Assembly (NCBI GenBank): GCA_963666115.2
Contig: CAXXET010000004.1
Location: 384,001 to 448,000, forward strand
DNA length: 64,000 nt
DNA from: Dehalococcoidia bacterium
GTDB taxonomy: Bacteria; Chloroflexota; Dehalococcoidia; UBA6926
Reading direction: 5' to 3'
Shown here: one piece after another, positions 1 through 64,000 of the stretch
Numbering within the stretch: the first letter of the stretch is position 1
Layout of the letters: the number at the start of each line of letters is the position of its first letter
The notes under the pieces: model-generated
Told to the model about the DNA's origin: nothing
The model's database searches: none
Seen by the model: only the letters and a program-made list of their open reading frames with translations
Program-made: the position numbers and the translations under genes

Positions 1-396
1 TTCGACGACTCATTGCTCGTCACGGTGGACGACCTGAAGGAGGCATGCACGCTGGAGGAGTCCGTCGTTTGGGACGTGCGGAGCGACGGCGAATGGGACG
101 GGTCCAACAACCGCGCCAACGCGCGAGCCGGGCATGTCCCCGGCGCCGTTCACCTTGAATGGCTCAACCTGATGGATCGTGAGACACATCGATTCAAGCC
201 GGCGTCCGAGATACGGCGACTGCTCTCGGAGCATGGCATTAATCCGGATAAGAACGTCTACACGTATTGACAGGGGGGCATCCGTGCGGCGCACGGAGTC
301 TTTGTGATGCGGCTTGTGGGTTACGAGAAGACGCGGAACTATGACGGTTCCATGCGGGAGTGGGCGAACCGGGAGGATACGCCGCTGGAGGTCTAG
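1..396 (+). CDS. Sulfurtransferase/rhodanese, C-terminal part (5'-truncated by the window), probable selenoprotein with Sec at TGA 268-270
   Basis: Frame is open from base 1. Motifs DVRS..EW and GHVPGAVHLEW. After the TGA the same frame reads QGGIRAAHGVFVMRLVGYEKTRNYDGSMREWANREDTPLEV to TAG at 394-396, giving the rhodanese active-site loop (Y-C-xGG.RA) and the C-terminal YDGSxxEW signature. Confidence 0.9.
281..297 (+). promoter_or_regulatory. Putative bacterial SECIS hairpin
   Basis: Perfect stem TCCGTGC-ggc-GCACGGA starting 10 nt after the in-frame TGA. Confidence 0.7.
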
Positions 397-845
397 TTGC
401 CGGTGGAGCCGTGGCCTCCGGAGCCGCGTTCTGTTTCTCCGAGGGTTTCTGTGATTTCGAGTGAGACGCCGGCGCGGACTCCGACGACCAGTTGGGCGAT
501 TCTGTCGCCGCTGCGGACGACGTGGGACGGGCGGTTTCCGACGGTGTACATGGTGACGAAGATTTCTCCTCGGTAGTCGCTGTCGATGGTTCCTACTGTG
601 CTAATCACTCCCCTGCTGCCGAGGCCGGAGCGGGGGCGAACCTGGACGTCAAGGGTTGGGGGGAACTCAATAGCGATGCCTGTTGGGATCATGACGGGGT
701 CTGCGCCGACGGTGACCTCGGTTTCTCCGTCAGGGAGGCAGGCATAGACGTCAAAGCCCGTCGAGGCCGGAGTGGCGCGGAACGGGAGCCTTGCTCCTTC
801 GCGGAGCAAGGCGACGCGAATCACTCCATCAGTATGCGGCTGCAC
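393..845 (-). CDS. dut: dUTP pyrophosphatase
   Basis: Motifs GFDV, QVRPRSGLG, GTIDSDYRGE, DRIAQL, RGSGGHGSTG. Confidence 0.95.
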   Translation of the reverse strand: MQPHTDGVIRVALLREGARLPFRATPASTGFDVYACLPDGETEVTVGADPVMIPTGIAIEFPPTLDVQVRPRSGLGSRGVISTVGTIDSDYRGEIFVTMYTVGNRPSHVVRSGDRIAQLVVGVRAGVSLEITETLGETERGSGGHGSTGN

Positions 846-860
846 CTACGGTGTCGAAGT

Positions 861-1637
861 CTAGCGGGTTCGGCGACCCACGACGCCGCGCGCCAGCATG
901 ACGCCTGTGACGGCCATGGCGAATCCAAGCATGGCGATGACCAGCAGGGTCATGGAGTTGAGGGACACGTCTCCACCCTGGATGGGCGGCGGGGCTTCTT
1001 CCATGAACAGCGCGAACTGTCCAGCGCGAGCGACCTTGGCAGTGACGATCATATCGAAGGGGTTTGTCGAGGTTTCCACCGTCAGCCACTTGTTCCTGCC
1101 GGGGTCCCAGGCGCGAATAACGAACGCGTCCGGGTCATTATCCGCCTCTTCCCATTCGGAATCCGTCAGGTCGAGATTGAGCATCATGGGCGGATTGAAG
1201 CGGGCATCTTCGCTCCTGTCCTGGCCGGCGATAGTGATCGACACGGTGACGGCGCGGCCAAGATATTCCGCCGTGCTGCCACTCGGCTTGCTCGGGTTGG
1301 GCGCGATCAGCGCAGGCATCGTCTGGCTTTCCTCAAGGCGAAGGGAGTCAACGGTAATGGCGCCGGACGACATGCTGCTGCCATTGAGATGCAGCGTCCT
1401 GGACTGAACCATGAGTGAGCCCGTCACGTCGAATCCAGGGAAGAATGACCCGGGGATGTCCAGGGTGGCGCCCTTGTCGTACTCGAAATTGGTAGAAACG
1501 CTCTGATCCCCTTCTCCGCCTCCCGGCGTTTCCTGGGCCACAGCGACGGCGCCGGAGGCAAACAGCAGTCCACCGACAATTCCCAACACGCCGAGCAAGG
1601 TCAGGCGTCTCGTTAAGCCTGCATGCGTCCAAGGCAT
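861..1637 (-). CDS. Hypothetical secreted protein with C-terminal membrane anchor
   Basis: Signal peptide ending AVA-QE, beta-rich core, C-terminal hydrophobic helix followed by a basic tail (GRRTR). Confidence 0.7.
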   Translation of the reverse strand: MPWTHAGLTRRLTLLGVLGIVGGLLFASGAVAVAQETPGGGEGDQSVSTNFEYDKGATLDIPGSFFPGFDVTGSLMVQSRTLHLNGSSMSSGAITVDSLRLEESQTMPALIAPNPSKPSGSTAEYLGRAVTVSITIAGQDRSEDARFNPPMMLNLDLTDSEWEEADNDPDAFVIRAWDPGRNKWLTVETSTNPFDMIVTAKVARAGQFALFMEEAPPPIQGGDVSLNSMTLLVIAMLGFAMAVTGVMLARGVVGRRTR

Positions 1638-1803
1638 GACACACCACTCCTCTTTGGGCCTAAGCCCACTGTCTCAACCGCTCCCGTATCCCGCGCTTTG
1701 GCCCCCCTGGGGCCATATGAGTTCAGAACGAATCTAGAAATTTGTTTTGAACCGATTTTGGATTATAAGCCTGATTGGGCGCGGCGGTCAATCGCTCAGG
1801 CGT

Positions 1804-2544
1804 TCAGGTTGAGGGCAACGCGCGGCCGGCCTGGGAGTGCATCACACGGACGCGGCGGGGAAGATCAAATCGAGCGCCCGGGTCGGCCCGCCATCCGTGA
1901 ACGCGGCCTTGCGCGGCGAGAGCGGGGAGGACATCCGTCACCCAATCCGCGTTCATTCCTGCCTTTTGCAAGGGTTCCACCGCCTCCGGCTCGATGATAT
2001 AGGCGCCGACTCCTACAAGGATTTCCGGTTCGTCCGGGAACGGCGGACCGATCAGGATTTCCCGCACGAGACGGGAGGATGGATCAATCCGCGCACGGGG
2101 CAATCCGGCTTTTTCGCTAATTTCGCCAGCCAGGCACATGGTGACATCCACGTTCGCGGAGCGGTGGGCGTCAAACATGGCGGCGAGATCAAAGTCCGTG
2201 ACGAGAGCGCCGTCAATCACGAGGGTTGATTCAGCTATGTGACTGCGGACAGCCATGAGCGCGCCGCCTGAGCCGGGCGCGCCGTCCTGGCGGACGTGGG
2301 TGGCGCCTAGCCCCCAGCGGCTGCCGTCGCCGAAGTAGTGGACGACCATGCCGGGCAGCGCGCGGGAGACGAGCCATGCCTCGGTTATGCCTTGCGTGGC
2401 GAGATGGCGGAGGAGGGTGTCCGCAGCGGGCGCACCGTTCACGTCCCTGAACGCCGGGTGGGGGCCTGAGGCCGGGAGGACGGCGCGGGGGTCAAGGCCG
2501 TCGATTAGGAGGATGGCGCGGGTTAAGTTGGTTAGGCGAGTCAT
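1804..2544 (-). CDS. Nucleotidyltransferase (NDP-sugar pyrophosphorylase)-like protein, divergent
   Basis: YFGDGSRWG, GSGGAL, DFDLAAMFDAHR, GAYIIEP typical of the NTP_transferase family, but the N-terminal GxGTRL motif is degenerate. Confidence 0.75.
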   Translation of the reverse strand: MTRLTNLTRAILLIDGLDPRAVLPASGPHPAFRDVNGAPAADTLLRHLATQGITEAWLVSRALPGMVVHYFGDGSRWGLGATHVRQDGAPGSGGALMAVRSHIAESTLVIDGALVTDFDLAAMFDAHRSANVDVTMCLAGEISEKAGLPRARIDPSSRLVREILIGPPFPDEPEILVGVGAYIIEPEAVEPLQKAGMNADWVTDVLPALAAQGRVHGWRADPGARFDLPRRVRVMHSQAGRALPST

Positions 2545-2567
2545 GGTGGTGTGCGGATCGGGTTGGG

Positions 2568-2593
2568 GGATTCTTCGCTGCGCTCAGAATGAC
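2568..2593 (+). repeat. Family A palindromic repeat (GGATTCTTCGCTGCGCTCAGAATGAC)
   Basis: Near-identical copies at 11286, 51669 and 52797. Confidence 0.9.
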
Positions 2594-2609
2594 ATATGGG
2601 TGGAATGAC

Positions 2610-2638
2610 GGAGGGGCGCCCTTGCGGGGCGCCCCTCC
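2610..2638. terminator. GC-rich hairpin, likely terminator
   Basis: GGAGGGGCGCCC-ttgcg-GGGCGCCCCTCC just downstream of the 2660..3673 gene. Confidence 0.55.
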
Positions 2639-2659
2639 TTTGCGGTCTTGAGTTAGGGG

Positions 2660-3673
2660 CTAGTTGGGGACAAGGACGACCTTGCCCGCGACGGCCTCAG
2701 TCTCAAGGAGGGTCTGGCCTTCGCCCGCGTCCTTCATGGGCAGGACGCGGTCGATGACCGGCTTGATGTGGCCCGCCTGCACCTGGTCAAGGGCGTCCTG
2801 CAACTGGTGGACCGTGCCCAGGGTGGAGCCAACCAGCTTGACCTGCCGGAAGAAGATGTGGCGGAGGTCAATGTTGCCATCGTAGCCGCTGGTTGCGCCG
2901 CTGGTGACAACGGTGCCGCCCCAACTGGCGAGCTGGACGCTAAGGCCCATGGTCGCCTGGCCGGGGTGCTCAAACACGATCTCTGCGCCGCGCCGCCCCA
3001 CGATGTTGCGCATCTCCTGGCGAACGTCCTGCGTCTTGCGGTTGATCAGGTACTCCGCGCCGAGTTCCTTGCAGAGCTCGAGCTTTTCATCGCTGGAGGC
3101 AACGGCAATCGGATGCGCCCGGAACAGCGTGGCAATCTGGATGGCCATGACGCCAAGGCCGCCAGCCGCGCCCCAGATGAGGACGTGGTCGCCGGGCTTG
3201 ATGTTGGCCTTTTCGACCAGCTTGCGCCACGTGGTGACGAGGACGAGCGGGAACGAGGCGGCCTCCTCATGCGTGAGGTTGGTGGGCTTGGGAACGGCGT
3301 TCTCCGCCGGAACCCGCACATACTGGCCGTGCGCGCCGTCAAGCGCGGGCCAGTCATAGCCCCAGATGTTGCATTCCTGTCCGGTGCGATTGTTGAACGC
3401 CGGGCGTCCGCAGTGGACGACAACCTCATCTCCGACGGAATGAGTCGTCACCTCGGCGCCCTTGTCCACGACGACACCGGATGCGTCGCTGCCAGAGATG
3501 TGAGGCAGGGCCACTTCCATTGGCGCTCCGCGTCGCCCCCAAACATCGTTGTAGTTGATGGCCGTTGCCTTGACTTCAATCACAACGTCATTCGGCCCGG
3601 GCTTGGGGTCGTCAATGTCCTTCCACTGGAGAACTTCCGGGCCGCCATACTCATCGAAGACGAGTGCCTTCAT
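2660..3673 (-). CDS. MDR-family NAD(P)H:quinone oxidoreductase / zinc-type alcohol dehydrogenase-like protein
   Basis: MKALVFDEYGGPEVL start, GSDASG, GAAGGLG nucleotide-binding motif, GKVVL end. Confidence 0.9.
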   Translation of the reverse strand: MKALVFDEYGGPEVLQWKDIDDPKPGPNDVVIEVKATAINYNDVWGRRGAPMEVALPHISGSDASGVVVDKGAEVTTHSVGDEVVVHCGRPAFNNRTGQECNIWGYDWPALDGAHGQYVRVPAENAVPKPTNLTHEEAASFPLVLVTTWRKLVEKANIKPGDHVLIWGAAGGLGVMAIQIATLFRAHPIAVASSDEKLELCKELGAEYLINRKTQDVRQEMRNIVGRRGAEIVFEHPGQATMGLSVQLASWGGTVVTSGATSGYDGNIDLRHIFFRQVKLVGSTLGTVHQLQDALDQVQAGHIKPVIDRVLPMKDAGEGQTLLETEAVAGKVVLVPN

Positions 3674-3752
3674 GCCAATTTCCCTCCCTTAACTCCACCT
3701 CTACCCACCTTTCGCACTCTAGCACAGGGGGGCGTCTGCGGTCATGTTTGCT

Positions 3753-4643
3753 TTACGGCGCGCGGCTGGGGCGGGCCATCTGCTCGGCGGCGATGGCCTG
3801 ATCCTCGTCCGTGAACGCGTCGTTCATGTACTGGAATCCGGCGCGCATCCCCTGCTCCGCCGTCACGCGGTCAACGTCCTGCAGGCCCTTCGGCAGGTCC
3901 TCCGGCGACGCGGCGTAGGACACGTACATCAGGTTCTCGGCGTACTCATAGGCCTGGAACATGCCCTGCGACTCGTAGTAGTAGTTGATGGCGCGCTTGT
4001 TGAGTTCCGTGGAGGCAGGCGGCAGCTTGGAGATGGTGTTGGCGAGCGTCCAGACGTGGTCGTCCAGATCATCCCGCGCCACAACCTCGCTCACCAGGCC
4101 GACCCGCAGGGCCTCCTGCGCGTCCATCATGTTGCCGGTGAAGGCGAGCTGCTTCATCTTCTTCATGCCGACCAGTTCCGGCCAGATCATGTAGGTGGCC
4201 ACGCTGGCGTAGCGCGCGGGCGGGTAGCCGAAGAGCGCGTCATCAGAGGCGATGGTGATGTCGCAGTGGCAAGCCAGTTGGCCGCCGCCAGCGAGGCTGA
4301 ACGAATGGCACTGGGCGATGACCGGCTTGCGGTTGTTCCATATCCAGCGGCGATACATGGTCGTGGGGTGGTCGCTGGTAATCATGGTCAGGGCGTCGCG
4401 CGGGAGATTGCCCTCGGACTGCACATTCATGTCGTAACCCGCAGAGAATGCCCTGCCCGCGCCCTTGATGACGATGCAGCGGACTGTTTCGTCCTTGTCT
4501 GCCTCCTCCAACGCGCCGCCAAGGTCGGCCAGGAGCCCGCGGCTGAGCGCGTTCAGCCTTTCAGGCCGGTTCAGCGTGATGTAGGCGACGTTGCCGCCGG
4601 CTGCCTCACGCAGTTCATAGATGATGTTCTCGTAGTCCGCCAT
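3753..4643 (-). CDS. Enoyl-CoA hydratase/isomerase family protein
   Basis: ITLNRPERLNAL, GRAFSAGYD, LAGG motifs. Confidence 0.9.
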   Translation of the reverse strand: MADYENIIYELREAAGGNVAYITLNRPERLNALSRGLLADLGGALEEADKDETVRCIVIKGAGRAFSAGYDMNVQSEGNLPRDALTMITSDHPTTMYRRWIWNNRKPVIAQCHSFSLAGGGQLACHCDITIASDDALFGYPPARYASVATYMIWPELVGMKKMKQLAFTGNMMDAQEALRVGLVSEVVARDDLDDHVWTLANTISKLPPASTELNKRAINYYYESQGMFQAYEYAENLMYVSYAASPEDLPKGLQDVDRVTAEQGMRAGFQYMNDAFTDEDQAIAAEQMARPSRAP

Positions 4644-4711
4644 TGTCCTCCTCCTTACCGTGTTCTCCAGGTTCCCCCTGTCTTTCCCTGTCCCACAAGA
4701 TTACAAGTTGT

Positions 4712-5272
4712 CTACGCGGTGACAACAGCCCCCGCAGGGAATCTTTGATGCCAGTCGGCAATTATCCTGACGTCGCGCTCAAAGGCCATGTCCGGCAGCG
4801 CATCGGCGGGGAAGTAGTCGACAGCCAGGCTTTCCGGGCCCGGCTGGGGCGCTCCCTCGACGATATGGCCCCGATAGACGACGAGGATCACGCGGTTGCC
4901 CGTTTCGGAGTGGATTCCCAGCAGACCGTCCAATTCGACGGTAACGCCAACCTCTTCCTGCGTTTCGCGGATTGCGGCGTCCTCCACCTTTTCACCGGCG
5001 TCGACGAATCCCGCCGGGTATGACCACAGGTCTTTGCGCGGGTGGTGGGCGCGCTGCATGAGCAGAACGCGGCCCTGGTCATCGCCGATCAGAACGCCAA
5101 CGGCCACCTTGGGGTCCGTGTAGTGGACGTAGCCGCAGGAATCGCACGCAAGACGCATGGCGCCGTCAATCTCACGCTCCTCGAGTTTGTCGCCGCAGTT
5201 CAGGCAGAATTTCGCCTTACCCTCCCCATGCATGATGGGCGGGTGGGCGGCCTGATTGTTGTCAGAGGTCAT
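4712..5272 (-). CDS. NUDIX hydrolase with N-terminal zinc ribbon
   Basis: CxxC...CxxC followed by Nudix box GFVDAGEKVEDAAIRETQEEVG. Confidence 0.9.
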   Translation of the reverse strand: MTSDNNQAAHPPIMHGEGKAKFCLNCGDKLEEREIDGAMRLACDSCGYVHYTDPKVAVGVLIGDDQGRVLLMQRAHHPRKDLWSYPAGFVDAGEKVEDAAIRETQEEVGVTVELDGLLGIHSETGNRVILVVYRGHIVEGAPQPGPESLAVDYFPADALPDMAFERDVRIIADWHQRFPAGAVVTA

Positions 5273-5277
5273 TTGGC

Positions 5278-6093
5278 CTAGCGGAAGGGGCCGTCACGCG
5301 CATCGAGGAACGCCCTCATGCCCTGTTCAGTTCGCACTTTACCGAGGTATTCGCGCTCCGGCACGTCCGGCGTGAGGCTCTCGATCATGCGGAGCATGAG
5401 ATGGTCATCCAGGCCCTTGCCGAAGCCCTGCGCGTCGTACACGGCAGTGATGGAGCGCTTCATCATCTGGAGGGCGAACGGCGGGACTTGCGCGATGCGG
5501 CGGGCCATGGCCATGGCTTCGTTCAGCGCCTCGCCGGCGGGAACGACCTTGTTGACGAGGTCCCACTTCTCAGCGGTTTCGACGTCGATGAAGTCTCCGG
5601 TGTAGTAGAACTCGCGCAAGTGGCGGTTGCTGGTGATGAACGGGAGCAGGACGTGGGGGGAGTGGGCGACGTGCCGGATCTCCGGCTCGCCAAACTGGGC
5701 GCGCTCTGAGGCGACGATGAGATCGCAACTCATGGCGAGCACGTTGCCCGCAGCAGCGGCAGGGCCGTCGACGGCGGCAATCCACGGCACGCGCGAGTAC
5801 CAGGGGCGCGACACGAGCCTGGCCTGCCAATGCGTGTGCTCCCACCGCTCCGTGGCGCTGTAGGTAGGCCGCTCCTGGTTGGGAGTCAGGTCATAGCCAG
5901 CGCAGAATGCGGGGCCTGCGCCGGTGATGACGGCGATGCGGACATTGTCGTCGTTCTCAACTGCGTCAAACACTTCCTCAAGCTCATGCAGCAACTGCGG
6001 GTTGAGCGCGTTGCGCCGCTCCGGCCGGTTCAGCGTGACCTGCGCGACTCCGTCGTCGCCAACCTCATAGATAACGGTCTCAAAATCAGCCAT
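5278..6093 (-). CDS. Enoyl-CoA hydratase/isomerase family protein
   Basis: VTLNRPERRNAL, AFCAGYDL, FGEPE motifs. Confidence 0.9.
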   Translation of the reverse strand: MADFETVIYEVGDDGVAQVTLNRPERRNALNPQLLHELEEVFDAVENDDNVRIAVITGAGPAFCAGYDLTPNQERPTYSATERWEHTHWQARLVSRPWYSRVPWIAAVDGPAAAAGNVLAMSCDLIVASERAQFGEPEIRHVAHSPHVLLPFITSNRHLREFYYTGDFIDVETAEKWDLVNKVVPAGEALNEAMAMARRIAQVPPFALQMMKRSITAVYDAQGFGKGLDDHLMLRMIESLTPDVPEREYLGKVRTEQGMRAFLDARDGPFR

Positions 6094-6178
6094 GTGGATT
6101 ATCCCTCCCCCAAGTTTGTCCGGCGGCCACCGAAGCCGCCTACTGAGTATACGTCACGGAAGGGCGGGGCGAGCAGGC

Positions 6179-8122
6179 CTACACGTACTCCTTGACGCGT
6201 TCGGCGAGGCGTTTTGTCATGCCGGGGGCGGCTGAGAGGTCATCGATGGCGGCTTCGCGGATGGCGTCGAGGCTGCCGAAGTGGCGCATGAGCATTCGCT
6301 TACGGCGCGGGCCGATGCCCGGCACCGCGTCAAGCATCGATTCCATCCCCTTCTTTTGGCGCACGCCGCGATGGAACGTGATGGCAAACCGGTGGGCTTC
6401 GTCACGGGCGCGCTGGACAAGATAGAGGGCGGGGGACGTGCGCGGCAGCATGATCGATTCCGCCATCTCCGGCAGGAAGACTTCTTCTTCCTGCTTGGCC
6501 AACGACGCGAGCGGTATCTGGTGAAGGCCAAGCTCGACGCGCATCACCTCAGCGACGGCGTTGAGCTGCCCCTTTCCGCCATCGATCAAGACGAGGTCGG
6601 GCAGCGTCATGAACGAGCCGTCTGCTGTTTGCTTCTTCGCGCCGCTCCCATCGGCCTTGGCGCGAGCCGGGGCCGACTTGAACTGCGCCATGACTTCCTC
6701 GGCGTCCTCGGCTGACGACGCAAGGCCGCGGGCGGCGCTGCCCAACGCGCCGGAACGCTGGAACCGGCGGCGTATGACCTCCTGGAGGGAGGCGAAATCA
6801 TTCGCGCCCTCCACCGTCTTGATCCTGAAGCGGCGGTAGTGATCCTTGAGTGGCTGGCCGTCCTGGAACACGACCATGGACGCGACTGAGTTCGTTCCCT
6901 GGGTGTTGGAAATGTCGTAGCACTCAATGCGGCGGGGGAGTTCAGGCAGGTTGAGCTGCTCCTTGAGCTCCGCCAAAGCCGTTTCGGTAGCGGCCTCATC
7001 CGCGAGCACCTTGACGCGAAGGGCTTCAAGGCCCTGCAGGGCGTTTTCGGCAACGAGTTCCAACAGTTTCCTGCGCTCGCCGCGCTGCGGGACGATGAGC
7101 CGCACTTTCCGGCCCTCCCGCCGCTCCTCCAGCCATTCAGTGATGGCAGGGCCATCGGCGACGGGCGCTTGCGTCAGGATGCGGGGCGGCACGACGGGGC
7201 TGTTCACATAGAACTGCTTGATAAAACCGGCCAGCACTTCGCCGTCGGTTTCGCCGAGCGTGCCGTCCAGCAGGAAATTGTCGCGCTCCAGCAGTTTCCC
7301 GCCGCGGACGAAGAAGACCTCCGCCCATGCCTCATTGCCGGCGCGGGCAATGGCGATGATGTCTTCGTCGACGGCGCGGGTGGAGACGGCCTTTTGCTCG
7401 GCGGAGACGCGGTTGATGGCGTTGAACTGGTCACGGAAGAACGCGGCGCGTTCGTATTCGAGGTTGTCAGAGGCGTCCATCATCTTGCGCTTGATGTCTC
7501 GCGCGATCGCGGCCTGCTTGCCCTCCAGGAACGCGGCGACCTGGCCGATGACATCCCGATAGTCCTCGTTGGATACCGCGCCGATGCAGGGGCCAAGGCA
7601 GCGCTTGATGTGGTAATCAAGGCACGGACGCGGGTCTGTGCCCGTGATCTCCTTGGTGCAGGAGCGATAGGGAAACAGCTTGTTGAGCAGGTCCAGAGTC
7701 TTGCGGACACTCGACGCGCTGGCATAGGGGCCGAAATAGCGCGCGCCGTCGTCCTGCATCCGCCGAGTGATGTACACGCGCGGCCACTCTTCACGCACGT
7801 CGATCTTGAGATAGGGATAGGTCTTGTCGTCCTTGAGGCGGACGTTGAACCGGGGCTTATGGCGCTTGATGAGCGTGTTTTCGAGGATCAGCGCCTCAGC
7901 CTCCGTTGTCGTGACGATGCAGTCGATGTCTGAGGCGCGCTGGGCGATCTGGAATGCCTTTGTGCCCGGCGTCACAGCGTCAGAGCCGAAATAGGACCGG
8001 ACGCGGTTGCGGAGGACGGCGGCCTTGCCGACGTAGATGGGCTTGTTGCGCGCGTCGCGAAAGATGTAGACGCCGGGTTGCGTGGGCAGGCCGCGGGCGA
8101 CCTTGGCGAGATCAACGCTCAT
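6179..8122 (-). CDS. uvrC: Excinuclease ABC subunit C
   Basis: GIY-YIG domain (PGVY..IYVGKA), RIECYDISN, LIDGGKGQ, RDEAHRFAI, C-terminal HhH. Confidence 0.97.
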   Translation of the reverse strand: MSVDLAKVARGLPTQPGVYIFRDARNKPIYVGKAAVLRNRVRSYFGSDAVTPGTKAFQIAQRASDIDCIVTTTEAEALILENTLIKRHKPRFNVRLKDDKTYPYLKIDVREEWPRVYITRRMQDDGARYFGPYASASSVRKTLDLLNKLFPYRSCTKEITGTDPRPCLDYHIKRCLGPCIGAVSNEDYRDVIGQVAAFLEGKQAAIARDIKRKMMDASDNLEYERAAFFRDQFNAINRVSAEQKAVSTRAVDEDIIAIARAGNEAWAEVFFVRGGKLLERDNFLLDGTLGETDGEVLAGFIKQFYVNSPVVPPRILTQAPVADGPAITEWLEERREGRKVRLIVPQRGERRKLLELVAENALQGLEALRVKVLADEAATETALAELKEQLNLPELPRRIECYDISNTQGTNSVASMVVFQDGQPLKDHYRRFRIKTVEGANDFASLQEVIRRRFQRSGALGSAARGLASSAEDAEEVMAQFKSAPARAKADGSGAKKQTADGSFMTLPDLVLIDGGKGQLNAVAEVMRVELGLHQIPLASLAKQEEEVFLPEMAESIMLPRTSPALYLVQRARDEAHRFAITFHRGVRQKKGMESMLDAVPGIGPRRKRMLMRHFGSLDAIREAAIDDLSAAPGMTKRLAERVKEYV

Positions 8123-8130
8123 GGCCGCTG

Positions 8131-8520
8131 CTAGAGGAAGACTGCGGCGGCGGCAAGGGCAACGGCAGTAACAACGGCGGCAAGGCCGATGGAGCGCAGG
8201 TCCCTGACGGAATCACGGCGGATTCGCTCTTCACGCTGCGCTTCAAGGGCGCGGGCGGAGGACGTGGCTCCACGTCGGAGCGCGCCGACTCCCCTGCCCC
8301 TTGCCTGCACGCCGCCTTGCGCGGCTGCGGGCGGCTGGGGCTGCGCGGCGGCAACGGGTTCGGCGTCCACCAGCGCGGCGTCTTCGCTGGCGGCAGTGGG
8401 GCTGCCGGCGCGGGCGGCTCTAACGATGCGCCCGGGCGAGACCGGCGGGGCCGGGCGGGGGCGGCGTTCGGCGGGCGCGCCGCGTCGTCTTCGATCACGT
8501 CTGCTTGGTTTGCCAGGCAT
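8131..8520 (-). CDS. Hypothetical protein, Arg/Pro-rich N-terminus and C-terminal TM helix
   Basis: Fills the gap between the kinase-like gene and uvrC on the same strand; hydrophobic C-terminus. Confidence 0.55.
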   Translation of the reverse strand: MPGKPSRRDRRRRGAPAERRPRPAPPVSPGRIVRAARAGSPTAASEDAALVDAEPVAAAQPQPPAAAQGGVQARGRGVGALRRGATSSARALEAQREERIRRDSVRDLRSIGLAAVVTAVALAAAAVFL

Positions 8521-8564
8521 TATTTCGTCTCCCCGTTTCCCGCGCTGCTTCGACCAAGTTCACC

Positions 8565-9278
8565 TTAAGTGTCATCGCAAAGGAGTTGTTCGTCCAGAGC
8601 GCGCGCGCCCGTCGAAACCATTTGGGCGTAGTGTTTGATGTCCAGCCTATCGACGCGGAGCACCATATCAAACCAACTGGGGTCAAAGGGATCGACACCG
8701 AAGAACTTTCTCAGGAAGGCCTGGCGGTGGTGTTCCTGATCATCGACCTCCCGGCGCGCTTCGTCCGCCGACAAGCTGTTGCGGTTGGCCCAGCGTTCAA
8801 TGCGGGCGTCACGGGGGGCCAGGGCGAGGACGTTGAAGACGCGGGGGTTGTTCCTGAGGATATACGTGGCTCCCCTGCCGATGATGACGACGCGGGGCAG
8901 GCGGGCAAGCTCCTGGATGATCTCCGTGGTCACTTCGAGGAAGCGCTGATCATCCAGGGTCTGTTCATCGGTGCGCGGCTCCGCAGCGGCTTGCTCATAG
9001 GTGCGGGAGAGGATCGGCTCGCCGCTCATGTAGGGATCAGCAGTGTAGCTCGCAGCGGATCGCTGAATGAACGTCTGAAAGACGCGGGCGATGCGATCAG
9101 TCAGGCTGTCAACGCGCATGTCACGCGCATCCCATTCTTCAATGCTCATGCCGGTGCGGCTCGCCGCCTCGCTGAGGAGGAAGTTATCGACGAATTCGGC
9201 TTCGATCTGGCTGGCGACTTCCTGGCCGATGTCCTGACCGCCGCTGCCGATCTGCCCCGCAATCGCTATAACAGCCAT
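8565..9278 (-). CDS. Cytidylate kinase-like family protein
   Basis: MAVIAIAGQIGSGG P-loop, VVIIGRGA, FDMVLR; RBS GGAGG before the ATG at 9278. Confidence 0.85.
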   Translation of the reverse strand: MAVIAIAGQIGSGGQDIGQEVASQIEAEFVDNFLLSEAASRTGMSIEEWDARDMRVDSLTDRIARVFQTFIQRSAASYTADPYMSGEPILSRTYEQAAAEPRTDEQTLDDQRFLEVTTEIIQELARLPRVVIIGRGATYILRNNPRVFNVLALAPRDARIERWANRNSLSADEARREVDDQEHHRQAFLRKFFGVDPFDPSWFDMVLRVDRLDIKHYAQMVSTGARALDEQLLCDDT

Positions 9279-9303
9279 GGCTCCTCCTGTGCTCCGGGAA
9301 ACG

Positions 9304-10254
9304 CTATCCGGCCGGGACGGCGTCGCGCTCTCGCTCACGTCCGTAGCGGGCGCGGGGGTGGGCACGGTCGTACTCGTCACGCAGTTGGTCATGGGCAAGG
9401 CGCGTGTAGATCTGCGTGGTGGAGATGCTCGAATGGCCGAGCAGCTCCTGCACGTGGCGCAGGGCCGCGCCGCCGCGCAGCAGGTGTGTTGCGAAACTAT
9501 GGCGGAGGGTGTGCGGCGTGATGCTGTGCGTGATGCCGGCCTCAGCCGCAAGCGATTTGAGCAGGAGCCAGAAGCCCTGCCGCGTGAGCCGGTTGCCGCG
9601 TCGATTCAGGAACAACGCGGGCTCGTCACGACGGCGGCGGAGCTTGGGACGGGCGTCATCAATGTACGCCCGCAAGGCGCGGATGGCCTCCGGGTAGACG
9701 GGGATAATGCGCTCCTTGTAGCCCTTGCCGCGGCATCGTACATAACCTTCGTCAAGATTGACGTCAGCGACGCTCAGGGACACGAGTTCCGAGACGCGCA
9801 TCCCCGTCGCGTAGAGGAGTTCAAGCATGGCGGATGCGCGCATGGACTCGGGTGAAGTTTTGCCGCGCGGCTGGTTCAGGAGCGCTTCGACTTCATCAAC
9901 GCCGAGGGGCGAGGGCAGCGCCCTGCCCACCTTTGGAGAACTGAGTCCCTCCGAGGGGTCAGCATCGATTTGGTCGTGGGTAATCAAGTAGTTGAAGAAG
10001 GACTTCACGGCGGCGATTTTGCGCGCGATGGTGGTGGCGGCGTACTCCCGGGCCTTGAGGTCGCTGACGAATCCGAGGAGGTGATCGCGTGAGACATCCG
10101 CCCAGGAATCCACAGCCTCCAGGCTGTCAGACGGGGCGGCAACCCACTCCGACAGCTGGGCGATGTCGCTGCGGTAGGCCTCGGACGTGTTGACGGAGAA
10201 GCCCTTGATGGTGGTGAGGTAAACGAGGAAGTCCCGCACACCCTGTTCAAGCAT
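9304..10254 (-). CDS. xerD: Site-specific tyrosine recombinase XerD
   Basis: LLYATGMRVSEL, RGKGYKER, LTRQGFW, TPHTLRHSFATHLL, LGHSSISTTQIYT. Confidence 0.92.
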   Translation of the reverse strand: MLEQGVRDFLVYLTTIKGFSVNTSEAYRSDIAQLSEWVAAPSDSLEAVDSWADVSRDHLLGFVSDLKAREYAATTIARKIAAVKSFFNYLITHDQIDADPSEGLSSPKVGRALPSPLGVDEVEALLNQPRGKTSPESMRASAMLELLYATGMRVSELVSLSVADVNLDEGYVRCRGKGYKERIIPVYPEAIRALRAYIDDARPKLRRRRDEPALFLNRRGNRLTRQGFWLLLKSLAAEAGITHSITPHTLRHSFATHLLRGGAALRHVQELLGHSSISTTQIYTRLAHDQLRDEYDRAHPRARYGRERERDAVPAG

Positions 10255-10413
10255 CGGCGAAGCCGTCCTTATCGACTAGTTATTGAATGCATTACGTCAC
10301 GTCAAGAGAATAGTATCACGATGCGCGGAGGGCAGGATCGGCGGATGCCGGGGCGCTGATTCGTCAGATGTAGCGGAGGGGGCATAGAATAGTGGGACGG
10401 GAGGTAGCGCAGG

Positions 10414-11280
10414 TTGAACGTTTTCGCCGCCATCAACATTGGGATTGATCCGACAATTTTCGAGATTGGCCCGTTCCTCGTGACGTGGCACGGTTTCTTC
10501 ACGGCGCTCGGCATTATCGCCGTCGTGATCTGGGCCGTGTACATGGGCCGCAAGCACGGCATCCACGAGGACGCCGTTTACGGGACGGCTGTGTGGGCGG
10601 TGCTGGGCGGGCTGATCGGCGCCCGGCTGGTTCACGTCGTCGATAACTGGGATTACTACATCCAGGACCCCATTCTCATCCTCCGCATTTACGAGGGCGG
10701 CATCGGGCTGCTGGGCGGGATTTTGGGCGCGACGCTTGCGGGAACATTCTACGCGTGGCGGCATCGCTATCCCGTGGGGCGCATGGTTGACCTAGTCACG
10801 CCGGGGCTGCTGCTCGGCATGTTCATCGGACGTTTCGGAGACATCATCAACGGCGAGCACCTGGGCGAAACGCTGGTGCGGCCGTGGGCGTTTCTGTATA
10901 CGCACCCGGGCAGCCCGGCGAACGGCGAGGGGCCGATGCACCCCGTGATTGTGTACGAGATGGCGCTCGACGCCTTCATCGGCATCGCGACGTATTTCAT
11001 GATCGGGCGGCTGCGCCCCGACGGCTCGGTCTTCTACATGTACCTGCTGATGTACGGGCTTGGCCGCTTTGTGATCCAATTCATGCGGCGAGACCCGGTG
11101 TGGTTCCTGGGGCTCCAGCAAGCGCATCTGCTGGCGATTTTGCTGGTGGTGGTCGCGTTGGCGTTCCTGATTACACGGGTGCGGCTGGCCGGGCCGGATG
11201 ACGAGGGCGGCGACGCGGATGACGCCAGCGGGGACGATGATGAAGAGGCGGCGGGAGAGGAGCAGGCGGCGACGGCTTAG
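10414..11280 (+). CDS. lgt: Prolipoprotein diacylglyceryl transferase
   Basis: IGARL, IYEGG, GRFGDIINGE, HPVIVYE motifs; multi-pass membrane protein with acidic tail. Confidence 0.92.
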   Translation: MNVFAAINIGIDPTIFEIGPFLVTWHGFFTALGIIAVVIWAVYMGRKHGIHEDAVYGTAVWAVLGGLIGARLVHVVDNWDYYIQDPILILRIYEGGIGLLGGILGATLAGTFYAWRHRYPVGRMVDLVTPGLLLGMFIGRFGDIINGEHLGETLVRPWAFLYTHPGSPANGEGPMHPVIVYEMALDAFIGIATYFMIGRLRPDGSVFYMYLLMYGLGRFVIQFMRRDPVWFLGLQQAHLLAILLVVVALAFLITRVRLAGPDDEGGDADDASGDDDEEAAGEEQAATA

Positions 11281-11285
11281 GGGGA

Positions 11286-11311
11286 GGATTCTTCGCTACG
11301 CTCAGAATGAC
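11286..11311 (+). repeat. Family A palindromic repeat; overlaps the recJ stop codon
   Basis: GGATTCTTCGCTACGCTCAGAATGAC between the convergent lgt and recJ genes. Confidence 0.9.
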
Positions 11312-13005
11312 ATGCGCGCTGGGCGGAAATCCTGGATGTTGAGTTCCAGCGTGGGGGGGCGGTTGGCGTTTGGGCCGCCGTCGTTCTCCTGGAATTGGAA
11401 GGCTACGTCGATTTCTCCTTGGGCCTGGCCGGCGTTATCACCCTGTCGGAAGGCGATTGCGTTCCACTCCCTGTCCGAGCCGAGTTCCGCCAGCAAGAGA
11501 CGCAAATGTGAGCCGTCCCCTACTCTTCGGGCCGACGTGACGCGCATGTTTTTCGCAAGGAACACCGGCTTCCTGTTGCCCTCGCCGAACGGTTCAAGCT
11601 TGGCCATGTGAGAGTTGAGGTCCGCGGCGATGCGGGCAGGCGCGCCCTCGGCGTCAATGGCAAGCACGGGACGCAGGTCGACGCCGTCCAGGGACTTGGC
11701 GGCCAGATCGCGCAGCCTGTCGCGGAATGCGGGGAGATTGCTTTCGAGGGCGGAGAAGCCGGCGGCGCGATGGTGGCCGCCGAAACGGGTGAGCAGTTCT
11801 GAGCATTGCTTGAGTGCGCCATCAACGTCGAACTCCTCGATGCTGCGGGCGGAGCCGCGGAGCAGGCCGTCGCCGTAGGTGGAATAGACGAAGCTTGGGC
11901 GGTAAAACTCATCCACGAGCCGGCCCGCCACGAGTCCCACGATTCCTGCGGGAATATCGGGCGCCCCGGCGACAATCACGGGGGCGTCGATATCCTGATC
12001 GCTCATGCGCTCCCGGACGTTCTTGTACGCCTCTTCCGTGAGTTCCCGGCGTCGCTGATTGAGTTCGTCAAGGTGAACGGCGAGAGTCCGGGCCTCATCC
12101 TCGTCCGCCGTGGAAAGCAGGCGCAGGGCATCATTTGCGTGGGTGAGGCGGCCGGCGGCATTGAGGCGCGGGGCGATCTGAAAGGCGATGTCCTCCGCCG
12201 TGATGCGCGCAAGCGGGCGGTTGGCAATTGCGGCGAGGATGCGGATGCCGGGGCGCCGGGAGTCACGCATCGTATTCAGGCCCTCGTTGACCAGGTAGCG
12301 GTTCTCCTCGATCAGGGGGGCGACGTCCGCGACGGTGCCGAGCGCCACGAGTTCCAGGAGGGAGTCCGGCAACTCCCGGTCGAGCTCCTGGTGGAGTCCC
12401 TGGGCGAGTTTATAGGCAACGCCCACGCCGGCCAGCTTGGGCGACGGGTACTTGGAGTCACGCCGCATGGGGTTAACGACGGCGGCAAAATCGGGCAGAC
12501 CATCGCCGGGCATGTGGTGGTCTGTGACAATGATGTCCATGCCTCTCGGCGGGGCTGCGCCGTCATTGACACCGCCGACGCCGCAGTCCGCCGTGATGAC
12601 AAGCGCGCAGCCCTGATCATGGAGAGACTTGAGGGCGGCTCGATTGATGCCGTGTCCCTCGGTACGGTCAGGGATGTAGGGCGTGACGAACAGGCCGAGG
12701 TGTTGGAGCGCCTCCATCAAGAGCGCCGTGCCGGTGACGCCGTCTGAATCGAAATCGCCGTAGATTCCGATCTTTTCACCGGCGAACATGGCCTGTCGGA
12801 CACGGTGGATTGCGGCATCCATGCCGGGGATGTCGGTTGAGTTTCCGCTCAGGCGCTCATCGGGGCGGAGGAAGAGGTCGGCGTCGGCGACTGTCTCTAT
12901 ACCGCGATTGGCGAGCACCTGGCGGAGATACGGGGGAAAGGCGACGAGGGCTTCACGGGCGTGGGGGGAGGGCGGGTCAGGGAGGAGCCAGCGGCGCTCA
13001 GTCAT
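11302..13005 (-). CDS. recJ: ssDNA-specific exonuclease RecJ
   Basis: GDFDSDG, DCG, TDHH, GTVADV, PRLNAAGR, GSARS, GGH..AAG; ATG at 13005 overlaps the fabF stop. Confidence 0.95.
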   Translation of the reverse strand: MTERRWLLPDPPSPHAREALVAFPPYLRQVLANRGIETVADADLFLRPDERLSGNSTDIPGMDAAIHRVRQAMFAGEKIGIYGDFDSDGVTGTALLMEALQHLGLFVTPYIPDRTEGHGINRAALKSLHDQGCALVITADCGVGGVNDGAAPPRGMDIIVTDHHMPGDGLPDFAAVVNPMRRDSKYPSPKLAGVGVAYKLAQGLHQELDRELPDSLLELVALGTVADVAPLIEENRYLVNEGLNTMRDSRRPGIRILAAIANRPLARITAEDIAFQIAPRLNAAGRLTHANDALRLLSTADEDEARTLAVHLDELNQRRRELTEEAYKNVRERMSDQDIDAPVIVAGAPDIPAGIVGLVAGRLVDEFYRPSFVYSTYGDGLLRGSARSIEEFDVDGALKQCSELLTRFGGHHRAAGFSALESNLPAFRDRLRDLAAKSLDGVDLRPVLAIDAEGAPARIAADLNSHMAKLEPFGEGNRKPVFLAKNMRVTSARRVGDGSHLRLLLAELGSDREWNAIAFRQGDNAGQAQGEIDVAFQFQENDGGPNANRPPTLELNIQDFRPARMSF

Positions 13006-14239
13006 CAAAGCGGCGGAAGATGATGGCGGTGTTGTGGCCGCCGAAGCCGAAGGTGTTGGAGAGGGCGCTGTTGACGGGACCGGAATGGGCATTGTGCGGC
13101 GTGTAATTCAGGTCGCAATCGGGGTCTGCGTTTTCGAGGTTGATGGTGGGGGGGATTTGGTCGTTGGCGACGGCAAGGGCGCAGATGGCGGCTTCGAGCG
13201 CGCCGCCCGCGCCGAGCAGGTGTCCGTGCATCGACTTCGTGGATGAGATCGGCACGGAGTAGGCGGCTTCGCCAAAGACGGTCTTGATGGCCTTGGTTTC
13301 CTCGCGGTCGTTGATGGGCGTGGACGTGCCGTGGGCGTTGATGTAGCCGAGTTCGCCGGGTGTGATGTCTGCGCGGTCGAGGGCCTTGCGCATGGCGCGC
13401 ACCGCGCCCTCGCCGTTCTCCGCAGGGTGCGTGATGTGGTAGGCATCGGCGGTGGAGGCAAAGCCGGAGAGTTCGGCAATGACGTTCGCGCCGCGCGCCT
13501 TCGCGTGCTCGAGGTCTTCGAGCACCAGCACGCACGCGCCCTCGCCCATGACAAAGCCGTCGCGATCACTATCAAAGGGCCGGGACGCCTGCGCGGGTTT
13601 GTCGTTGCGCTTGGTGGACAATGCGCCCGCCTGGCTGAAACCGGCGAACGCGATGGGGGTGATGGTGGCCTCGGCGCCGCCCGCCAATGCGACTTTAGCG
13701 TCGCCGCGCCGGATGAGATCAGCCGCCGCACCGATGGAGTCGGAGCCGGAGCAACATGAGGACGTGACGGAGTAGGCAGGGCCGCGCGCGCCGAGGGCGA
13801 TGGACACTTTTGCCGCGCCCATCTCCGTGACCATCATGGGCATGAGGAAGGGGCTGACGCGGTTGGGGCCGCGGGTGGAGAGGGTTTCGACGGCGTTCTG
13901 GACGGTGCCGATGCCGCCGTAGCCGCTGCCGATGATGGTTGCGACATCATTGCGGTTGTCGTCGGTGACTTCCAGGCCGGACTCCTTGACGGCCTGATCG
14001 GCGGCGGCCATCGCGAACTGGATATAGCGGTCGGTCTGCCGGACTTCCTTGCGGTCCATGAAGCCGGACGGGTCAAAGTCCTTGACCTCGCAGGCGATGG
14101 TCGTGGGGAACGGCTCGACGTCAAAGAGGGAGACGGTGTCCGCGCCCGACTGCCCGGCGAGCAGGGATTCCCACGTGGTCTGCGTATCAAGGCCGAGGGG
14201 CGTCACCATGCCGACGCCGGTCACAACGATTCGAGTCAC
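12998..14239 (-). CDS. fabF: 3-oxoacyl-ACP synthase II
   Basis: VVTGVG, catalytic Cys region (SSCCSG), NAHGTST, KSMHGH, SNTFGFGGHN. Confidence 0.95.
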   Translation of the reverse strand: MTRIVVTGVGMVTPLGLDTQTTWESLLAGQSGADTVSLFDVEPFPTTIACEVKDFDPSGFMDRKEVRQTDRYIQFAMAAADQAVKESGLEVTDDNRNDVATIIGSGYGGIGTVQNAVETLSTRGPNRVSPFLMPMMVTEMGAAKVSIALGARGPAYSVTSSCCSGSDSIGAAADLIRRGDAKVALAGGAEATITPIAFAGFSQAGALSTKRNDKPAQASRPFDSDRDGFVMGEGACVLVLEDLEHAKARGANVIAELSGFASTADAYHITHPAENGEGAVRAMRKALDRADITPGELGYINAHGTSTPINDREETKAIKTVFGEAAYSVPISSTKSMHGHLLGAGGALEAAICALAVANDQIPPTINLENADPDCDLNYTPHNAHSGPVNSALSNTFGFGGHNTAIIFRRFDD

Positions 14240-14385
14240 TCTTTCTCACTCCTATAGACGATTCTCCGCGCTTGAGGCCGCTGCTGGCGCGGCTAGGTAG
14301 ATGATACGGGGGTGGGCGGGGTGGGGACAAGGTGGGGGAGGTGTTGGCCTTCGCCGAATGCGCGTCCATCCCCTATACTGAACTC

Positions 14386-14781
14386 ATGACGCGCGCTGAC
14401 AGACTCCGCGAGAACATCGACAAGTACAGCCGGCAGGCTGACATGTACATGACTCAGGCGAGCGAAGAGCTTGCTCGAGGCGATTTACGTCAGGCAAGCG
14501 AGAAAGCCTGGGGCGCGGCGACGCAGATCTCCAAAGCAGTGGCAACGCAGCGGAGATGGCGGCATGGGCGGCGCACAGATTTTGACGGGATCGTCGTTCG
14601 GGTTCTTGAGGAAACCCGCGATGACGAAATACCCTCGCTCTTCGGCCTGGCCGACCAACTGCACGTTCATTTCTATGAAGGCCATCTCAGGGACGAGCTG
14701 GTAGATGTCTATGTCCGGCAAATGCCACGGTTCGTGGAGAAGATGCGGGAGTTCCTGAGCGGCGGGGGACAGGTTAGTTAG
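14386..14781 (+). CDS. PaREP1-family (HEPN-like) protein
   Basis: EELARGDLRQASEKAWGAA...LHVHFYE pattern; TATACT 6 nt before the ATG suggests a leaderless transcript. Confidence 0.75.
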   Translation: MTRADRLRENIDKYSRQADMYMTQASEELARGDLRQASEKAWGAATQISKAVATQRRWRHGRRTDFDGIVVRVLEETRDDEIPSLFGLADQLHVHFYEGHLRDELVDVYVRQMPRFVEKMREFLSGGGQVS

Positions 14782-15591
14782 ATGACTGGTTCACGATTGC
14801 TTGGGCCGCTGATTGATGCCATTGAGACGGCGAGACGGCAGATGCTTGAGCGGCGTCGAGACCTTGCTGGCAACGAGATTCGAACAAGGAATGCGCTGAT
14901 AGATCCGATTTTGGGCGCGTTGGACTGGAATGTGTCCAACCCCTCGCAGGTCACAACAGAATATGAACTCCCTAGCGGACGCGTCGACTATGCGCTCTTG
15001 GGAAAGAACGGCAAAGCCGCGGCCATAATCGAGGCAAAGAGACTGGGAGAAGACTTGGGAGCGAAGCCTCGGAGTCAACTGGTGCGTTACGCCTACGAGT
15101 CCAGACCGTCATATGCTGTCCTCACTGACGGTGATGTTTGGGAGATCTATTCCGTCGAAGCAAGCGAGGGTGAATTCCATCTGCGGGAAGCAGTAAGGTG
15201 CATACTCTCTGAAAGCGACCCGCTACAATCGGCGCGGGAACTGCTTGTATTATGGCAAGCCAATATGGAGTCAGGTCAGCCGGCGGAGGTCGAGACTCCG
15301 ACTGGTGGGCTTCCAAGCAATGAGGGGGATTCCAATTTACCCAATAATACCGGGGGCGGAGGCACGAACGCGGACTCCAAGAGCGAAGACACGGATGTGC
15401 CGGGGCCTGACGAGCCTCAACCATCGCGCGGCTCCGGTCAGATTGAGCAGTGGCGTCTCAAGTACACCCTAAAGTTGCTCGACCATGGACTTACGCGCAA
15501 ACAGATTGCTAGTGCAATGGGTATCTCTCCTTATTACACATACTACCTTACCAAGAAGGCTCGCGAGCGACGCGAGGCAGGAGAGTTATAG
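14782..15591 (+). CDS. Type I restriction enzyme HsdR N-terminal-like PD-(D/E)XK nuclease domain plus C-terminal HTH
   Basis: NE..TR..LIDPILGALDW, VDYAL, IIEAK, QL.RY, VLTDG..WEIY; C-terminal GLTRKQIASAMGIS. Confidence 0.75.
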   Translation: MTGSRLLGPLIDAIETARRQMLERRRDLAGNEIRTRNALIDPILGALDWNVSNPSQVTTEYELPSGRVDYALLGKNGKAAAIIEAKRLGEDLGAKPRSQLVRYAYESRPSYAVLTDGDVWEIYSVEASEGEFHLREAVRCILSESDPLQSARELLVLWQANMESGQPAEVETPTGGLPSNEGDSNLPNNTGGGGTNADSKSEDTDVPGPDEPQPSRGSGQIEQWRLKYTLKLLDHGLTRKQIASAMGISPYYTYYLTKKARERREAGEL

Positions 15592-15628
15592 GGCGCACAT
15601 TCGGTCTCCTAGTCATCGGCACGAACCC

Positions 15629-15991
15629 ATGAACGTTGAAACACGCCCCTACGTTGATCGTTGCGCCCACTATCTTGTACAGGCGACAGAGGAGCTTGGG
15701 CGGGGGGATTCTTTGCAGGCAAGCGAGAAGGGGTGGGGGGCAACCGCGCAGATCATCAAGGCTGTCGCCGAAGAGCGCGGATGGGAGCATATCCGCCATG
15801 CGCAGCTCATCGGGATCGTGCGCCGCGTGGTTGAGGAGACGGGGGATCAAGACCTTTGGGCCGCATTTGGCATGGCTCGGAATCTGCACGAGAATTTCTA
15901 CGAGGGCGAGATGGGTGAGAACGACGTGGACACGCATCTTGGCCAGATAAGCTGGTTTGTGGAGCGTATGCGTGGGCTGATTGACGATTAG
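15629..15991 (+). CDS. PaREP1-family (HEPN-like) protein, second paralog
   Basis: EELGRGDSLQASEKGWGA...LHENFYE; clear paralog of 14386..14781. Confidence 0.75.
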   Translation: MNVETRPYVDRCAHYLVQATEELGRGDSLQASEKGWGATAQIIKAVAEERGWEHIRHAQLIGIVRRVVEETGDQDLWAAFGMARNLHENFYEGEMGENDVDTHLGQISWFVERMRGLIDD

Positions 15992-16099
15992 TCCCCCCTC
16001 AGGGAGAGGGGATTCTGAATTCCCGCTACACTGGTGACAGCAGATGCCCGTTCAGGCGGGGATTTTGGTGTTTAAGCGGAGTGCGCGTGGAGGTCTCGG

Positions 16100-19000
16100 G
16101 TGAGTTTGGCGGGGTTGGGCGAGGGGCTGCGGCGGCGGTATGCGTACCGTCGGCTGGTGGAGGCTCTTCGCGCGGGGCAGGCTGAGCCTATCCTGCTCGA
16201 TCCGCTGGAGGGGGCTGCGCCGTTCATCGTGGCGAGCCTGTGGCGCGACCTGGGGCGGCCGGTGCTGTGGCTCCACGCGGGCGCGGAGGACGCGCGGCGC
16301 GCGTTTGAGCAGGTCAGCGTTTACGTGCCATCGTCCGCGGCGAACGCCGTCATTCCCTACCCTGAGCCGGACGCCCTGCCCTACGAACAGCTGGCGAACG
16401 ACGCGACGACCACTCGCGAACGTCTGCGAGCGCTCTCTGCCCTGGCGGATTTCAGCGGCGAGGCGCAGGAGGCCCGCCTGCAGGAGATCGTGGCGCGCCC
16501 TGCCCCGTTCATCATCGCCAGCGCATACGCCGCCGCCGCCATCACCCTGCCGCCGGAGGATTTTCAACGCGCCACCTTTACCTTGAGCGTGGGGGAATCG
16601 GTTTCCATTGACGGTATTTTGTCCGATGCAGTGGAGTTGGGGTATGAACCGGTCGCGGCAATCGAGACACCGGGGACGGTGAGCCGTCGTGGCGGCATCG
16701 TCGATATTTGGCCGCCGCAGGACGACAACCCGGTTCGCATTGAGCTGTTTGGTGACATCATCGACAGCATTCGTTGGTTCGACGCGGCAACGCAACGGTC
16801 AACGACGGAAGTGGAAGAGGTCGTCGTCACGCCGGCGCTGGAGTTGATTCCGCCCGCCGTGAGGGGCGCACCGGCCGTCGATCTTGACGGGCTTGGGGAT
16901 GATGAGGCGGTGGCGTTCAGGGATGAGTTGGGGCGGTTCGCGGAGGGGGCCGCCGTGCCGGGCGTCGGGTTCTACGCGCCGTATTTTCACCGTTCGATTT
17001 TGACCGACCACCTGCCGGACGAGACGGTGGTGATCGTTGACCGGCCTATCAGTGTGCGGGCACGGCTGGACGAGGTCATCCGGCGGGGCTTGGAGATACG
17101 CGATGGGCAGGTCGAGCGGGGCAAGCTGCCACGCGGCTTTCCAAGCCCCGTCGCCACATCCGAGCGGCTTGAACTGTCGCTGGCGGACGTGCCGCGCCGC
17201 CTCCACCTGCAGCCGTTCTCACAGCCATCGCCGGAATCGTCGGAGGCAGGTGCGCAGTCGTTTGGGAGCTTGGGATTCTCACCGCCGGAGACCTATGGGG
17301 GGCGAATCGACCGCCTCAGCGAGGACGCGGCGCGGGAGCGCAGCCGGGGCAACGCGGTCGTCATCGCGTCCTTGCAGGCGCAGCGGCTTGCGGAACTGCT
17401 GCGGGAGAACGGGCATGAGCTTTCGCTTCGCAAGGACATGGACGCCGTGCCCACGCCGGGGAGCCTCGTGCTCGTCCAGACGGCGTTGGCGGAGGGGTGG
17501 GAACTCAGCGGAGGCGAGTCTGGCGCCGGCGGGTCGATATTGACGCTTTCGGATACAGAAGTATTTGGGTTCATCAAGCGGGCGCGTCCACTGCGGCGCC
17601 GGGTGGCGCGCCGCGACGCGTTCCTGTCCGATTTCGTGGAAGGGGATTACATCGTCCACGTGGAGCACGGCATCGCGCGGTTTAAAGGGACGGTGGAGCG
17701 AACCGTAGACGGCGCGGAGAGGGAGTATCTCGTGCTGGGGTACGCGGGCGGGGACACGCTGTACGTGCCGACGGACCAGGTTGACCGCGTGGCGCGGTAC
17801 ACAGGCACCGGGAACAACCCGTCGCTGACGCGGCTGGGCGGCAACGAATGGGCCAACACCAAGCGGCGGGTGAAGGAGGACGCGCTGCGGTTCGCGGAGG
17901 AGCTGCTGCGGCTGTACGCGGAGCGGGAGGTCAGCTCGCGCGCGCCGTTCGGGGGGGAGACGGCGTGGCAGTGGGAGTTGGAGAGTTCGTTCCCGTACCA
18001 GGAGACGGAGGACCAGCTACAGGCTATCAATGACGTGAAGTCGGACATGGAGGCGGAAAGCCCGATGGATCGCCTCATCTGCGGCGACGTTGGCTACGGC
18101 AAGACGGAGGTGGCGGTGCGGGCGGCGTTCAAGGCGGTGGCGGCGGGATCGCAGGTAGCCGTCCTCGTGCCGACGACGGTTCTGGCGCAGCAGCACTACC
18201 GCACGTTCATGGAGCGGCTGGAGACGTTCCCGCTGCGCGTGGACATGCTGTCGCGCTTGCGGACGGACGCGGAACAGAAGGAAACGGTGGCGTCGCTGGC
18301 GCGCGGGGAAATCGACGTTGTCATCGGCACACACCGGCTGCTGTCCAGGGACGTGGGCTTTCGCAATTTGGGGCTGGTGATCATCGACGAGGAGCAGCGG
18401 TTTGGGGTGCGGCACAAGGAGCATTTGCGCAAGATGCGGGCGACGGTGGACGTGCTGACGATGACGGCGACGCCGATACCGCGCACGCTGCACATGGCGT
18501 TGTTCGGGATTCGCGACATGAGCCGCATCGACACCGCGCCGGAGGAGCGCATCCCCGTGACAACGTTCGTGGCGGAGCAGGAGGACCGGACGATCCGGGA
18601 GGCGATCCTGCGCGAGACGGATCGTGGCGGGCAGATATTCTTCGTCCACAACCGAATCCAGGACATTCACCAGACGCTGGAGCGTTTGCAGGAGCTTGTG
18701 CCGGAGGCGAGCTTCGGCGTGGCGCACGGGCGGATGCCGCCGGACTCGCTGGAACACGTGATGGACTCGTTCGCGTCGCAAGAGTTCGACGTGCTGGTCT
18801 GCACGACGATCATCCAGGCGGGGTTGGACATGCCGAACGCGAACACGTTGATCGTGGACGACGCGGACCGGCTCGGCTTGACGCAGTTGTACCAGCTTCG
18901 GGGGCGCGTGGGGCGCTCCTCTATACGCGCGTATGCGTATTTCCTGTTCAGGCGGGACCGCGTGCTGACCCCGACAGCGGAGCGGCGGCTGCGGGCGATT

Positions 19001-19696
19001 TTATCGGCGGCGGAGCTTGGCGCGGGGTTCCGGCTGGCGATGAAGGACCTGGAGATACGCGGCGCGGGCAACATCCTGGGCGCGGAGCAGAGCGGCAACG
19101 TGGCGGCGGTCGGATTCGACCTGTACACGCGGCTGCTCTCGGAGGCTATTGAGGAGGTACGCAAGGGCAAGCCGGCGCACGTGCCGGACGAGCCGGGGCT
19201 GACGGGAGGGAGAACGCTGCTGGCGGCGGGGGCGGCGCGCGCGCCCGTCGATCTGCCCGCCGACGCTCGCATCCCAACGGGCTACGTGGAGGACACGGGA
19301 ACGCGGCTGGCGGTGTACGAACGGCTGGCGAATCTTGTTGATCCGTCGGAAGTGGAGACGATTCGCGCAGAGTTGCGGGATCGGTTTGGGCCGCTACCGC
19401 AGCAGGTGGACGATCTGCTGCTGGCTGTGGACATTCGCGCGCAGACAGGGCAGCTCCGGGGGATGGCGCGGGCAATCGCGACGGAGGGGGCGGAAATCGT
19501 CGTGCGGCTCAGGGACGTCTATTGGCTTGATCGGGAGGCGATACGGCGGGCGCTGCCGAACGCGAACGTGGGACATCTACAGATACGAATTCCGGCGGGC
19601 GCGGGGGCAGGATGGCGTGAACAACTACGCCAACTGATGGAGGAGTTCCAGCAGATGAGTAGAACAGTGGCGACAAGAGACACGGCAATGGCTTAG
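16100..19696 (+). CDS. mfd: Transcription-repair coupling factor
   Basis: UvrB-homology region, RID (VHVEHGIARF), GDVGYGKT, DEEQRFGV, QLRGRVGRS, TRCF C-terminus. Confidence 0.97.
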   Translation: MSLAGLGEGLRRRYAYRRLVEALRAGQAEPILLDPLEGAAPFIVASLWRDLGRPVLWLHAGAEDARRAFEQVSVYVPSSAANAVIPYPEPDALPYEQLANDATTTRERLRALSALADFSGEAQEARLQEIVARPAPFIIASAYAAAAITLPPEDFQRATFTLSVGESVSIDGILSDAVELGYEPVAAIETPGTVSRRGGIVDIWPPQDDNPVRIELFGDIIDSIRWFDAATQRSTTEVEEVVVTPALELIPPAVRGAPAVDLDGLGDDEAVAFRDELGRFAEGAAVPGVGFYAPYFHRSILTDHLPDETVVIVDRPISVRARLDEVIRRGLEIRDGQVERGKLPRGFPSPVATSERLELSLADVPRRLHLQPFSQPSPESSEAGAQSFGSLGFSPPETYGGRIDRLSEDAARERSRGNAVVIASLQAQRLAELLRENGHELSLRKDMDAVPTPGSLVLVQTALAEGWELSGGESGAGGSILTLSDTEVFGFIKRARPLRRRVARRDAFLSDFVEGDYIVHVEHGIARFKGTVERTVDGAEREYLVLGYAGGDTLYVPTDQVDRVARYTGTGNNPSLTRLGGNEWANTKRRVKEDALRFAEELLRLYAEREVSSRAPFGGETAWQWELESSFPYQETEDQLQAINDVKSDMEAESPMDRLICGDVGYGKTEVAVRAAFKAVAAGSQVAVLVPTTVLAQQHYRTFMERLETFPLRVDMLSRLRTDAEQKETVASLARGEIDVVIGTHRLLSRDVGFRNLGLVIIDEEQRFGVRHKEHLRKMRATVDVLTMTATPIPRTLHMALFGIRDMSRIDTAPEERIPVTTFVAEQEDRTIREAILRETDRGGQIFFVHNRIQDIHQTLERLQELVPEASFGVAHGRMPPDSLEHVMDSFASQEFDVLVCTTIIQAGLDMPNANTLIVDDADRLGLTQLYQLRGRVGRSSIRAYAYFLFRRDRVLTPTAERRLRAILSAAELGAGFRLAMKDLEIRGAGNILGAEQSGNVAAVGFDLYTRLLSEAIEEVRKGKPAHVPDEPGLTGGRTLLAAGAARAPVDLPADARIPTGYVEDTGTRLAVYERLANLVDPSEVETIRAELRDRFGPLPQQVDDLLLAVDIRAQTGQLRGMARAIATEGAEIVVRLRDVYWLDREAIRRALPNANVGHLQIRIPAGAGAGWREQLRQLMEEFQQMSRTVATRDTAMA

Positions 19697-19782
19697 AAGC
19701 TAAGGACAGCGGTCATGGGTTTGGGGTACGCTTCTGACATTGTTGCTTACACTACTCTTGGCACAGTTTAGGAGGAGCGAAC

Positions 19783-20394
19783 GTGCGCCGGCGCAAAACG
19801 ACCTTAGGGCGAGGAGCATTCGGCCACTACGTGCCGCAAGACCAGCATCATCGCCAGACTCTCGGCCGGATTCTTCACAGAGGGGCGCCGCTTACGGAGG
19901 ACGCAGTGTTCCTGGCCCTAGCACTCATTCTCAAAGAGCGGAACGGCAGTCGCGTATTTCAAAAGGTTCGCGCAAGCAAGAGCCTCCCCGATGGCAGTTC
20001 CTTCTATTTCTCACCTGATATCGACCTGCTGGAAGTGCGGCCAAGCGGAACGGTTGTCGGCTACGAATTGAAGGGGTATCGCCGCTCCAAGACAATGCAA
20101 CCACCAACCTACTACGAGGGACTGGATCAAGCGATGACCATCCTTATGAATCCTGCGAGTTCTCCGTATTCGAGGTTCTTCGCAGGCAGTGTCTTCGACC
20201 ACAGCTATCTCGTTCATCCCGAAGGCTCAGGCATCAGCAAAATCGACGATTTAGTCCGTCTCTGTACGCCAGTCGGGCTGATCGTCGTGGACCACACAGG
20301 AACCAAAGAAATCGTCAAGCCGAAGATGAATCCCTTTCTGGACGAAGGGCTGAAGAAACTGTTTCTAGAGAACCTCGACTCGCTGAGCACCTAA
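19783..20394 (+). CDS. Hypothetical protein with a PD-(D/E)XK-like nuclease motif
   Basis: RBS AGGAGG; SPDIDLLEV...GYELKG...GLDQA; visibly lower GC than its neighbours. Confidence 0.65.
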   Translation: MRRRKTTLGRGAFGHYVPQDQHHRQTLGRILHRGAPLTEDAVFLALALILKERNGSRVFQKVRASKSLPDGSSFYFSPDIDLLEVRPSGTVVGYELKGYRRSKTMQPPTYYEGLDQAMTILMNPASSPYSRFFAGSVFDHSYLVHPEGSGISKIDDLVRLCTPVGLIVVDHTGTKEIVKPKMNPFLDEGLKKLFLENLDSLST

Positions 20395-20480
20395 GAGAAC
20401 AACTGGAAAGTCAACCCAGTTCAGTAGACTGCGCGCAAACCGCGCACCGCTCGCAGTCGTCGCGAGAAAGTCGTAGCGGG

Positions 20481-20879
20481 TTAGCGGGGGCGGTTGCGGC
20501 GGTTGCGGATACGGTCCCAGAGGGAGGGGCCTGGGGGGCGTTCATAGAGGGTCTGGCCGCGCCATCGCTTTTCATAGCCGCCGGGGAGGTTGGCCGGCGA
20601 GCCGTTCCTGAAGTAGCTGAGGTAGGCCGCGCCGAGCAGGATGAGGCCGCCGAGGGCGCACGCGGCGCCAATCGAGCCTGAGACGCCCCATAGGAGCGCG
20701 CCGACGATGAGAAGGACGAGGCCGAGAACGGCGGCGTACTTGACACCGCCCATGAAGGAACGGCGCTGGCCCTCCGCAGGGCGGCGTCGCGGGGCGCGGC
20801 GGGCACGGCGGGGCGGAGGCGGCAGGCTGCCCGCCTTCTCCACGATGTCCTCAATCTCACGCTCGAAACGATCACTCAT
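20481..20879 (-). CDS. Hypothetical two-TM membrane protein
   Basis: MSDRFEREIEDI start, two hydrophobic helices, YEKRWRG motif. Confidence 0.7.
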   Translation of the reverse strand: MSDRFEREIEDIVEKAGSLPPPPRRARRAPRRRPAEGQRRSFMGGVKYAAVLGLVLLIVGALLWGVSGSIGAACALGGLILLGAAYLSYFRNGSPANLPGGYEKRWRGQTLYERPPGPSLWDRIRNRRNRPR

Positions 20880-20885
20880 GTTGGC

Positions 20886-20893
20886 AGTATACT
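20886..20893. promoter_or_regulatory. Bidirectional -10 element (AGTATACT) for two divergent leaderless genes
   Basis: The palindrome gives TATACT on both strands, each 6 nt before an ATG (20900 on +, 20879 on -). Confidence 0.6.
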
Positions 20894-20899
20894 CTGACG

Positions 20900-21493
20900 A
20901 TGACCGATTCACAGCACCTGCCGTCGCTTGCGCCGGACAGCGTCCGCGCCGCGCTTGGCTCCTACGAGCCTGAGCTCATCAATGATGAGTCGTTGATGCC
21001 GTCCGCCGTTTTGTTGCCGATCATCGAGGGGCCAGCGGGGCCGAGCATCCTGTTCACCGTGCGGACATCGCGGGTGGAGCACCACAAGGGGGAGGTTTCG
21101 TTCCCGGGCGGGGCGCGTGACCCGGAGGACGAGACTATCGAACGGACGGCCATCCGCGAGACACATGAGGAAGTCGGGATCGAGCCGGACAAGGTCGAGG
21201 TTCTCGGCAGGCTGAATGACCACACGACGCGGACGGGCTACCACATCACGCCGTTCGTGGGAATTGTACGGCCGGGGGCGGACTACGAGCATGACCGGTT
21301 TGAGGTGAACGAGGTCTTTGAGGTTCCGTTCGCGGATTTGTGGGGGACTTACCTGGAGGGGCGGCAGCCGTTCAGGTACGGGGAGCGAACCATCATGGCG
21401 TATGAGTTTCACCATGAGGGGTATCGCATCTGGGGGGCGACGGCGGGGATTTTGGCGGAGTTCTTCGATGTTTTGCGGGCGGGGTTCGCATGA
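20900..21493 (+). CDS. CoA pyrophosphatase (Nudix, NudL/Pcd1-like)
   Basis: SAVL, HKGEVSFPGG, AIRETHEEVG, IWGATA. Confidence 0.9.
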   Translation: MTDSQHLPSLAPDSVRAALGSYEPELINDESLMPSAVLLPIIEGPAGPSILFTVRTSRVEHHKGEVSFPGGARDPEDETIERTAIRETHEEVGIEPDKVEVLGRLNDHTTRTGYHITPFVGIVRPGADYEHDRFEVNEVFEVPFADLWGTYLEGRQPFRYGERTIMAYEFHHEGYRIWGATAGILAEFFDVLRAGFA

Positions 21494-21668
21494 TAGTTCC
21501 ATGATTCCTGGTTAGGGGTTTGCAGGCTTTTGTCTGCTGTATGGCGCATTGCAGGCGCATTGATAGCGGCTTGTGGAAACCCGTATACTCGTGACAAACA
21601 CATTACGCCAATGGCGCCCTTTCAGGGTTTGGACACGCGCGTGATGAACCAGGAGCCTGCAAGCGTCT

Positions 21669-24600
21669 ATGGAGAAACGACTTACTCAGTCCAGACACTT
21701 CGTCTTCGCCCTGGCGGCCGTGCTGATCGCATTCCTGGGCATCCAGGCCCTCGCCGCGGCGCCCACTCCCGCGCACGGCCAGAGCGGCATCGCTCTAAGC
21801 GTTAGCAACATCAGCGCAGCGTCCCCAACGACCGCAACACTAACGAGCACGGCGAGCAGTTGGTCATACAGCCGCACCGCGCCGGACACGACGGACTGCA
21901 CGGCGGTCACCGGAACCACCGCAAACCTCACCGGCCTTGCGCCGGCAACGTCCTATACATACGGCGCATGGTCGACCAGCGACTGCACGGGATCCAACAC
22001 GGCCACCAAATCCTTTGCGACCGCCCCAACCTCGCCGGGCGCGTTATCCGCGACGCCCTATCACCAGAGCATCGGCATCTCGTGGATCCACGGGTCCAGG
22101 GTTGAGAACAGTCCCAACGGCAGCGCGATCAAGTATTGGCAATACAAGAAAGGCGCCGTCGCCAATAATCAGACCACCTGGGACGCCGACTGGACCAATC
22201 TCTGCGAGACGGATTCCACTACCGACCTCAATCTCCCTGTGGTGGATCAATGCCCCAACAGGAACAGCGGTACCGTGGCCAGCCTCACGAACGGCACGTC
22301 TTACCAGGTTCGAGTGCGCGCCTGCAACAACAACACCGACAGCAACATCAACAGCGGCAACCCGGTGTGCGGCCTGCCATCGCAGAATTCGAACGCCGTC
22401 ACGCCGGTCCCTGTTCCCCTGAAGCCGGATGATCCAACAGCGGCTGCCGGAGACGGACAGGCCACGCTGGGCTGGGCCGCGATTGCCGACAACGGGAGTT
22501 CGGTCACTTCCCTGCACTACATCAAGAAGGCCGGGACGGGCCAATTTGAGACCACGTGGATGACTATCTGCGTGACGGCGCCGACAACTGATCCCAACTA
22601 CGATGCCAATTGCGCCACCTTGAGGAGTTATGCGGTGACCGGCCTGACCAACGGCACGGCCTACCGGTTCAAGGTTCGCGCGGCAAACTCACACGGCAAC
22701 AGCCCGCCATCAATCCCGACAAACGAGGTGACGCCGGCGACGACCCCACCGGCGCCGAGCGCGACGGCGGATGCCCGCAACGCGAGCGTCAATCTCTCCT
22801 GGACGCCCGGCGTCGACCCCAACGGCGGCGGCGGGGACGGGGGCGACCCGATCACCAAGTGGCAATATGAGCAAAAGACCGGCAGCACGTGGAGCGGCAC
22901 GTGGACCGACATCTGCGTGACGTCGAGCGACAGCACGTGCCCCGCCAAGACGAGCTACACCGTCAGCAGCCTCACGAACGGCACGGCCTACCAGTTCAAG
23001 GTGCGCGCCGTGAACACCCTCGGCAACGGCGCGGAATCAGCGGAGACAACCGCAGTTACGCCGGCCACGGTTCCCGCCACGCCGACGAACCTGGCGGGGG
23101 CGGGCTACGACAGGAGCGCCAGGCTGTCGTGGGCGATAACCGGCACAAACATCACCAAATTGCAATACATCAAGAAGGCGGGAGCGGCTGCTTTCGAGAC
23201 GATGTGGACGGACATCCCGGGCAGCGGGGCGAGCACGATACTGCATACCGTGACCGGCCTGACGAACGGCACGGCGTATGAGTTCAAGGTTCGCGCGGTG
23301 AACGGCGACGTCAAGGGCGACGCCTCGGCCTCGTCGGGCGCCGTGACGCCTGCGGGAGCGCCATTCGCGCCGACCGCGGCGGCGAAGGCCGGCGTCATGA
23401 GCGCCATGCTGTCCTGGGGCGCCGTCAACGATAACGGCAGCGCGATCATAAAGTGGCAGTACATCAAGAAGGCGGGAACGGGCGCTTTCGAGGACACGTG
23501 GATCGACATCTGTGTAACGACGCCGACAACTGATCCCAACTACGATGCCAACTGCGCCGCCAGGACGAGTTATACCGTCACCGGCCTGACGAACGGCACG
23601 GCGTACCGGTTCAAGGTTCGCGCCGTGAATACTGCCCTCGACAACAACGGTGTCGGCGCGGAATCAGGGGCGACGACCGCCGTGACGCCGAATTCGAAGC
23701 CCGCGACGCCAACGAACCTGGCAGGGACAGGCGACGACAAGAGCGCCGCCCTGTCCTGGAGCATGACCGGCACGAACATCACCACGTGGCAGTACGTCAA
23801 GAAGACGGGAACGGGCGATTTCGAGACCACGTGGGCGGACATTCCGGGCAGCGGGGCGGACACGCGCTCATATACCGTGACCGGCCTCACGAATGAGACG
23901 ACATATGAGTTCAAGATTCGCGCGGTGAACGGGGAGATCGAAGGCGATGCCTCGGCTTCGTCCGGCCCCGTGACGCCCCGCGTTCCTTTTACCAGCAATG
24001 ATTCATGGAACCCAACGGCGCGGCGCGTGAATGCCGGAGGAGCGGCGCTCTTCATCGACCTCAACGACGGGTTCGACTCAGCGGGATTGGCGATGACGTG
24101 CCGGGCAACATCGGCGCGCCCGGCGGTGGCCACCGTGACCGTGCATGGGACGATGCTGCGAATCAGGCCGGTGGGGTCGGGAACCACGATGATCGAGGTG
24201 ACGTGCCAAGTGACGGTCGTCGGGAAGACGTACAGCGTGACGCATCCCACTCCGATGAGCGTGCGCGTAAACGAGGCGTACGTGCCGCCAACGCCAACGG
24301 CGGCGCCAATGCCGACGGCGACGCCGAGACCCACGGCCACGCCAACACCCAGGCCGACGGCCACGCCTCCGCCGCCGGTGCCGACGAACACGCCTACTCC
24401 AACGCCCGAGCCGACGGCGACACCCGAGCCGACAGCAACGCCGACGCCCACGAACACGCCCCTTCCGGCAACGCCAACCGCGACGGCTGAGCCGGACGGG
24501 GGCATCGGTGGTGGAGACATCCTCATTATCCTGATCGGCCTTCTGGCGCTCCTGGCAGCCGGGGCCTATCTGCTTTGGGTACGGCAAGGAGAGCGCGGCC

Positions 24601-24737
24601 CGTCCGGCAGTCCGCCGAGCGGCCCGCCGGCTACGGGACCGGGTCTTGACGTCAACGACAACCCAACATCATCAGGCATGACGGACGGGGACGACATGGA
24701 TGACGGTGACGGCGGGGAGGATGAACAGCGGGGATAG
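21669..24737 (+). CDS. Large surface protein with tandem fibronectin type III domains, Pro/Thr linker, TM anchor and acidic tail
   Basis: Signal peptide; repeated LSW...YTVTGLTNGTAYxFKVRAVN units; PTATP repeats; ILIILIGLLALLAAGAYLLW helix. Confidence 0.9.
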   Translation: MEKRLTQSRHFVFALAAVLIAFLGIQALAAAPTPAHGQSGIALSVSNISAASPTTATLTSTASSWSYSRTAPDTTDCTAVTGTTANLTGLAPATSYTYGAWSTSDCTGSNTATKSFATAPTSPGALSATPYHQSIGISWIHGSRVENSPNGSAIKYWQYKKGAVANNQTTWDADWTNLCETDSTTDLNLPVVDQCPNRNSGTVASLTNGTSYQVRVRACNNNTDSNINSGNPVCGLPSQNSNAVTPVPVPLKPDDPTAAAGDGQATLGWAAIADNGSSVTSLHYIKKAGTGQFETTWMTICVTAPTTDPNYDANCATLRSYAVTGLTNGTAYRFKVRAANSHGNSPPSIPTNEVTPATTPPAPSATADARNASVNLSWTPGVDPNGGGGDGGDPITKWQYEQKTGSTWSGTWTDICVTSSDSTCPAKTSYTVSSLTNGTAYQFKVRAVNTLGNGAESAETTAVTPATVPATPTNLAGAGYDRSARLSWAITGTNITKLQYIKKAGAAAFETMWTDIPGSGASTILHTVTGLTNGTAYEFKVRAVNGDVKGDASASSGAVTPAGAPFAPTAAAKAGVMSAMLSWGAVNDNGSAIIKWQYIKKAGTGAFEDTWIDICVTTPTTDPNYDANCAARTSYTVTGLTNGTAYRFKVRAVNTALDNNGVGAESGATTAVTPNSKPATPTNLAGTGDDKSAALSWSMTGTNITTWQYVKKTGTGDFETTWADIPGSGADTRSYTVTGLTNETTYEFKIRAVNGEIEGDASASSGPVTPRVPFTSNDSWNPTARRVNAGGAALFIDLNDGFDSAGLAMTCRATSARPAVATVTVHGTMLRIRPVGSGTTMIEVTCQVTVVGKTYSVTHPTPMSVRVNEAYVPPTPTAAPMPTATPRPTATPTPRPTATPPPPVPTNTPTPTPEPTATPEPTATPTPTNTPLPATPTATAEPDGGIGGGDILIILIGLLALLAAGAYLLWVRQGERGPSGSPPSGPPATGPGLDVNDNPTSSGMTDGDDMDDGDGGEDEQRG

Positions 24738-24746
24738 TCAAACTTC

Positions 24747-24774
24747 TTGACAGCCATGCATAAAGGCTTATAAT
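24747..24774 (+). promoter_or_regulatory. Sigma70-type promoter of the Hsp20 gene
   Basis: TTGACA-16 nt-TATAAT, followed by RBS AAGGAGG. Confidence 0.7.
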
Positions 24775-24810
24775 AGTGTTATCAAGTTACTAACAAGGAG
24801 GTTAGGAACA

Positions 24811-25197
24811 ATGACGATGACACGTTGGAATCCCTGGTTGGCGCCCGCGTGGCGGCGGAACAGCGGCAATCTCCGCATCGACGTGGAGGACAAGCCGGAT
24901 CACTACAGCCTGACGGCGTCTCTGCCCGGTTTCGAGGCGGACGACGTGGACATCTCGATCACGGGCCGCGTGGTGACGGTGTCGGCGGAGTCCAAGTCGG
25001 AGTCGGAGGACACGGCGGAGGGCGCGTACGTGCTGCGGGAGCGGTACAGCGGCTCGCTGATCCGCCGGCTCATCCTACCCGGGTCGGTGGACGCGGCGAA
25101 CGCCACGTCCGAGTTCACGAACGGGGTGCTGAGGATCAGGCTGCCGAAGGCGTCGGGTTCGGAGACGCACAAGGTGGCTGTTGGGGCCGGGAGCTAG
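24811..25197 (+). CDS. Small heat-shock protein (Hsp20/alpha-crystallin)
   Basis: LPGFEADDVDI, RERYSG, FTNGVLRIRLPK. Confidence 0.92.
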   Translation: MTMTRWNPWLAPAWRRNSGNLRIDVEDKPDHYSLTASLPGFEADDVDISITGRVVTVSAESKSESEDTAEGAYVLRERYSGSLIRRLILPGSVDAANATSEFTNGVLRIRLPKASGSETHKVAVGAGS

Positions 25198-25220
25198 AGG
25201 GTTACCGTGCCTCCCCAACC

Positions 25221-25248
25221 AGGGGCTCCGCCAAAGGGCGGAGCCCCT
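25221..25248. terminator. Hairpin terminator between the convergent Hsp20 gene and hicB
   Basis: AGGGGCTCCGCC-aaag-GGCGGAGCCCCT followed by a T-rich tract. Confidence 0.7.
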
Positions 25249-25251
25249 CTT

Positions 25252-25680
25252 CTATTTTTGGGTAACGGACGATGGCTGGGCGGTTACCTCCAGCCGGATT
25301 CCGATTGCCGAGAGGGCGGCGTCCATCTGATCAAGTCTCGACTTGTGGCGAATGTCCAGGACCCTGTCCACCTGCGGCAGATGCCAGCCGAGGCGCCTTG
25401 CCAGTTCGGCTTTGCCGACGCCCGTGTCTCTCATTCCCTTGTACAACATCACCTTGACAGACGTCAGGGTCGGGACGACGGCATAATAGTCACCCCGGGA
25501 AGGGGCCGGGATGTCCTTTCGGTCGTGAATGCGCGCGGCAATCGCCTCATCGATCGCGTCCACCACGCGCCTCAAGGACTCATCCCGGTTTTCGCCGAAG
25601 GTTGTAACCTCCGGGAGATCGGGACAGGTCACAAAGAGGGTGTCATCGTCATCCTCAAGCACAATTGGGTATGCCAGCAT
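25252..25680 (-). CDS. hicB: HicB-family antitoxin
   Basis: YPIVLEDDD.TLFVTCPDLPEVTTFG...IPAPS plus C-terminal HTH (KAELARRLGW). Confidence 0.85.
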   Translation of the reverse strand: MLAYPIVLEDDDDTLFVTCPDLPEVTTFGENRDESLRRVVDAIDEAIAARIHDRKDIPAPSRGDYYAVVPTLTSVKVMLYKGMRDTGVGKAELARRLGWHLPQVDRVLDIRHKSRLDQMDAALSAIGIRLEVTAQPSSVTQK

Positions 25681-25868
25681 TAGTCCAACCCCAGATCCTT
25701 CTTTATCTTCTCAACAAGCTTCTTGCCGAGTTCCTTTCGACCGCCGTGCATTGGAAGCTGGCTGGTTCTCTCACCGCGGCGAATGGTGAGATGCCCGCTT
25801 CCGCCCTTGTGCGACTCAAAGGTGCAACCCTGCCTCCTCAGCCATCGGCGGAGTTCATTGGCGTTCAT
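25680..25868 (-). CDS. hicA: HicA-family mRNA interferase toxin
   Basis: 62 aa basic protein with G.GH motif, LPMHG, IKKDLGL; stop overlaps the hicB start. Confidence 0.88.
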   Translation of the reverse strand: MNANELRRWLRRQGCTFESHKGGSGHLTIRRGERTSQLPMHGGRKELGKKLVEKIKKDLGLD

Positions 25869-25876
25869 GCGTGGCC

Positions 25877-25920
25877 ATTATGCGTACACATCGGGGGAAA
25901 GTCAACAGAAATGTTGACTT
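25877..25920 (-). promoter_or_regulatory. hicAB promoter with palindromic operator
   Basis: TTGACT-17-CATAAT on the minus strand; inverted repeat AAGTCAACA-gaaa-TGTTGACTT (25899-25920) overlaps the -35. Confidence 0.65.
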
Positions 25921-25925
25921 AGGGG

Positions 25926-26582
25926 CTATTCGTCATCTGAGATTAGGACGGCGCGGGCGGGGGCGCCGTCCAGGTTGGGGGTTTTGAGGGGGAGGAAGGC
26001 GAGGGTGTATTCGCGGCCTGCCTCGACGTTGGTGAGGTCTAGGCCCTCCATGATGACGCCGTTCGCGTTTAGGATGGCGAGAGTGGCAAGGGGGGCGTCG
26101 CCGCCGAATCGCTCTATCGAGAGGTAGTCGATGCCGATTGAGCGAATGCCTTTTTCGACGAGCCACTCTGCGGCCTCCGGGGTCAGGAACACGAAACGGG
26201 TCTGGAAGTAGTTCCTGCTGATCCAGAGGGCTGAGTTGCGTGTTTTGAGGAGAAGTCGTTCGACGGGGGTTTCCGGCAGCGCCTCTTCAAGGTGTTCGAC
26301 GGTGATGCCCGTGCCCATGGTCAGGCCGGTGAGGTCTGCGACCCACGCGGGGCCGACAAGCATTTCAAGGGGCAGGGTTTCGGTTTCCGCGCCACCCTGG
26401 ATGTAGCGCGCGGGGACGGTGACATGGGTGCCGTTGTGCGAGCCGATTTCGATGCGGGACAGCCTCATGCCGTCCTTGTGGATAGTTTTCTCCGTGCTGG
26501 CGAAATACGGGGCATCGCCGGGGTAGACGTGCGTGCCCTCGTTGAGGGGCAGCAGGGGAACGGAGATGTCGATGACACGCAC
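25926..26582 (-). CDS. Cyclase family protein (kynurenine formamidase-like)
   Basis: IDISVPL, YPGD, HNGTHV, LLLKT, GIDYLS, DGAPARAV; GTG start at 26582. Confidence 0.85.
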   Translation of the reverse strand: MRVIDISVPLLPLNEGTHVYPGDAPYFASTEKTIHKDGMRLSRIEIGSHNGTHVTVPARYIQGGAETETLPLEMLVGPAWVADLTGLTMGTGITVEHLEEALPETPVERLLLKTRNSALWISRNYFQTRFVFLTPEAAEWLVEKGIRSIGIDYLSIERFGGDAPLATLAILNANGVIMEGLDLTNVEAGREYTLAFLPLKTPNLDGAPARAVLISDDE

Positions 26583-26617
26583 TTGTCTATCCGGGAATTG
26601 CTGCCAGCGCTCCGGCG

Positions 26618-27403
26618 TCAGCCTGTCAGGGCAAGGCCGCCATCGACGGCGATAAGCTGTCCGGTGATGTAGGCGGCGCGGTCCGTGCAGAGGAAGGCGG
26701 CAATCTCGGCGATCTCCCATGCGTGGCCGCGCCGTCCCAGCGGGATGTGATCGGTCAACTGCTGCTTGAGTTCTTCCGGCAGGTTTTCGGTCACGTCGGT
26801 GGAGATGTATCCGGGCGCGACGATGTTGGCGGTGACGTTTCTCGCGGCCAGCTCTTTGGCGACGCTGTAGGTGAAGCCGGTGAGGCCGGACTTGGCGGCG
26901 GCGTAGTTGGATTGGCCGGGGTTGCCGGCAAGCGCGACGACGGAGGAGATATTGATGATGCGCCCCCAGCGCTCGCGCATCATGGAACGGATGACGGCGC
27001 GGGTGCAGAGGAAGGGGCCGCGCAGATCAGTGCCAATGACGGTGTCCCAATCATCGTCCGTCATGCGGAGGAGGAGTTTGTCGCGGATGATGCCGGAGTT
27101 ATTGACGAGGATATCGACCTTGCCGAATTTCTCGACGGCGCCGTTGACCATCGCCTCCACCTGGTCGGTCTGGGACACGTCGGCCTGGAATGAGGCGCTC
27201 TCCACGCCAAGCTCCTTGATCTCCTCGACGACTCCCTGCGCAAGGCCGCCGCTCGCGTTGTAGTTGACGGCGATGTTGGCGCCCATGGAGGCGAGCTTGA
27301 GGGCGATGGCCTTGCCGATGCCACGGCCGGAGCCGGTGACGAGGGCGACGTGGCCCGCGAGTTCCCTGGATTCCTGGGTTGCGGATTCGGCCTGGGTCTG
27401 CAT
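26618..27403 (-). CDS. fabG: 3-oxoacyl-ACP reductase
   Basis: TGSGRGIG, NNSGI.RD, NYAAAK, YITGQ..VDGG. Confidence 0.93.
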   Translation of the reverse strand: MQTQAESATQESRELAGHVALVTGSGRGIGKAIALKLASMGANIAVNYNASGGLAQGVVEEIKELGVESASFQADVSQTDQVEAMVNGAVEKFGKVDILVNNSGIIRDKLLLRMTDDDWDTVIGTDLRGPFLCTRAVIRSMMRERWGRIINISSVVALAGNPGQSNYAAAKSGLTGFTYSVAKELAARNVTANIVAPGYISTDVTENLPEELKQQLTDHIPLGRRGHAWEIAEIAAFLCTDRAAYITGQLIAVDGGLALTG

Positions 27404-27407
27404 GTGC

Positions 27408-28457
27408 CTATGCTCCCGGCGAGGCGGCGGGTTCGGCAGCCTGGCTCCGCGCGTGAATGGCGGCCAGTTCGGCCTTGATGGCGGCGACGACGTCATGGTC
27501 TTTCATCAGTTGGGCGGTGCGGATTGCGCCGTGCACCATGGGGGCGCGGGCGCGGCCATGGCCGACAATGACGATTCCGTTGACGCCAAGAATCGGGCCG
27601 CCTGCAGTTTCCATCAGATTGATCTTGCGGAAGATGCCCATTGCGATGTCGCGGGCTTTTTCGGGGCCGATTTCCGGGGCGAGCCGCTCGCCGAGATCGC
27701 GGGCGATTGCCTGTCCAAGGCCCTCGCTGTACTTGAGGAGCGCATTGCCGACGAAGCCGTCCGCGAGAATGACGTTTGCCCTGCCCTGCGCGGCTTCATG
27801 CGCTTCAAGATTGCCGATGAAGTTCAGGCCGGAGTTTTCAAGGCCGGCATAGGCCTCCTTGACCTGCTTGCTGCCCTTGGTCGGCTCCTCGCCAACGTTG
27901 AGCAGGGCGACGCTGGGGTTTTCGATTTCAAGGTAGGCGCGGGCAGTAGCGACGCCAATGGCGGCGAAGTCGAGGAATTGGGCGGGGCGGGCATCGACGT
28001 TGGCGCCCATGTCCAGCCAGATGGTGTTGGGGGCGTAGCCAAGCGCGGGACCGCCCAGGACGGGGCGGTCAAGGTTCTCAAGGGTGCCGAGCAGGAAGTG
28101 GGCGCTGGCCATAAGGGCGCCGGTGGAGCCCATGCTGACGACGGCATCGGCCATGCCTTCCTTGACAAGGCCGGCGGCGATGAGAACCGATGCCTTTGGC
28201 TTGCGGCGGAGGGCAAGGGCGGGCTGCTCCGTTTCCTCGATGGCGTCATCGGACGGAACAACCTGGATGGCAAGGCCGGCGGTGTCTTCATTGTCCAGTT
28301 CCGCCTGGACGCGCTCCGGCACGCCAACGAGAAAGACGGCCGCTCCCTCACGCGCCGCGGCAATGCCACCCTTGACGATCTCCGCAGGGGCATGATCGCC
28401 TCCCATAGCATCAAGCGCCACGCGGAATCCGCGTCCGTCAGGCGGGGGCATCGTCAC
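27408..28457 (-). CDS. plsX: Phosphate acyltransferase PlsX
   Basis: VALDAMGGDHAP, GSTGA, DMGAN, LLNVGEE..KG, DGFVGN..LK. Confidence 0.93.
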   Translation of the reverse strand: MTMPPPDGRGFRVALDAMGGDHAPAEIVKGGIAAAREGAAVFLVGVPERVQAELDNEDTAGLAIQVVPSDDAIEETEQPALALRRKPKASVLIAAGLVKEGMADAVVSMGSTGALMASAHFLLGTLENLDRPVLGGPALGYAPNTIWLDMGANVDARPAQFLDFAAIGVATARAYLEIENPSVALLNVGEEPTKGSKQVKEAYAGLENSGLNFIGNLEAHEAAQGRANVILADGFVGNALLKYSEGLGQAIARDLGERLAPEIGPEKARDIAMGIFRKINLMETAGGPILGVNGIVIVGHGRARAPMVHGAIRTAQLMKDHDVVAAIKAELAAIHARSQAAEPAASPGA

Positions 28458-28504
28458 GATTCTGTCCTCCGGTCAGGCTCATCCCATGTAGGGACGGCAG
28501 TATT

Positions 28505-28909
28505 TCACTCCGATACTGTCAGCGTTGCATCGCCGGTCGCGAGTCGTTCGCGCGGATCGGCTTTCCAACATTCTACGATGCAATGCACATCTATTGTGCC
28601 ATCGTCTCGCGGATGCCGCGCGCGTTCTTGCAGCGCAACCTCCACGACATCGCCCGGGCGGGCGGGGGCGCGGAAGCGGGCGCGCATCCTGCCGGTGGCG
28701 GCCCACGGCACGCCGTACACCTGCGACAGGGCGTCCGACATGTAGCCGAACAGCATCATCCCGTGCGCGACAATGCCGCCGAACCGGGTTGTGGTCGCGA
28801 ATTCGGCGTCAAGGTGGACGGGGTTGTAGTCGCCTGATGCCGCGGCGTAGGCAGCGATGCGCTCCTGCGTCACCGTGCGCGTGAGGACCGGGGCGCCACT
28901 ATCCGTCAC
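28505..28909 (-). CDS. MaoC-family (hot-dog fold) dehydratase
   Basis: Hydratase motif YAAASGDYNPVHLD...VAHGM. Confidence 0.88.
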   Translation of the reverse strand: MTDSGAPVLTRTVTQERIAAYAAASGDYNPVHLDAEFATTTRFGGIVAHGMMLFGYMSDALSQVYGVPWAATGRMRARFRAPARPGDVVEVALQERARHPRDDGTIDVHCIVECWKADPRERLATGDATLTVSE

Positions 28910-28919
28910 CGGACCGCCC

Positions 28920-29369
28920 TCACTCGTCTCCGGGTGGCAGCATGACCGTGCCGGTTCCCGTCGCAAGCTGCTGGCCATCGCCGGATTCATCAAGCGTGCT
29001 CTCAACGTTGAAATCGAGCGAGACGAGCGTCATGCCCGCCCTGTTCGAGACATTGGCAACGACGGCCTCGCAGACCGCCTGCGTATCCACGGGAATGGGA
29101 CGCCAGACGCGGATTTCCTGGGAGGCGTGCATGGCGCCAGGGGGGAGCGCGACGTGGCGGAGGAGGACGCCGAGAGACAGGGACGCCATGACGGACGGCG
29201 GGACGAGTTCCACGCCGTTCTCATCCTGGGGCAGGCTTGCCTCCACGGAGTCCAGAAGGCTGACGACGGCCTCACGGCTGAGGTCAAGCCGGGTCGGCGT
29301 GAATTCCTGGCCGGCGTGGACGGTTTCAAGGTCGACGCGGGCGTGTGGCTCAGGCGTTGAGGAAGTCAA
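28920..29369 (-). CDS. MaoC-like hot-dog fold partner subunit
   Basis: LVPPS, GAMHASQE motif; directly upstream of the catalytic MaoC gene. Confidence 0.7.
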   Translation of the reverse strand: MTSSTPEPHARVDLETVHAGQEFTPTRLDLSREAVVSLLDSVEASLPQDENGVELVPPSVMASLSLGVLLRHVALPPGAMHASQEIRVWRPIPVDTQAVCEAVVANVSNRAGMTLVSLDFNVESTLDESGDGQQLATGTGTVMLPPGDE

Positions 29370-30144
29370 GCAATGCCCTGTTGAACTCGTCCGGCTTGTC
29401 CAGGTTGGAGAGGTGGCTTGCGCCCGGGATCTTCACGAGGGTTGAGTTGTAGATCGCCTCCGCCATGGCCTCGGCATCGGCGGGGGGCGTGATTCCGTCC
29501 TCTTCGCCAACGACGATCAGGGTGGGAACGGCGATGGAGGGCAGGAGGTCAGACCGATCGGGCCGGACAGCCATGCCGCGGGCCGCGCCGGCGACACCGG
29601 CGGGGGAGGCGGCGCGGATCATGTCGGACGCCTTGGCGGCAACGTCCGGCTTGCCACTGACGGTGGCCTCGGTCAACATGCGAGCCGGCAGGGCATCGGC
29701 GAGGCCGCCGACGCCGTCCGCCTCAACCTGCTTCGCAAGGTTCTCCCGCCCCTCGGCAGCCTGCTCGGTATCCGGGAGGTGGCGGGTGTCCAACAGCATC
29801 AGGCTCGCAATGTGCTCGGGATAGGCCTCAGCGAACGCCAGGGCGACGTAGCCGCCCATGGAGAAACCGCCAAGGGCGACCTCCCCGAGGGAGAGTTCCT
29901 CGACGAGGATGTGCAAGTCCTTGGCAAGCATCTCCATCGTGTAGGTCTCGCTGGTCGCGCCGGAGTCGCCGTGCCCGCGCAGATCATAGGTGATGACGCG
30001 GTTGTTCTCGGCGAGAACGGGGACCTGGTCGTCCCACATGGACTTGTTGTACGGAAAGCCGTGGATGAGAACGACGGGAGGGCCATCGCCCTGCCCCTGG
30101 TCTGTGTAGGCGGTATCGATTCCGTTGGTCTGGACGGTCGGCAT
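29350..30144 (-). CDS. Alpha/beta hydrolase
   Basis: LIHGFP, DLRGHG, GFSMGG nucleophile elbow, ASHLSN. Confidence 0.92.
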   Translation of the reverse strand: MPTVQTNGIDTAYTDQGQGDGPPVVLIHGFPYNKSMWDDQVPVLAENNRVITYDLRGHGDSGATSETYTMEMLAKDLHILVEELSLGEVALGGFSMGGYVALAFAEAYPEHIASLMLLDTRHLPDTEQAAEGRENLAKQVEADGVGGLADALPARMLTEATVSGKPDVAAKASDMIRAASPAGVAGAARGMAVRPDRSDLLPSIAVPTLIVVGEEDGITPPADAEAMAEAIYNSTLVKIPGASHLSNLDKPDEFNRALLDFLNA

Positions 30145-30287
30145 AGACGTATCCCCCTGCCCTTGCTTACTCAATCATGTGCGCTGTCTAGAGTGTATCA
30201 GCGCACGAAGAGACACCGCTACAGGGACAGCGGTGGGCATCCCTGCGTTACAATGCAATGGCGCAGTATGCAAGATTCTTCGGGGGT

Positions 30288-32534
30288 ATGACAGTGACAT
30301 CAACAGCGGGGAGCGGCGGTTCAAAGCTTGTGGGGGCGTCTGTGCCGCGCGTGGACGGCCCGGAAAAGGTGACAGGGTCCGCGATTTACGGGCTTGACGC
30401 GCAGGCGCCGGGCATGTTGTGGATGAAGATTTTGCGCAGCCCGTTCCCGCACGCGCGGATTGTGTCGGTTGACGCGTCAGCCGCGAGCGCGCTGCCGGGC
30501 GTCCACCTGGTTCTCACGGGAGAGGACGTCAAGGGCATGTTGACGGGCGCGATGATCAAGGACATGCCGCTGCTGGCGTGGGATCGCGTGATGCTGGTTG
30601 GGGACAAGGTTGCGGCGGTCATCGCGGACGATGAGGACATCGCGCAACAGGCCATCGGGCTGATCGACATCGAGTATGAGGAGCTGGCGGCGATCATCGA
30701 GCCGGAGGACGCGATGACCGATGACGCGCCAATCCTGCATCCTGACGCCGGCTCATACGAGGGAATGCCGCCGCGCGACGAGCACCCCAACCGCTACGCG
30801 GGCGTTCATTTCGCCAAGGGCGACATGGACGCCGGTTTCGCCGAGGCGGATCACATCATCGAGCGGACGTACAGGACGCCCCTGCTCCACCAGGGGTACC
30901 TGGAGCCGCACGCCTGCCTCGTGTACGTGGACGACGAGGGCGTTCTGCAGGTGTGGAACGCGAACGATTCACCGACGGGGGCGCAGCAGGAGCTTGCGCG
31001 GCTGACGGGCATTGACGAGGACAACATCAATTTCAACTTCAATTACGTGGGCGGCTCGTTCGGCGGGAAGTCGTCGGGCACGGACGTCGCGCTGGCGTAT
31101 GAGTTCACGAAGCGGACCGGCAGGCCGATCAAATGGACGATCGAGTATGACGAAGAGTTCCAGAACATGACGATGCGGCACCCGGCGACGATGCGGGTGA
31201 AGGCGGGCGTGAAGGGCGACGGCACGATCACGGCGTGGGAGTCCGAGATTCACTTCGCGGGCGGCGGCTACGCAGCGTACGCTCCCCTGCCCGCGATCAT
31301 GGGCATCCTCGAAATCGTGGGGCCGTACCGCATTGCGAACGTCAAGGTTGACTCGCACCAGGTGTACACCAATACCTCGCCGTGCACATACGCGCGGGCG
31401 CCCGGCCACGTGCAGGCGCACTTTGCCGGAGAATCGCACATGGACGTGCTCGCCAACGCCATTGGGATGGATCCGATGGACTTCCGGCTGCACAACGTGG
31501 TGGAGCCGGGCGAAGAGTATCCGGTTGGCGAGCAGTGGGAGAACGTGCAGGCGGGGGCGGCGCTGCGGCGCGCGGCGGAGGCGGCGGGCTACTACGACGC
31601 CAAGCCGGAGGGCGTTGGGCGGGGGGTTGCCATCGGCAGCCATTCGCAGATCGGCGCGACGGGCAGCGTGGCGGTCAAGGTGATGGAAGACGGGCGGGTG
31701 GAAATCAACCATCCTGTCTTCGATCCCGGCACGGGCACGGGCACAATCATCGCGCAGATCGTCGCCGACGAGCTTGATATTCCAATCGACCGCATCGACG
31801 TCGTTACGTGGTCGACGCGGGAGGGCAAGACGGGGGACATGGGGATCGCGGGCAGCCGCGGGGCGCGGATGTTCAGCACGGCGGGATTCAATGCCACGCA
31901 GGAAGTGAAGGGACGGCTGCAGCGTCTGACCTCAGAGTTCATGGGGTGGGACGAGGAGCGGTTGACCATCGAGGCGGGGCACATCGTTAACGGCGCGAAT
32001 ACGGACGAACGGATCGCAATCGAGGACATCGCGCGGCGCTTCGGCGAGCCCGTCGGCGCGCGGACGGACGAGATGGAGGGCTTCGACAGCCCATGGAACG
32101 GGTACGGCGTCCACGTGGTGGACGTTTCGGTCGACCCGGACACGGCGGAGGTGACGCCGCTGCGGTATACGGCGGTGCATGAGACGGGCCGGGTGCTGAA
32201 TCCGATGGGGTTCACGAGCCAGATCGAGGGCGGCATCGTGCAGTCCATCGGCTCGGCGCTGATGGAGGGGCTGTTCTACGACGAGAGCGGGCGGGTGATG
32301 AATCCATCGTTCGCGGACATGAAGCTGCCGACGGCGCGCGACATTCCGAGCCTGGACGTTGTGGTGATGGAGTCCGACGACGGCCACGGGCCGCTGCGGG
32401 CGCGGGGCATCGGCGAGCACGCGAACAGCATGGCGGCGCCGGCGATTGCGAACGCGGTGGCGGACTCCATCGGGGCGCGCGTTGAAAGCCTGCCCATCAC
32501 GGCGGAGAAGGTGTATGGGGCGCTCCAGGGATAA
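30288..32534 (+). CDS. Xanthine dehydrogenase-family molybdopterin-binding (large) subunit
   Basis: KVTG.A.Y, RSPFPHA, HQGYLEPH, GGSFGGK, RAPG, QIEGG, GIGE...PAIANA. Confidence 0.93.
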   Translation: MTVTSTAGSGGSKLVGASVPRVDGPEKVTGSAIYGLDAQAPGMLWMKILRSPFPHARIVSVDASAASALPGVHLVLTGEDVKGMLTGAMIKDMPLLAWDRVMLVGDKVAAVIADDEDIAQQAIGLIDIEYEELAAIIEPEDAMTDDAPILHPDAGSYEGMPPRDEHPNRYAGVHFAKGDMDAGFAEADHIIERTYRTPLLHQGYLEPHACLVYVDDEGVLQVWNANDSPTGAQQELARLTGIDEDNINFNFNYVGGSFGGKSSGTDVALAYEFTKRTGRPIKWTIEYDEEFQNMTMRHPATMRVKAGVKGDGTITAWESEIHFAGGGYAAYAPLPAIMGILEIVGPYRIANVKVDSHQVYTNTSPCTYARAPGHVQAHFAGESHMDVLANAIGMDPMDFRLHNVVEPGEEYPVGEQWENVQAGAALRRAAEAAGYYDAKPEGVGRGVAIGSHSQIGATGSVAVKVMEDGRVEINHPVFDPGTGTGTIIAQIVADELDIPIDRIDVVTWSTREGKTGDMGIAGSRGARMFSTAGFNATQEVKGRLQRLTSEFMGWDEERLTIEAGHIVNGANTDERIAIEDIARRFGEPVGARTDEMEGFDSPWNGYGVHVVDVSVDPDTAEVTPLRYTAVHETGRVLNPMGFTSQIEGGIVQSIGSALMEGLFYDESGRVMNPSFADMKLPTARDIPSLDVVVMESDDGHGPLRARGIGEHANSMAAPAIANAVADSIGARVESLPITAEKVYGALQG

Positions 32535-32546
32535 GTCACAGGCAGA

Positions 32547-32978
32547 GTGAGGGGGCATCCAAACGTGACTTTCGAGCCGGACCCATCACTGATTGTCCAG
32601 GCTATCGACAGGCAGCGCGAGCTCGAGGCACGGGCCGCAGCGGTTGAGTTGAGCGCGGAATTGGTGGAGCGAGCGCGGCAAATCCTGATTCCGGCGGCGC
32701 GCAACGGGCAGCGGATGAGCTACGCGCAGTTTGCGGCGCAGCTTAACGTGCCCGACATCGAGGGGACGACGTGTGATCCACTGCTCGTGCACGTGGCGGA
32801 GAGCGAGGCGGAGGCGGGACGCCCCCTGCTCAGCGTCATCGTCGTCAACAGCCACAACCGGCGGCCCAGCGCGGCGCTGTGCGAACTCATTCGTGAGATG
32901 CGCGGGTGGGACTGTGACGCCGAAGAGGCGTACCTGAAGGAGTTCACGCTCGTCGTGGACTACTGGCGGCCGGTGTAG
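32547..32978 (+). CDS. Hypothetical protein, possibly winged-helix-like
   Basis: Co-oriented between the Mo-enzyme and the selenoprotein; MSYAQFA...GRPLLSVIVV pattern; start uncertain. Confidence 0.6.
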   Translation: MRGHPNVTFEPDPSLIVQAIDRQRELEARAAAVELSAELVERARQILIPAARNGQRMSYAQFAAQLNVPDIEGTTCDPLLVHVAESEAEAGRPLLSVIVVNSHNRRPSAALCELIREMRGWDCDAEEAYLKEFTLVVDYWRPV

Positions 32979-33008
32979 CGCGCCATAGCCGGCAACAAGG
33001 AACATCCG

Positions 33009-33950
33009 ATGCCGATAGACCTGCGTGATCTGGCGCGGCTGCCGCCGTCTATCGAGAACATGGCGTTCTCGAAGATCCGGGTGGAACGGCTTTCGGAGGA
33101 TGAGGTGGTTCGATTCTTCAATGGGCTGTATCAGGCTGCCCTGCTTTCGCACGACGACGGCGATTGGTCGCGGGTTGATTCGTATCTCAATGAGTGGGAG
33201 CGCGACCTGGTTTCACGGGTCAATCCCAACGCGATTTCGTTTGATTCGTCGCCGTGGGCGGCGTTCGAGAAGCCGCTTTCGGAGGCGCGCATTGCGTTGA
33301 TAACGACGGGCGGCGTGTACGTTCGGGAGGGGCAAGAGCCGTTCGTGGACGACGATCCGTCTTACCGCGTGATTCCGTCCGCCGCACCAACTTCAGACCT
33401 GGCGATCTTCCATGAGCACTACGACACGTCGAACGCGGAGAAGGACATCAACGTCATCTTTCCTATTGAGCGGCTGCGGGAGATGGAGGCGGAGGGGGCG
33501 ATTGGGTCGCTCGCTATAGACGCTTTCGGGTTCATGGGCTATATCGTCGGGGACAATATCCCACGCCTGATGGAGGAGACCGCGCCGGGGGCGGCACGGG
33601 CGCTGCGCGCAGATAACGTTGACGCGGCGCTTGTGGGCACGACTTGACCGATCTGCAATCAGTCCGGGGGGCTGATCGCGCGAGCGCTGGAGGAGCACGG
33701 CATCTCAACGGTGGTGGTGAACCAGGGTTTGCAGCAGCCGATGCGCGTCAAGCCGCCCCGCACGTTGTACGTGAAGCATCCCTACGGGCAGCCGTTCGGG
33801 CAGCCGGGGGCGGTGGATCAACAGCGGACAATCGTGGAGGACGCGCTCAACCTGCTGGAGACGGTCACGGAGCCGGGAACAATCGCCCACTCGCCGTACA
33901 AATGGCGGCGGGAGGATTTTTCGGCTATCCGGAGAGAGCGGCGGGGTTAA
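33009..33950 (+). CDS. Glycine/sarcosine/betaine/D-proline reductase selenoprotein B (PrdB/GrdB)-like protein, Sec at TGA 33645-33647
   Basis: KPLSEARIALITTGG, DPSYRVIP, HYD, DINVIFP..RL; read-through gives T-U-PICNQSGGLIARALEEHGISTV...PPRTL...PYG.P.G to TAA at 33950 (UxxC motif). Confidence 0.9.
33658..33676 (+). promoter_or_regulatory. Putative bacterial SECIS hairpin
   Basis: ATCAGTC-cgggg-GGCTGAT (one G-U pair) starting 10 nt after the in-frame TGA. Confidence 0.65.
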
Positions 33951-33953
33951 GCT

Positions 33954-34799
33954 CTAGTCGCCGGTTTCCTGGATGGGCGTGTCGGACTGCGCGTACTCCA
34001 GGGTCGACAGGTCTTTCTTGAGGCTGCGGGCCATGGGCAGCATGGTGGTGGCCGTCATTCCAGCGCCGAGGATTCCGCCCAGGAGAGGGATGGCCTTGGA
34101 GAGTCCGCGGGTGAAGGTGTGCTTGGTGATCTTGACACCGATGTAGCGGCCAACACGCTTGGCAAGCATGGCGGACGCATGGTGTGTCACGGCGCGGGCG
34201 GAGAGCTGCTGGAGGCCCTGCTTGGCCGCGCCGACGCCCATCATCGCGCCGATGAACATGGTGATGTCCGCCTGCGCGATGTCATCCAACTCGCCATCGT
34301 GCAGGAGGTCCGGCCAGCCGTAGAGATAGGCGAGCTCCTGCGCCATCACGGTTAGGTGGTAGAAGTACTGGGCGAGGTCAGCCGGAATCGTGCCCAGCAT
34401 GGCAAATCCGCCGGGGATGCCGGTTGCGAATGAGATGCCGGACGCGCGGGCTACGTGCTTCCTGATGAGGACGTTTGCGCGGCCATCGATCTTTTCGATT
34501 TCGATGCCCGCCAGCGCGGGGCGGGTCGCGATGGCCCTTTCAATCTGTTCCTCATCGGCAACCGACTTCAGGGCTGAACGCAGGAATTTCTCGCGATTGA
34601 CCGTGACGCCGGGGACGGCGAGCGCGGCGTGAAGGACACGCTGCCAAACGCGGTCGTCGTGGCCGGACTCAACAAGCTCAAGGGTGCCGTTATCGTCCTC
34701 AAGCGCGGTTGCCTCGTGCTCAAGGCGTTCCTCGGCAATATGAGCCTTGCTCTCGACTTCCAGTGTCGGAGCTTCGCTGTCCGCTCGTTCATCCGACAT
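33954..34799 (-). CDS. EcsC-like family protein
   Basis: VPGVTVNREKFL, GIPGG.AM.GTIPADLAQY, AQELAYLYGW, KAIPLLGG. Confidence 0.7.
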   Translation of the reverse strand: MSDERADSEAPTLEVESKAHIAEERLEHEATALEDDNGTLELVESGHDDRVWQRVLHAALAVPGVTVNREKFLRSALKSVADEEQIERAIATRPALAGIEIEKIDGRANVLIRKHVARASGISFATGIPGGFAMLGTIPADLAQYFYHLTVMAQELAYLYGWPDLLHDGELDDIAQADITMFIGAMMGVGAAKQGLQQLSARAVTHHASAMLAKRVGRYIGVKITKHTFTRGLSKAIPLLGGILGAGMTATTMLPMARSLKKDLSTLEYAQSDTPIQETGD

Positions 34800-34866
34800 G
34801 CTGCCCTCCCCGGGCGACCGTTTATCCCTGTCTCATCATACACGCGCCGCGACGCCTAATGTTACG

Positions 34867-35985
34867 TCAGTATGAACGGAACAGTTCTCCCCACGGCGTT
34901 TCCAGGGCTTTCCCGGCTCGACGCCGGCCAATCGTGTTGTACCAATAGCCGTTGAAGTAGAGGTTTGACGCGACATAGGACCAGGGGGCGATGACGGTGC
35001 GCAGGAGCAGGTGTTCAAGGCGTTTGAGGGGGCCCCAGTAGATGAGCTTTTGGCCGCGGCTGGCGAACGTATCCTCCGTGGCCTTGAGACGCCAGTTCAC
35101 CTCGGACACGTCCTCGCCAACGATTTCGATTTCGCGCGGGTCGCCAGTTCCCAGTCCTGCCTCATGGGCAAGACGAATGAACTTGACGGACATGGGGTCG
35201 ATTCCCATGAGCTTGGCGGAGACAGCGTCGATGGCCACCTGATCCGCCGATGCGAGCAGGATGTTCTTGGTTTGCCACTGCATGGCGCGGGGGCCGGGTC
35301 CATCGCCGACAAAGGTGCCGTCCATGACGGCGAACAGGCCGGGGTGGATCTCTTTCTGGATGGCGAGCAAGTCGACGAGGGTTTCGTGGATGACGGAGTG
35401 GGTCCAGTGGCGGCGGTGGTTGAGGAGGCCGCCGAACGCATTCTTCATCGCGCCGGTCATCGTGGTGAAGACGTGGGTTTTCATTGTTGGCAGGTGAATG
35501 ACGTTCTTGCCGGGAAACATGGCGGGGATGCGGAGGCCGTCAGGGAAGATGTCACCCAATACCCGCATCTCTTCGCGGGGGTGGAACTCCATCCATTCCA
35601 CGTCTTCGAGATGGGTATTCGGGATGCCGTGCTTCTCGATAACCGGCAAGTGCTTGTTGTTGACCTCGCCGACCTTTGCGTCAACGACGACCGTGCCGTT
35701 ATGCGCGGCGATGATGTCCTGGTATCCATCCTCCTTGAGCGTTTTGATCACGCCGTCCAACTGCCAGGGCGTAGTGGAGCAGGCCGGGTACCAGAGCTGC
35801 CAGGAGATGTTGACCTTGAGGAGGGTCGCGGCGGCGGCATCAAGGGTTTCGTGATAACCGGCGAGGCGCATCAGGCGGCCAATATCGTCCAGCACCGTTT
35901 CAGGCGTCGTGTAGACGACGGCTACGCGGGAGCGGGAGGGCGGCGCGGCATCCGGGGCCGGGTTGTCCAGAACTGTTTGCGTCAT
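34867..35985 (-). CDS. DUF362 domain protein
   Basis: LLKVN, LPTMKTHVFTTMTGAMKNAFGG, MDG...GPGP, DQVAID. Confidence 0.85.
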   Translation of the reverse strand: MTQTVLDNPAPDAAPPSRSRVAVVYTTPETVLDDIGRLMRLAGYHETLDAAAATLLKVNISWQLWYPACSTTPWQLDGVIKTLKEDGYQDIIAAHNGTVVVDAKVGEVNNKHLPVIEKHGIPNTHLEDVEWMEFHPREEMRVLGDIFPDGLRIPAMFPGKNVIHLPTMKTHVFTTMTGAMKNAFGGLLNHRRHWTHSVIHETLVDLLAIQKEIHPGLFAVMDGTFVGDGPGPRAMQWQTKNILLASADQVAIDAVSAKLMGIDPMSVKFIRLAHEAGLGTGDPREIEIVGEDVSEVNWRLKATEDTFASRGQKLIYWGPLKRLEHLLLRTVIAPWSYVASNLYFNGYWYNTIGRRRAGKALETPWGELFRSY

Positions 35986-36040
35986 TGATTGTCTGGAGGG
36001 ACTGGGAATACTCCGTTCCTTTCTCTCTATACTTTAGCGG

Positions 36041-36913
36041 ATGAGCACGGTAGGCCGCATTGACGCGCACGTTCACGTTTTCCACCCGGACGTGGCGGAG
36101 AATCGATTCCGCTACTTCCCGCAGGATGCCGCGTTCCACGAGATGTACCAGGCGCCAGACGCGCAGATCATCGTGACGGAGCAGCTCATAAACGCGATGG
36201 ACACGGCGGGGATTGCGCGATCGATTACGTGCGGATTCGGGTGGAGCACGAACGACCTGTGCCGGCAGGGGAATGACGCGATCATCGAGGCCGCGCGGCT
36301 GTATCCGAGCCGTGTGGCAGGGTTTGGCACGGTTGCGCCGAGGGACTCACTCTCGGAGGCACTGGCAGAAATTGACCGCCTGGCCGCAGCGGGCATCCGG
36401 GGATTGGGGGAGCTCCGGCCCGATACGCAGGGGCTGCTTGAGATGCAGGCGCAGGACATCGACGCATTTGCGGAGCATGTCCGGGGGCACGGCATGGGGC
36501 TGTTGATGCATGCGTCGGAACCGGTGGGACGAACGTACCCGGGCAAGGGGACGGCGACGCCCGAGCGGGTATACAGGCTGTTGGAGCGGCTGCGGGGAAT
36601 CCCCGTCATCCTTGCGCACGCGGGGGGCGGTTTGCCGTTCTACGCGAACCTCCGGGCCTCCGAGGACGTGTTTGCGGACGTGTACGTGGACACGGCGGCG
36701 ATGCCGTACCTATATGATCCGGCCACGGTTCGCGCGCTCATCAACTCCATCGGCCTCGACCGGGTGCTGTTCGCGACGGATTACCCACTGATGCGGCAGG
36801 AGCGGGTGATTCAATACCTCGATAGGGCGGGGCTGACATCGGACGAAATGGAGCGTGTGCTCCAGCACAATGCGGAGGAATTCTTGAGGAGAGTGGGAGC
36901 TTCGCGCAGGTGA
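36041..36913 (+). CDS. Amidohydrolase family protein (TIM barrel)
   Basis: IDAHVH, GLGEL, LAHAGG, VDTAA, FATDYP; TATACT 7 nt before the ATG. Confidence 0.9.
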   Translation: MSTVGRIDAHVHVFHPDVAENRFRYFPQDAAFHEMYQAPDAQIIVTEQLINAMDTAGIARSITCGFGWSTNDLCRQGNDAIIEAARLYPSRVAGFGTVAPRDSLSEALAEIDRLAAAGIRGLGELRPDTQGLLEMQAQDIDAFAEHVRGHGMGLLMHASEPVGRTYPGKGTATPERVYRLLERLRGIPVILAHAGGGLPFYANLRASEDVFADVYVDTAAMPYLYDPATVRALINSIGLDRVLFATDYPLMRQERVIQYLDRAGLTSDEMERVLQHNAEEFLRRVGASRR

Positions 36914-36951
36914 CGGCCGGCGGTGTATGTGGGGGGGGGGAGGGGGTTGGA

Positions 36952-36981
36952 TTGACAGGTTGGGGTGATTGAACGTAGGAT
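36952..36981 (+). promoter_or_regulatory. Putative trp operon promoter
   Basis: TTGACA-18-TAGGAT upstream of the T-box leader. Confidence 0.45.
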
Positions 36982-37006
36982 TTTTGGAAATTGAATAGGA
37001 GAATCT

Positions 37007-37215
37007 GAGGCGACGAACGAGAGTAGTACCGCCCATCGCCGGGCAACAGAGAGTCGGGGAACGGTGGAATCCCGACGCCGGGCAGGACGGGAATGGACTC
37101 GGGAGCCGACGTAGCAAGCAAGCGCTCTCGTCTTACGGGCGGGAGAATAAGGGTGGCACCGCGGGAATCCACGCGAATCGAGGACCCGTCCCTTTGAGGG
37201 GCGGGCTTTTTGTTT
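37007..37215 (+). ncRNA. T-box riboswitch with Trp (UGG) specifier
   Basis: Stem I elements AGTA, CAGAGAG and GGTGGAA; specifier GAA-TGG at 37094-37096; T-box AAGGGTGGCACCGCG at 37149-37163; terminator hairpin plus T-tract at about 37184-37215; upstream of trpE. Confidence 0.9.
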
Positions 37216-37267
37216 GTCCCTCTTCGTTAGAGGCGGACACGGGAGAAGCAGAAAGGCGGGAGTTCCA

Positions 37268-38785
37268 ATGGCGACGTATTTCCCGAGCGTGGATGAGGCG
37301 CGCGCGATGCGCGGCCAGGGAAACATCGTGCCCGTCTGGCGCGACATTCCCGCAGACATGGAGACTCCCGTCACGGCCTATCTCAAGGTTGCGCGGGAAG
37401 CGCCTTCGTTCCTGCTGGAGAGCGTGGAGGGCGGCGAGCGGGTCGCGCGGTACAGCTTCATCGGCACGCTGCCGACAAAGGTCATCCGAACCGGCCCGGC
37501 AACCGACGCCGGCAGCATCGACCCGCTGACGCTGGTGGAGAAAGAGCTTGAGGGCGTCAAGCCGGTGCAGGCGCCCGGCTTGCCACGGTTTCTCGGCGGC
37601 GCGGTGGGTTTTGTCGCGTATGAGGCGGTTCACCATTTCGAGCCGCGCGTACCGTACAACGAAAACCCGGACCCGATGGAACTGCCTGAGTCCGTGTTCC
37701 TGCTGACCGACACGCTGCTGGTCTTCGATCACGTTAAACACGTCATCAAGATCGTGAGCCATGCCTCGCTGGAGGGGAGCGACGAGCAGATAGACGAGTC
37801 GTACCAGAAGGCGGTGGAACGAATCGACCGCCTGGATGAGCGCCTCGAAAGGGGACCCATCGAGGGGAACAGCGTGCTGACGCCCGGCCTATCGGACGAC
37901 TACAGGGGAGAGTTGACGTCCAACCACACGGCGGAGTCGTTCATGCGGCAGGTTGAGGAGGCGCGGGAACTCATCACTGACGGGGAGTGCATCCAGGTGG
38001 TGCTGTCGCAACGGCTGGCACGCCGCACGTCCGCCGCGCCTTTCGACATCTACCGTGCGCTGCGAACGCTGAACCCTTCGCCGTACATGTACTTCCTGGA
38101 CATGGGCGACTTTCACATCATTGGGTCGTCGCCGGAGATGCTCGTGCGCGTGGAGGACGGGACGGCGACGACGCATCCGATTGCCGGGACGCGGCGGCGG
38201 GGCGGGACGCCAGAGGAGGACAACGCGCTCGCGGAGGAGTTAATCACGGATGAGAAGGAGCGCGCGGAACACATCATGCTCGTTGACCTTGGCCGCAACG
38301 ACCTGGGGCGCGTGTGCGAGCCGGGCACTGTGAGCGTGCCGCAGCTCATGGAGATCGAGCGGTATTCGCACGTGATGCACATCGTCTCTACCGTGGTCGG
38401 CAAGCTGCATCCGGATTACACGGCGTACAACACGCTGCGCTCCTGCTTTCCGGCGGGAACGCTGTCCGGCGCGCCCAAGGTGCGGGCGATGGAGGTCATC
38501 GCGGACAAGGAGCCGCACGAGCGCGGGCCGTACGGCGGCGCGGTGGGCTACTTCTCCAATGAGGGCAACATGGACATGGCGATTTGCATCCGCACCATCG
38601 TCATGAAGGACGGCGTGGCAACCGTGCAGGCGGGCGGGGGCCTTGTATACGACAGCGTGCCGCGCGCCGAATACGAGGAATCGCTGGCCAAAGCGCGCGG
38701 GATGCTGGCTGCGCTGGACGCGGGCGAGGACCTGACTATCGACCGTATGAACAGGGCCGCTGCCGGAGTGGCGGGAGGCGCGTGA
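37268..38785 (+). CDS. trpE: Anthranilate synthase component I
   Basis: FLLESVEGG, RYSFIG, NPSPYMY, GSSPE, PIAGT, EHIMLVDLGRND, GTLSGAPK. Confidence 0.96.
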   Translation: MATYFPSVDEARAMRGQGNIVPVWRDIPADMETPVTAYLKVAREAPSFLLESVEGGERVARYSFIGTLPTKVIRTGPATDAGSIDPLTLVEKELEGVKPVQAPGLPRFLGGAVGFVAYEAVHHFEPRVPYNENPDPMELPESVFLLTDTLLVFDHVKHVIKIVSHASLEGSDEQIDESYQKAVERIDRLDERLERGPIEGNSVLTPGLSDDYRGELTSNHTAESFMRQVEEARELITDGECIQVVLSQRLARRTSAAPFDIYRALRTLNPSPYMYFLDMGDFHIIGSSPEMLVRVEDGTATTHPIAGTRRRGGTPEEDNALAEELITDEKERAEHIMLVDLGRNDLGRVCEPGTVSVPQLMEIERYSHVMHIVSTVVGKLHPDYTAYNTLRSCFPAGTLSGAPKVRAMEVIADKEPHERGPYGGAVGYFSNEGNMDMAICIRTIVMKDGVATVQAGGGLVYDSVPRAEYEESLAKARGMLAALDAGEDLTIDRMNRAAAGVAGGA

Positions 38786-39351
38786 TGATTTTCTTGCTCG
38801 ACAATTACGACAGCTTTACGTACAACCTGTACCAGTACCTCTCGGAGCTTGGCGAGGACGTTGTCGTTGATCGGAACGACAAGACGACAGTCGAGAATAT
38901 CGCCGAGATGCAGCCGGAGAGGGTTGTGATCTCGCCGGGGCCGTCGAATCCGGCGAACGCGGGCATTTCCAAGGACGTTGCGCAGCATTTCGGCGAGCGG
39001 GGCACGCCGGTGCTGGGCGTGTGCCTCGGCCACCAGTGCATCGGGGAAGTCTTTGGGGGGACGGTGGCGGGAGCGGGCGAGATCATGCATGGCAAGTCAA
39101 GCATGATTTACCATGACGGCAAGGGAATCTACGAGGGGCTGCCGAATCCGTTCGAGGCGATCCGCTACCATTCGCTTGCGATTCTACCGGAGACGGTTCC
39201 GGACGAGTTGGAGGTGACGGCGCGGACGGACAAGGGCGTGGTGATGGGCGTGCGGCACCGCGAACACCCCATCGTGGGGATCCAGTTCCACCCGGAGAGC
39301 ATCCGGACGGAGGTCGGGAAAGACCTGCTTCGCAATTTCCTGAAGATGTAG
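38785..39351 (+). CDS. trpG: Anthranilate synthase component II (glutamine amidotransferase)
   Basis: DNYDSFTYNL, SPGP, GVCLGHQ, RYHSL, QFHPES; TGATG coupling to trpE. Confidence 0.95.
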   Translation: MIFLLDNYDSFTYNLYQYLSELGEDVVVDRNDKTTVENIAEMQPERVVISPGPSNPANAGISKDVAQHFGERGTPVLGVCLGHQCIGEVFGGTVAGAGEIMHGKSSMIYHDGKGIYEGLPNPFEAIRYHSLAILPETVPDELEVTARTDKGVVMGVRHREHPIVGIQFHPESIRTEVGKDLLRNFLKM

Positions 39352-39364
39352 GCGCGAGGGCACT

Positions 39365-40628
39365 TTGGCGCAAGACACCGAACGGCAGGGCGGAGGTTCG
39401 ACGGCAACGGCGGGCGCTGGAGCGCGAACTGACGCGCGGTCAGCGGCTGACGCTGCTCATCACAGCTGTTGCCGGCCACGGCATCAAGCACCTGATGAAC
39501 GCGGCCTTTGCGGTGCTGCTGCCGGAGATAAAGACCACGCTGGGCCTAACGAACACCCAGGTAGGCATTCTTTCAACATCGCGGTTTCTCGCGGGCGGGC
39601 TGGTCAACTTCCCCGGCGGGATACATCGCCGACCGATTCACGAACCTGCGCGCGATCGTCCTCGGCATCTCGATCGCGGGCATCGGCGTCACGTATTTCC
39701 TCGTCGGCATCACAACGTCATTCTGGCTGGTCACCGTCTTCTCGTCGCTCATGATCGTGGCCATTTCGCTGTGGCATCCGGCGGCCATCGGCTCGCTTTC
39801 GCGGCAGTTCACGTCGAACCGGGGCTTCGCCATATCCCTGCACGGGACGGGGGGGAGCGTCGGTGAGGCAGTTGGGCCGCTCATCGCCGGAGTCCTCCTG
39901 GCCGTTTTCACGTGGCAGTTCATTTCACAGGGCGCGATCATACCGGGGCTGATCCTTGGATTTGCGATCTGGTTGATCCTGCGGCGCATCCCCGCAGACA
40001 TTGGACAAGGCGGCGTCGTTCGGCGACTATTTTGTCGGGGTCCGCAGCCTGTTGAGCAACAAGCGCCTGCTGCTTGTGCTGTTCTTCACCGGGGGCTTCG
40101 CGGGGGCGCAGGCCACCATGTACACGTTCCTGCCGGTCTACCTGCGGGAGGACATCGCGCTGGAGCCGGAAGTCGTTTGGGGTGTACCTGGCGCTGCTCA
40201 ACTTGCCCGGGCTTGCCTCACAGCCCGCGATGGGCTATCTCTCCGACCGCTGGGGGCGCAAGGCCGTGCTGTTCCCGGCGATGGCCTCCCTGGGCGTCTT
40301 CTACTTGCTTCTCGGAACCGTGCCGGGCGGCTGGCCGCTTGTAGCCACGGTTATCGCAGCCGGCCTGTTCTTCTACCCGATGATGGCCATATTCCTGGCT
40401 TCCGCCGCCGACCTCGCTCCATCGGACGTGCAATCGACGACCGTGTCGCTGGTGTTCGGCGTGGCAACGCTCGTCGGCTCGTTCGCCCCGCTCTTTGCAG
40501 GCTACCTTGCCGACGAGTACTCGTTGAAAGCGACATTCTATTTCTGCGCCGCCCTGGTGCTGGCGGCGGCGCTTGTTGCCCTGGTAACGCGATGGGAGCG
40601 GCCGCGCGACCATGCGGCTGCCGAGTAA
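39365..40628 (+). CDS. MFS transporter with several frameshifts (probably sequencing errors; pseudogene not excluded)
   Basis: Consecutive frame pieces give GYIADRF, WHPAA, RGFAISLHGTGG, GYLSDRWGRK, GYLAD; frame breaks near 39415, 39620, 40000 and 40170. Confidence 0.75.
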
Positions 40629-40641
40629 TGGAGCGTATCCG

Positions 40642-41659
40642 ATGATTCGAGAGGCGATTGCACACCTGATTGAGGGCCGCAGCATCTCACAGGCCGAGGC
40701 CGAGCAGGTGATGACGGAGATCATGGATGGCGAGGCGACCCCGGCGCAGTTGGGCGCGTTCCTGATGGCGCTTCGCACCAAGGGGGAGGGCGTGGACGAG
40801 ATCGCGGGGCTTGCGCGGGGTGATGCGCGCGCGGGCGCTGCGCGTCGAGGTGGACGACCCGGATTCACTGCTGGACACCTGCGGCACGGGCGGGGACGCC
40901 TCACACACATTCAATATCTCTACGACTGCCGCGCTTGTGGCGGCGGGGGCGGGGGGCTGCGCGTTGCCAAGCACGGGAACCGGGCCGCGTCGTCCGCGTG
41001 CGGCTCTGCCGACGTGCTGGAGGCGGCGGGCGTGACCATCGAGCTTGAGCCTGAGCAGGTGGCGCACTGCATCGAGTCCGCGGGCATCGGGTTCATGTTC
41101 GCACCGAAGTACCACCCGGCCATGCGGCACGCGGCAGGGCCGCGGCGTGAGATCGGCGTGCGGACGGTGTTCAACATCCTCGGGCCGCTCACAAATCCGG
41201 CGCACGCAGGGCATCAGCTTGTCGGCGTGCCGCGCCCGGAACTCGTGGAGACCATCGCGCGGGTGCTGGGCGAACTGGGCGCAAAGCGGGCAATCGTCGT
41301 GCATGGCGCGGACGGGTTGGACGAGATCGCGCTGAGCGGGCCGTCGATCATGGCGGAGTACCGCGACGGTTCAGTGGCCGTGCGGGAAATCACGCCGGAG
41401 GAGTTTGGGCTGGCGCACGCGGGCGTGGACCAGATACGAAGCGAGGACGTGGAGTCGAGTTACCGCATCTTCACGAACGTGCTCAACGGGGAGCCGGGGC
41501 CGTATCGAGACATCGTGCTGATCAACGCTGCCGCCGCGCTGGTGGCAGGAGAGGCGGCGGATGATCTGGCGGGCGGGCTGGAGGCGGCGCGGGAATCTAT
41601 CGACTCGGGGGGCGGCGCGGGACAGGCTTGAGCGGCTAGTGGCGGCGAGCAAGGTTTAG
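40642..41659 (+). CDS. trpD: Anthranilate phosphoribosyltransferase with indels in G-runs
   Basis: [14 protein letters not shown]; DTCGTGGD and FNIST in a shifted frame; [25 protein letters not shown]; indels near 40818, 40953 and 41608. Confidence 0.9.
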
Positions 41660-41677
41660 GGAGGATTACAACGTCCT

Positions 41678-41724
41678 AGATTCCCGCTTTCGCGGGAATG
41701 ACGAGGGGGACGCGGGAATGACGG
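41678..41724 (+). repeat. Family B (dRS3-like ATTCCC-N8-GGGAAT) repeat with duplicated 3' half
   Basis: AGATTCCCGCTTTCGCGGGAATGAC then CGCGGGAATGACGG. Confidence 0.9.
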
Positions 41725-41736
41725 ACGGGGGCAACC

Positions 41737-41904
41737 CTATAGGAAAAGGGGAGGTTCAGGTTCGAAAACGACGAACCACGTGAACACGACCAGAGTGAAA
41801 ACGACAAGGGTTATGAGAGCAACGAGGAGCCGCCGGCCTGCGAATTTCTTGAAGCTCTCGCCGCCTTTGCGGCGCTCGCCCTCCCGGAACTCCTGGTCAA
41901 ACAT
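41737..41904 (-). CDS. Small single-TM membrane protein
   Basis: 55 aa; charged N-terminus then LLVALITLVVFTLVVFTWFVVF. Confidence 0.55.
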   Translation of the reverse strand: MFDQEFREGERRKGGESFKKFAGRRLLVALITLVVFTLVVFTWFVVFEPEPPLFL

Positions 41905-41935
41905 GGAAAGCCTATCCACAAAGGCGCCGCTGAGC

Positions 41936-42127
41936 TCAGGCGGCGCGGCTGCCGATCATGAGGAGGGCGACGATGGGGAGCGCGGAGATGCCTGCGATGA
42001 TCGCAAGGTAGACGAGGGCGCGCTCAAGGGTGACGGGGCGCCGGTGGCCGTCATGGGTCTCGCGGTGCTTCTGCACCGCCTCCTGGGGGTCCGGGGTGTT
42101 CAGGTGAAACATGTCCCAGTTGGACAT
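41936..42127 (-). CDS. Small single-TM membrane protein
   Basis: 63 aa; RBS GAGGGAGG; upstream TTGACG-16-TATAAT (42193-42166); C-terminal TM helix. Confidence 0.6.
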   Translation of the reverse strand: MSNWDMFHLNTPDPQEAVQKHRETHDGHRRPVTLERALVYLAIIAGISALPIVALLMIGSRAA

Positions 42128-42205
42128 GGAAGCCTCCCTCGCGGCGTCAAGCCGCAATGAATGGCATTATAGACGTGCTCACCTACACGTCAAGGAACTG
42201 CATCA

Positions 42206-43087
42206 ATGACGACGGGCACATACCTGGATAGAATCCTGCCGCAGACGCGGGAGGACCTGGATGACCGCATGTCTTCGCAGCCGCTCAACGAGATCAAGGC
42301 GCGCGCCAAAGACGCGGAGGACACGCGGGGCTACTACGACGCGCTTGCGGAGGACAGGCTCCACCTGATTGCGGAGGTCAAACGGGCGTCGCCGTCCAAA
42401 GGCGATCTTGCGCCGGAGATCGACGCCGCAGAGCTTGCGCGCGTCTACGTCGACAACGGCGCGTCGGCGCTCTCCGTGCTGACGGACAGGCCGTTCTTCA
42501 AGGGATCGCTGGACGATCTCACGGCGGTTCGAGAGGTAACGACGGAATCGGGCACGCCGATCCTGCGCAAGGATTTCGTGATCGATGAGTACATGATCTA
42601 CGAGGCGCGGGTGTGGGGCGCGGACGCCATCCTGCTGCTCGTGATCAGCCTGTCCGACGGGCAGCTGCAGGATTACCAAGGACTGGCAGACGAGTTGGGC
42701 ATGGCCGCGTTGATCGAGACGCACGACGAGTTGGAGTTGTACCGCGCGCTGGACATTACGCCGCGTTTGGTGGGCATCAACAACCGTGATCTACGCACTT
42801 TTGAGACCGACCTGGCCACGACACACGGCCTCGCGCCGCGCATCGGCGGCAGCACGCGGGTCGTTGCGGAAAGCGGCATTCATTCTATCGAGGACGCGCG
42901 CAGCATGAGGGCAGCGGGGGCGGACGCGATACTCGTTGGCGAGTCGCTGATTACTGCTGCGGACACGGCGGCGAAAACGCAAGAGTTGAGTTCAATACGG
43001 ATTCCGCGCCTGACGGGCATGGAGACATCGGTGCCACCGGAGTTCATCCAGGAGTCGATGCCGCAGTTCGGGAGGGGCGGACCCTGA
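42206..43087 (+). CDS. trpC: Indole-3-glycerol-phosphate synthase
   Basis: IAEVKRASPSKG, LSVLTD, LRKDF, GINNRDL, ESGI, LVGESL. Confidence 0.96.
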   Translation: MTTGTYLDRILPQTREDLDDRMSSQPLNEIKARAKDAEDTRGYYDALAEDRLHLIAEVKRASPSKGDLAPEIDAAELARVYVDNGASALSVLTDRPFFKGSLDDLTAVREVTTESGTPILRKDFVIDEYMIYEARVWGADAILLLVISLSDGQLQDYQGLADELGMAALIETHDELELYRALDITPRLVGINNRDLRTFETDLATTHGLAPRIGGSTRVVAESGIHSIEDARSMRAAGADAILVGESLITAADTAAKTQELSSIRIPRLTGMETSVPPEFIQESMPQFGRGGP

Positions 43088-43782
43088 TGGGCCTCGTCAT
43101 CAAGATGTGCGGCAACCGCACGGCGACGGACTTGATCAATGCCGCCGACGCGGGGGCGGATTTGCTTGGGATTATCTTTGCGGACGCGTGGCGGCGCGTA
43201 TCCGTCGATCATGCCAGGGAGATGGTGGCGACGCTGCGCGGCGAGGCGGACAACGTTCCGACGGTGGTCGGCGTGTTTGTGGATCAGCCCGTCGAGGAGG
43301 TGAATGAGACGGCTGAGCAGGTTGGGCTGGACATGGTCCAACTGCACGGCACGGAGCCTCCGGCGTACTGGGAGCAAGTGGAGAGGCCGTTGATCATCGC
43401 GCGGCGCATTTCGTCCACGTTGACGCCGGAACAGGTTGAGGACGAGCTGGGCGTGGTAAAGGAATTCACGCTGCAGACGGGTTCGCTCAGCCTAATCGAG
43501 CCGCACGTGGAGGGAGAGCCGGGCGGGGCCGGGGTCAGCCTGGATTTTGCGCTGGCGGAGCGGCTGGCGCGGCGGCAGTCGTTCATTTTGGCGGGGGGCC
43601 TGGGGCCGGGGAACGTCGGGGAGGCGATTCACGCCGTGCGACCATGGGGCGTGGACGTTTCAAGCGGCGTTGAGACGGATCGCGTGAAGGACCCGTCCAA
43701 GGTGGGGCGCTTTGTGTATGAGGCGCGGCGGGCGGCGGCGGATGCCATCGGCGGGCGCACGGGCGGCGGAGCAGCGCGATGA
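43087..43782 (+). CDS. trpF: Phosphoribosylanthranilate isomerase
   Basis: [29 protein letters not shown]. Confidence 0.93.
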
Positions 43783-44990
43783 CCATCGTCAAGACGGGGG
43801 CGGACGCGGAGGCGCCGGGGCGCTTCGGGCAGTTCGGCGGGCGGTACGTGCCGGAGACGCTGATGGCGGCGGTCACGGAGCTCGAGGAGTCGTACGCGGC
43901 GGCGCGGGAGGACACTGAGTTTTTGGCGCGGCTGGATCATCTCTCACGCACGTACGCGGGGCGGCCAACGCCGCTGACGCTGGCGGAACGGCTGACGGAA
44001 CAGAGCGGCGGGGCGCGCATCTATCTCAAGCGGGAGGACTTGGCGCACACGGGGGCGCACAAGATCAACAACGCGCTCGGCCAGGTGCTGCTTGCCCAGC
44101 GCATGGGCAAGACGCGGATCATCGCGGAGACGGGCGCGGGGCAGCACGGCGTGGCGGCGGCGACGGTGTGCGCGCTGCTGGGGCTGGAATGCGTCGTCTA
44201 CATGGGCGAAGAGGACATCCACCGGCAGGCGCCAAACGTGTTCCGCATGAGGCTGCTTGGAGCGGACGTCGTGTCCGTGACGTCCGGTTCGCGGACGCTC
44301 AAGGACGCCGTGAACGAGGCGATGCGCGACTGGGTGACGAACGTGGCGAACACGTACTACGTCATCGGCAGCGTCGTGGGGCCGCACCCCTACCCTGTCA
44401 TCGTGCGCGATTTCCAGTCCGTCATCGGACGGGAGGCGCGCGAGCAGATGCTGGAGGCGGAGGGTCGGCTGCCGTCGCATCTCGTGGCGTGCGTGGGGGG
44501 CGGGAGCAACGCGATGGGGCTGTTCCATGCGTTTTACGGCGACCAGAACGTCGCGATGGTCGGCGTGGAGGCGGCGGGGCACGGCATCGATACGGGCGAG
44601 CACAGCGCGAGCTTAGGGGCGGGCAAGCCGGGCGTGCTGCACGGGTCGTTCTCGCAAGTTCTGCAGGACGAGTGGGGGCAGGTGACGGAGACGCACAGCA
44701 TCTCCGCAGGGCTGGACTACCCGGGCGTGGGGCCGGAGTTGTCGTACTACCAGGAGACGGGTCGGGCGCGGTTCACGAGCGTGACGGACACGGAGGCGCT
44801 GGAAGGTTTTAAGCTCTTGGCGCGGACGGAGGGGATCATCCCGGCGCTGGAGTCGTCACACGCGATATTTGAGGCGGCGCGGCTGGCGTCGACGCTGCCG
44901 TCGGAGGACATTATCCTGATCAACCTGAGCGGCCGCGGGGACAAGGACCTGGCGACCGTGACAGACGCTTTGGGCATCGACCTGGGCTGA
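43779..44990 (+). CDS. trpB: Tryptophan synthase beta chain
   Basis: [51 protein letters not shown]. Confidence 0.97.
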
Positions 44991-45023
44991 CCGGCGAGCG
45001 GCGGGCATCGTTCATCGGCTCCC

Positions 45024-45141
45024 AAAAAGACGCTACCCCCTGACATTCGCTCGGCCTCGAATGAGAGGGGGCAGCGCAGCGCGGGGAAAGCAGTGAGGTA
45101 CAGTTCACATAGTGACTGCCGTCCCGCGCGCGAACACACCA
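45024..45141 (-). ncRNA. Candidate small structured RNA or leader, convergent with trpB
   Basis: Extended -10 TGgTAGACT (45156-45148), two hairpins and a U5 tract on the minus strand. Confidence 0.35.
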
Positions 45142-45184
45142 ACGGGTAGTCTACCACAGTTTGGGTAGATAGGGAACGGGGGCA

Positions 45185-45239
45185 CCCTTCGACTGCGCTC
45201 AGCGTGAGCGGATTTGGGGTCAGCGTGAGCGGATTTGGG
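45185..45239 (+). repeat. Family C repeat (CCCTTCGAC..GCTCAG) with duplicated 3' part
   Basis: Related copies at 46018, 46422, 48476, 49278 and 52748. Confidence 0.8.
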
Positions 45240-46088
45240 CGGGGGGGGGGTTATGTTCTTCGGGGGTGGCGGGGCGGGGGGCGGGCACGCCTGCGCGCTA
45301 TGCTTTCGCGGCTCATCGGGGGCTGTCTCCTTTCGGTTTGGGGCTTTCTGCCTGGTCTTGGAGGGAACGCATCGCTGCCGGTTCCTGGCTGTTCGTCGGT
45401 TCGGGCCGGTGGCGCGCTTGGGTCGCAGCCAGGGGACGCCTGACGCTGGGCGGGTCTGCTGCGCCTGCAGGCTCCTCGCCCCATGTTGGGTGGTCACGGG
45501 CCTTTCGATGGCGTTGGCCGTGTCCGCCTCCCGCCAAGCGATCACGTCGCCGGACGGGAAGTTCGTCCCTCGCGCGCAACACGCGGTTAACGTGAGCGGC
45601 GGCGGTCCATCCTCGCACAGCCGCGATGCCACTTCGCGGATGTACGGCATGCCCCTAACGCAGACGCCGATGGCATCTGACCCGCGTCGGACGTTGCGCA
45701 GGGCGGCCCGCCAGGGTCATGGCATGTTTTGGGCCGCTACGCGCTCCCGTCAGCCCACCGTCACTGATCGCCCGTGGCCACGAGCAAACCCGTCGTGGTT
45801 TCCTGGCCGGGTATGTTGAGGAACCTTGGCAGCGATGCGTTCTCTTTTCCCGTGCAGGGGGCGCCCTCCTGTGCGCTCCCGGGGATGGTGGCGGCTCAGT
45901 TGCTAGCGTGTCGGGCCGCCGTGGGATGGCTCGATGTGGGTGACTTTAGGACAGGTGTTTGGGGTGCGTCAAATGGTGGTGTCACATGGGGGTGTCACAT
46001 GGGGGCCTGCTCGTTCACCCTGCGACAGGCTCAGCACCCGCCCAATCAGGTATACTCTGCCTAAAGACAGCAAGAGAGGACTCATTCA

Positions 46089-46286
46089 ATGGCCGCCCAA
46101 CAGACAGCGCCTTCCGAAGAACGACTGACCCGCCTTGAGGCCAAGATGGGCGAGCATTCCCGCGAGATTGGCGGCATGCGGCAGGACATTCGCGATCTGC
46201 GGTCTTCGATCGACACGCTGCGGAACATCATCATCGTGGCCGCCATCGGCGCCGTTGTTACTCTCATCATTGGGGCTTTCATATAG
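46089..46286 (+). CDS. Small coiled-coil protein with C-terminal TM helix
   Basis: RBS GAGGA and TATACT upstream; EERLTRLE heptads then IIIVAAIGAVVTLIIGAFI. Confidence 0.7.
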   Translation: MAAQQTAPSEERLTRLEAKMGEHSREIGGMRQDIRDLRSSIDTLRNIIIVAAIGAVVTLIIGAFI

Positions 46287-46465
46287 GGTGCGACCACACG
46301 GGCGAGCGGAGAAGAGGGTGGCTGCGCCGATTGTGAACATGTATAGGGCGGGGTAGGAGAGTTGGGGCTTACTGGGCGTTGCTCATGGCCTGCGTCAAGG
46401 CGGGGTGTCACATGGGGGGCACCCTCGATGGGCTCAGGGTGAGCGGGGGGCTGCAGGCGCGGCAG

Positions 46466-46696
46466 TTAGGATGGTCCGGTTTCCGCCTCGAACGTAAAGA
46501 ACGCGCTGGTAGGAACATTCATGGCTTCGGCAATGGCGCGGATGTTTTTAAGCGAGGGATTACGGATGCCTCGCTCGATACCTGACAGATAGGTTACGTG
46601 GACGCCGGCTCGGTGAGCCACCTCTTCCTGTGTGGCTCCCTGCAGCGTCCTCAGATGGCGTATGTGTCGGCCAAACGCGGCCAAGTAAGCATCCAC
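46466..46696 (-). CDS. XRE-family HTH regulator, restriction-modification controller (C) protein-like
   Basis: FGRHIRHLR..TQEEVAHRAGVHVTYLSGIERGIRNPSLKNI; GTG start at 46696; C-boxes upstream. Confidence 0.85.
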   Translation of the reverse strand: MDAYLAAFGRHIRHLRTLQGATQEEVAHRAGVHVTYLSGIERGIRNPSLKNIRAIAEAMNVPTSAFFTFEAETGPS

Positions 46697-46720
46697 TTGA
46701 CGGGACGCTATCAAGACATA

Positions 46721-46746
46721 GATTATTAGTCCATAGACTATAAGTC
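46721..46746 (-). promoter_or_regulatory. Tandem C-box operators
   Basis: Minus strand reads GACTtatAGTC-tatg-GACTaatAATC, matching the GACT-N3-AGTC tandem layout of C.PvuII-type operators. Confidence 0.75.
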
Positions 46747-46853
46747 TATATGGCGTCATGGGCGGGGCGACCAACACATCCCCCAGGGCTGCCAGCTAAT
46801 CCCAAGGAGACGGTGAGGTCAGCGCCACAGCCGAGGTGGCAGGGGGCATTTGA

Positions 46854-47336
46854 ATGAAGAGGCTACAGGTCTTGTTCCTGGTTGTCTTGGCGAGCATGAT
46901 CCCGTTCGCCGTGCTGGGGTGTGAGGAAGGCGGCGAAGAACCAACAGCATCAACCTTCGAGATGGAGCAACCTACGGTGACACCCGAACCTATTGCGACA
47001 ACTATAGCCACGGCGACGCCTACACCGGTAACGGACAATTCGGCGATGGCGGTACCGTCCATCCAGGAGTATGTGGAGGTTAGAGACGCTGCTATAAGTC
47101 AGGATGGCGACACCTACAGCTTGGTTCTGGTCGTTGACAGGGCAACTAGCACGGAGCGAGCCAAGGAGTTGGGCGATAACTTCGTTAGGATGGTGAAGAG
47201 CTTTGGCCCCGACGATTCACCCGGGCAGGAGATTGGCAGCGGTACCTACGACTACCTCATCGGAATCTACTACCCTGACGGAGAGCAGGTGGCACTCGGC
47301 GCCAAGTCCAGAATTTCGACGCGGATAACCTGGTAG
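46854..47336 (+). CDS. Putative lipoprotein
   Basis: Signal peptide with lipobox VLGC, Pro/Thr linker, small globular domain. Confidence 0.75.
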   Translation: MKRLQVLFLVVLASMIPFAVLGCEEGGEEPTASTFEMEQPTVTPEPIATTIATATPTPVTDNSAMAVPSIQEYVEVRDAAISQDGDTYSLVLVVDRATSTERAKELGDNFVRMVKSFGPDDSPGQEIGSGTYDYLIGIYYPDGEQVALGAKSRISTRITW

Positions 47337-47376
47337 CGGCAGTCCTACTCCCCTCGTGTGCAATATGACTTCGACA

Positions 47377-48378
47377 TCATCTGCGGCGTGTGCTGTCCAA
47401 GGCGAGGCCATCTCGGATCAGCGGTTGAACGCTCATCATCTGTGGATCTAACCCCTCAAGGTCAAGTAATGCCTCGAAGCGCTTCCTTAGCTTGTCATCA
47501 ACACGCTGAATTTCCCTTATCTCGGCTAACTCAACGCCCAACCTTCCGAAGACTCCTTCTGCAGTTCCGTTGAGGCGGTATCTCTTGCCGTTTGCCTCAA
47601 TCCACACGGCATTGTCCTTTGCACATAGAAGGGCCGATCCCAGAGTAAGGGGCCATTTGTCGCCATAATCGCTTGCATTGATCCTCCTTTTGGCTGCACT
47701 CCACAGAAACCAAGTTCGTTCCCAAGTCACTAGACACCTGACATACAAGAGGGAGGGGATGGCAAGGCATACTGGCAGCAGCAGCGATTGGAGTATGGAT
47801 ATTGCGATCGAAGAGTCCTCAATGACGCGAAGTGTCGCCAGGGCGAGAGAAAGCAGCACATACGACGCAAGGAGGGTAGCGATGGTCGTGTAGCCGAAAC
47901 CATCAGACCTGTTCGACTGAAGGGAGGCAAACACAAGTGATAGGAACGACAACACTGGGAAGATGAGCAACTCCAGCAGCAAAGGCAATGTAGATGCGCT
48001 CAAGACTGCTGTCGCGAATGCCGCCAGCAGAACCCCCTTGGTCGGGAATTTTAGTGCGCTCTCACCTTCAAGATACTTGTCGTAGTTCATGAGAAAACCG
48101 ATGCCAGAGAACAAAAACCAGGATAAGGCGCCAACTACTGGCAGGATCTCCCAAAACCCAGCAATTCTGCCCAGCAACACGGCCATGATCGTTGCTAGAA
48201 CCACCGTAAGGAAGAGCCCCAGCAATGGCAAAAGAAGGCCCCAATGCAACAGCGTTCTGGCTATCCCCCACAAGGACGTGCGAAATGAGGCGCTGAAGCC
48301 AATTGTCAGCGTGGCTACGGACAGAGCCCACAACATCGTGGCCTGATGTCGCGCATTAAGGTCGTAGAATTCAATCAC
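47377..48378 (-). CDS. Multi-pass membrane protein with C-terminal YebY/DUF2511-like domain
   Basis: About 7 hydrophobic segments then YGDKWPLT...LLC...RYRLNGTA; lower GC. Confidence 0.65.
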   Translation of the reverse strand: MIEFYDLNARHQATMLWALSVATLTIGFSASFRTSLWGIARTLLHWGLLLPLLGLFLTVVLATIMAVLLGRIAGFWEILPVVGALSWFLFSGIGFLMNYDKYLEGESALKFPTKGVLLAAFATAVLSASTLPLLLELLIFPVLSFLSLVFASLQSNRSDGFGYTTIATLLASYVLLSLALATLRVIEDSSIAISILQSLLLPVCLAIPSLLYVRCLVTWERTWFLWSAAKRRINASDYGDKWPLTLGSALLCAKDNAVWIEANGKRYRLNGTAEGVFGRLGVELAEIREIQRVDDKLRKRFEALLDLEGLDPQMMSVQPLIRDGLALDSTRRR

Positions 48379-48575
48379 AGGATTAAGCCGTATGCATTAG
48401 GATGGCAGTGGCGCGCCTGACGGTGTCTATAGGCATGGTTTCGCTCTGATAGTACAGCACAGGGAAGGGTGTCCACCCTTCGACGAGCTCAGGAGGAGCG
48501 GCTGGGAAGGGCTCAGTTTAGCAAGGGAAATCTACGTAGCCACGACCATTAGCTCTGAAGGGGGAGCCACCCGTT

Positions 48576-48830
48576 CTACCGATAAGGGTACTTGTTGCTC
48601 TTTCTCCGGTTGGCCGAAGTCTGCATGGCTTGCAAATTCCTAGGGGAATTAGTTCCGCCCTTCGACTTGGGCTTGGAATGGTCGACCTCCCAACTCTTCG
48701 GTCCGTTCTTTCCGTAGGCAGGCTTATAGATCTCGTTGCCCAGTGGGTCTCTCCGAAAGAGACCTGGGTTCTTTCCTCGGATTGGTTGCGCCTTATCCCA
48801 AGCCGTGTTCCGTCGACGTTTGCTCGCCAT
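48576..48830 (-). CDS. Small HNH endonuclease
   Basis: WEVDHSKPKSKGGTNSPRNLQAMQTSANRRK; RBS AAGGAG. Confidence 0.85.
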   Translation of the reverse strand: MASKRRRNTAWDKAQPIRGKNPGLFRRDPLGNEIYKPAYGKNGPKSWEVDHSKPKSKGGTNSPRNLQAMQTSANRRKSNKYPYR

Positions 48831-49066
48831 ATCAGTTCAACTCCTTGCTAGAGTGCTCTAGCACCTACGATCCATCTGTTTTTGCTCCGGCACACACTTG
48901 GCGGTGCTGCCGGGACGCCCTGCACCTCTCCCGGCCCCTCCCTCTTAAGACGACTCTGGCCACACTTGGCCCCACCAGCCATACCGAACACCGACCAGTA
49001 TACTCAGCGGTTTCTGGCCGTCAATGCCTACGGGTAGAGACTTTACGGGGTGGTGCCGCGTCCGCT

Positions 49067-49301
49067 GGATTCCCGCTTTCGCGGGAAAAAGGGGGGCGGC
49101 GGCGCTAGGGGGTTTGGTTGGCGCTATGAGATTCAGATTCCCGCGTGCGCGGGAATGACGGAGGGGGGGGCCGCCGGCGCGGGGGATTCGGGGGTAGGTG
49201 TGCGGGATGTGACCCTGCGGGCCACGCGATGGATTCCGGCCTACGCCGGAATGACGGAGGGGTGAACCCCGCTCGTTCTTCGACGGGCTCAGGGTGAGCG
49301 G
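49067..49301 (+). repeat. Cluster of three family B repeats and one family C repeat
   Basis: 49067 GGATTCCCGCTTTCGCGGGAA; 49135 AGATTCCCGCGTGCGCGGGAATGAC; 49231 GGATTCCGGCCTACGCCGGAATGAC; 49278 CTTCGACGGGCTCAGGGTGAGCGG. Confidence 0.85.
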
Positions 49302-49316
49302 GGGGGAGAGGGGATT

Positions 49317-50291
49317 TTATGGGAGGGTTAGGAGGTGGGATTCCAGGGTTAGGCGGGCGTTGGCGTTTTGGCGGAGGGCCTGGATGGTGAAGAGGGTGTT
49401 CATGAGGGCGGATTGGGATTGGTGCAGGGTGGCATCGATTTGGCGGATGTTGTCCAGGGTTTGTGGGTCTGTTATGTCTTCGGGGGAGCCTGCCGCTACG
49501 ATTAGGGCGTCTCGCCAGATTGAGGCCCATGCTTCCAGGCGGGTTAGGAGGCGTTGGCGGTCTGCGTAGAAATCTTCGGCCATTTTGCCTGCTCGCTTTA
49601 GGCGGTCGGCGACGGGTTCGTTTCGGAGGGCGATGATTTCATCGAGGGCGGCGCGGCGGGCTTCCAGCGGGGCGGCATCGGCCAGGAGGCTGAGGGCGAA
49701 TTCGAGGCGGCCGCCGGAGAGTTTTGCCAAGCGGTTCGCGTCGTCATCGTCGGCGCCGTTCTGGCGCAATGCCTCCGCGACCTGGTCAAACGGGATCGGG
49801 CGGAGCGGAACGATCTGGCAGCGGGAGCGGATCGTGTCGAGCAGCGCCTCATCGTTGGCCGTGACGAGGATGAGGGTGACGTTCGGGTGCGGCTCTTCCA
49901 GGACCTTGAGGAGGGCGTTTGCGGCTTCGCGGGTGAGGGTGTCGGCATCGTCGATGATGATGACGCGGCCCTTCGCTTCATAGGGCTGGAGGTTGGCGGC
50001 GGCCTGGAGGTCTCTCGCGGCCTCGATGCCGATGGAGCCTGCGCTGGTGGGCGAGATAACCAGAACATCGGCGTGGTTGCCGCTTTCGATGCGCCGGCAG
50101 TGGCGGCAGTCAACGCACGGCCTCTCTTGCTCCGATTCACACAGCAGGGCTTTTGCGAACTCACGGGCGAGGGCCATGCCGCCGACGCCCTGGGGGCCGG
50201 TCAGCAGCCACGCGTGGGCTAGCCGTCCTTGTTTGACTGAGCGGTCAAGGAGGGCGATTGCGTCTTGGTCGGCGGGGACAGTCCAAGCCAT
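49317..50291 (-). CDS. holB: DNA polymerase III subunit delta'
   Basis: HAWLLTGPQGVG, C..PCVDCRHC zinc motif, AANALLKVLEEP, TIRSRC. Confidence 0.93.
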   Translation of the reverse strand: MAWTVPADQDAIALLDRSVKQGRLAHAWLLTGPQGVGGMALAREFAKALLCESEQERPCVDCRHCRRIESGNHADVLVISPTSAGSIGIEAARDLQAAANLQPYEAKGRVIIIDDADTLTREAANALLKVLEEPHPNVTLILVTANDEALLDTIRSRCQIVPLRPIPFDQVAEALRQNGADDDDANRLAKLSGGRLEFALSLLADAAPLEARRAALDEIIALRNEPVADRLKRAGKMAEDFYADRQRLLTRLEAWASIWRDALIVAAGSPEDITDPQTLDNIRQIDATLHQSQSALMNTLFTIQALRQNANARLTLESHLLTLP

Positions 50292-50297
50292 GGCGGG

Positions 50298-51617
50298 TTA
50301 GGCGTCGAGGCGGAGGAGGTCTTCTATGGTTTCGCGGCGGCGGATTGTGCGGGGTTCGCCGTTGGAGACGAGGACGACTTCGGGGCGGGGGTTGGCGTTG
50401 TAGGTGGATGACATTGCGATGCAGTATGCGCCGGAGACGGGGATGGCAAGGATATCGCCGGCGGCAGGGGTCGGCAGGGGGCAATCGCGGACGAGGATGT
50501 CGCCGGATTCGCAGTATTTGCCCGCGATGGTGACGGTGATTTCCTCGGCGTCCGCCATGCGGGAGGCCAGCACGGCCTCATATTGCGAGCCGTAGATGGC
50601 GGGGCGGATGTTGTCGCCCATGCCGCCGTCGACGGAGACGTAGGTGCGGATGTCCGGGAGGAGCTTGGTCGCGCCGACGGTGTAGAGGGCGACGCCTGCC
50701 GTGCCGACCATAGAGCGGCCCGGCTCGATGGATATGGCGGGGAGTTCAAGGCCGTGAACATCACAGCCCTGGATGACGGCCTTTGAGATAGTGGCGATGT
50801 ATGAGTCCGGGGCGGGGGCTTCGTCCGTGGCGAGGTAGTTGACGGCAAAGCCGCCGCCCGGGCTGAACATTCGCATCGTGAAGCCGTGCTTCTCCTTCAT
50901 CTGCGCGGCAAACTCCATCGTAATCTGAATGGCCTCTTCATAGGGCTCAAGCTCAAATATGGGGGAGCCGAGGTGGAAATGGAGGCCGGCAACGTCGAGG
51001 CGCGGCGACTGCATGGCGCGCGCGATTGCCTCTTCCGCCTGGCCGGTCTGGATGGCGAGACCGAACTTGCTGTCCAGCACGCCGGTGGTGGTGTGGGCGT
51101 GGGTGTGCGGATCAACGCCGGGTGAGACGCGGAACGACACCTGCTGCGTTTTTTCCAGCCGCTCAAGGATGTACTCAAGCAGTGCGAGTTCATGGAGGTT
51201 GTCAACGACGATTGCGCCGATGCCGGACTCGACGGCCTGTTCAAGCTCCGCAGCGCTCTTGTTGTTTCCATGGAAGTGGACGTTGGCGGGGTCGATGCCC
51301 GCCGCCTGCGTGGTGATCAGTTCGCCGCCGCTTACAACGTCAAAGCCGACGCCCTCTTCGGCAAGCAGGCGGAAAAGGGCGACGTTGGAGAACGCCTTGG
51401 AGGCGTAGATGATGGAGCTTTCGCCGGGGTAGTGGGCGTCCAGGGCGGCGCGGAAGCGGCGGGCTGAGTCACGCAGTTCGGCCTCATCAAAGACGTAGAG
51501 GGGGGTGCCGCGTTCTTGGGCGAGCTGGACGGTGTCCAAGCCGGCGATTTCAAGGTTGCCGTTGGGGCGTGCCTTTGCGGAGGCTGGGAAAACGGGAAGG
51601 GCGTCAATTCCTCTCAT
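50298..51617 (-). CDS. lysA: Diaminopimelate decarboxylase
   Basis: TPLYV, YASKA, SGGEL, SKFG, HFHLGS, GGG, EPGRS, CESGD, GAY. Confidence 0.95.
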   Translation of the reverse strand: MRGIDALPVFPASAKARPNGNLEIAGLDTVQLAQERGTPLYVFDEAELRDSARRFRAALDAHYPGESSIIYASKAFSNVALFRLLAEEGVGFDVVSGGELITTQAAGIDPANVHFHGNNKSAAELEQAVESGIGAIVVDNLHELALLEYILERLEKTQQVSFRVSPGVDPHTHAHTTTGVLDSKFGLAIQTGQAEEAIARAMQSPRLDVAGLHFHLGSPIFELEPYEEAIQITMEFAAQMKEKHGFTMRMFSPGGGFAVNYLATDEAPAPDSYIATISKAVIQGCDVHGLELPAISIEPGRSMVGTAGVALYTVGATKLLPDIRTYVSVDGGMGDNIRPAIYGSQYEAVLASRMADAEEITVTIAGKYCESGDILVRDCPLPTPAAGDILAIPVSGAYCIAMSSTYNANPRPEVVLVSNGEPRTIRRRETIEDLLRLDA

Positions 51618-51629
51618 TTGTATGGATCT

Positions 51630-51718
51630 CCCTCACCCTAACCCTCTCCCTGAGGGAGAGGGGATTTTGGATTCTTCGCTGCGCTCAGAATGACAGTGGT
51701 AACGCTCAGAATGACAGT
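51630..51718 (+). repeat. BoxC-like element plus family A repeat with duplicated 3' half
   Basis: CCCTCACCCTAACCCTCTCCC...GGGAGAGGG, then GGATTCTTCGCTGCGCTCAGAATGAC and CGCTCAGAATGACAGT. Confidence 0.8.
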
Positions 51719-51746
51719 CATTGTAATCAATTGATAGTCATTGTAA

Positions 51747-52640
51747 TCATGGGAGGCGGTATGTGATTCCTGGGGTGGTTTCGGCGGTTTTGCCTTCGGC
51801 GGTTAGCTTGATTAGGTGGGCGACGATCTGTTCGCGGGCGGCGTTCCAGCGCCATTCTTCAAGGTTTGCCGCACCGTAGAGCCGCTCACGCATGGCGTCC
51901 ACATCCGTTACGCCGTCGCGCAGGCATTCCAATATGGACTCATCGCGGGAATTGCGGTGCCCGATGAGTTCCGCGAGCTTGGCGGCGGGGTCTGCGACGG
52001 GCGGGCCGTGGAACGAGAGGAGCAGGCTGGCGTTTTGGTCGGCGAGCCTCTGTAGGGAGTCTACGTAGGCGGCCATATCGCCGCCCTGGTCGAGGTGGAC
52101 GGCGGTGGTGCCGCGGCTGAGGACGCAATCGCCGGAGAAGAGGACGCCGTCGGGTTGGAGGATGTAGCACATGCTGCCGCCGACGTGGCCGGGGGTGGCG
52201 ATGGCGTGGATTGTCCTGCCGCCGCCGAGGTCGAATGTTTCGCCACCGTTGAGGGGCGTGTCGACGACGTGGCCGGCGTGTTCGTTGATGGCGTCTACGT
52301 CTGCGGCGCCGGCGTGGACTGTGAGGCGGGGGAATGCGGATTTGAGGGTTTTTGCGCCGCCGCTGTGTTCGTCGAAGCGGTCTGTGAGCAAAAGGAGGTG
52401 TAGATTCCCGCTTTCGCGGGAATGACGGACGGGGGGGCGGGAATGACGGACGGGGGGGATGGCGGTGGGGGATGAGTTGATGGCGTTGATGATGCGTTGG
52501 GAGACGTCTTGTTCGTTGTGGCCGGCGTCTATTAGGGCGGCGGCGGTTTCGCCCTGGACCCAGTAGACGTGGGGGGAGTCGTCGTCATCGGGGCGCAGGG
52601 TTATGGCAGTGACGTTGGGGGCGACATTCGTGGTGGTCAT
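51747..52640 (-). CDS. MBL-fold metallo-hydrolase (degenerate HxHxDH) with an in-frame repeat insertion
   Basis: LIDAG, TDRFDEHSGG, TPGH, FSGD, FHG, C-terminal AHLIKL..EG; insertion PPVRHSRPPVRHSRESGNL. Confidence 0.8.
   Translation of the reverse strand: MTTTNVAPNVTAITLRPDDDDSPHVYWVQGETAAALIDAGHNEQDVSQRIINAINSSPTAIPPVRHSRPPVRHSRESGNLHLLLLTDRFDEHSGGAKTLKSAFPRLTVHAGAADVDAINEHAGHVVDTPLNGGETFDLGGGRTIHAIATPGHVGGSMCYILQPDGVLFSGDCVLSRGTTAVHLDQGGDMAAYVDSLQRLADQNASLLLSFHGPPVADPAAKLAELIGHRNSRDESILECLRDGVTDVDAMRERLYGAANLEEWRWNAAREQIVAHLIKLTAEGKTAETTPGITYRLP
52402..52458 (+). repeat. Family B repeat with tandem 3' duplicate, inside a coding sequence
   Basis: AGATTCCCGCTTTCGCGGGAATGACGGACGGGGGGGCGGGAATGACGGACGGGGGGG. 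Confidence 0.9.
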
Positions 52641-52747
52641 GGAAATCCTCCGATGGCGCGGCGGCGCAGTCTCAAGACACGCGCATTTTTGGCCGCGTCG
52701 TGTAAGAATCCTAAGAAAGCGCGTTAAGGGGTGTCAACGTGGGGGCG

Positions 52748-52822
52748 CCCTTCGACAGGCTCAGGGTGACCGGAGGGGGGCTCAGGGTGGACGGAGAGAT
52801 TCTTCGCTGCGCTCAGAATGAC
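52748..52822 (+). repeat. Family C plus family A repeats
   Basis: CCCTTCGACAGGCTCAGGGTG... then AGATTCTTCGCTGCGCTCAGAATGAC. Confidence 0.85.
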
Positions 52823-52856
52823 AGGTAAGTGAGACCGGTGGTTATGGCAGGGGAAA

Positions 52857-53510
52857 ATGAGTATGACGGTGGCGCATAGCGGGATGGATTTGCGGATTTT
52901 TTCGTTGATGGATGTTGGGAGCTGGGGGAATAACTGCTACGTGGTGACGGATCCGCTGCGGAACGTCGCGGCGATCATCGACGCGGCGGCGGAGGCGGAC
53001 AGGATTCTCACGGCCGTCGAGGGGCTTGAGGTTAGCTATATCCTGACGACGCACCGGCACGCGGATCACTTTGGGGCGTTGGAGGAGGTGTCCGCGGCGC
53101 TGCCGGACGCAGTTGTGGCGGCGACGGCAGCCGACGCGGGGGAGCTGCCCGTCACCCCTACCCTGCTGCTGGAGGACGGTGAAACGCTCCAGATTGGAAC
53201 GGTGCCGCTGCGGGTGATCACGACGCCGGGGCATACGCCGGGGAGCGTATGCTTCATAACGGGACAGCACCTGTTCTCAGGCGATACTCTTTTCCAGGGC
53301 GGGCCGGGACATTCAACCAGCCCCGAGGCTCTCCGGCAGGTGATCACGAGCATTACGACGAAGCTGTACACGCGTCCCGACGAGACGATTGTGTACACAG
53401 GGCATGGAGGGGGAACGACGATCGGCGAGAGCAAGGCGGAATACGCGGTGTTCGCGGCCAAGCCGCACGCCGATGACCTGCACGGCGACATAGTATGGCT
53501 CGAATCGTGA
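52857..53510 (+). CDS. MBL-fold metallo-hydrolase (glyoxalase II-like)
   Basis: NNCY, THRHADH, TPGHTPG, FSGDTLF, GHG. Confidence 0.9.
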   Translation: MSMTVAHSGMDLRIFSLMDVGSWGNNCYVVTDPLRNVAAIIDAAAEADRILTAVEGLEVSYILTTHRHADHFGALEEVSAALPDAVVAATAADAGELPVTPTLLLEDGETLQIGTVPLRVITTPGHTPGSVCFITGQHLFSGDTLFQGGPGHSTSPEALRQVITSITTKLYTRPDETIVYTGHGGGTTIGESKAEYAVFAAKPHADDLHGDIVWLES

Positions 53511-53560
53511 GCGGCGACACGCGCGCCATGCCGGCGCCCACCACCATTAGCGGGTACACG

Positions 53561-54844
53561 ATGACGGAGGCGCTCGCGCCGTATACGAAGAGCGTGCTGC
53601 TGAACGGCATCCGGCTGCTGACGGCATCAATGCCGGCGACGCGGGCCGTCTCGGTCGCGTTCTACGTCGGCACCGGCTCGCGTTTCGAGCGCGAGGACGA
53701 GTCCGGGGCGTCGCACTTTTTGGAGCACATCCTTTTCAAGGGGACTGAGAAGAGGCCGCTGGCGCAGGACGTGTCCGAGACCATCGAGCGCGTCGGCGGG
53801 TTCATGAACGCCAGCACGGACCGTGAGGTGACGATCTATTGGGCGCGGGTGGCGCGGCCTCACCTGTCCATCGGCATCGATATTTTGTCGGATATGCTTT
53901 TGAACTCGACGTTCCCGCCGGAGGAGATCGAGAAGGAACGGGACGTCATCCTGGAGGAGATTCACACGTCGGTCGATTCGCCTGCGCAGCGCGCGTTTCA
54001 AATGGCAGACAAGATCATGTGGCCGGACCAGCCGCTCGGCCGGGACATCGCGGGGACGGAGGAGAGCGTCCGCGAGCTTTCGCGGGACACGATCATGTCC
54101 TATATGCGGGAGCAGTATGACCCGTCGCAGATTGTGATGGCGGTGGCGGGGCAGATCGAGCACGCGGAGATCGAGCAGGTGGTGGGCGAGTTGCTGGAGA
54201 CGTGGCCGAGCGGGAGTCCGCGCGCGATGCCGCCCGTGGACGACACGGCGCCGGAGAGCCGCGTTGCGGTGGAATACCGCAAGACGGAGCAGGCCAACAT
54301 CTGCCTGATGTTCCCGGGGATGTCCGCGCATGATCCGGACCGGCGCGCGCTGTGGCTGCTGAACGCAATTCTCGGCGACGGGATGGCGTGCCGCCTGTTC
54401 CTGGAGCTGCGCGAGCGGCTGGGCCTCGTCTATGAAGTGGATACGGACGTGATGTATCTACAGGATACGGGCGCGATGGCGGTGTACGCGGGGACGGCAC
54501 CGCAGCGGGGGCCACAGGCGCTGGAGGCGGTCATCACGGAGCTGGAGCGGGCGACCACGGACATCACGCAGAGCGAACTGGAGCGGGCGCGCGAGTTGTC
54601 CAAGGGACGGATGCTGCTGCGGCTGGAGGATACGCGCAGCATTTCCGGCTGGCTGGGTGGGCAGGAGATCACCTTTGGGCATATCGAGACGCCGGAGGAG
54701 GTTGTCGGACAGTTGGACAGCATTACGGTGGACGACGTGCAGCGGGTGGCGCGGCGCGTCTTCAACCCGGACAACTACCGGCTAACGGTGGTGGGGCCGT
54801 ACCGGAGCGACCGCAAGTTCAGGAATATCATCGAGGGCCGGTAG
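53561..54844 (+). CDS. M16-family zinc peptidase
   Basis: HFLEH..FKGT, NASTDRE, RERLGLVY; start may be upstream (53495 or 53528). Confidence 0.92.
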   Translation: MTEALAPYTKSVLLNGIRLLTASMPATRAVSVAFYVGTGSRFEREDESGASHFLEHILFKGTEKRPLAQDVSETIERVGGFMNASTDREVTIYWARVARPHLSIGIDILSDMLLNSTFPPEEIEKERDVILEEIHTSVDSPAQRAFQMADKIMWPDQPLGRDIAGTEESVRELSRDTIMSYMREQYDPSQIVMAVAGQIEHAEIEQVVGELLETWPSGSPRAMPPVDDTAPESRVAVEYRKTEQANICLMFPGMSAHDPDRRALWLLNAILGDGMACRLFLELRERLGLVYEVDTDVMYLQDTGAMAVYAGTAPQRGPQALEAVITELERATTDITQSELERARELSKGRMLLRLEDTRSISGWLGGQEITFGHIETPEEVVGQLDSITVDDVQRVARRVFNPDNYRLTVVGPYRSDRKFRNIIEGR

Positions 54845-54865
54845 GCGGGAATTGGCGAGGCGGCT

Positions 54866-55129
54866 ATGTTTCGGAGGCTAACGCAGATTCTCACGGTCAT
54901 CGTCATCATTGCGGTGATCTACGAGGAGTTGAGAAAGGACCCGGAGAGCGAGCGGTGGCATGGGCGGGCGCTCGGATTCGTGCCGTATGATTTGCGTCCG
55001 CCGAGTCTTCGGCAGATACGGGAGACGTATTGGAATCCGAAGGATAAGCGGATCTTTCCGGGCAAGGTGGCCGGCATTGGGTGGGGCATTAATTTCGCGG
55101 CGCTGTTCGACCGGATCAGCCGGATGTAG
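54866..55129 (+). CDS. Small membrane protein (DUF5808-like)
   Basis: WHG...VPYDLRPP, WNP.D.RIF, GIGWGINF. Confidence 0.7.
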   Translation: MFRRLTQILTVIVIIAVIYEELRKDPESERWHGRALGFVPYDLRPPSLRQIRETYWNPKDKRIFPGKVAGIGWGINFAALFDRISRM

Positions 55130-55212
55130 CGGGTTGTTATGTCGGCGGGGGAGTTGTGCTATAGTCCACGCGATACCTGCCTGGGATCACGGGGGAGTGG
55201 GGGAAGGCCGTC

Positions 55213-55545
55213 ATGACGTTCAACGACCGCACGCTGACGTGCTCCGAGTGCGGCGAGGATTTCGTTTTTACGGCGGGCGAGCAGCAGTATTACGCGGATC
55301 GGGGCTTCCGCAACGAGCCGAAGCGGTGTCACGCGTGCCGCGTTGTGCGGCGGGCGGACATGGCGCGGCGGCGGGAGACGCGCGATACGGCAGCGCCGGT
55401 AGAGCAGGATCGTCCTCGTCGGCAGATGTATCCGGCGACGTGCGCGGAGTGCGGGCGCGAGACTGAGGTGCCGTTCGAGCCGCGCGGAATCAGGCCGGTG
55501 TATTGCGCGACGTGTTTCACGCGTCAGCGGAATGCGCCGCGGTAG
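55213..55545 (+). CDS. Zinc-ribbon protein with CxxC-x17-CxxC domains
   Basis: CSECG..FVFTAGEQ..Y...EPKRC..C and ATCAECG...VPF.P...PVYC..CF. Confidence 0.9.
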   Translation: MTFNDRTLTCSECGEDFVFTAGEQQYYADRGFRNEPKRCHACRVVRRADMARRRETRDTAAPVEQDRPRRQMYPATCAECGRETEVPFEPRGIRPVYCATCFTRQRNAPR

Positions 55546-55602
55546 GGTTGTGTTATTAATGGATGTGCGGGAGCGGGCAACTGAAAGGGAGGGAAGCGGC
55601 GA

Positions 55603-55776
55603 ATGACGTATGTAGTCCTGCGCGAGGGTGAAAGCCAGGAGCAGTTGATCAAGCGGTTCCGTTCCGTGGTTGAACGTTCCGGCATCCTGAGGCAGGCGAA
55701 GGAGAAGCGCCACTTCATCTCCAAGCAGGAACGAGCCCGGCTGAAGGCCCGCAAGGCGCGGCGCCGACGCAACTAG
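55603..55776 (+). CDS. rpsU: 30S ribosomal protein S21 (absent from the ORF track)
   Basis: Manual translation MTYVVLREGESQEQLIKRFRSVVERSGILRQAKEKRHFISKQERARLKARKARRRRN; RBS GGGAGG. Confidence 0.9.
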   Translation: MTYVVLREGESQEQLIKRFRSVVERSGILRQAKEKRHFISKQERARLKARKARRRRN

Positions 55777-55805
55777 CGCGAGTGCATGGCCTGGGACGAA
55801 CGACC

Positions 55806-56651
55806 ATGACTCACTCACAATCAGCATCCTCCACCACGGCCGGGGCCGAGGATTACTCATTCAACGCATTCGCCCGGCAGCCGTTCTACCAGGAAGAGAA
55901 CAGCCGGCTGGTCGATCTCATCGGCTTGCAGAGCGGGAACCGGGTCATCGACCTGGCATGCGGCCCGGGCGAGATCACGCGGAAGATCCTGGACAAGGTG
56001 CGCGGCGGGGATGCATGGATCCTTGGCGTTGATATGTCGCCTGAGACGCTTGAGGAGGCGCGGCGGCAGTTCACGGACGTGACCGACGCCGAGGTCTCGT
56101 TTCAAAACGCCCGGGCGGAGGACCTGACACGCGTGGTCTCGGAGCCGGTTGACGCGGTGGTTTTCTGCAATGCGATACACCTGGTGGACAACAAGCCGGA
56201 CGTGCTCACGGGAATCTCCGGGGCGCTCAAGCCCGGCGGGCTTTTCGCGTTCAACAGCACGTTTTACTCGGGTTCCATCGTGGAGGGCACGGACCCGTTC
56301 TACCGCCGATGGATGATGCGCTCTCTGCGCCTGCTCAAGTCGGAGCATGGTCTGAGCCCTGTGAAGAACAAGGTGATGGCGCGGCAGCAGTTGACAGCGG
56401 AGGAATACAAGGCGCTGCTGACAGACGCGGGTTTCAGCATCCGGGATGAGCGCGTTATTCCAATTGAAGTGCCGATCGAGGGGTGGCTTTCGATCTGCTC
56501 GTTCTCGGATTTCGTGGAGGGGGCGCTGCCGGGGGTGCAGATAGAAACGGCGAGCGACGTGCTGCGCGCAACCATCCACGAGATTTTCCGCGACATGGAG
56601 TTGTCCTTCGTTCCCCGCAACTGGCTCGAAATCGTAGCCGTGCGCGATTAG
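55806..56651 (+). CDS. Class I SAM-dependent methyltransferase
   Basis: VIDLACGPG, GVDMS, DAVVFCNAIH, LKPGG. Confidence 0.9.
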   Translation: MTHSQSASSTTAGAEDYSFNAFARQPFYQEENSRLVDLIGLQSGNRVIDLACGPGEITRKILDKVRGGDAWILGVDMSPETLEEARRQFTDVTDAEVSFQNARAEDLTRVVSEPVDAVVFCNAIHLVDNKPDVLTGISGALKPGGLFAFNSTFYSGSIVEGTDPFYRRWMMRSLRLLKSEHGLSPVKNKVMARQQLTAEEYKALLTDAGFSIRDERVIPIEVPIEGWLSICSFSDFVEGALPGVQIETASDVLRATIHEIFRDMELSFVPRNWLEIVAVRD

Positions 56652-56685
56652 CGGCACGGCACGCCGCCGGACGGAGACCTATCCG

Positions 56686-57210
56686 ATGCCGGACATCACT
56701 CCAGACGAGTTTCGCCGTGTGATGGGACGGTTCGCCACCGGCGTGACCGTCGTTACGACGCGCGCGGGGGATGACGCGCATGGGACGACGATGAGCGCAG
56801 TCTGTTCTGTGTCCTTGCAGCCGCAGCTCGTGCTCGTCTGCGTCGACCACGCATCCGACATTCACGCGCTCATCCACGAGAGCGGCGTCTTCGCCGTGAA
56901 TATCCTGCACGAGGGGCAGGCGGATTTGGCCGCCCAGTTGTCCCACAAGGGCACAGCCGAACTGCTGGCGGCACATCGACTGGAAAACCTGCCGCATCGA
57001 ACCGGCGAGTCGGGCGCGCCGCTCCTGGAGGACAGCCTGGCCCACGTGGAATGCCGCGTTGAGAACACTGTCGAGGCGGGGGATCACACGATATACGTTG
57101 GGGTTGTCGTGGGGGCGGGGGTGAACGGGGGGGCGGAGAGGCCGCTGCTGCATTATGAGGGGGAGTACCGGGGGTTAGGGGATCATAGATTCCCGCTTTC
57201 GCGGGAATGA
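56686..57210 (+). CDS. Flavin reductase family protein
   Basis: FRRVMGRFATGVTVVT, SVSL.P, FAVNIL, GDHTIYVG, PLLHY; the stop lies inside a family B repeat. Confidence 0.92.
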   Translation: MPDITPDEFRRVMGRFATGVTVVTTRAGDDAHGTTMSAVCSVSLQPQLVLVCVDHASDIHALIHESGVFAVNILHEGQADLAAQLSHKGTAELLAAHRLENLPHRTGESGAPLLEDSLAHVECRVENTVEAGDHTIYVGVVVGAGVNGGAERPLLHYEGEYRGLGDHRFPLSRE

Positions 57211-57233
57211 CGAAGTGGGCGCGGGAATGACGG
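57187..57233 (+). repeat. Family B repeat with duplicated 3' half
   Basis: AGATTCCCGCTTTCGCGGGAATGAC...CGCGGGAATGACGG. Confidence 0.9.
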
Positions 57234-57243
57234 AGTTCGTTTG

Positions 57244-57272
57244 TTGACACGGATTCCGTTCCTACCTACAAT
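57244..57272 (+). promoter_or_regulatory. Sigma70-type promoter of the str/S10 ribosomal operon
   Basis: TTGACA-17-TACAAT. Confidence 0.75.
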
Positions 57273-57412
57273 TTGAAATCGCGCCCCCATAGCGGGACGC
57301 AGGGTTTTTGTGCCCGTTTTTCGCGTTGCGAAACACGCCGGATGAAACGCCCAGTGGAACGCGCCCTGCCCGCACGCGCGAAACGCGGGGCGGGAGCAAG
57401 GAAAGCGACAGG

Positions 57413-57823
57413 ATGCCGACAGTCAATCAACTGGTACGGAAGGGGCGAAAGCGCCCGCGGACGAAGTCGAAAGCGCCCGCGCTGCAGGTGAGCTACAACG
57501 CTCTGACCAATCGGGTCGTGCGGAACCAGCCGTCGCCGCAGAAGCGCGGCGTGTGCACGCAGGTGCGGACGATGACACCCAAGAAGCCGAACTCCGCGCT
57601 GCGCAAGATCGCCCGTGTCCGGCTGACGAACGGCACCGAAGTGACGGCGTATATCCCGGGCGAGGGGCACAACCTGCAGGAGCACTCGACGGTGCTCATA
57701 CGCGGGGGCCGCGTGAAGGATCTTCCGGGCGTGCGCTACCACATCATCCGCGGCGCTTTGGACTCGGGCGGCGTGAACGGGCGCAAGCGGGGCCGAAGCA
57801 AGTACGGGGCGAAGAGCAGCTAG
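57413..57823 (+). CDS. rpsL: 30S ribosomal protein S12
   Basis: [33 protein letters not shown]. Confidence 0.98.
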
Positions 57824-57827
57824 GGCC

Positions 57828-58295
57828 ATGTCACGACGTCGACGGGCGGTCAAACGCCCGATACTTCCCGATCCACGCTACGGCAGCGTCCTGGTGACGC
57901 GGTTCACGAACCGCGTGATGCAGCGAGGCAAGAAGAACACGGCGCGGCGGATTGTGTACGGGGCGCTGGCGAATATCGCCACGAACGGGGACGACCCAAT
58001 CGAGACGTTTGAACGGGCAGTACGCAATGCGACGCCGCTGCTGCAGGTTCGGCCCCGGCGCGTGGGCGGCGCAACGTACCAGGTGCCCGTTGAAGTGCGA
58101 GGCGAACGCGGTTTGACGCTTTCCATGCGATGGATCATCGACTCCGCGCGACAACGGAGCGGGCGACCGATGCTCGACAAGCTGACGACGGAGATCGTGG
58201 AGGCGGCGCAGGGACAGGGCAACGCGGTTCGCCGCCGCGAAGAGATGCACCGCATGGCAGAAGCCAACCGCGCCTTTGCGCACTACCGTTGGTGA
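57828..58295 (+). CDS. rpsG: 30S ribosomal protein S7
   Basis: RRVGGATYQVPVEV, MAEANRAFAHYRW. Confidence 0.98.
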   Translation: MSRRRRAVKRPILPDPRYGSVLVTRFTNRVMQRGKKNTARRIVYGALANIATNGDDPIETFERAVRNATPLLQVRPRRVGGATYQVPVEVRGERGLTLSMRWIIDSARQRSGRPMLDKLTTEIVEAAQGQGNAVRRREEMHRMAEANRAFAHYRW

Positions 58296-58331
58296 AGCGG
58301 ACTATCTGACACAGCGCAAGGGAAAACAGTC

Positions 58332-60422
58332 ATGTCCACCGACTTACCACTCTCCAAGATTCGCAATATCGGCTTCATCGCGCATATCGACGCCGGCAAG
58401 ACAACGGTGTCCGAGCGCGTGCTGTATTTCACGGGCCGGACGTACAAGCTGGGCACCGTTGACGAGGGCACGGCGGTGATGGACTGGATGCCGCAGGAAA
58501 AGGAACGCGGCATTACCATCGTGTCCGCAGCGACGACCGTGGACTGGAAGGGTTTTACAGTCAACATCATCGACACGCCCGGACACGTCGATTTCACCGC
58601 GGAGGTTGAGCGCAGCCTCCGCGTTCTCGATGGGGGTGTTGTCATTCTCGACGCCAATGCGGGCGTCGAGCCGCAGTCGGAGACTGTGTGGCGACAGGCG
58701 GACAGGTACCACGTGCCGCGCGTTGTTTTTGTGAACAAGATGGACAAGATCGGGGCGGATTTCTTCGCGTCGATCGATTCGATTCACGTGCGCCTGAACG
58801 CCATTCCCGTGCCGGTACAGATTCCGTGGGGGAAGGAAGATGATTTCCGCGGGGTCATCGATCTCATCCGGCAGGTCGCCATCACGTGGGAGGACGCGGA
58901 CGGGGCGACGATGGTGGAGCAGCCGATTCCGGACGAGTTGATGGATGACGCCGCCCGCTACCGCGACGCGATGATCGAGCGGGCGGCTGAGCAGGACGAT
59001 GAGCTGCTGGTCAAGTACCTCGAAGGGGAGGAGTTGACCGAGGAGGAGATTCGCAAGGGGCTGCGCGCCGGCACGGTGAAGATGGCCATCTATCCCGTCT
59101 TCTGCGGCACGGCGCTCCGCAACAAGGGCGTGCAGCCGCTGGTCGACGCCATCACCGATTATTTGCCATCCCCGCTGGACGTGCCCCCGGTGCAGGGAAC
59201 CGACCCGCGCGACGAGGACGTTGTGATGGAGCGCGCGCCGGACCCGTCCGAGCCGTTCTCCGCGCTCGCGTTCAAGGTTGTCACCGATCCATTCGCGGGC
59301 CGGCTCGTCTACCTGCGGGTCTACTCCGGCACGTGCAAGGCCGGGGCGACGGTTCTCAACACGAGCAAGCAGGGGCGAGAACGACTGGGACGTCTTATCC
59401 AGATGCACTCCAATCACCGGGAGGAACTCGAGGAGGCGACAGCGGGGAATATCGTCGCCGCCGTCGGGCTCAAGGACACTTTTACCGGCGATACGATCAG
59501 CGCCGTGAACAGCCCCGTCATTCTTGAATCCATTCGCTTCCCGGAGCCGGTCGTGTCCGTGGCCATCGAGCCAAAGACGCGGGAGGAAGAGGAGAAGCTG
59601 GTAGACGCCCTGGTCAAGCTGGGGCAGGAAGACCCGACGTTCCGGTCGTCGCACGACCTGGAGACGGGCCAGACGGTTATTTCCGGCATGGGCGAGCTTC
59701 ATATCGAAGTTATCGTGGACCGCCTCAAGCGCGAGTTTCGCGTCGACGCGCGGACAGGCAGGCCGCAGGTGGCGTATCGCGAGACGATCACGCGGCCGGC
59801 GCGGGCGGAGGGCCGCTACGTGCGGCAGACGGGCGGACGCGGGCAGTACGGCCACGTGTGGCTTGAGGTTGAGCCGCTGGAGCCTGGGAGCGGCATCGAG
59901 TTCGTGAACAAGATCGTGGGCGGCGCGGTGCCACGCGAGTACATCCCCGCCGTTGAGCAGGGCGCGCGGGAGGCGGCGCAGAACGGCCAGTTGACGGGAT
60001 TCCCGATTGTCGATCTCCGCATCACCGTCGATGACGGGTCTTTCCACGAGGTGGACTCGTCCGAGATGGCGTTCAAGATGGCGGGGTCGATGGGATTCAA
60101 GGCCGCTATCGGCCGGGCGCATCCGGTGGCGCTTGAACCGATCATGAAGGTAGAGGTTGTTGGGCCTGCGGCGTCCATCGGCGACGTGATGGGCGACTTG
60201 CAGAGCCGGCGGGCGCAGGTGCAGGGCATGGAGAGCCGGGGCGATCTAGGAATCGTGACGGCATTCGTTCCCCTTGCGGAGATGTTCGGGTATGCTACAT
60301 CTCTGCGCTCCGCCACGCAGGGGCGGGCAAGCTACAGCATGGAGTTCGATCACTACAGCCACGTCCCGCACCAGGTGGTGGAAACTCTCACGCGGCGTCC
60401 GGCAAGCGTCGGGGCGCGCTAG
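58332..60422 (+). CDS. fusA: Elongation factor G
   Basis: [42 protein letters not shown]. Confidence 0.98.
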
Positions 60423-60443
60423 GCGGGGCTACTGGATAGAAAC

Positions 60444-60770
60444 ATGACGACAACGACGGTACGGCAACGGCAGAAGATACGGATCACGCTGAAGGCGTTC
60501 GACCACCGCCTGCTGGATGCGTCTGCCGTGCAGATCGTGGAGGCTGCGGAGGGGACGGGCGCGCAGGTGTCCGGGCCGATTCCGCTGCCGACGCGCATCA
60601 AGCGGTTCACCGTGATTCGCTCCCCGCACGTGGACAAGGATTCGCGCGAGCAGTTCGAGATACGGACGCATAAGCGAATCGTCGATATTCTCGACCCGAC
60701 ATCACGCACCATCGATTCGCTGACGCACCTGGATTTGCCGGCGGGCGTCAGTATCGAGATCAGTTCATAG
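60444..60770 (+). CDS. rpsJ: 30S ribosomal protein S10
   Basis: [29 protein letters not shown]. Confidence 0.98.
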
Positions 60771-60794
60771 GAATCACGCCAGGTATTTTCGACA

Positions 60795-61427
60795 ATGCTC
60801 TCCGCACTCTTAGGAACCAAGCTCGGCATGACGCAGTACATCCATGAGGATGGGACGGTGTCCGCCGTGACTGCCATCCGGGTGGGGCCGTGTACGGTGA
60901 CGCAGGTCAAGACGGCGGCGACGGACGGCTATGACGCAGTGCAGATCGGCTACGGGGAGATTCCCGAACGCAAGCTGAACGGGCCGCGTCTCGGCCACCT
61001 TTCCAAGAATGACATCAGCCCGCTGCGGCACCTCCGGGAGGTGCGGGCGCAGGGCGATATGCCCGAGGTTGGAACCGTCGTGACGGCGGACCAGGTCTTT
61101 GAGGCCGGGGAGCAGGTCGACCTGACGGCGCGGTCCAAGGGCAAGGGTTTCGCGGGCGGGGTGAAGCGCTGGCATTTCCGCGGCGGCCCCAAGACGCACG
61201 GACAGGGCGACCGATGGCGAGCGCCGGGCTCGGTTGGGGCGGGCACGACGCCGGGGCGGGTTCGCAAGGGCTTGAAGATGGCCGGCCAGATGGGCAATAA
61301 ACGAACGACACAGAAGAGCGGTCTCGTTGTGGCCGTGGACGCGGAGCGCAACCTGGTGTTTGTGCGCGGCTCCGCGCCTGGGGCGCCGGACGGAATCGTC
61401 CTGGTGCGCAAGAAGGCGAGCCGCTGA
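60795..61427 (+). CDS. rplC: 50S ribosomal protein L3
   Basis: KLGMTQ, DGYDAVQ, SKGKGF.G, RAPGS, MAGQMG. Confidence 0.97.
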   Translation: MLSALLGTKLGMTQYIHEDGTVSAVTAIRVGPCTVTQVKTAATDGYDAVQIGYGEIPERKLNGPRLGHLSKNDISPLRHLREVRAQGDMPEVGTVVTADQVFEAGEQVDLTARSKGKGFAGGVKRWHFRGGPKTHGQGDRWRAPGSVGAGTTPGRVRKGLKMAGQMGNKRTTQKSGLVVAVDAERNLVFVRGSAPGAPDGIVLVRKKASR

Positions 61428-61428
61428 T

Positions 61429-62073
61429 ATGGAAGTTGACGTCCTGAATACAAGCGGGCAGGTCGTTGAGCGCGCGGAAGTAAGCGACCTGCTCTTCAAT
61501 GCGCCGATCTACGAGGCGCTGGTTCACCAGGCGCTCGTGCGGCAGCACGCAAACGCCCGCCAGGGCACGCACTCCGCCAAGACGCGCGCCGAGGCGCGCG
61601 GCGGGGGGCGCAAGCCGTGGCGGCAGAAGTATACGGGCCGATCGCGGCAGGGCAGCATCCGCTCCCCCCTGTGGCGTCACGGCGGCGTGACGTTCGGCCC
61701 CAAGCCCCGCGACTACCGGCAGGATTTACCGGTTCGCATGAGGCGGCAGGCGCTGCGGAGCGTGCTCACGAGCAAGCTGGCGGAGGGCGACCTGATCATC
61801 GTCGACAGCTTCGGGCTGGAGAGGCCGCGCACGAAGGACGTCGTGGCGGCGCTCGCGAGTCTTGAGGTCAGTTCCCCTGCCCTGCTGGTGACGGCGGAGC
61901 CGGAGGAGAACCTGATTCGCTCGGCGCACAACGTGCCGCGGGTGAAGACGCTGCCGGCACGGTATTTGAACATTGGAGACTTGCTGGCGCATCGCAAGCT
62001 GGTGATCACGCTGGACGGTGTCCGCAGCGCGGAAGAGCTGTGGGCGAAGAGCGGCAGAAAGGCGGAGCGGTAG
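61429..62073 (+). CDS. rplD: 50S ribosomal protein L4
   Basis: RQGTHSAKTR, KPWRQK.TGR.RQGS, FGPKPRDY. Confidence 0.97.
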   Translation: MEVDVLNTSGQVVERAEVSDLLFNAPIYEALVHQALVRQHANARQGTHSAKTRAEARGGGRKPWRQKYTGRSRQGSIRSPLWRHGGVTFGPKPRDYRQDLPVRMRRQALRSVLTSKLAEGDLIIVDSFGLERPRTKDVVAALASLEVSSPALLVTAEPEENLIRSAHNVPRVKTLPARYLNIGDLLAHRKLVITLDGVRSAEELWAKSGRKAER

Positions 62074-62075
62074 TC

Positions 62076-62366
62076 ATGGATCTGCATCCGCTGGAAGTCT
62101 TGCGCCGCCCCGTGATCACGGAGAAGTACACGTCGCTCCAAGACCGGGGCAAGTATGCATTTGAGGTGCATCGCAAGGCCAACAAGAAGCAGATACGCGA
62201 GGCGGTGGAGGTTGCATTCCGCGTGCGCGTGTCCAGCGTGAACGTGATGAACGTGAAGGGCAAGACCAAGCGCGCCGGACTGAAGGTTTACCAGACGAAG
62301 CCGTGGAAGAAGGCGGTGGTGACGTTGCAGGCGGGCGAGCGCATCGAGGTCTTCGAGGGCGTGTAA
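62076..62366 (+). CDS. rplW: 50S ribosomal protein L23
   Basis: [25 protein letters not shown]. Confidence 0.97.
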
Positions 62367-62376
62367 GGCGAGAGCG

Positions 62377-63222
62377 ATGGCAGTCAAGACAGTCAAACCC
62401 ACATCGCCCGGCCGCCGCGGCATGGTGCTGGACGCCTTCGACGACATCGACAAGGTGCGGCCTGAGAAGACGCTGCTGGAGCCGCTGAAGAGCAACGCGG
62501 GGCGGAATCATTCGGGCCGCATTACCGTTCGCCACCGGGGCGGCGGCGTGAAGCGTTCATACCGCGTTGTCGATTTCAAGCGCAATAAGCACGGCGTTCC
62601 GGCGTCCGTCAAGACGATCGAATACGACCCCAACCGCTCGTCGCGGATCGCGCTGCTGCACTACCACGACGGGGAAAAGCGTTATATCATTGCCCCTCTT
62701 GGGCTGCAACGCGGCGACGTGCTGCAGTCCGGCCCGGAGGCCGAGGTTCGCGTCGGCAATGCCCTGCCGCTGGGAGTGATCCCAACGGGCACGACAGTGC
62801 ACAACATCGAGATTCATCTCGGCAAGGGCGGGCAGCTTGTCCGCGGGGCGGGCACGGGCGCGCAGGTCATGGCGCATGAGGACAAGTACACGCTGATCCG
62901 GCTGCCCTCCGGTGAACTGCGGCGCGTGCTCTCCGCCTGCTATGCGACCATCGGGCAGGTCGGAAACCCCGACCACAAGAACCTGTCCTGGGGCAAGGCG
63001 GGACGGAAGCGCCTCAAGGGATGGCGCCCGACGGTGCGCGGGTCCGCAATGTCGCCGCGGGATCACCCGCACGGCGGCGGCGAGGGACGCTCGCCAATCG
63101 GGATGCCGGGACCGAAATCGCCGTGGGGCAAGCCGACACTCGGCAAGCGGACACGGAGGAACAAGAAGACGGACGTGTTCATCGTGCGTCGACGGGGCGG
63201 CCGCAGAGGCTCGCGCCGCTAG
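62377..63222 (+). CDS. rplB: 50S ribosomal protein L2
   Basis: RHRGGG, EYDPNRS, RPTVRG..M...DHPHGGGEG. Confidence 0.98.
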
Positions 63223-63266
63223 GCAGACGGAACGAGAACGGACGAGAACAGGAACGCTGAGGAACA

Positions 63267-63545
63267 ATGTCGCGATCAGTCAAGAAGGGGCCGTACATCG
63301 AGCCCAAGCTCTTGCGCAAGGTGACGGTGGCGCAGCAGACGAACTCGCGGGCGGTGATCCGCACGTGGTCGCGCGCGTCAACCATCGTGCCGGAGATGGT
63401 GGGGCTGAACATGGCGGTGCATGACGGCCGGCGGCATATTCCGCTGTTCATCACGGAGAACATGGTGGGTCACAAGCTGGGCGAGTTCGCGCCAACACGG
63501 ACATTCCGCGGCCACGTTCGCAATGAGCGGCAGGCGAGGCGGTAG
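63267..63545 (+). CDS. rpsS: 30S ribosomal protein S19
   Basis: [29 protein letters not shown]. Confidence 0.98.
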
Positions 63546-63562
63546 GACGGGGAGGCGCTCTG

Positions 63563-63904
63563 ATGCAGGTAACAGCCCGGGCACGCCGCATGTCACTCTC
63601 CGTGCGGAAGCTGCACGTCATCACGCAGATGCTGCCCGGCATGTACGTGGAGGACGCGCTGACGCAGCTACAGTTCATGGCGAGTCCGTGGGCGAAGGAG
63701 GTCGCGAAGGTGGTGCGCTCCGCAGCGGCGAACGCGGAGAACAACTACGAGCTGGACCCGAGCATGCTGCGGATCACGCGGATGGACATCGGGCCGGCGG
63801 AGACGCTGCGGCGCTACAAGCCGAGGGCGCGGGGACAGGCCGGCAAGCATTTTCGCAGGCACAGCAATCTGACGGTCATCGTGGATGACGAGGAGAACGG
63901 CTAA
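63563..63904 (+). CDS. rplV: 50S ribosomal protein L22
   Basis: [14 protein letters not shown]; expected position in the S10 operon. Confidence 0.95.
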
Positions 63905-64000
63905 TGGGTCATAAGGTTCACCCGTTTGGGTTCCGCCTCGGGTACATCCGCGATTGGCAGACACATTGGTTCGCGGACCGGGCGGAGCAGTACCGGACGA
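63904..64000 (+). CDS. rpsC: 30S ribosomal protein S3 (5' part, truncated by the window)
   Basis: [24 protein letters not shown]. Confidence 0.95.

Follow-up and report, generated by a model that had tools for sequence, protein, structure and literature searches.

A 4.1-kb insertion (45190-49305) lies in the convergent trpB-holB spacer of an uncultured Dehalococcoidia bacterium and was found only in this genome among those compared. The trpB-holB interval is accessory and variable, and we consider it likely that the site is a hot spot resembling minimal mobile elements, filled stepwise and colonised by dispersed repeats. Positions refer to the window, the whole 64,000-nucleotide stretch of DNA that was analysed. 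An earlier sequence-only reading had taken the interval for an integron-like array of genes captured and exchanged as units between co-oriented hairpin repeats. This interpretation was partly supported: the interval is indeed accessory and variable, and its proposed mechanism did not hold up. The repeats, the genes and their low G+C content were located as it described. The interval and its flanks contain the following features (z, folding relative to shuffles).

43779..44990, plus strand: trpB, the conserved left flank (PALP domain, 6.2e-47)
45010..45105, minus strand: conserved ~95-nt block by the trpB stop, near-identical in 15 congeners with varying surroundings
45178..45232, plus strand: left boundary, variant family-A repeat in two tandem part-copies (..GCGCTCAGCGTGAGCGGATTTGGG / GTCAGCGTGAGCGGATTTGGG)
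45317..46005, minus strand: element E, ~650-nt non-coding, one of five copies in the genome
46013..46040, plus strand: degenerate family-A copy, 5' half only (z +0.99)
46089..46286, plus strand: 65-aa coiled-coil/TM protein, weakly XhlA-like (PF10779, 1.5e-4, below the family cut-off)
46386..46418, plus strand: 33-nt fragment of the element E promoter end (82%), with an A repeat directly after it
46419..46450, plus strand: family-A repeat (0 mismatches; 22/26 to the family consensus)
46466..46777, minus strand: orphan controller (C-protein)-like XRE regulator (HTH_3, 2.1e-16; PADLOC Control_protein, 2e-14)
46854..47336, plus strand: 160-aa putative lipoprotein (lipobox-like VLGC read from the sequence)
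47377..48378, minus strand: 333-aa multi-pass membrane protein with a DUF2511-like C-terminal domain (PF10709, 1.6e-4)
48474..48505, plus strand: diverged family-A repeat (2 mismatches; 22/26 to the consensus; z +1.25)
48576..48830, minus strand: 84-aa HNH endonuclease (PF13395, 1.5e-6; PF01844, 9.7e-6)
49064..49262, plus strand: three family-B hairpin repeats (stems of 7-8 bp; z -2.05 to -3.42)
49275..49306, plus strand: right boundary, family-A repeat (0 mismatches), 11 nt from the holB stop codon
49317..50291, minus strand: holB, the conserved right flank (DNA_pol3_delta2, 6.8e-55), aligned in congeners

The trpB-holB site in related genomes

The trpB gene aligned at 75-88% to all tested congeners. 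When the site was read base by base in 15 congeners (a set that leaves out G001, G009, G011, G012, G015 and G016), it was empty in 13 of them, with 176-212 bp from the trpB stop to the holB stop. The spacer of G005 was 559 bp long and contained a 118-aa ORF that was read as retropepsin-like, and that of G021 was 2106 bp long and contained the same putative retropepsin-like ORF plus further ORFs read as broken beta-propeller genes. Four states of the site were found among 16 genomes, namely the empty form (13 genomes), the G005 form, the G021 form and the 4.1-kb mosaic described here, which bears out the expectation that the interval varies across relatives. No A, B or D repeat was present at any of the 13 empty sites; the G005 cargo was likewise without a repeat, and G021 had one B copy near holB. 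No donor allele for the insertion was found, nor an intermediate allele or an order of events.

The congener alignment ended at approximately 45164-45195 and restarted at approximately 49304-49319, positions that coincide with the two outermost A-type repeats of the interval. Both outer breakpoints lie exactly at A repeats, as repeat-based capture predicts, and this counts against a hot-spot reading. Breakpoints at the repeats had been expected throughout; this was correct for the two outer ones but not for the one junction inside the interval at which homology of the XRE regulator ended, at approximately 46749, without a repeat. The rest of the 64-kb window was collinear with G007, G003 and G008, and seven of its eight variable sites were without such repeats in this genome. 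In the relatives, some variable segments of the syntenic region contain repeat clusters.

The conserved block at 45010..45105 has, on the minus strand, a putative hairpin followed by a T-run (read from the sequence) and gave no Rfam match at E<=1. It may be a terminator or the 3' end of a lysA-holB transcript, or a small RNA.

Cargo genes

The G+C content of the cargo segments was 0.547-0.586, compared to 0.637 for the window; for the cargo regarded as foreign and rare the range was 0.547-0.565. The 65-aa XhlA-like protein matched phrog_1193 at 1.3e-5, and weak matches alone (E about 1e-3) were found for it in three of 60 relatives. For the XRE regulator, the true start is likely the GTG at 46696, giving 76 aa; a GACT-ATA-AGTC palindrome read from the sequence lies upstream at 46736-46746 and is a candidate C-box. 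The regulator is an orphan here because no methyltransferase or restriction gene is adjacent to it. Homologues 78-81% identical were present at other loci in G013, G012 and G020; the homology spans 46481-46749 alone and ends where a repeat is absent, there being none between the XRE and lipoprotein genes. At the XRE loci of two of these three congeners, repeats lie approximately 15-35 nt from the XRE stop codon, as they do here. In G013, the 76-aa homologue is divergent to a neighbouring 467-aa ORF, which from its motifs may be a methyltransferase-HNH fusion.

The putative lipoprotein had no match in family searches and one real homologue among 60 relatives (G052, 47% over residues 33-160), and its matches within the genus were limited to the signal-peptide end. 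The 333-aa membrane protein scored 22.4 bits against PF10709 (cut-off 21) and matched phrog_2950 at 1e-8. One full-length homologue was found in 300 other genomes of the class (G252, 37%), flanked by ORFs that were read as type I restriction genes, and none in a metagenome scan. The HNH gene has its own promoter-like site (49024-48997, TTGACG-16-TATACT, promoter scan) and no orthologue in 60 relatives. Apart from the XRE regulator, none of the cargo genes (four of the five) had an orthologue within the genus. The suggestion that the same cargo would occur elsewhere was correct for the XRE regulator in three congeners, but no internal unit was found at another locus. The cargo is rare and was not seen to circulate as repeat-bounded units.

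Element E

The approximately 700 bp that had been described as non-coding or decayed DNA is non-coding but not decayed, and corresponds to the multi-copy element E (45317-46005). The copies at C4:277779-278451 and C7:131357-131995 were 95.4% and 98.4% identical, respectively, and no conserved ORF was found across 20 copies. A promoter-like site on the minus strand (-35 TTGACG at 45972-45967, -10 TAAAGT at 45948-45943) is conserved, and has the form TTGACG-18-TAAAGT here. On the minus strand, a pair of 5' hairpins is accompanied by a long-range helix of 16-18 bp (45845-45828 pairing with 45379-45362), which closes a domain of approximately 450 nt; a scripted search found the long-range complement in 18 of 20 copies. 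There was no Rfam match to the element, and matches to its covariance model were confined to the genus.

Among the 81 predicted pairs, 38 change on both sides. Paired cells amounted to 90.3%, compared to 82.1 +/- 0.6 in shuffles (0/500 reached the observed value) and 31-50% with partners slid, with the structure derived from the same alignment of 15 related sequences as was tested. The helices are conserved and backed by compensatory changes, as in a structured RNA. It is probable that element E gives rise to a structured RNA, transcribed along the minus strand under a promoter of its own.

The junction formed by the 33-nt E end and the following A repeat recurs at the C7 copy (46391-46449 compared to C7:131384-131325, 83%), and such junctions, in duplicate, lie on either side of the XhlA unit.

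Repeat families in the interval and in the genome

The family-A core, TCGAnnnGCTCAGnGTGAGCGG, had four matches in the window at <=3 mismatches (46425, 48480, 49280 and 52752) compared to 0.20 expected, and 0/100 shuffles reached four. Family B (GATTCCCGC..GCGGGAATGACGG) had six compared to 0.00 expected, including those at 49068, 49136 and 49232, and the window matches of both families were all on the plus strand. At the locus the repeats are 26-35 nt long. Those reported near 45185 and 46018 are present, but as a variant in two tandem part-copies and as a 5' half-copy (46017-46034 agrees at 17/18 bases), respectively. Their description as hairpins was valid for the three B copies, which folded clearly better than shuffles (z -2.05 to -3.42), but not for the A copies, which folded weakly (z -0.73 to -1.26) or, in two cases, no better than shuffles (z +0.99 and +1.25).

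In the 2.07-Mb genome there were 321 copies (A 69, B 154, D 90 and F 8), of which 251 were intergenic by a crude gene call; by the same call, at least one copy lay in 177 of 1919 intergenic spaces, and all three gene arrangements were represented among these. The repeats form composite B-A-D clusters, and 4.2-kb windows elsewhere were equally or more dense, with up to 11 copies. Of 201 Dehalococcoidia genomes sampled, 77 carried the 22-nt core of family A, representing 56 of 142 genera (reversed control, 0). Short, partly palindromic, extragenic, present in many copies and arranged in mosaic clusters, the repeats are REP/BIME-like. They are ordinary dispersed intergenic elements of the lineage that settle in permissive spacers, often directly after stop codons.

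Neighbouring pairs were co-oriented in 262 of 304 cases overall and in 75 of 77 at <=100 nt. The co-orientation noted at the locus is real but holds throughout the genome: the strand of 266 of 293 copies (91%) agreed with the sign of the local GC skew, and polarity switches where the skew switches. The strand of the repeats is set by replication direction and not by the trpB-holB locus.

At a second locus (C3:49000-61000), which is a biased sample because it was chosen for repeat density, two segments of approximately 2 kb unmatched in the five relatives searched were bracketed by repeats. In G003 and G008, the short interval corresponding to the first segment carries B and A copies. Both the trpB-holB and the C3 loci are bracketed, and therefore repeats and strain-specific DNA co-occur more than once. 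The repeats bracketing the C3 segments also count against a hot-spot reading.

Recombination and transposition genes

In agreement with the earlier reading, no integrase and no Pfam transposase domain were found in the ORFs of the interval, and no tRNA was found in the whole 64-kb window. The tyrosine recombinase gene closest to the interval encodes XerD (9304-10254; 344.1 bits, cut-off 329.6). Two proteins in the genome matched PF00589, and XerD and the other, XerC-like, are its only tyrosine recombinases. They scored 127 and 101.9 bits against TIGR02249 (cut-off 265), and an integron integrase is absent from the genome. The Y1/RAYT transposase (PF01797) was found in 0 of 22 genomes of the genus, while the positive control matched six of 14 known genomes.

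Origin of the insertion

The content of the interval is probably a mosaic built in several steps. Its parts would be a low-G+C islet from outside the genus comprising the C-protein-like regulator, the lipoprotein, the membrane protein and the HNH gene; the small XhlA-like gene; a recent copy of the genus-specific element E; and copies of the REP-like families A and B. Homologous replacement through the flanks would be the likeliest route of arrival, and the repeats may have aided rearrangement through short homology. The repeats do not act as integrase-dependent sites for cassette recombination.

An integron- or NIME-like array, in which units between co-oriented repeats are mobile cassettes moved by site-specific recombination at the repeats, would account for an interval absent from most congeners, outer breakpoints that coincide with A repeats, the shared orientation, and the occurrence of the XRE gene elsewhere in three congeners, in two of which repeats lie close to its stop. 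This reading is already largely refuted and we regard it as very improbable: the genome lacks an integron integrase, the repeats are shorter than attC sites and occur genome-wide with an orientation that tracks GC skew everywhere, and the genes lie on both strands with promoter-like sites of their own. Moreover, homology breaks at the repeat-free XRE/lipoprotein junction, empty sites are free of repeats, other cargo at the site is without flanking repeats, and four of the five cargo genes have no genus orthologue.

It is unlikely, though less so, that A/B/D repeats and E ends are preferred recombination substrates at which foreign DNA enters by a replication-strand-linked process with a non-RAYT enzyme. 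The three repeat-bracketed genome-specific segments (trpB-holB and two in C3), the B and A cluster of G003 and G008 at the first C3 site, and the duplicated E-end plus A junctions around the XhlA unit are consistent with such entry, and the strictness of the strand polarity suggests a mechanism that acts on single strands and is coupled to replication, of the kind tied to IS200/IS605-type biology. In contrast, all 13 empty trpB-holB sites and seven of the eight variable sites in the window lack repeats, the C3 locus was picked by repeat density, and repeats and foreign DNA may merely share a preference for permissive spacers. Still less probable is an origin from a single mobile element (a prophage, satellite or defence island) that integrated here and then decayed, with loss of the integrase and of most genes. 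The phage or defence flavour of the cargo (XhlA-like, HNH, XRE repressor-like and controller-protein matches) points in this direction, as does the sole full-length homologue of the membrane protein lying between putative type I restriction genes. Against it, there are no integrase, tRNA, structural or replication genes and no att-like direct repeats beyond the generic A copies; G+C and homology patterns vary by segment, and element E is chromosomal and multi-copy, its P2 hairpin motif having 0 matches in viral contigs.

Comparison with known systems

The interval resembles an integron array in that unrelated accessory genes stand in a row, separated by co-oriented repeats able to form hairpins. 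In integrons, each cassette is followed by an attC site, an imperfect palindrome about 55-141 nt long whose outer cores are conserved; most cassettes consist of a single ORF without a promoter, and they share one orientation. Unlike integrons, the locus has no IntI, its repeats fall short of attC length and are scattered over the genome, its genes lie on both strands with promoter-like sites (located by a promoter scan upstream of the HNH gene and within element E), and one junction is repeat-free. The repeats were rejected as attC sites on their length of 26-35 nt, the weak or absent folding of the A copies and the bare XRE-lipoprotein junction. Like the interval, the NIMEs are mosaics in intergenic DNA in which a short dispersed repeat, dRS3, recurs; their units are short non-coding segments, whereas those here are 0.4-2 kb and gene-bearing. 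The dRS3 repeats serve as phage integration targets.

The XRE regulator is similar to the controller (C) proteins of R-M systems in being an HTH_3 protein of approximately 76 aa that matches PADLOC Control_protein models, and in having upstream a GACT-N3-AGTC palindrome, read from the sequence and presumably C-box-like. The G013 homologue, divergent to the putative methyltransferase-HNH fusion, is a further likeness. Unlike in C-protein systems, no methyltransferase or restriction gene adjoins the regulator in this genome.

The repeats are similar to REP/BIME elements and to the REPIN-RAYT systems of Enterobacteria and Pseudomonas (PMC3337134, PMC3116915), being short, partly palindromic, extragenic, high-copy and arranged in multi-family mosaics. 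They differ from REPIN-RAYT in the lack of a RAYT/Y1 transposase in 22 genus genomes and from REPINs in that neighbours are co-oriented (262/304) rather than inverted doublets. Unlike REP/REPIN elements, 91% of the copies follow the GC-skew sign, and the 22-nt family-A core is common to 56 of the 142 sampled genera of the class.

A close parallel is with the minimal mobile elements of Neisseria as defined in section 6 of PMC3082526. The definition in that section includes no dispersed repeats and no non-coding element inside the cargo, the genomes compared here are species-level representatives rather than strains of one naturally transformable species, and homologous recombination through the flanks, by which such elements are incorporated, is presumed at trpB-holB. 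As at those sites, variable content lies between conserved genes: trpB and holB enclose different whole-gene content in different genomes, and none in most, at a site without a dedicated mobility gene.

Layout of the trpB-holB interval

The host genome comprises 2.07 Mb in 9 contigs, and the window comes from its contig C4. The stretch of approximately 4.1 kb separating trpB from holB (about 45190-49305) is a mosaic specific to this strain, set between two conserved genes at a site that varies. Generic REP-like repeats with replication-linked polarity are scattered along it, and it includes one copy of a new non-coding element specific to the genus, here called element E.

Features of the interval and its flanks (window coordinates)
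43779-44990, plus strand: trpB, left flank
45010-45105, read on the minus strand: conserved block (about 95 nt) adjoining the trpB stop codon, no Rfam match
45178-45232: A-type variant repeat, two tandem part-copies
45317-46005: non-coding stretch of 689 bp (element E)
near 46018: half-copy of the A repeat
between the A half-copy and the E-end fragment: XhlA-like gene, 65 aa
46386-46450: 33-nt fragment of the right end of element E, fused to an A repeat
right of the E-end/A junction, minus strand: XRE/controller-like gene
right of the XRE gene, plus strand: putative lipoprotein gene
right of the lipoprotein gene, minus strand: membrane-protein gene, 333 aa
48474-48505: A repeat, diverged
right of the diverged A repeat, minus strand: HNH gene, 84 aa
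49064-49262: three B hairpins
49275-49306: final A repeat
49317: holB stop codon

The repeats were found where the sequence-only reading had placed them and far above chance, with four matches to A in the window compared to 0.20 expected and six to B compared to 0.00. The lower G+C content that it had reported for several cargo genes was also borne out (cargo 0.547-0.586 compared to 0.637 for the window), as was the lack of tRNA genes at the locus, the whole window having none. Its description of the repeats as hairpins holds for the B copies, which are convincing, but folding of the A copies is weak or absent. The 700 bp that it took for apparently non-coding or decayed DNA is not decay but the repeated element E.

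The block of approximately 95 nt at 45010-45105 hardly changes among 15 congeners, in contrast to its variable flanking DNA. Its minus strand has the look of a long hairpin with TCTTTTT behind it. In genomes with an empty site the block comes immediately after holB, in the same orientation. An operon terminator or a small RNA may lie here. A search of Rfam at E<=1 with window positions 44000-50500 gave zero matches, which places both element E and this block outside known RNA families.

Variation of the site among relatives

In a DNA search of 40 relatives, trpF-trpB and holB-lysA were adjacent in congeners, and the congener alignments stopped at approximately 45164-45195 and restarted at approximately 49304-49319. 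When 15 congeners were read base by base (six others fell outside this reading), the two stop codons were 176-212 bp apart in 13, with A, B and D copies absent. The site in relative G005 measured 559 bp and held a 118-aa ORF read as retropepsin-like, without any repeat. In relative G021 it measured 2106 bp and held a single B copy, a retropepsin-like ORF and further ORFs that we read as beta-propeller genes in a broken state. With at least four states among these genomes, the trpB-holB site is a hot spot.

The outer breakpoints of the insertion fall at A repeats. Since the empty sites hold no A copies, these were not a pre-existing target and arrived with the insert or afterwards. The earlier expectation that the interval would vary among congeners with breakpoints at the repeats agrees with the outer edges, but not with the cargo of G005 and G021, which is not bounded by repeats, nor with the XRE gene, where homology breaks at a repeat-free junction.

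Contigs from four DNA sequencing runs were aligned to 43800-50400. Short pieces from two runs (X1 and X2) matched the islet, the low-G+C foreign part, with 0-1 differences, indicating a near-identical strain in both. No contig of the four runs spanned the interval. The islet is uncovered in X3 and X4, which carries no weight as evidence. One contig joined 45207 to 49286, with a shorter side of 21 letters and 12 other letters between. It was rejected as an excision product because the joint falls entirely within repeat sequence, and it was taken as a repeat from elsewhere.

ORFs of 117-118 aa, read as retropepsin-like aspartic proteases, occurred at differing variable sites: the trpB-holB site of G005 (fetched stretch L014) and of G021 (L013), L018:5363-5719 in relative G013, and C6:563321-563674 in the present genome, G000, where the ORF adjoins a copy of element E. 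This ORF looks like a small mobile gene.

Cargo genes

The product of the XRE gene matches restriction-modification controller-protein models, and homologues 78-81% identical were found at other loci in G013, G012 and G020. In G013 the homologue (76 aa) is divergent to a 467-aa ORF (L018:3430-5138), the translation of which was read as an N6/N4 DNA methyltransferase carrying an HNH domain at its C terminus, flanked by A and B repeats; this ORF may be a single-chain restriction-modification-like unit. The DNA shared with the XRE loci of other genomes is limited to 46481-46749, and therefore the partner gene was exchanged at a repeat-free junction. The XRE regulator is an orphan in G000. Just upstream of its probable start (GTG at 46696), the palindromes TAGTCCATAGACT and GACTATAAGTC occupy 46727-46746, and a GACT-ATA-AGTC palindrome was also read upstream of the gene. 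We take the palindromes at 46727-46746 to be candidate sites resembling C-box operators.

The membrane protein had one full-length homologue in 300 other genomes of the class (G252, 37% identity), located between ORFs read as type I restriction genes, and a metagenome scan for it gave 104 pattern matches and 0 confirmed. The lipoprotein had one real homologue in 60 relatives, and no orthologue of the XhlA-like or HNH genes was found among the same 60. No evidence was found of internal units circulating as repeat-bounded cassettes.

Repeat families and replication-strand polarity

By pattern count, G000 carries 69 copies of A, 154 of B, 90 of the third family D (GATTCTTCGCTGCGCTCAGAATGACA) and 8 of F, a total of 321 or 0.155/kb. 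Under a crude gene call of our own (approximately 91% coding), 251 copies were intergenic and 177 of 1919 intergenic spaces held at least one, with convergent, divergent and tandem spaces alike. The interval has 6 strict copies in 4.1 kb and other 4.2-kb windows of the genome reach 11, so its repeat density is high but not unique. The 22-nt core of A (CCCTTCGACAGGCTCAGGGTGA), allowing up to 2 mismatches, was present in 77 of the 201 class genomes sampled and in 56 of 142 genera, compared to 0 for the reversed control, with a per-genome maximum of 125 copies (G002). This conservation is unusually wide for a REP-like sequence. In the literature collection searched, no paper contained a 15-nt piece of the A core and none dealt with REP elements in Dehalococcoidia.

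Neighbouring repeats were co-oriented in 262 of 304 pairs, and in 96 of the 126 pairs more than 3 kb apart. Repeat orientation changed at GC-skew changes. With repeats masked, 266 of 293 copies matched the skew sign of the surrounding 20 kb, a test that left out 20 copies in weak-skew DNA, and all three main families obeyed the local sign. Moreover, in all five copies of element E the RNA strand is opposite to the G-rich strand. The co-orientation of the repeats at the interval is a by-product of genome-wide replication-strand polarity.

A genus-specific non-coding element

Element E has five copies in G000, three of them 95-98% identical to each other. BLAST found the family in 16 of 22 genomes of the genus, and a covariance model built on the 136 nt at the 5' end detected it in 6 of the 7 genus genomes sampled, at 2-10 copies each, compared to 0 of 143 genomes of other genera. 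In a search across 185,579 species the exact P2-hairpin motif occurred in 22 records, of which 18 are MAGs of Dehalococcoidia or Chloroflexota; it also occurred in 6 metagenome contigs, with 0 matches in viral contigs.

In an alignment of 30 copies read on the minus strand, the -35 (TTGAC/TTGCA) and -10 (TAnnnT) boxes are kept and the spacer is variable; the promoter scan of the window copy gave TTGACG-18-TAAAGT. A long-range helix was found in 18 of 20 copies, where 14-19 nt have their complement, allowing no more than 1 mismatch, 446-536 nt farther downstream, with matched changes on both sides. RNAalifold predicted 81 pairs in 15 full-length copies, 38 of them changed on both sides. Paired cells reached 90.3% compared to 82.1% in shuffled alignments (0 of 500 reached 90.3%) and 31-50% with partners slid, values that are supportive and not conclusive because this very alignment supplied the structure and its copies share ancestry. 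A coding role was rejected: no ORF was common to 20 copies, and the 181-aa minus-strand ORF of the window copy was not conserved across them. An IS-type element was also rejected, as comparison of the region upstream of relA in G000, where E is present, with that in G007, where it is absent, showed neither a clean empty site nor a duplicated target.

In G000, G012, G013 and G020 a copy directly precedes gatC in the same orientation, and in G000 and G008 a copy does so for relA (G000 C4:277779-278451 and C7:131357-131995; fetched stretches L046, L048 and L049; G008 C1:325454-326049). Two copies abut the 3' end of a gene read as tRNA-Gly. Within-genome identity is 95-98% and identity at the same site in different genomes is approximately 70-80%, a pattern pointing to gene conversion or replacement of copies. 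The XhlA unit is flanked by two junctions of an E end plus A, which suggests recombination between dispersed copies there.

Element E could be, in our estimate with a little under even confidence, a new genus-specific, multi-copy structured RNA of approximately 600 nt that has a function, as opposed to being just DNA that moves. It is the most promising by-product of this analysis, being multi-copy, about 650 nt long, and having a conserved promoter-like site, covarying helices and no Rfam family. If expressed, it would be added to the few large non-coding RNAs of bacteria that have no assigned function.

Repeats and foreign DNA at other sites

As an unbiased sample, the entire window was aligned to its syntenic counterparts in G007, G003 and G008. 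This revealed 8 variable sites of at least 300 bp, and in G000 trpB-holB alone among them carries A, B or D copies. Where repeats occur in the window, the insertion is mostly small and consists of the repeat only. At 25252-25868, ORFs read as a HicB/HicA-like toxin-antitoxin pair are present in G000 and G007, with repeat-free borders, and G003 and G008 have the site without the pair. An 828-bp insertion specific to G000 at 19660-20487 (203-aa ORF) and a 3.4-kb variable segment at 21483-24845 (1022-aa secreted-looking protein) are both without A, B or D repeats.

In the region C3:49000-61000, chosen for its high repeat density, two segments of approximately 2 kb bracketed by repeats were unmatched in the five relatives searched. 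The first, with ORFs read as a VapB/VapC-like pair (L058:2662-3359; G000 C3:51661-52358) and a 334-aa protein, is flanked by one A and one B copy, and the short interval fetched from the same site in G003 and G008 has a B+A cluster. Repeat clusters were also found inside some variable segments of relatives. The coincidence of repeats and foreign DNA at some sites could reflect shared tolerance of spacers or true repeat-assisted recombination. A weaker role of the repeats, as substrates of recombination, appears improbable. Slightly more doubtful still is the idea that the REP-like clusters of these Dehalococcoidia would admit genes through an undescribed capture process, coupled to the replication strand and working without RAYT or an integrase, with the trpB-holB mosaic as one product. 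Strain-specific genes in this lineage occupy a few hot spots between conserved genes.

Comparison with known systems

An integron-like gene-trading system at the interval is unlikely; had it held, it would have been a new gene-trading route for small-genome, uncultured marine Dehalococcoidia. The only two Phage_integrase-family genes of G000, XerD and XerC-like, both score far under the integron-integrase cut-off, and the proposed analogy with integrons or NIME arrays broke down at every defining feature tested. The A, B and D repeats resemble REP/BIME sequences in form but fall outside the definition of REPIN-RAYT systems because no Y1/RAYT transposase was found in G000 or in any of the 22 genus genomes searched. 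Of the two halves of the minimal-mobile-element definition, the trpB-holB site fits the first (PMC3082526).
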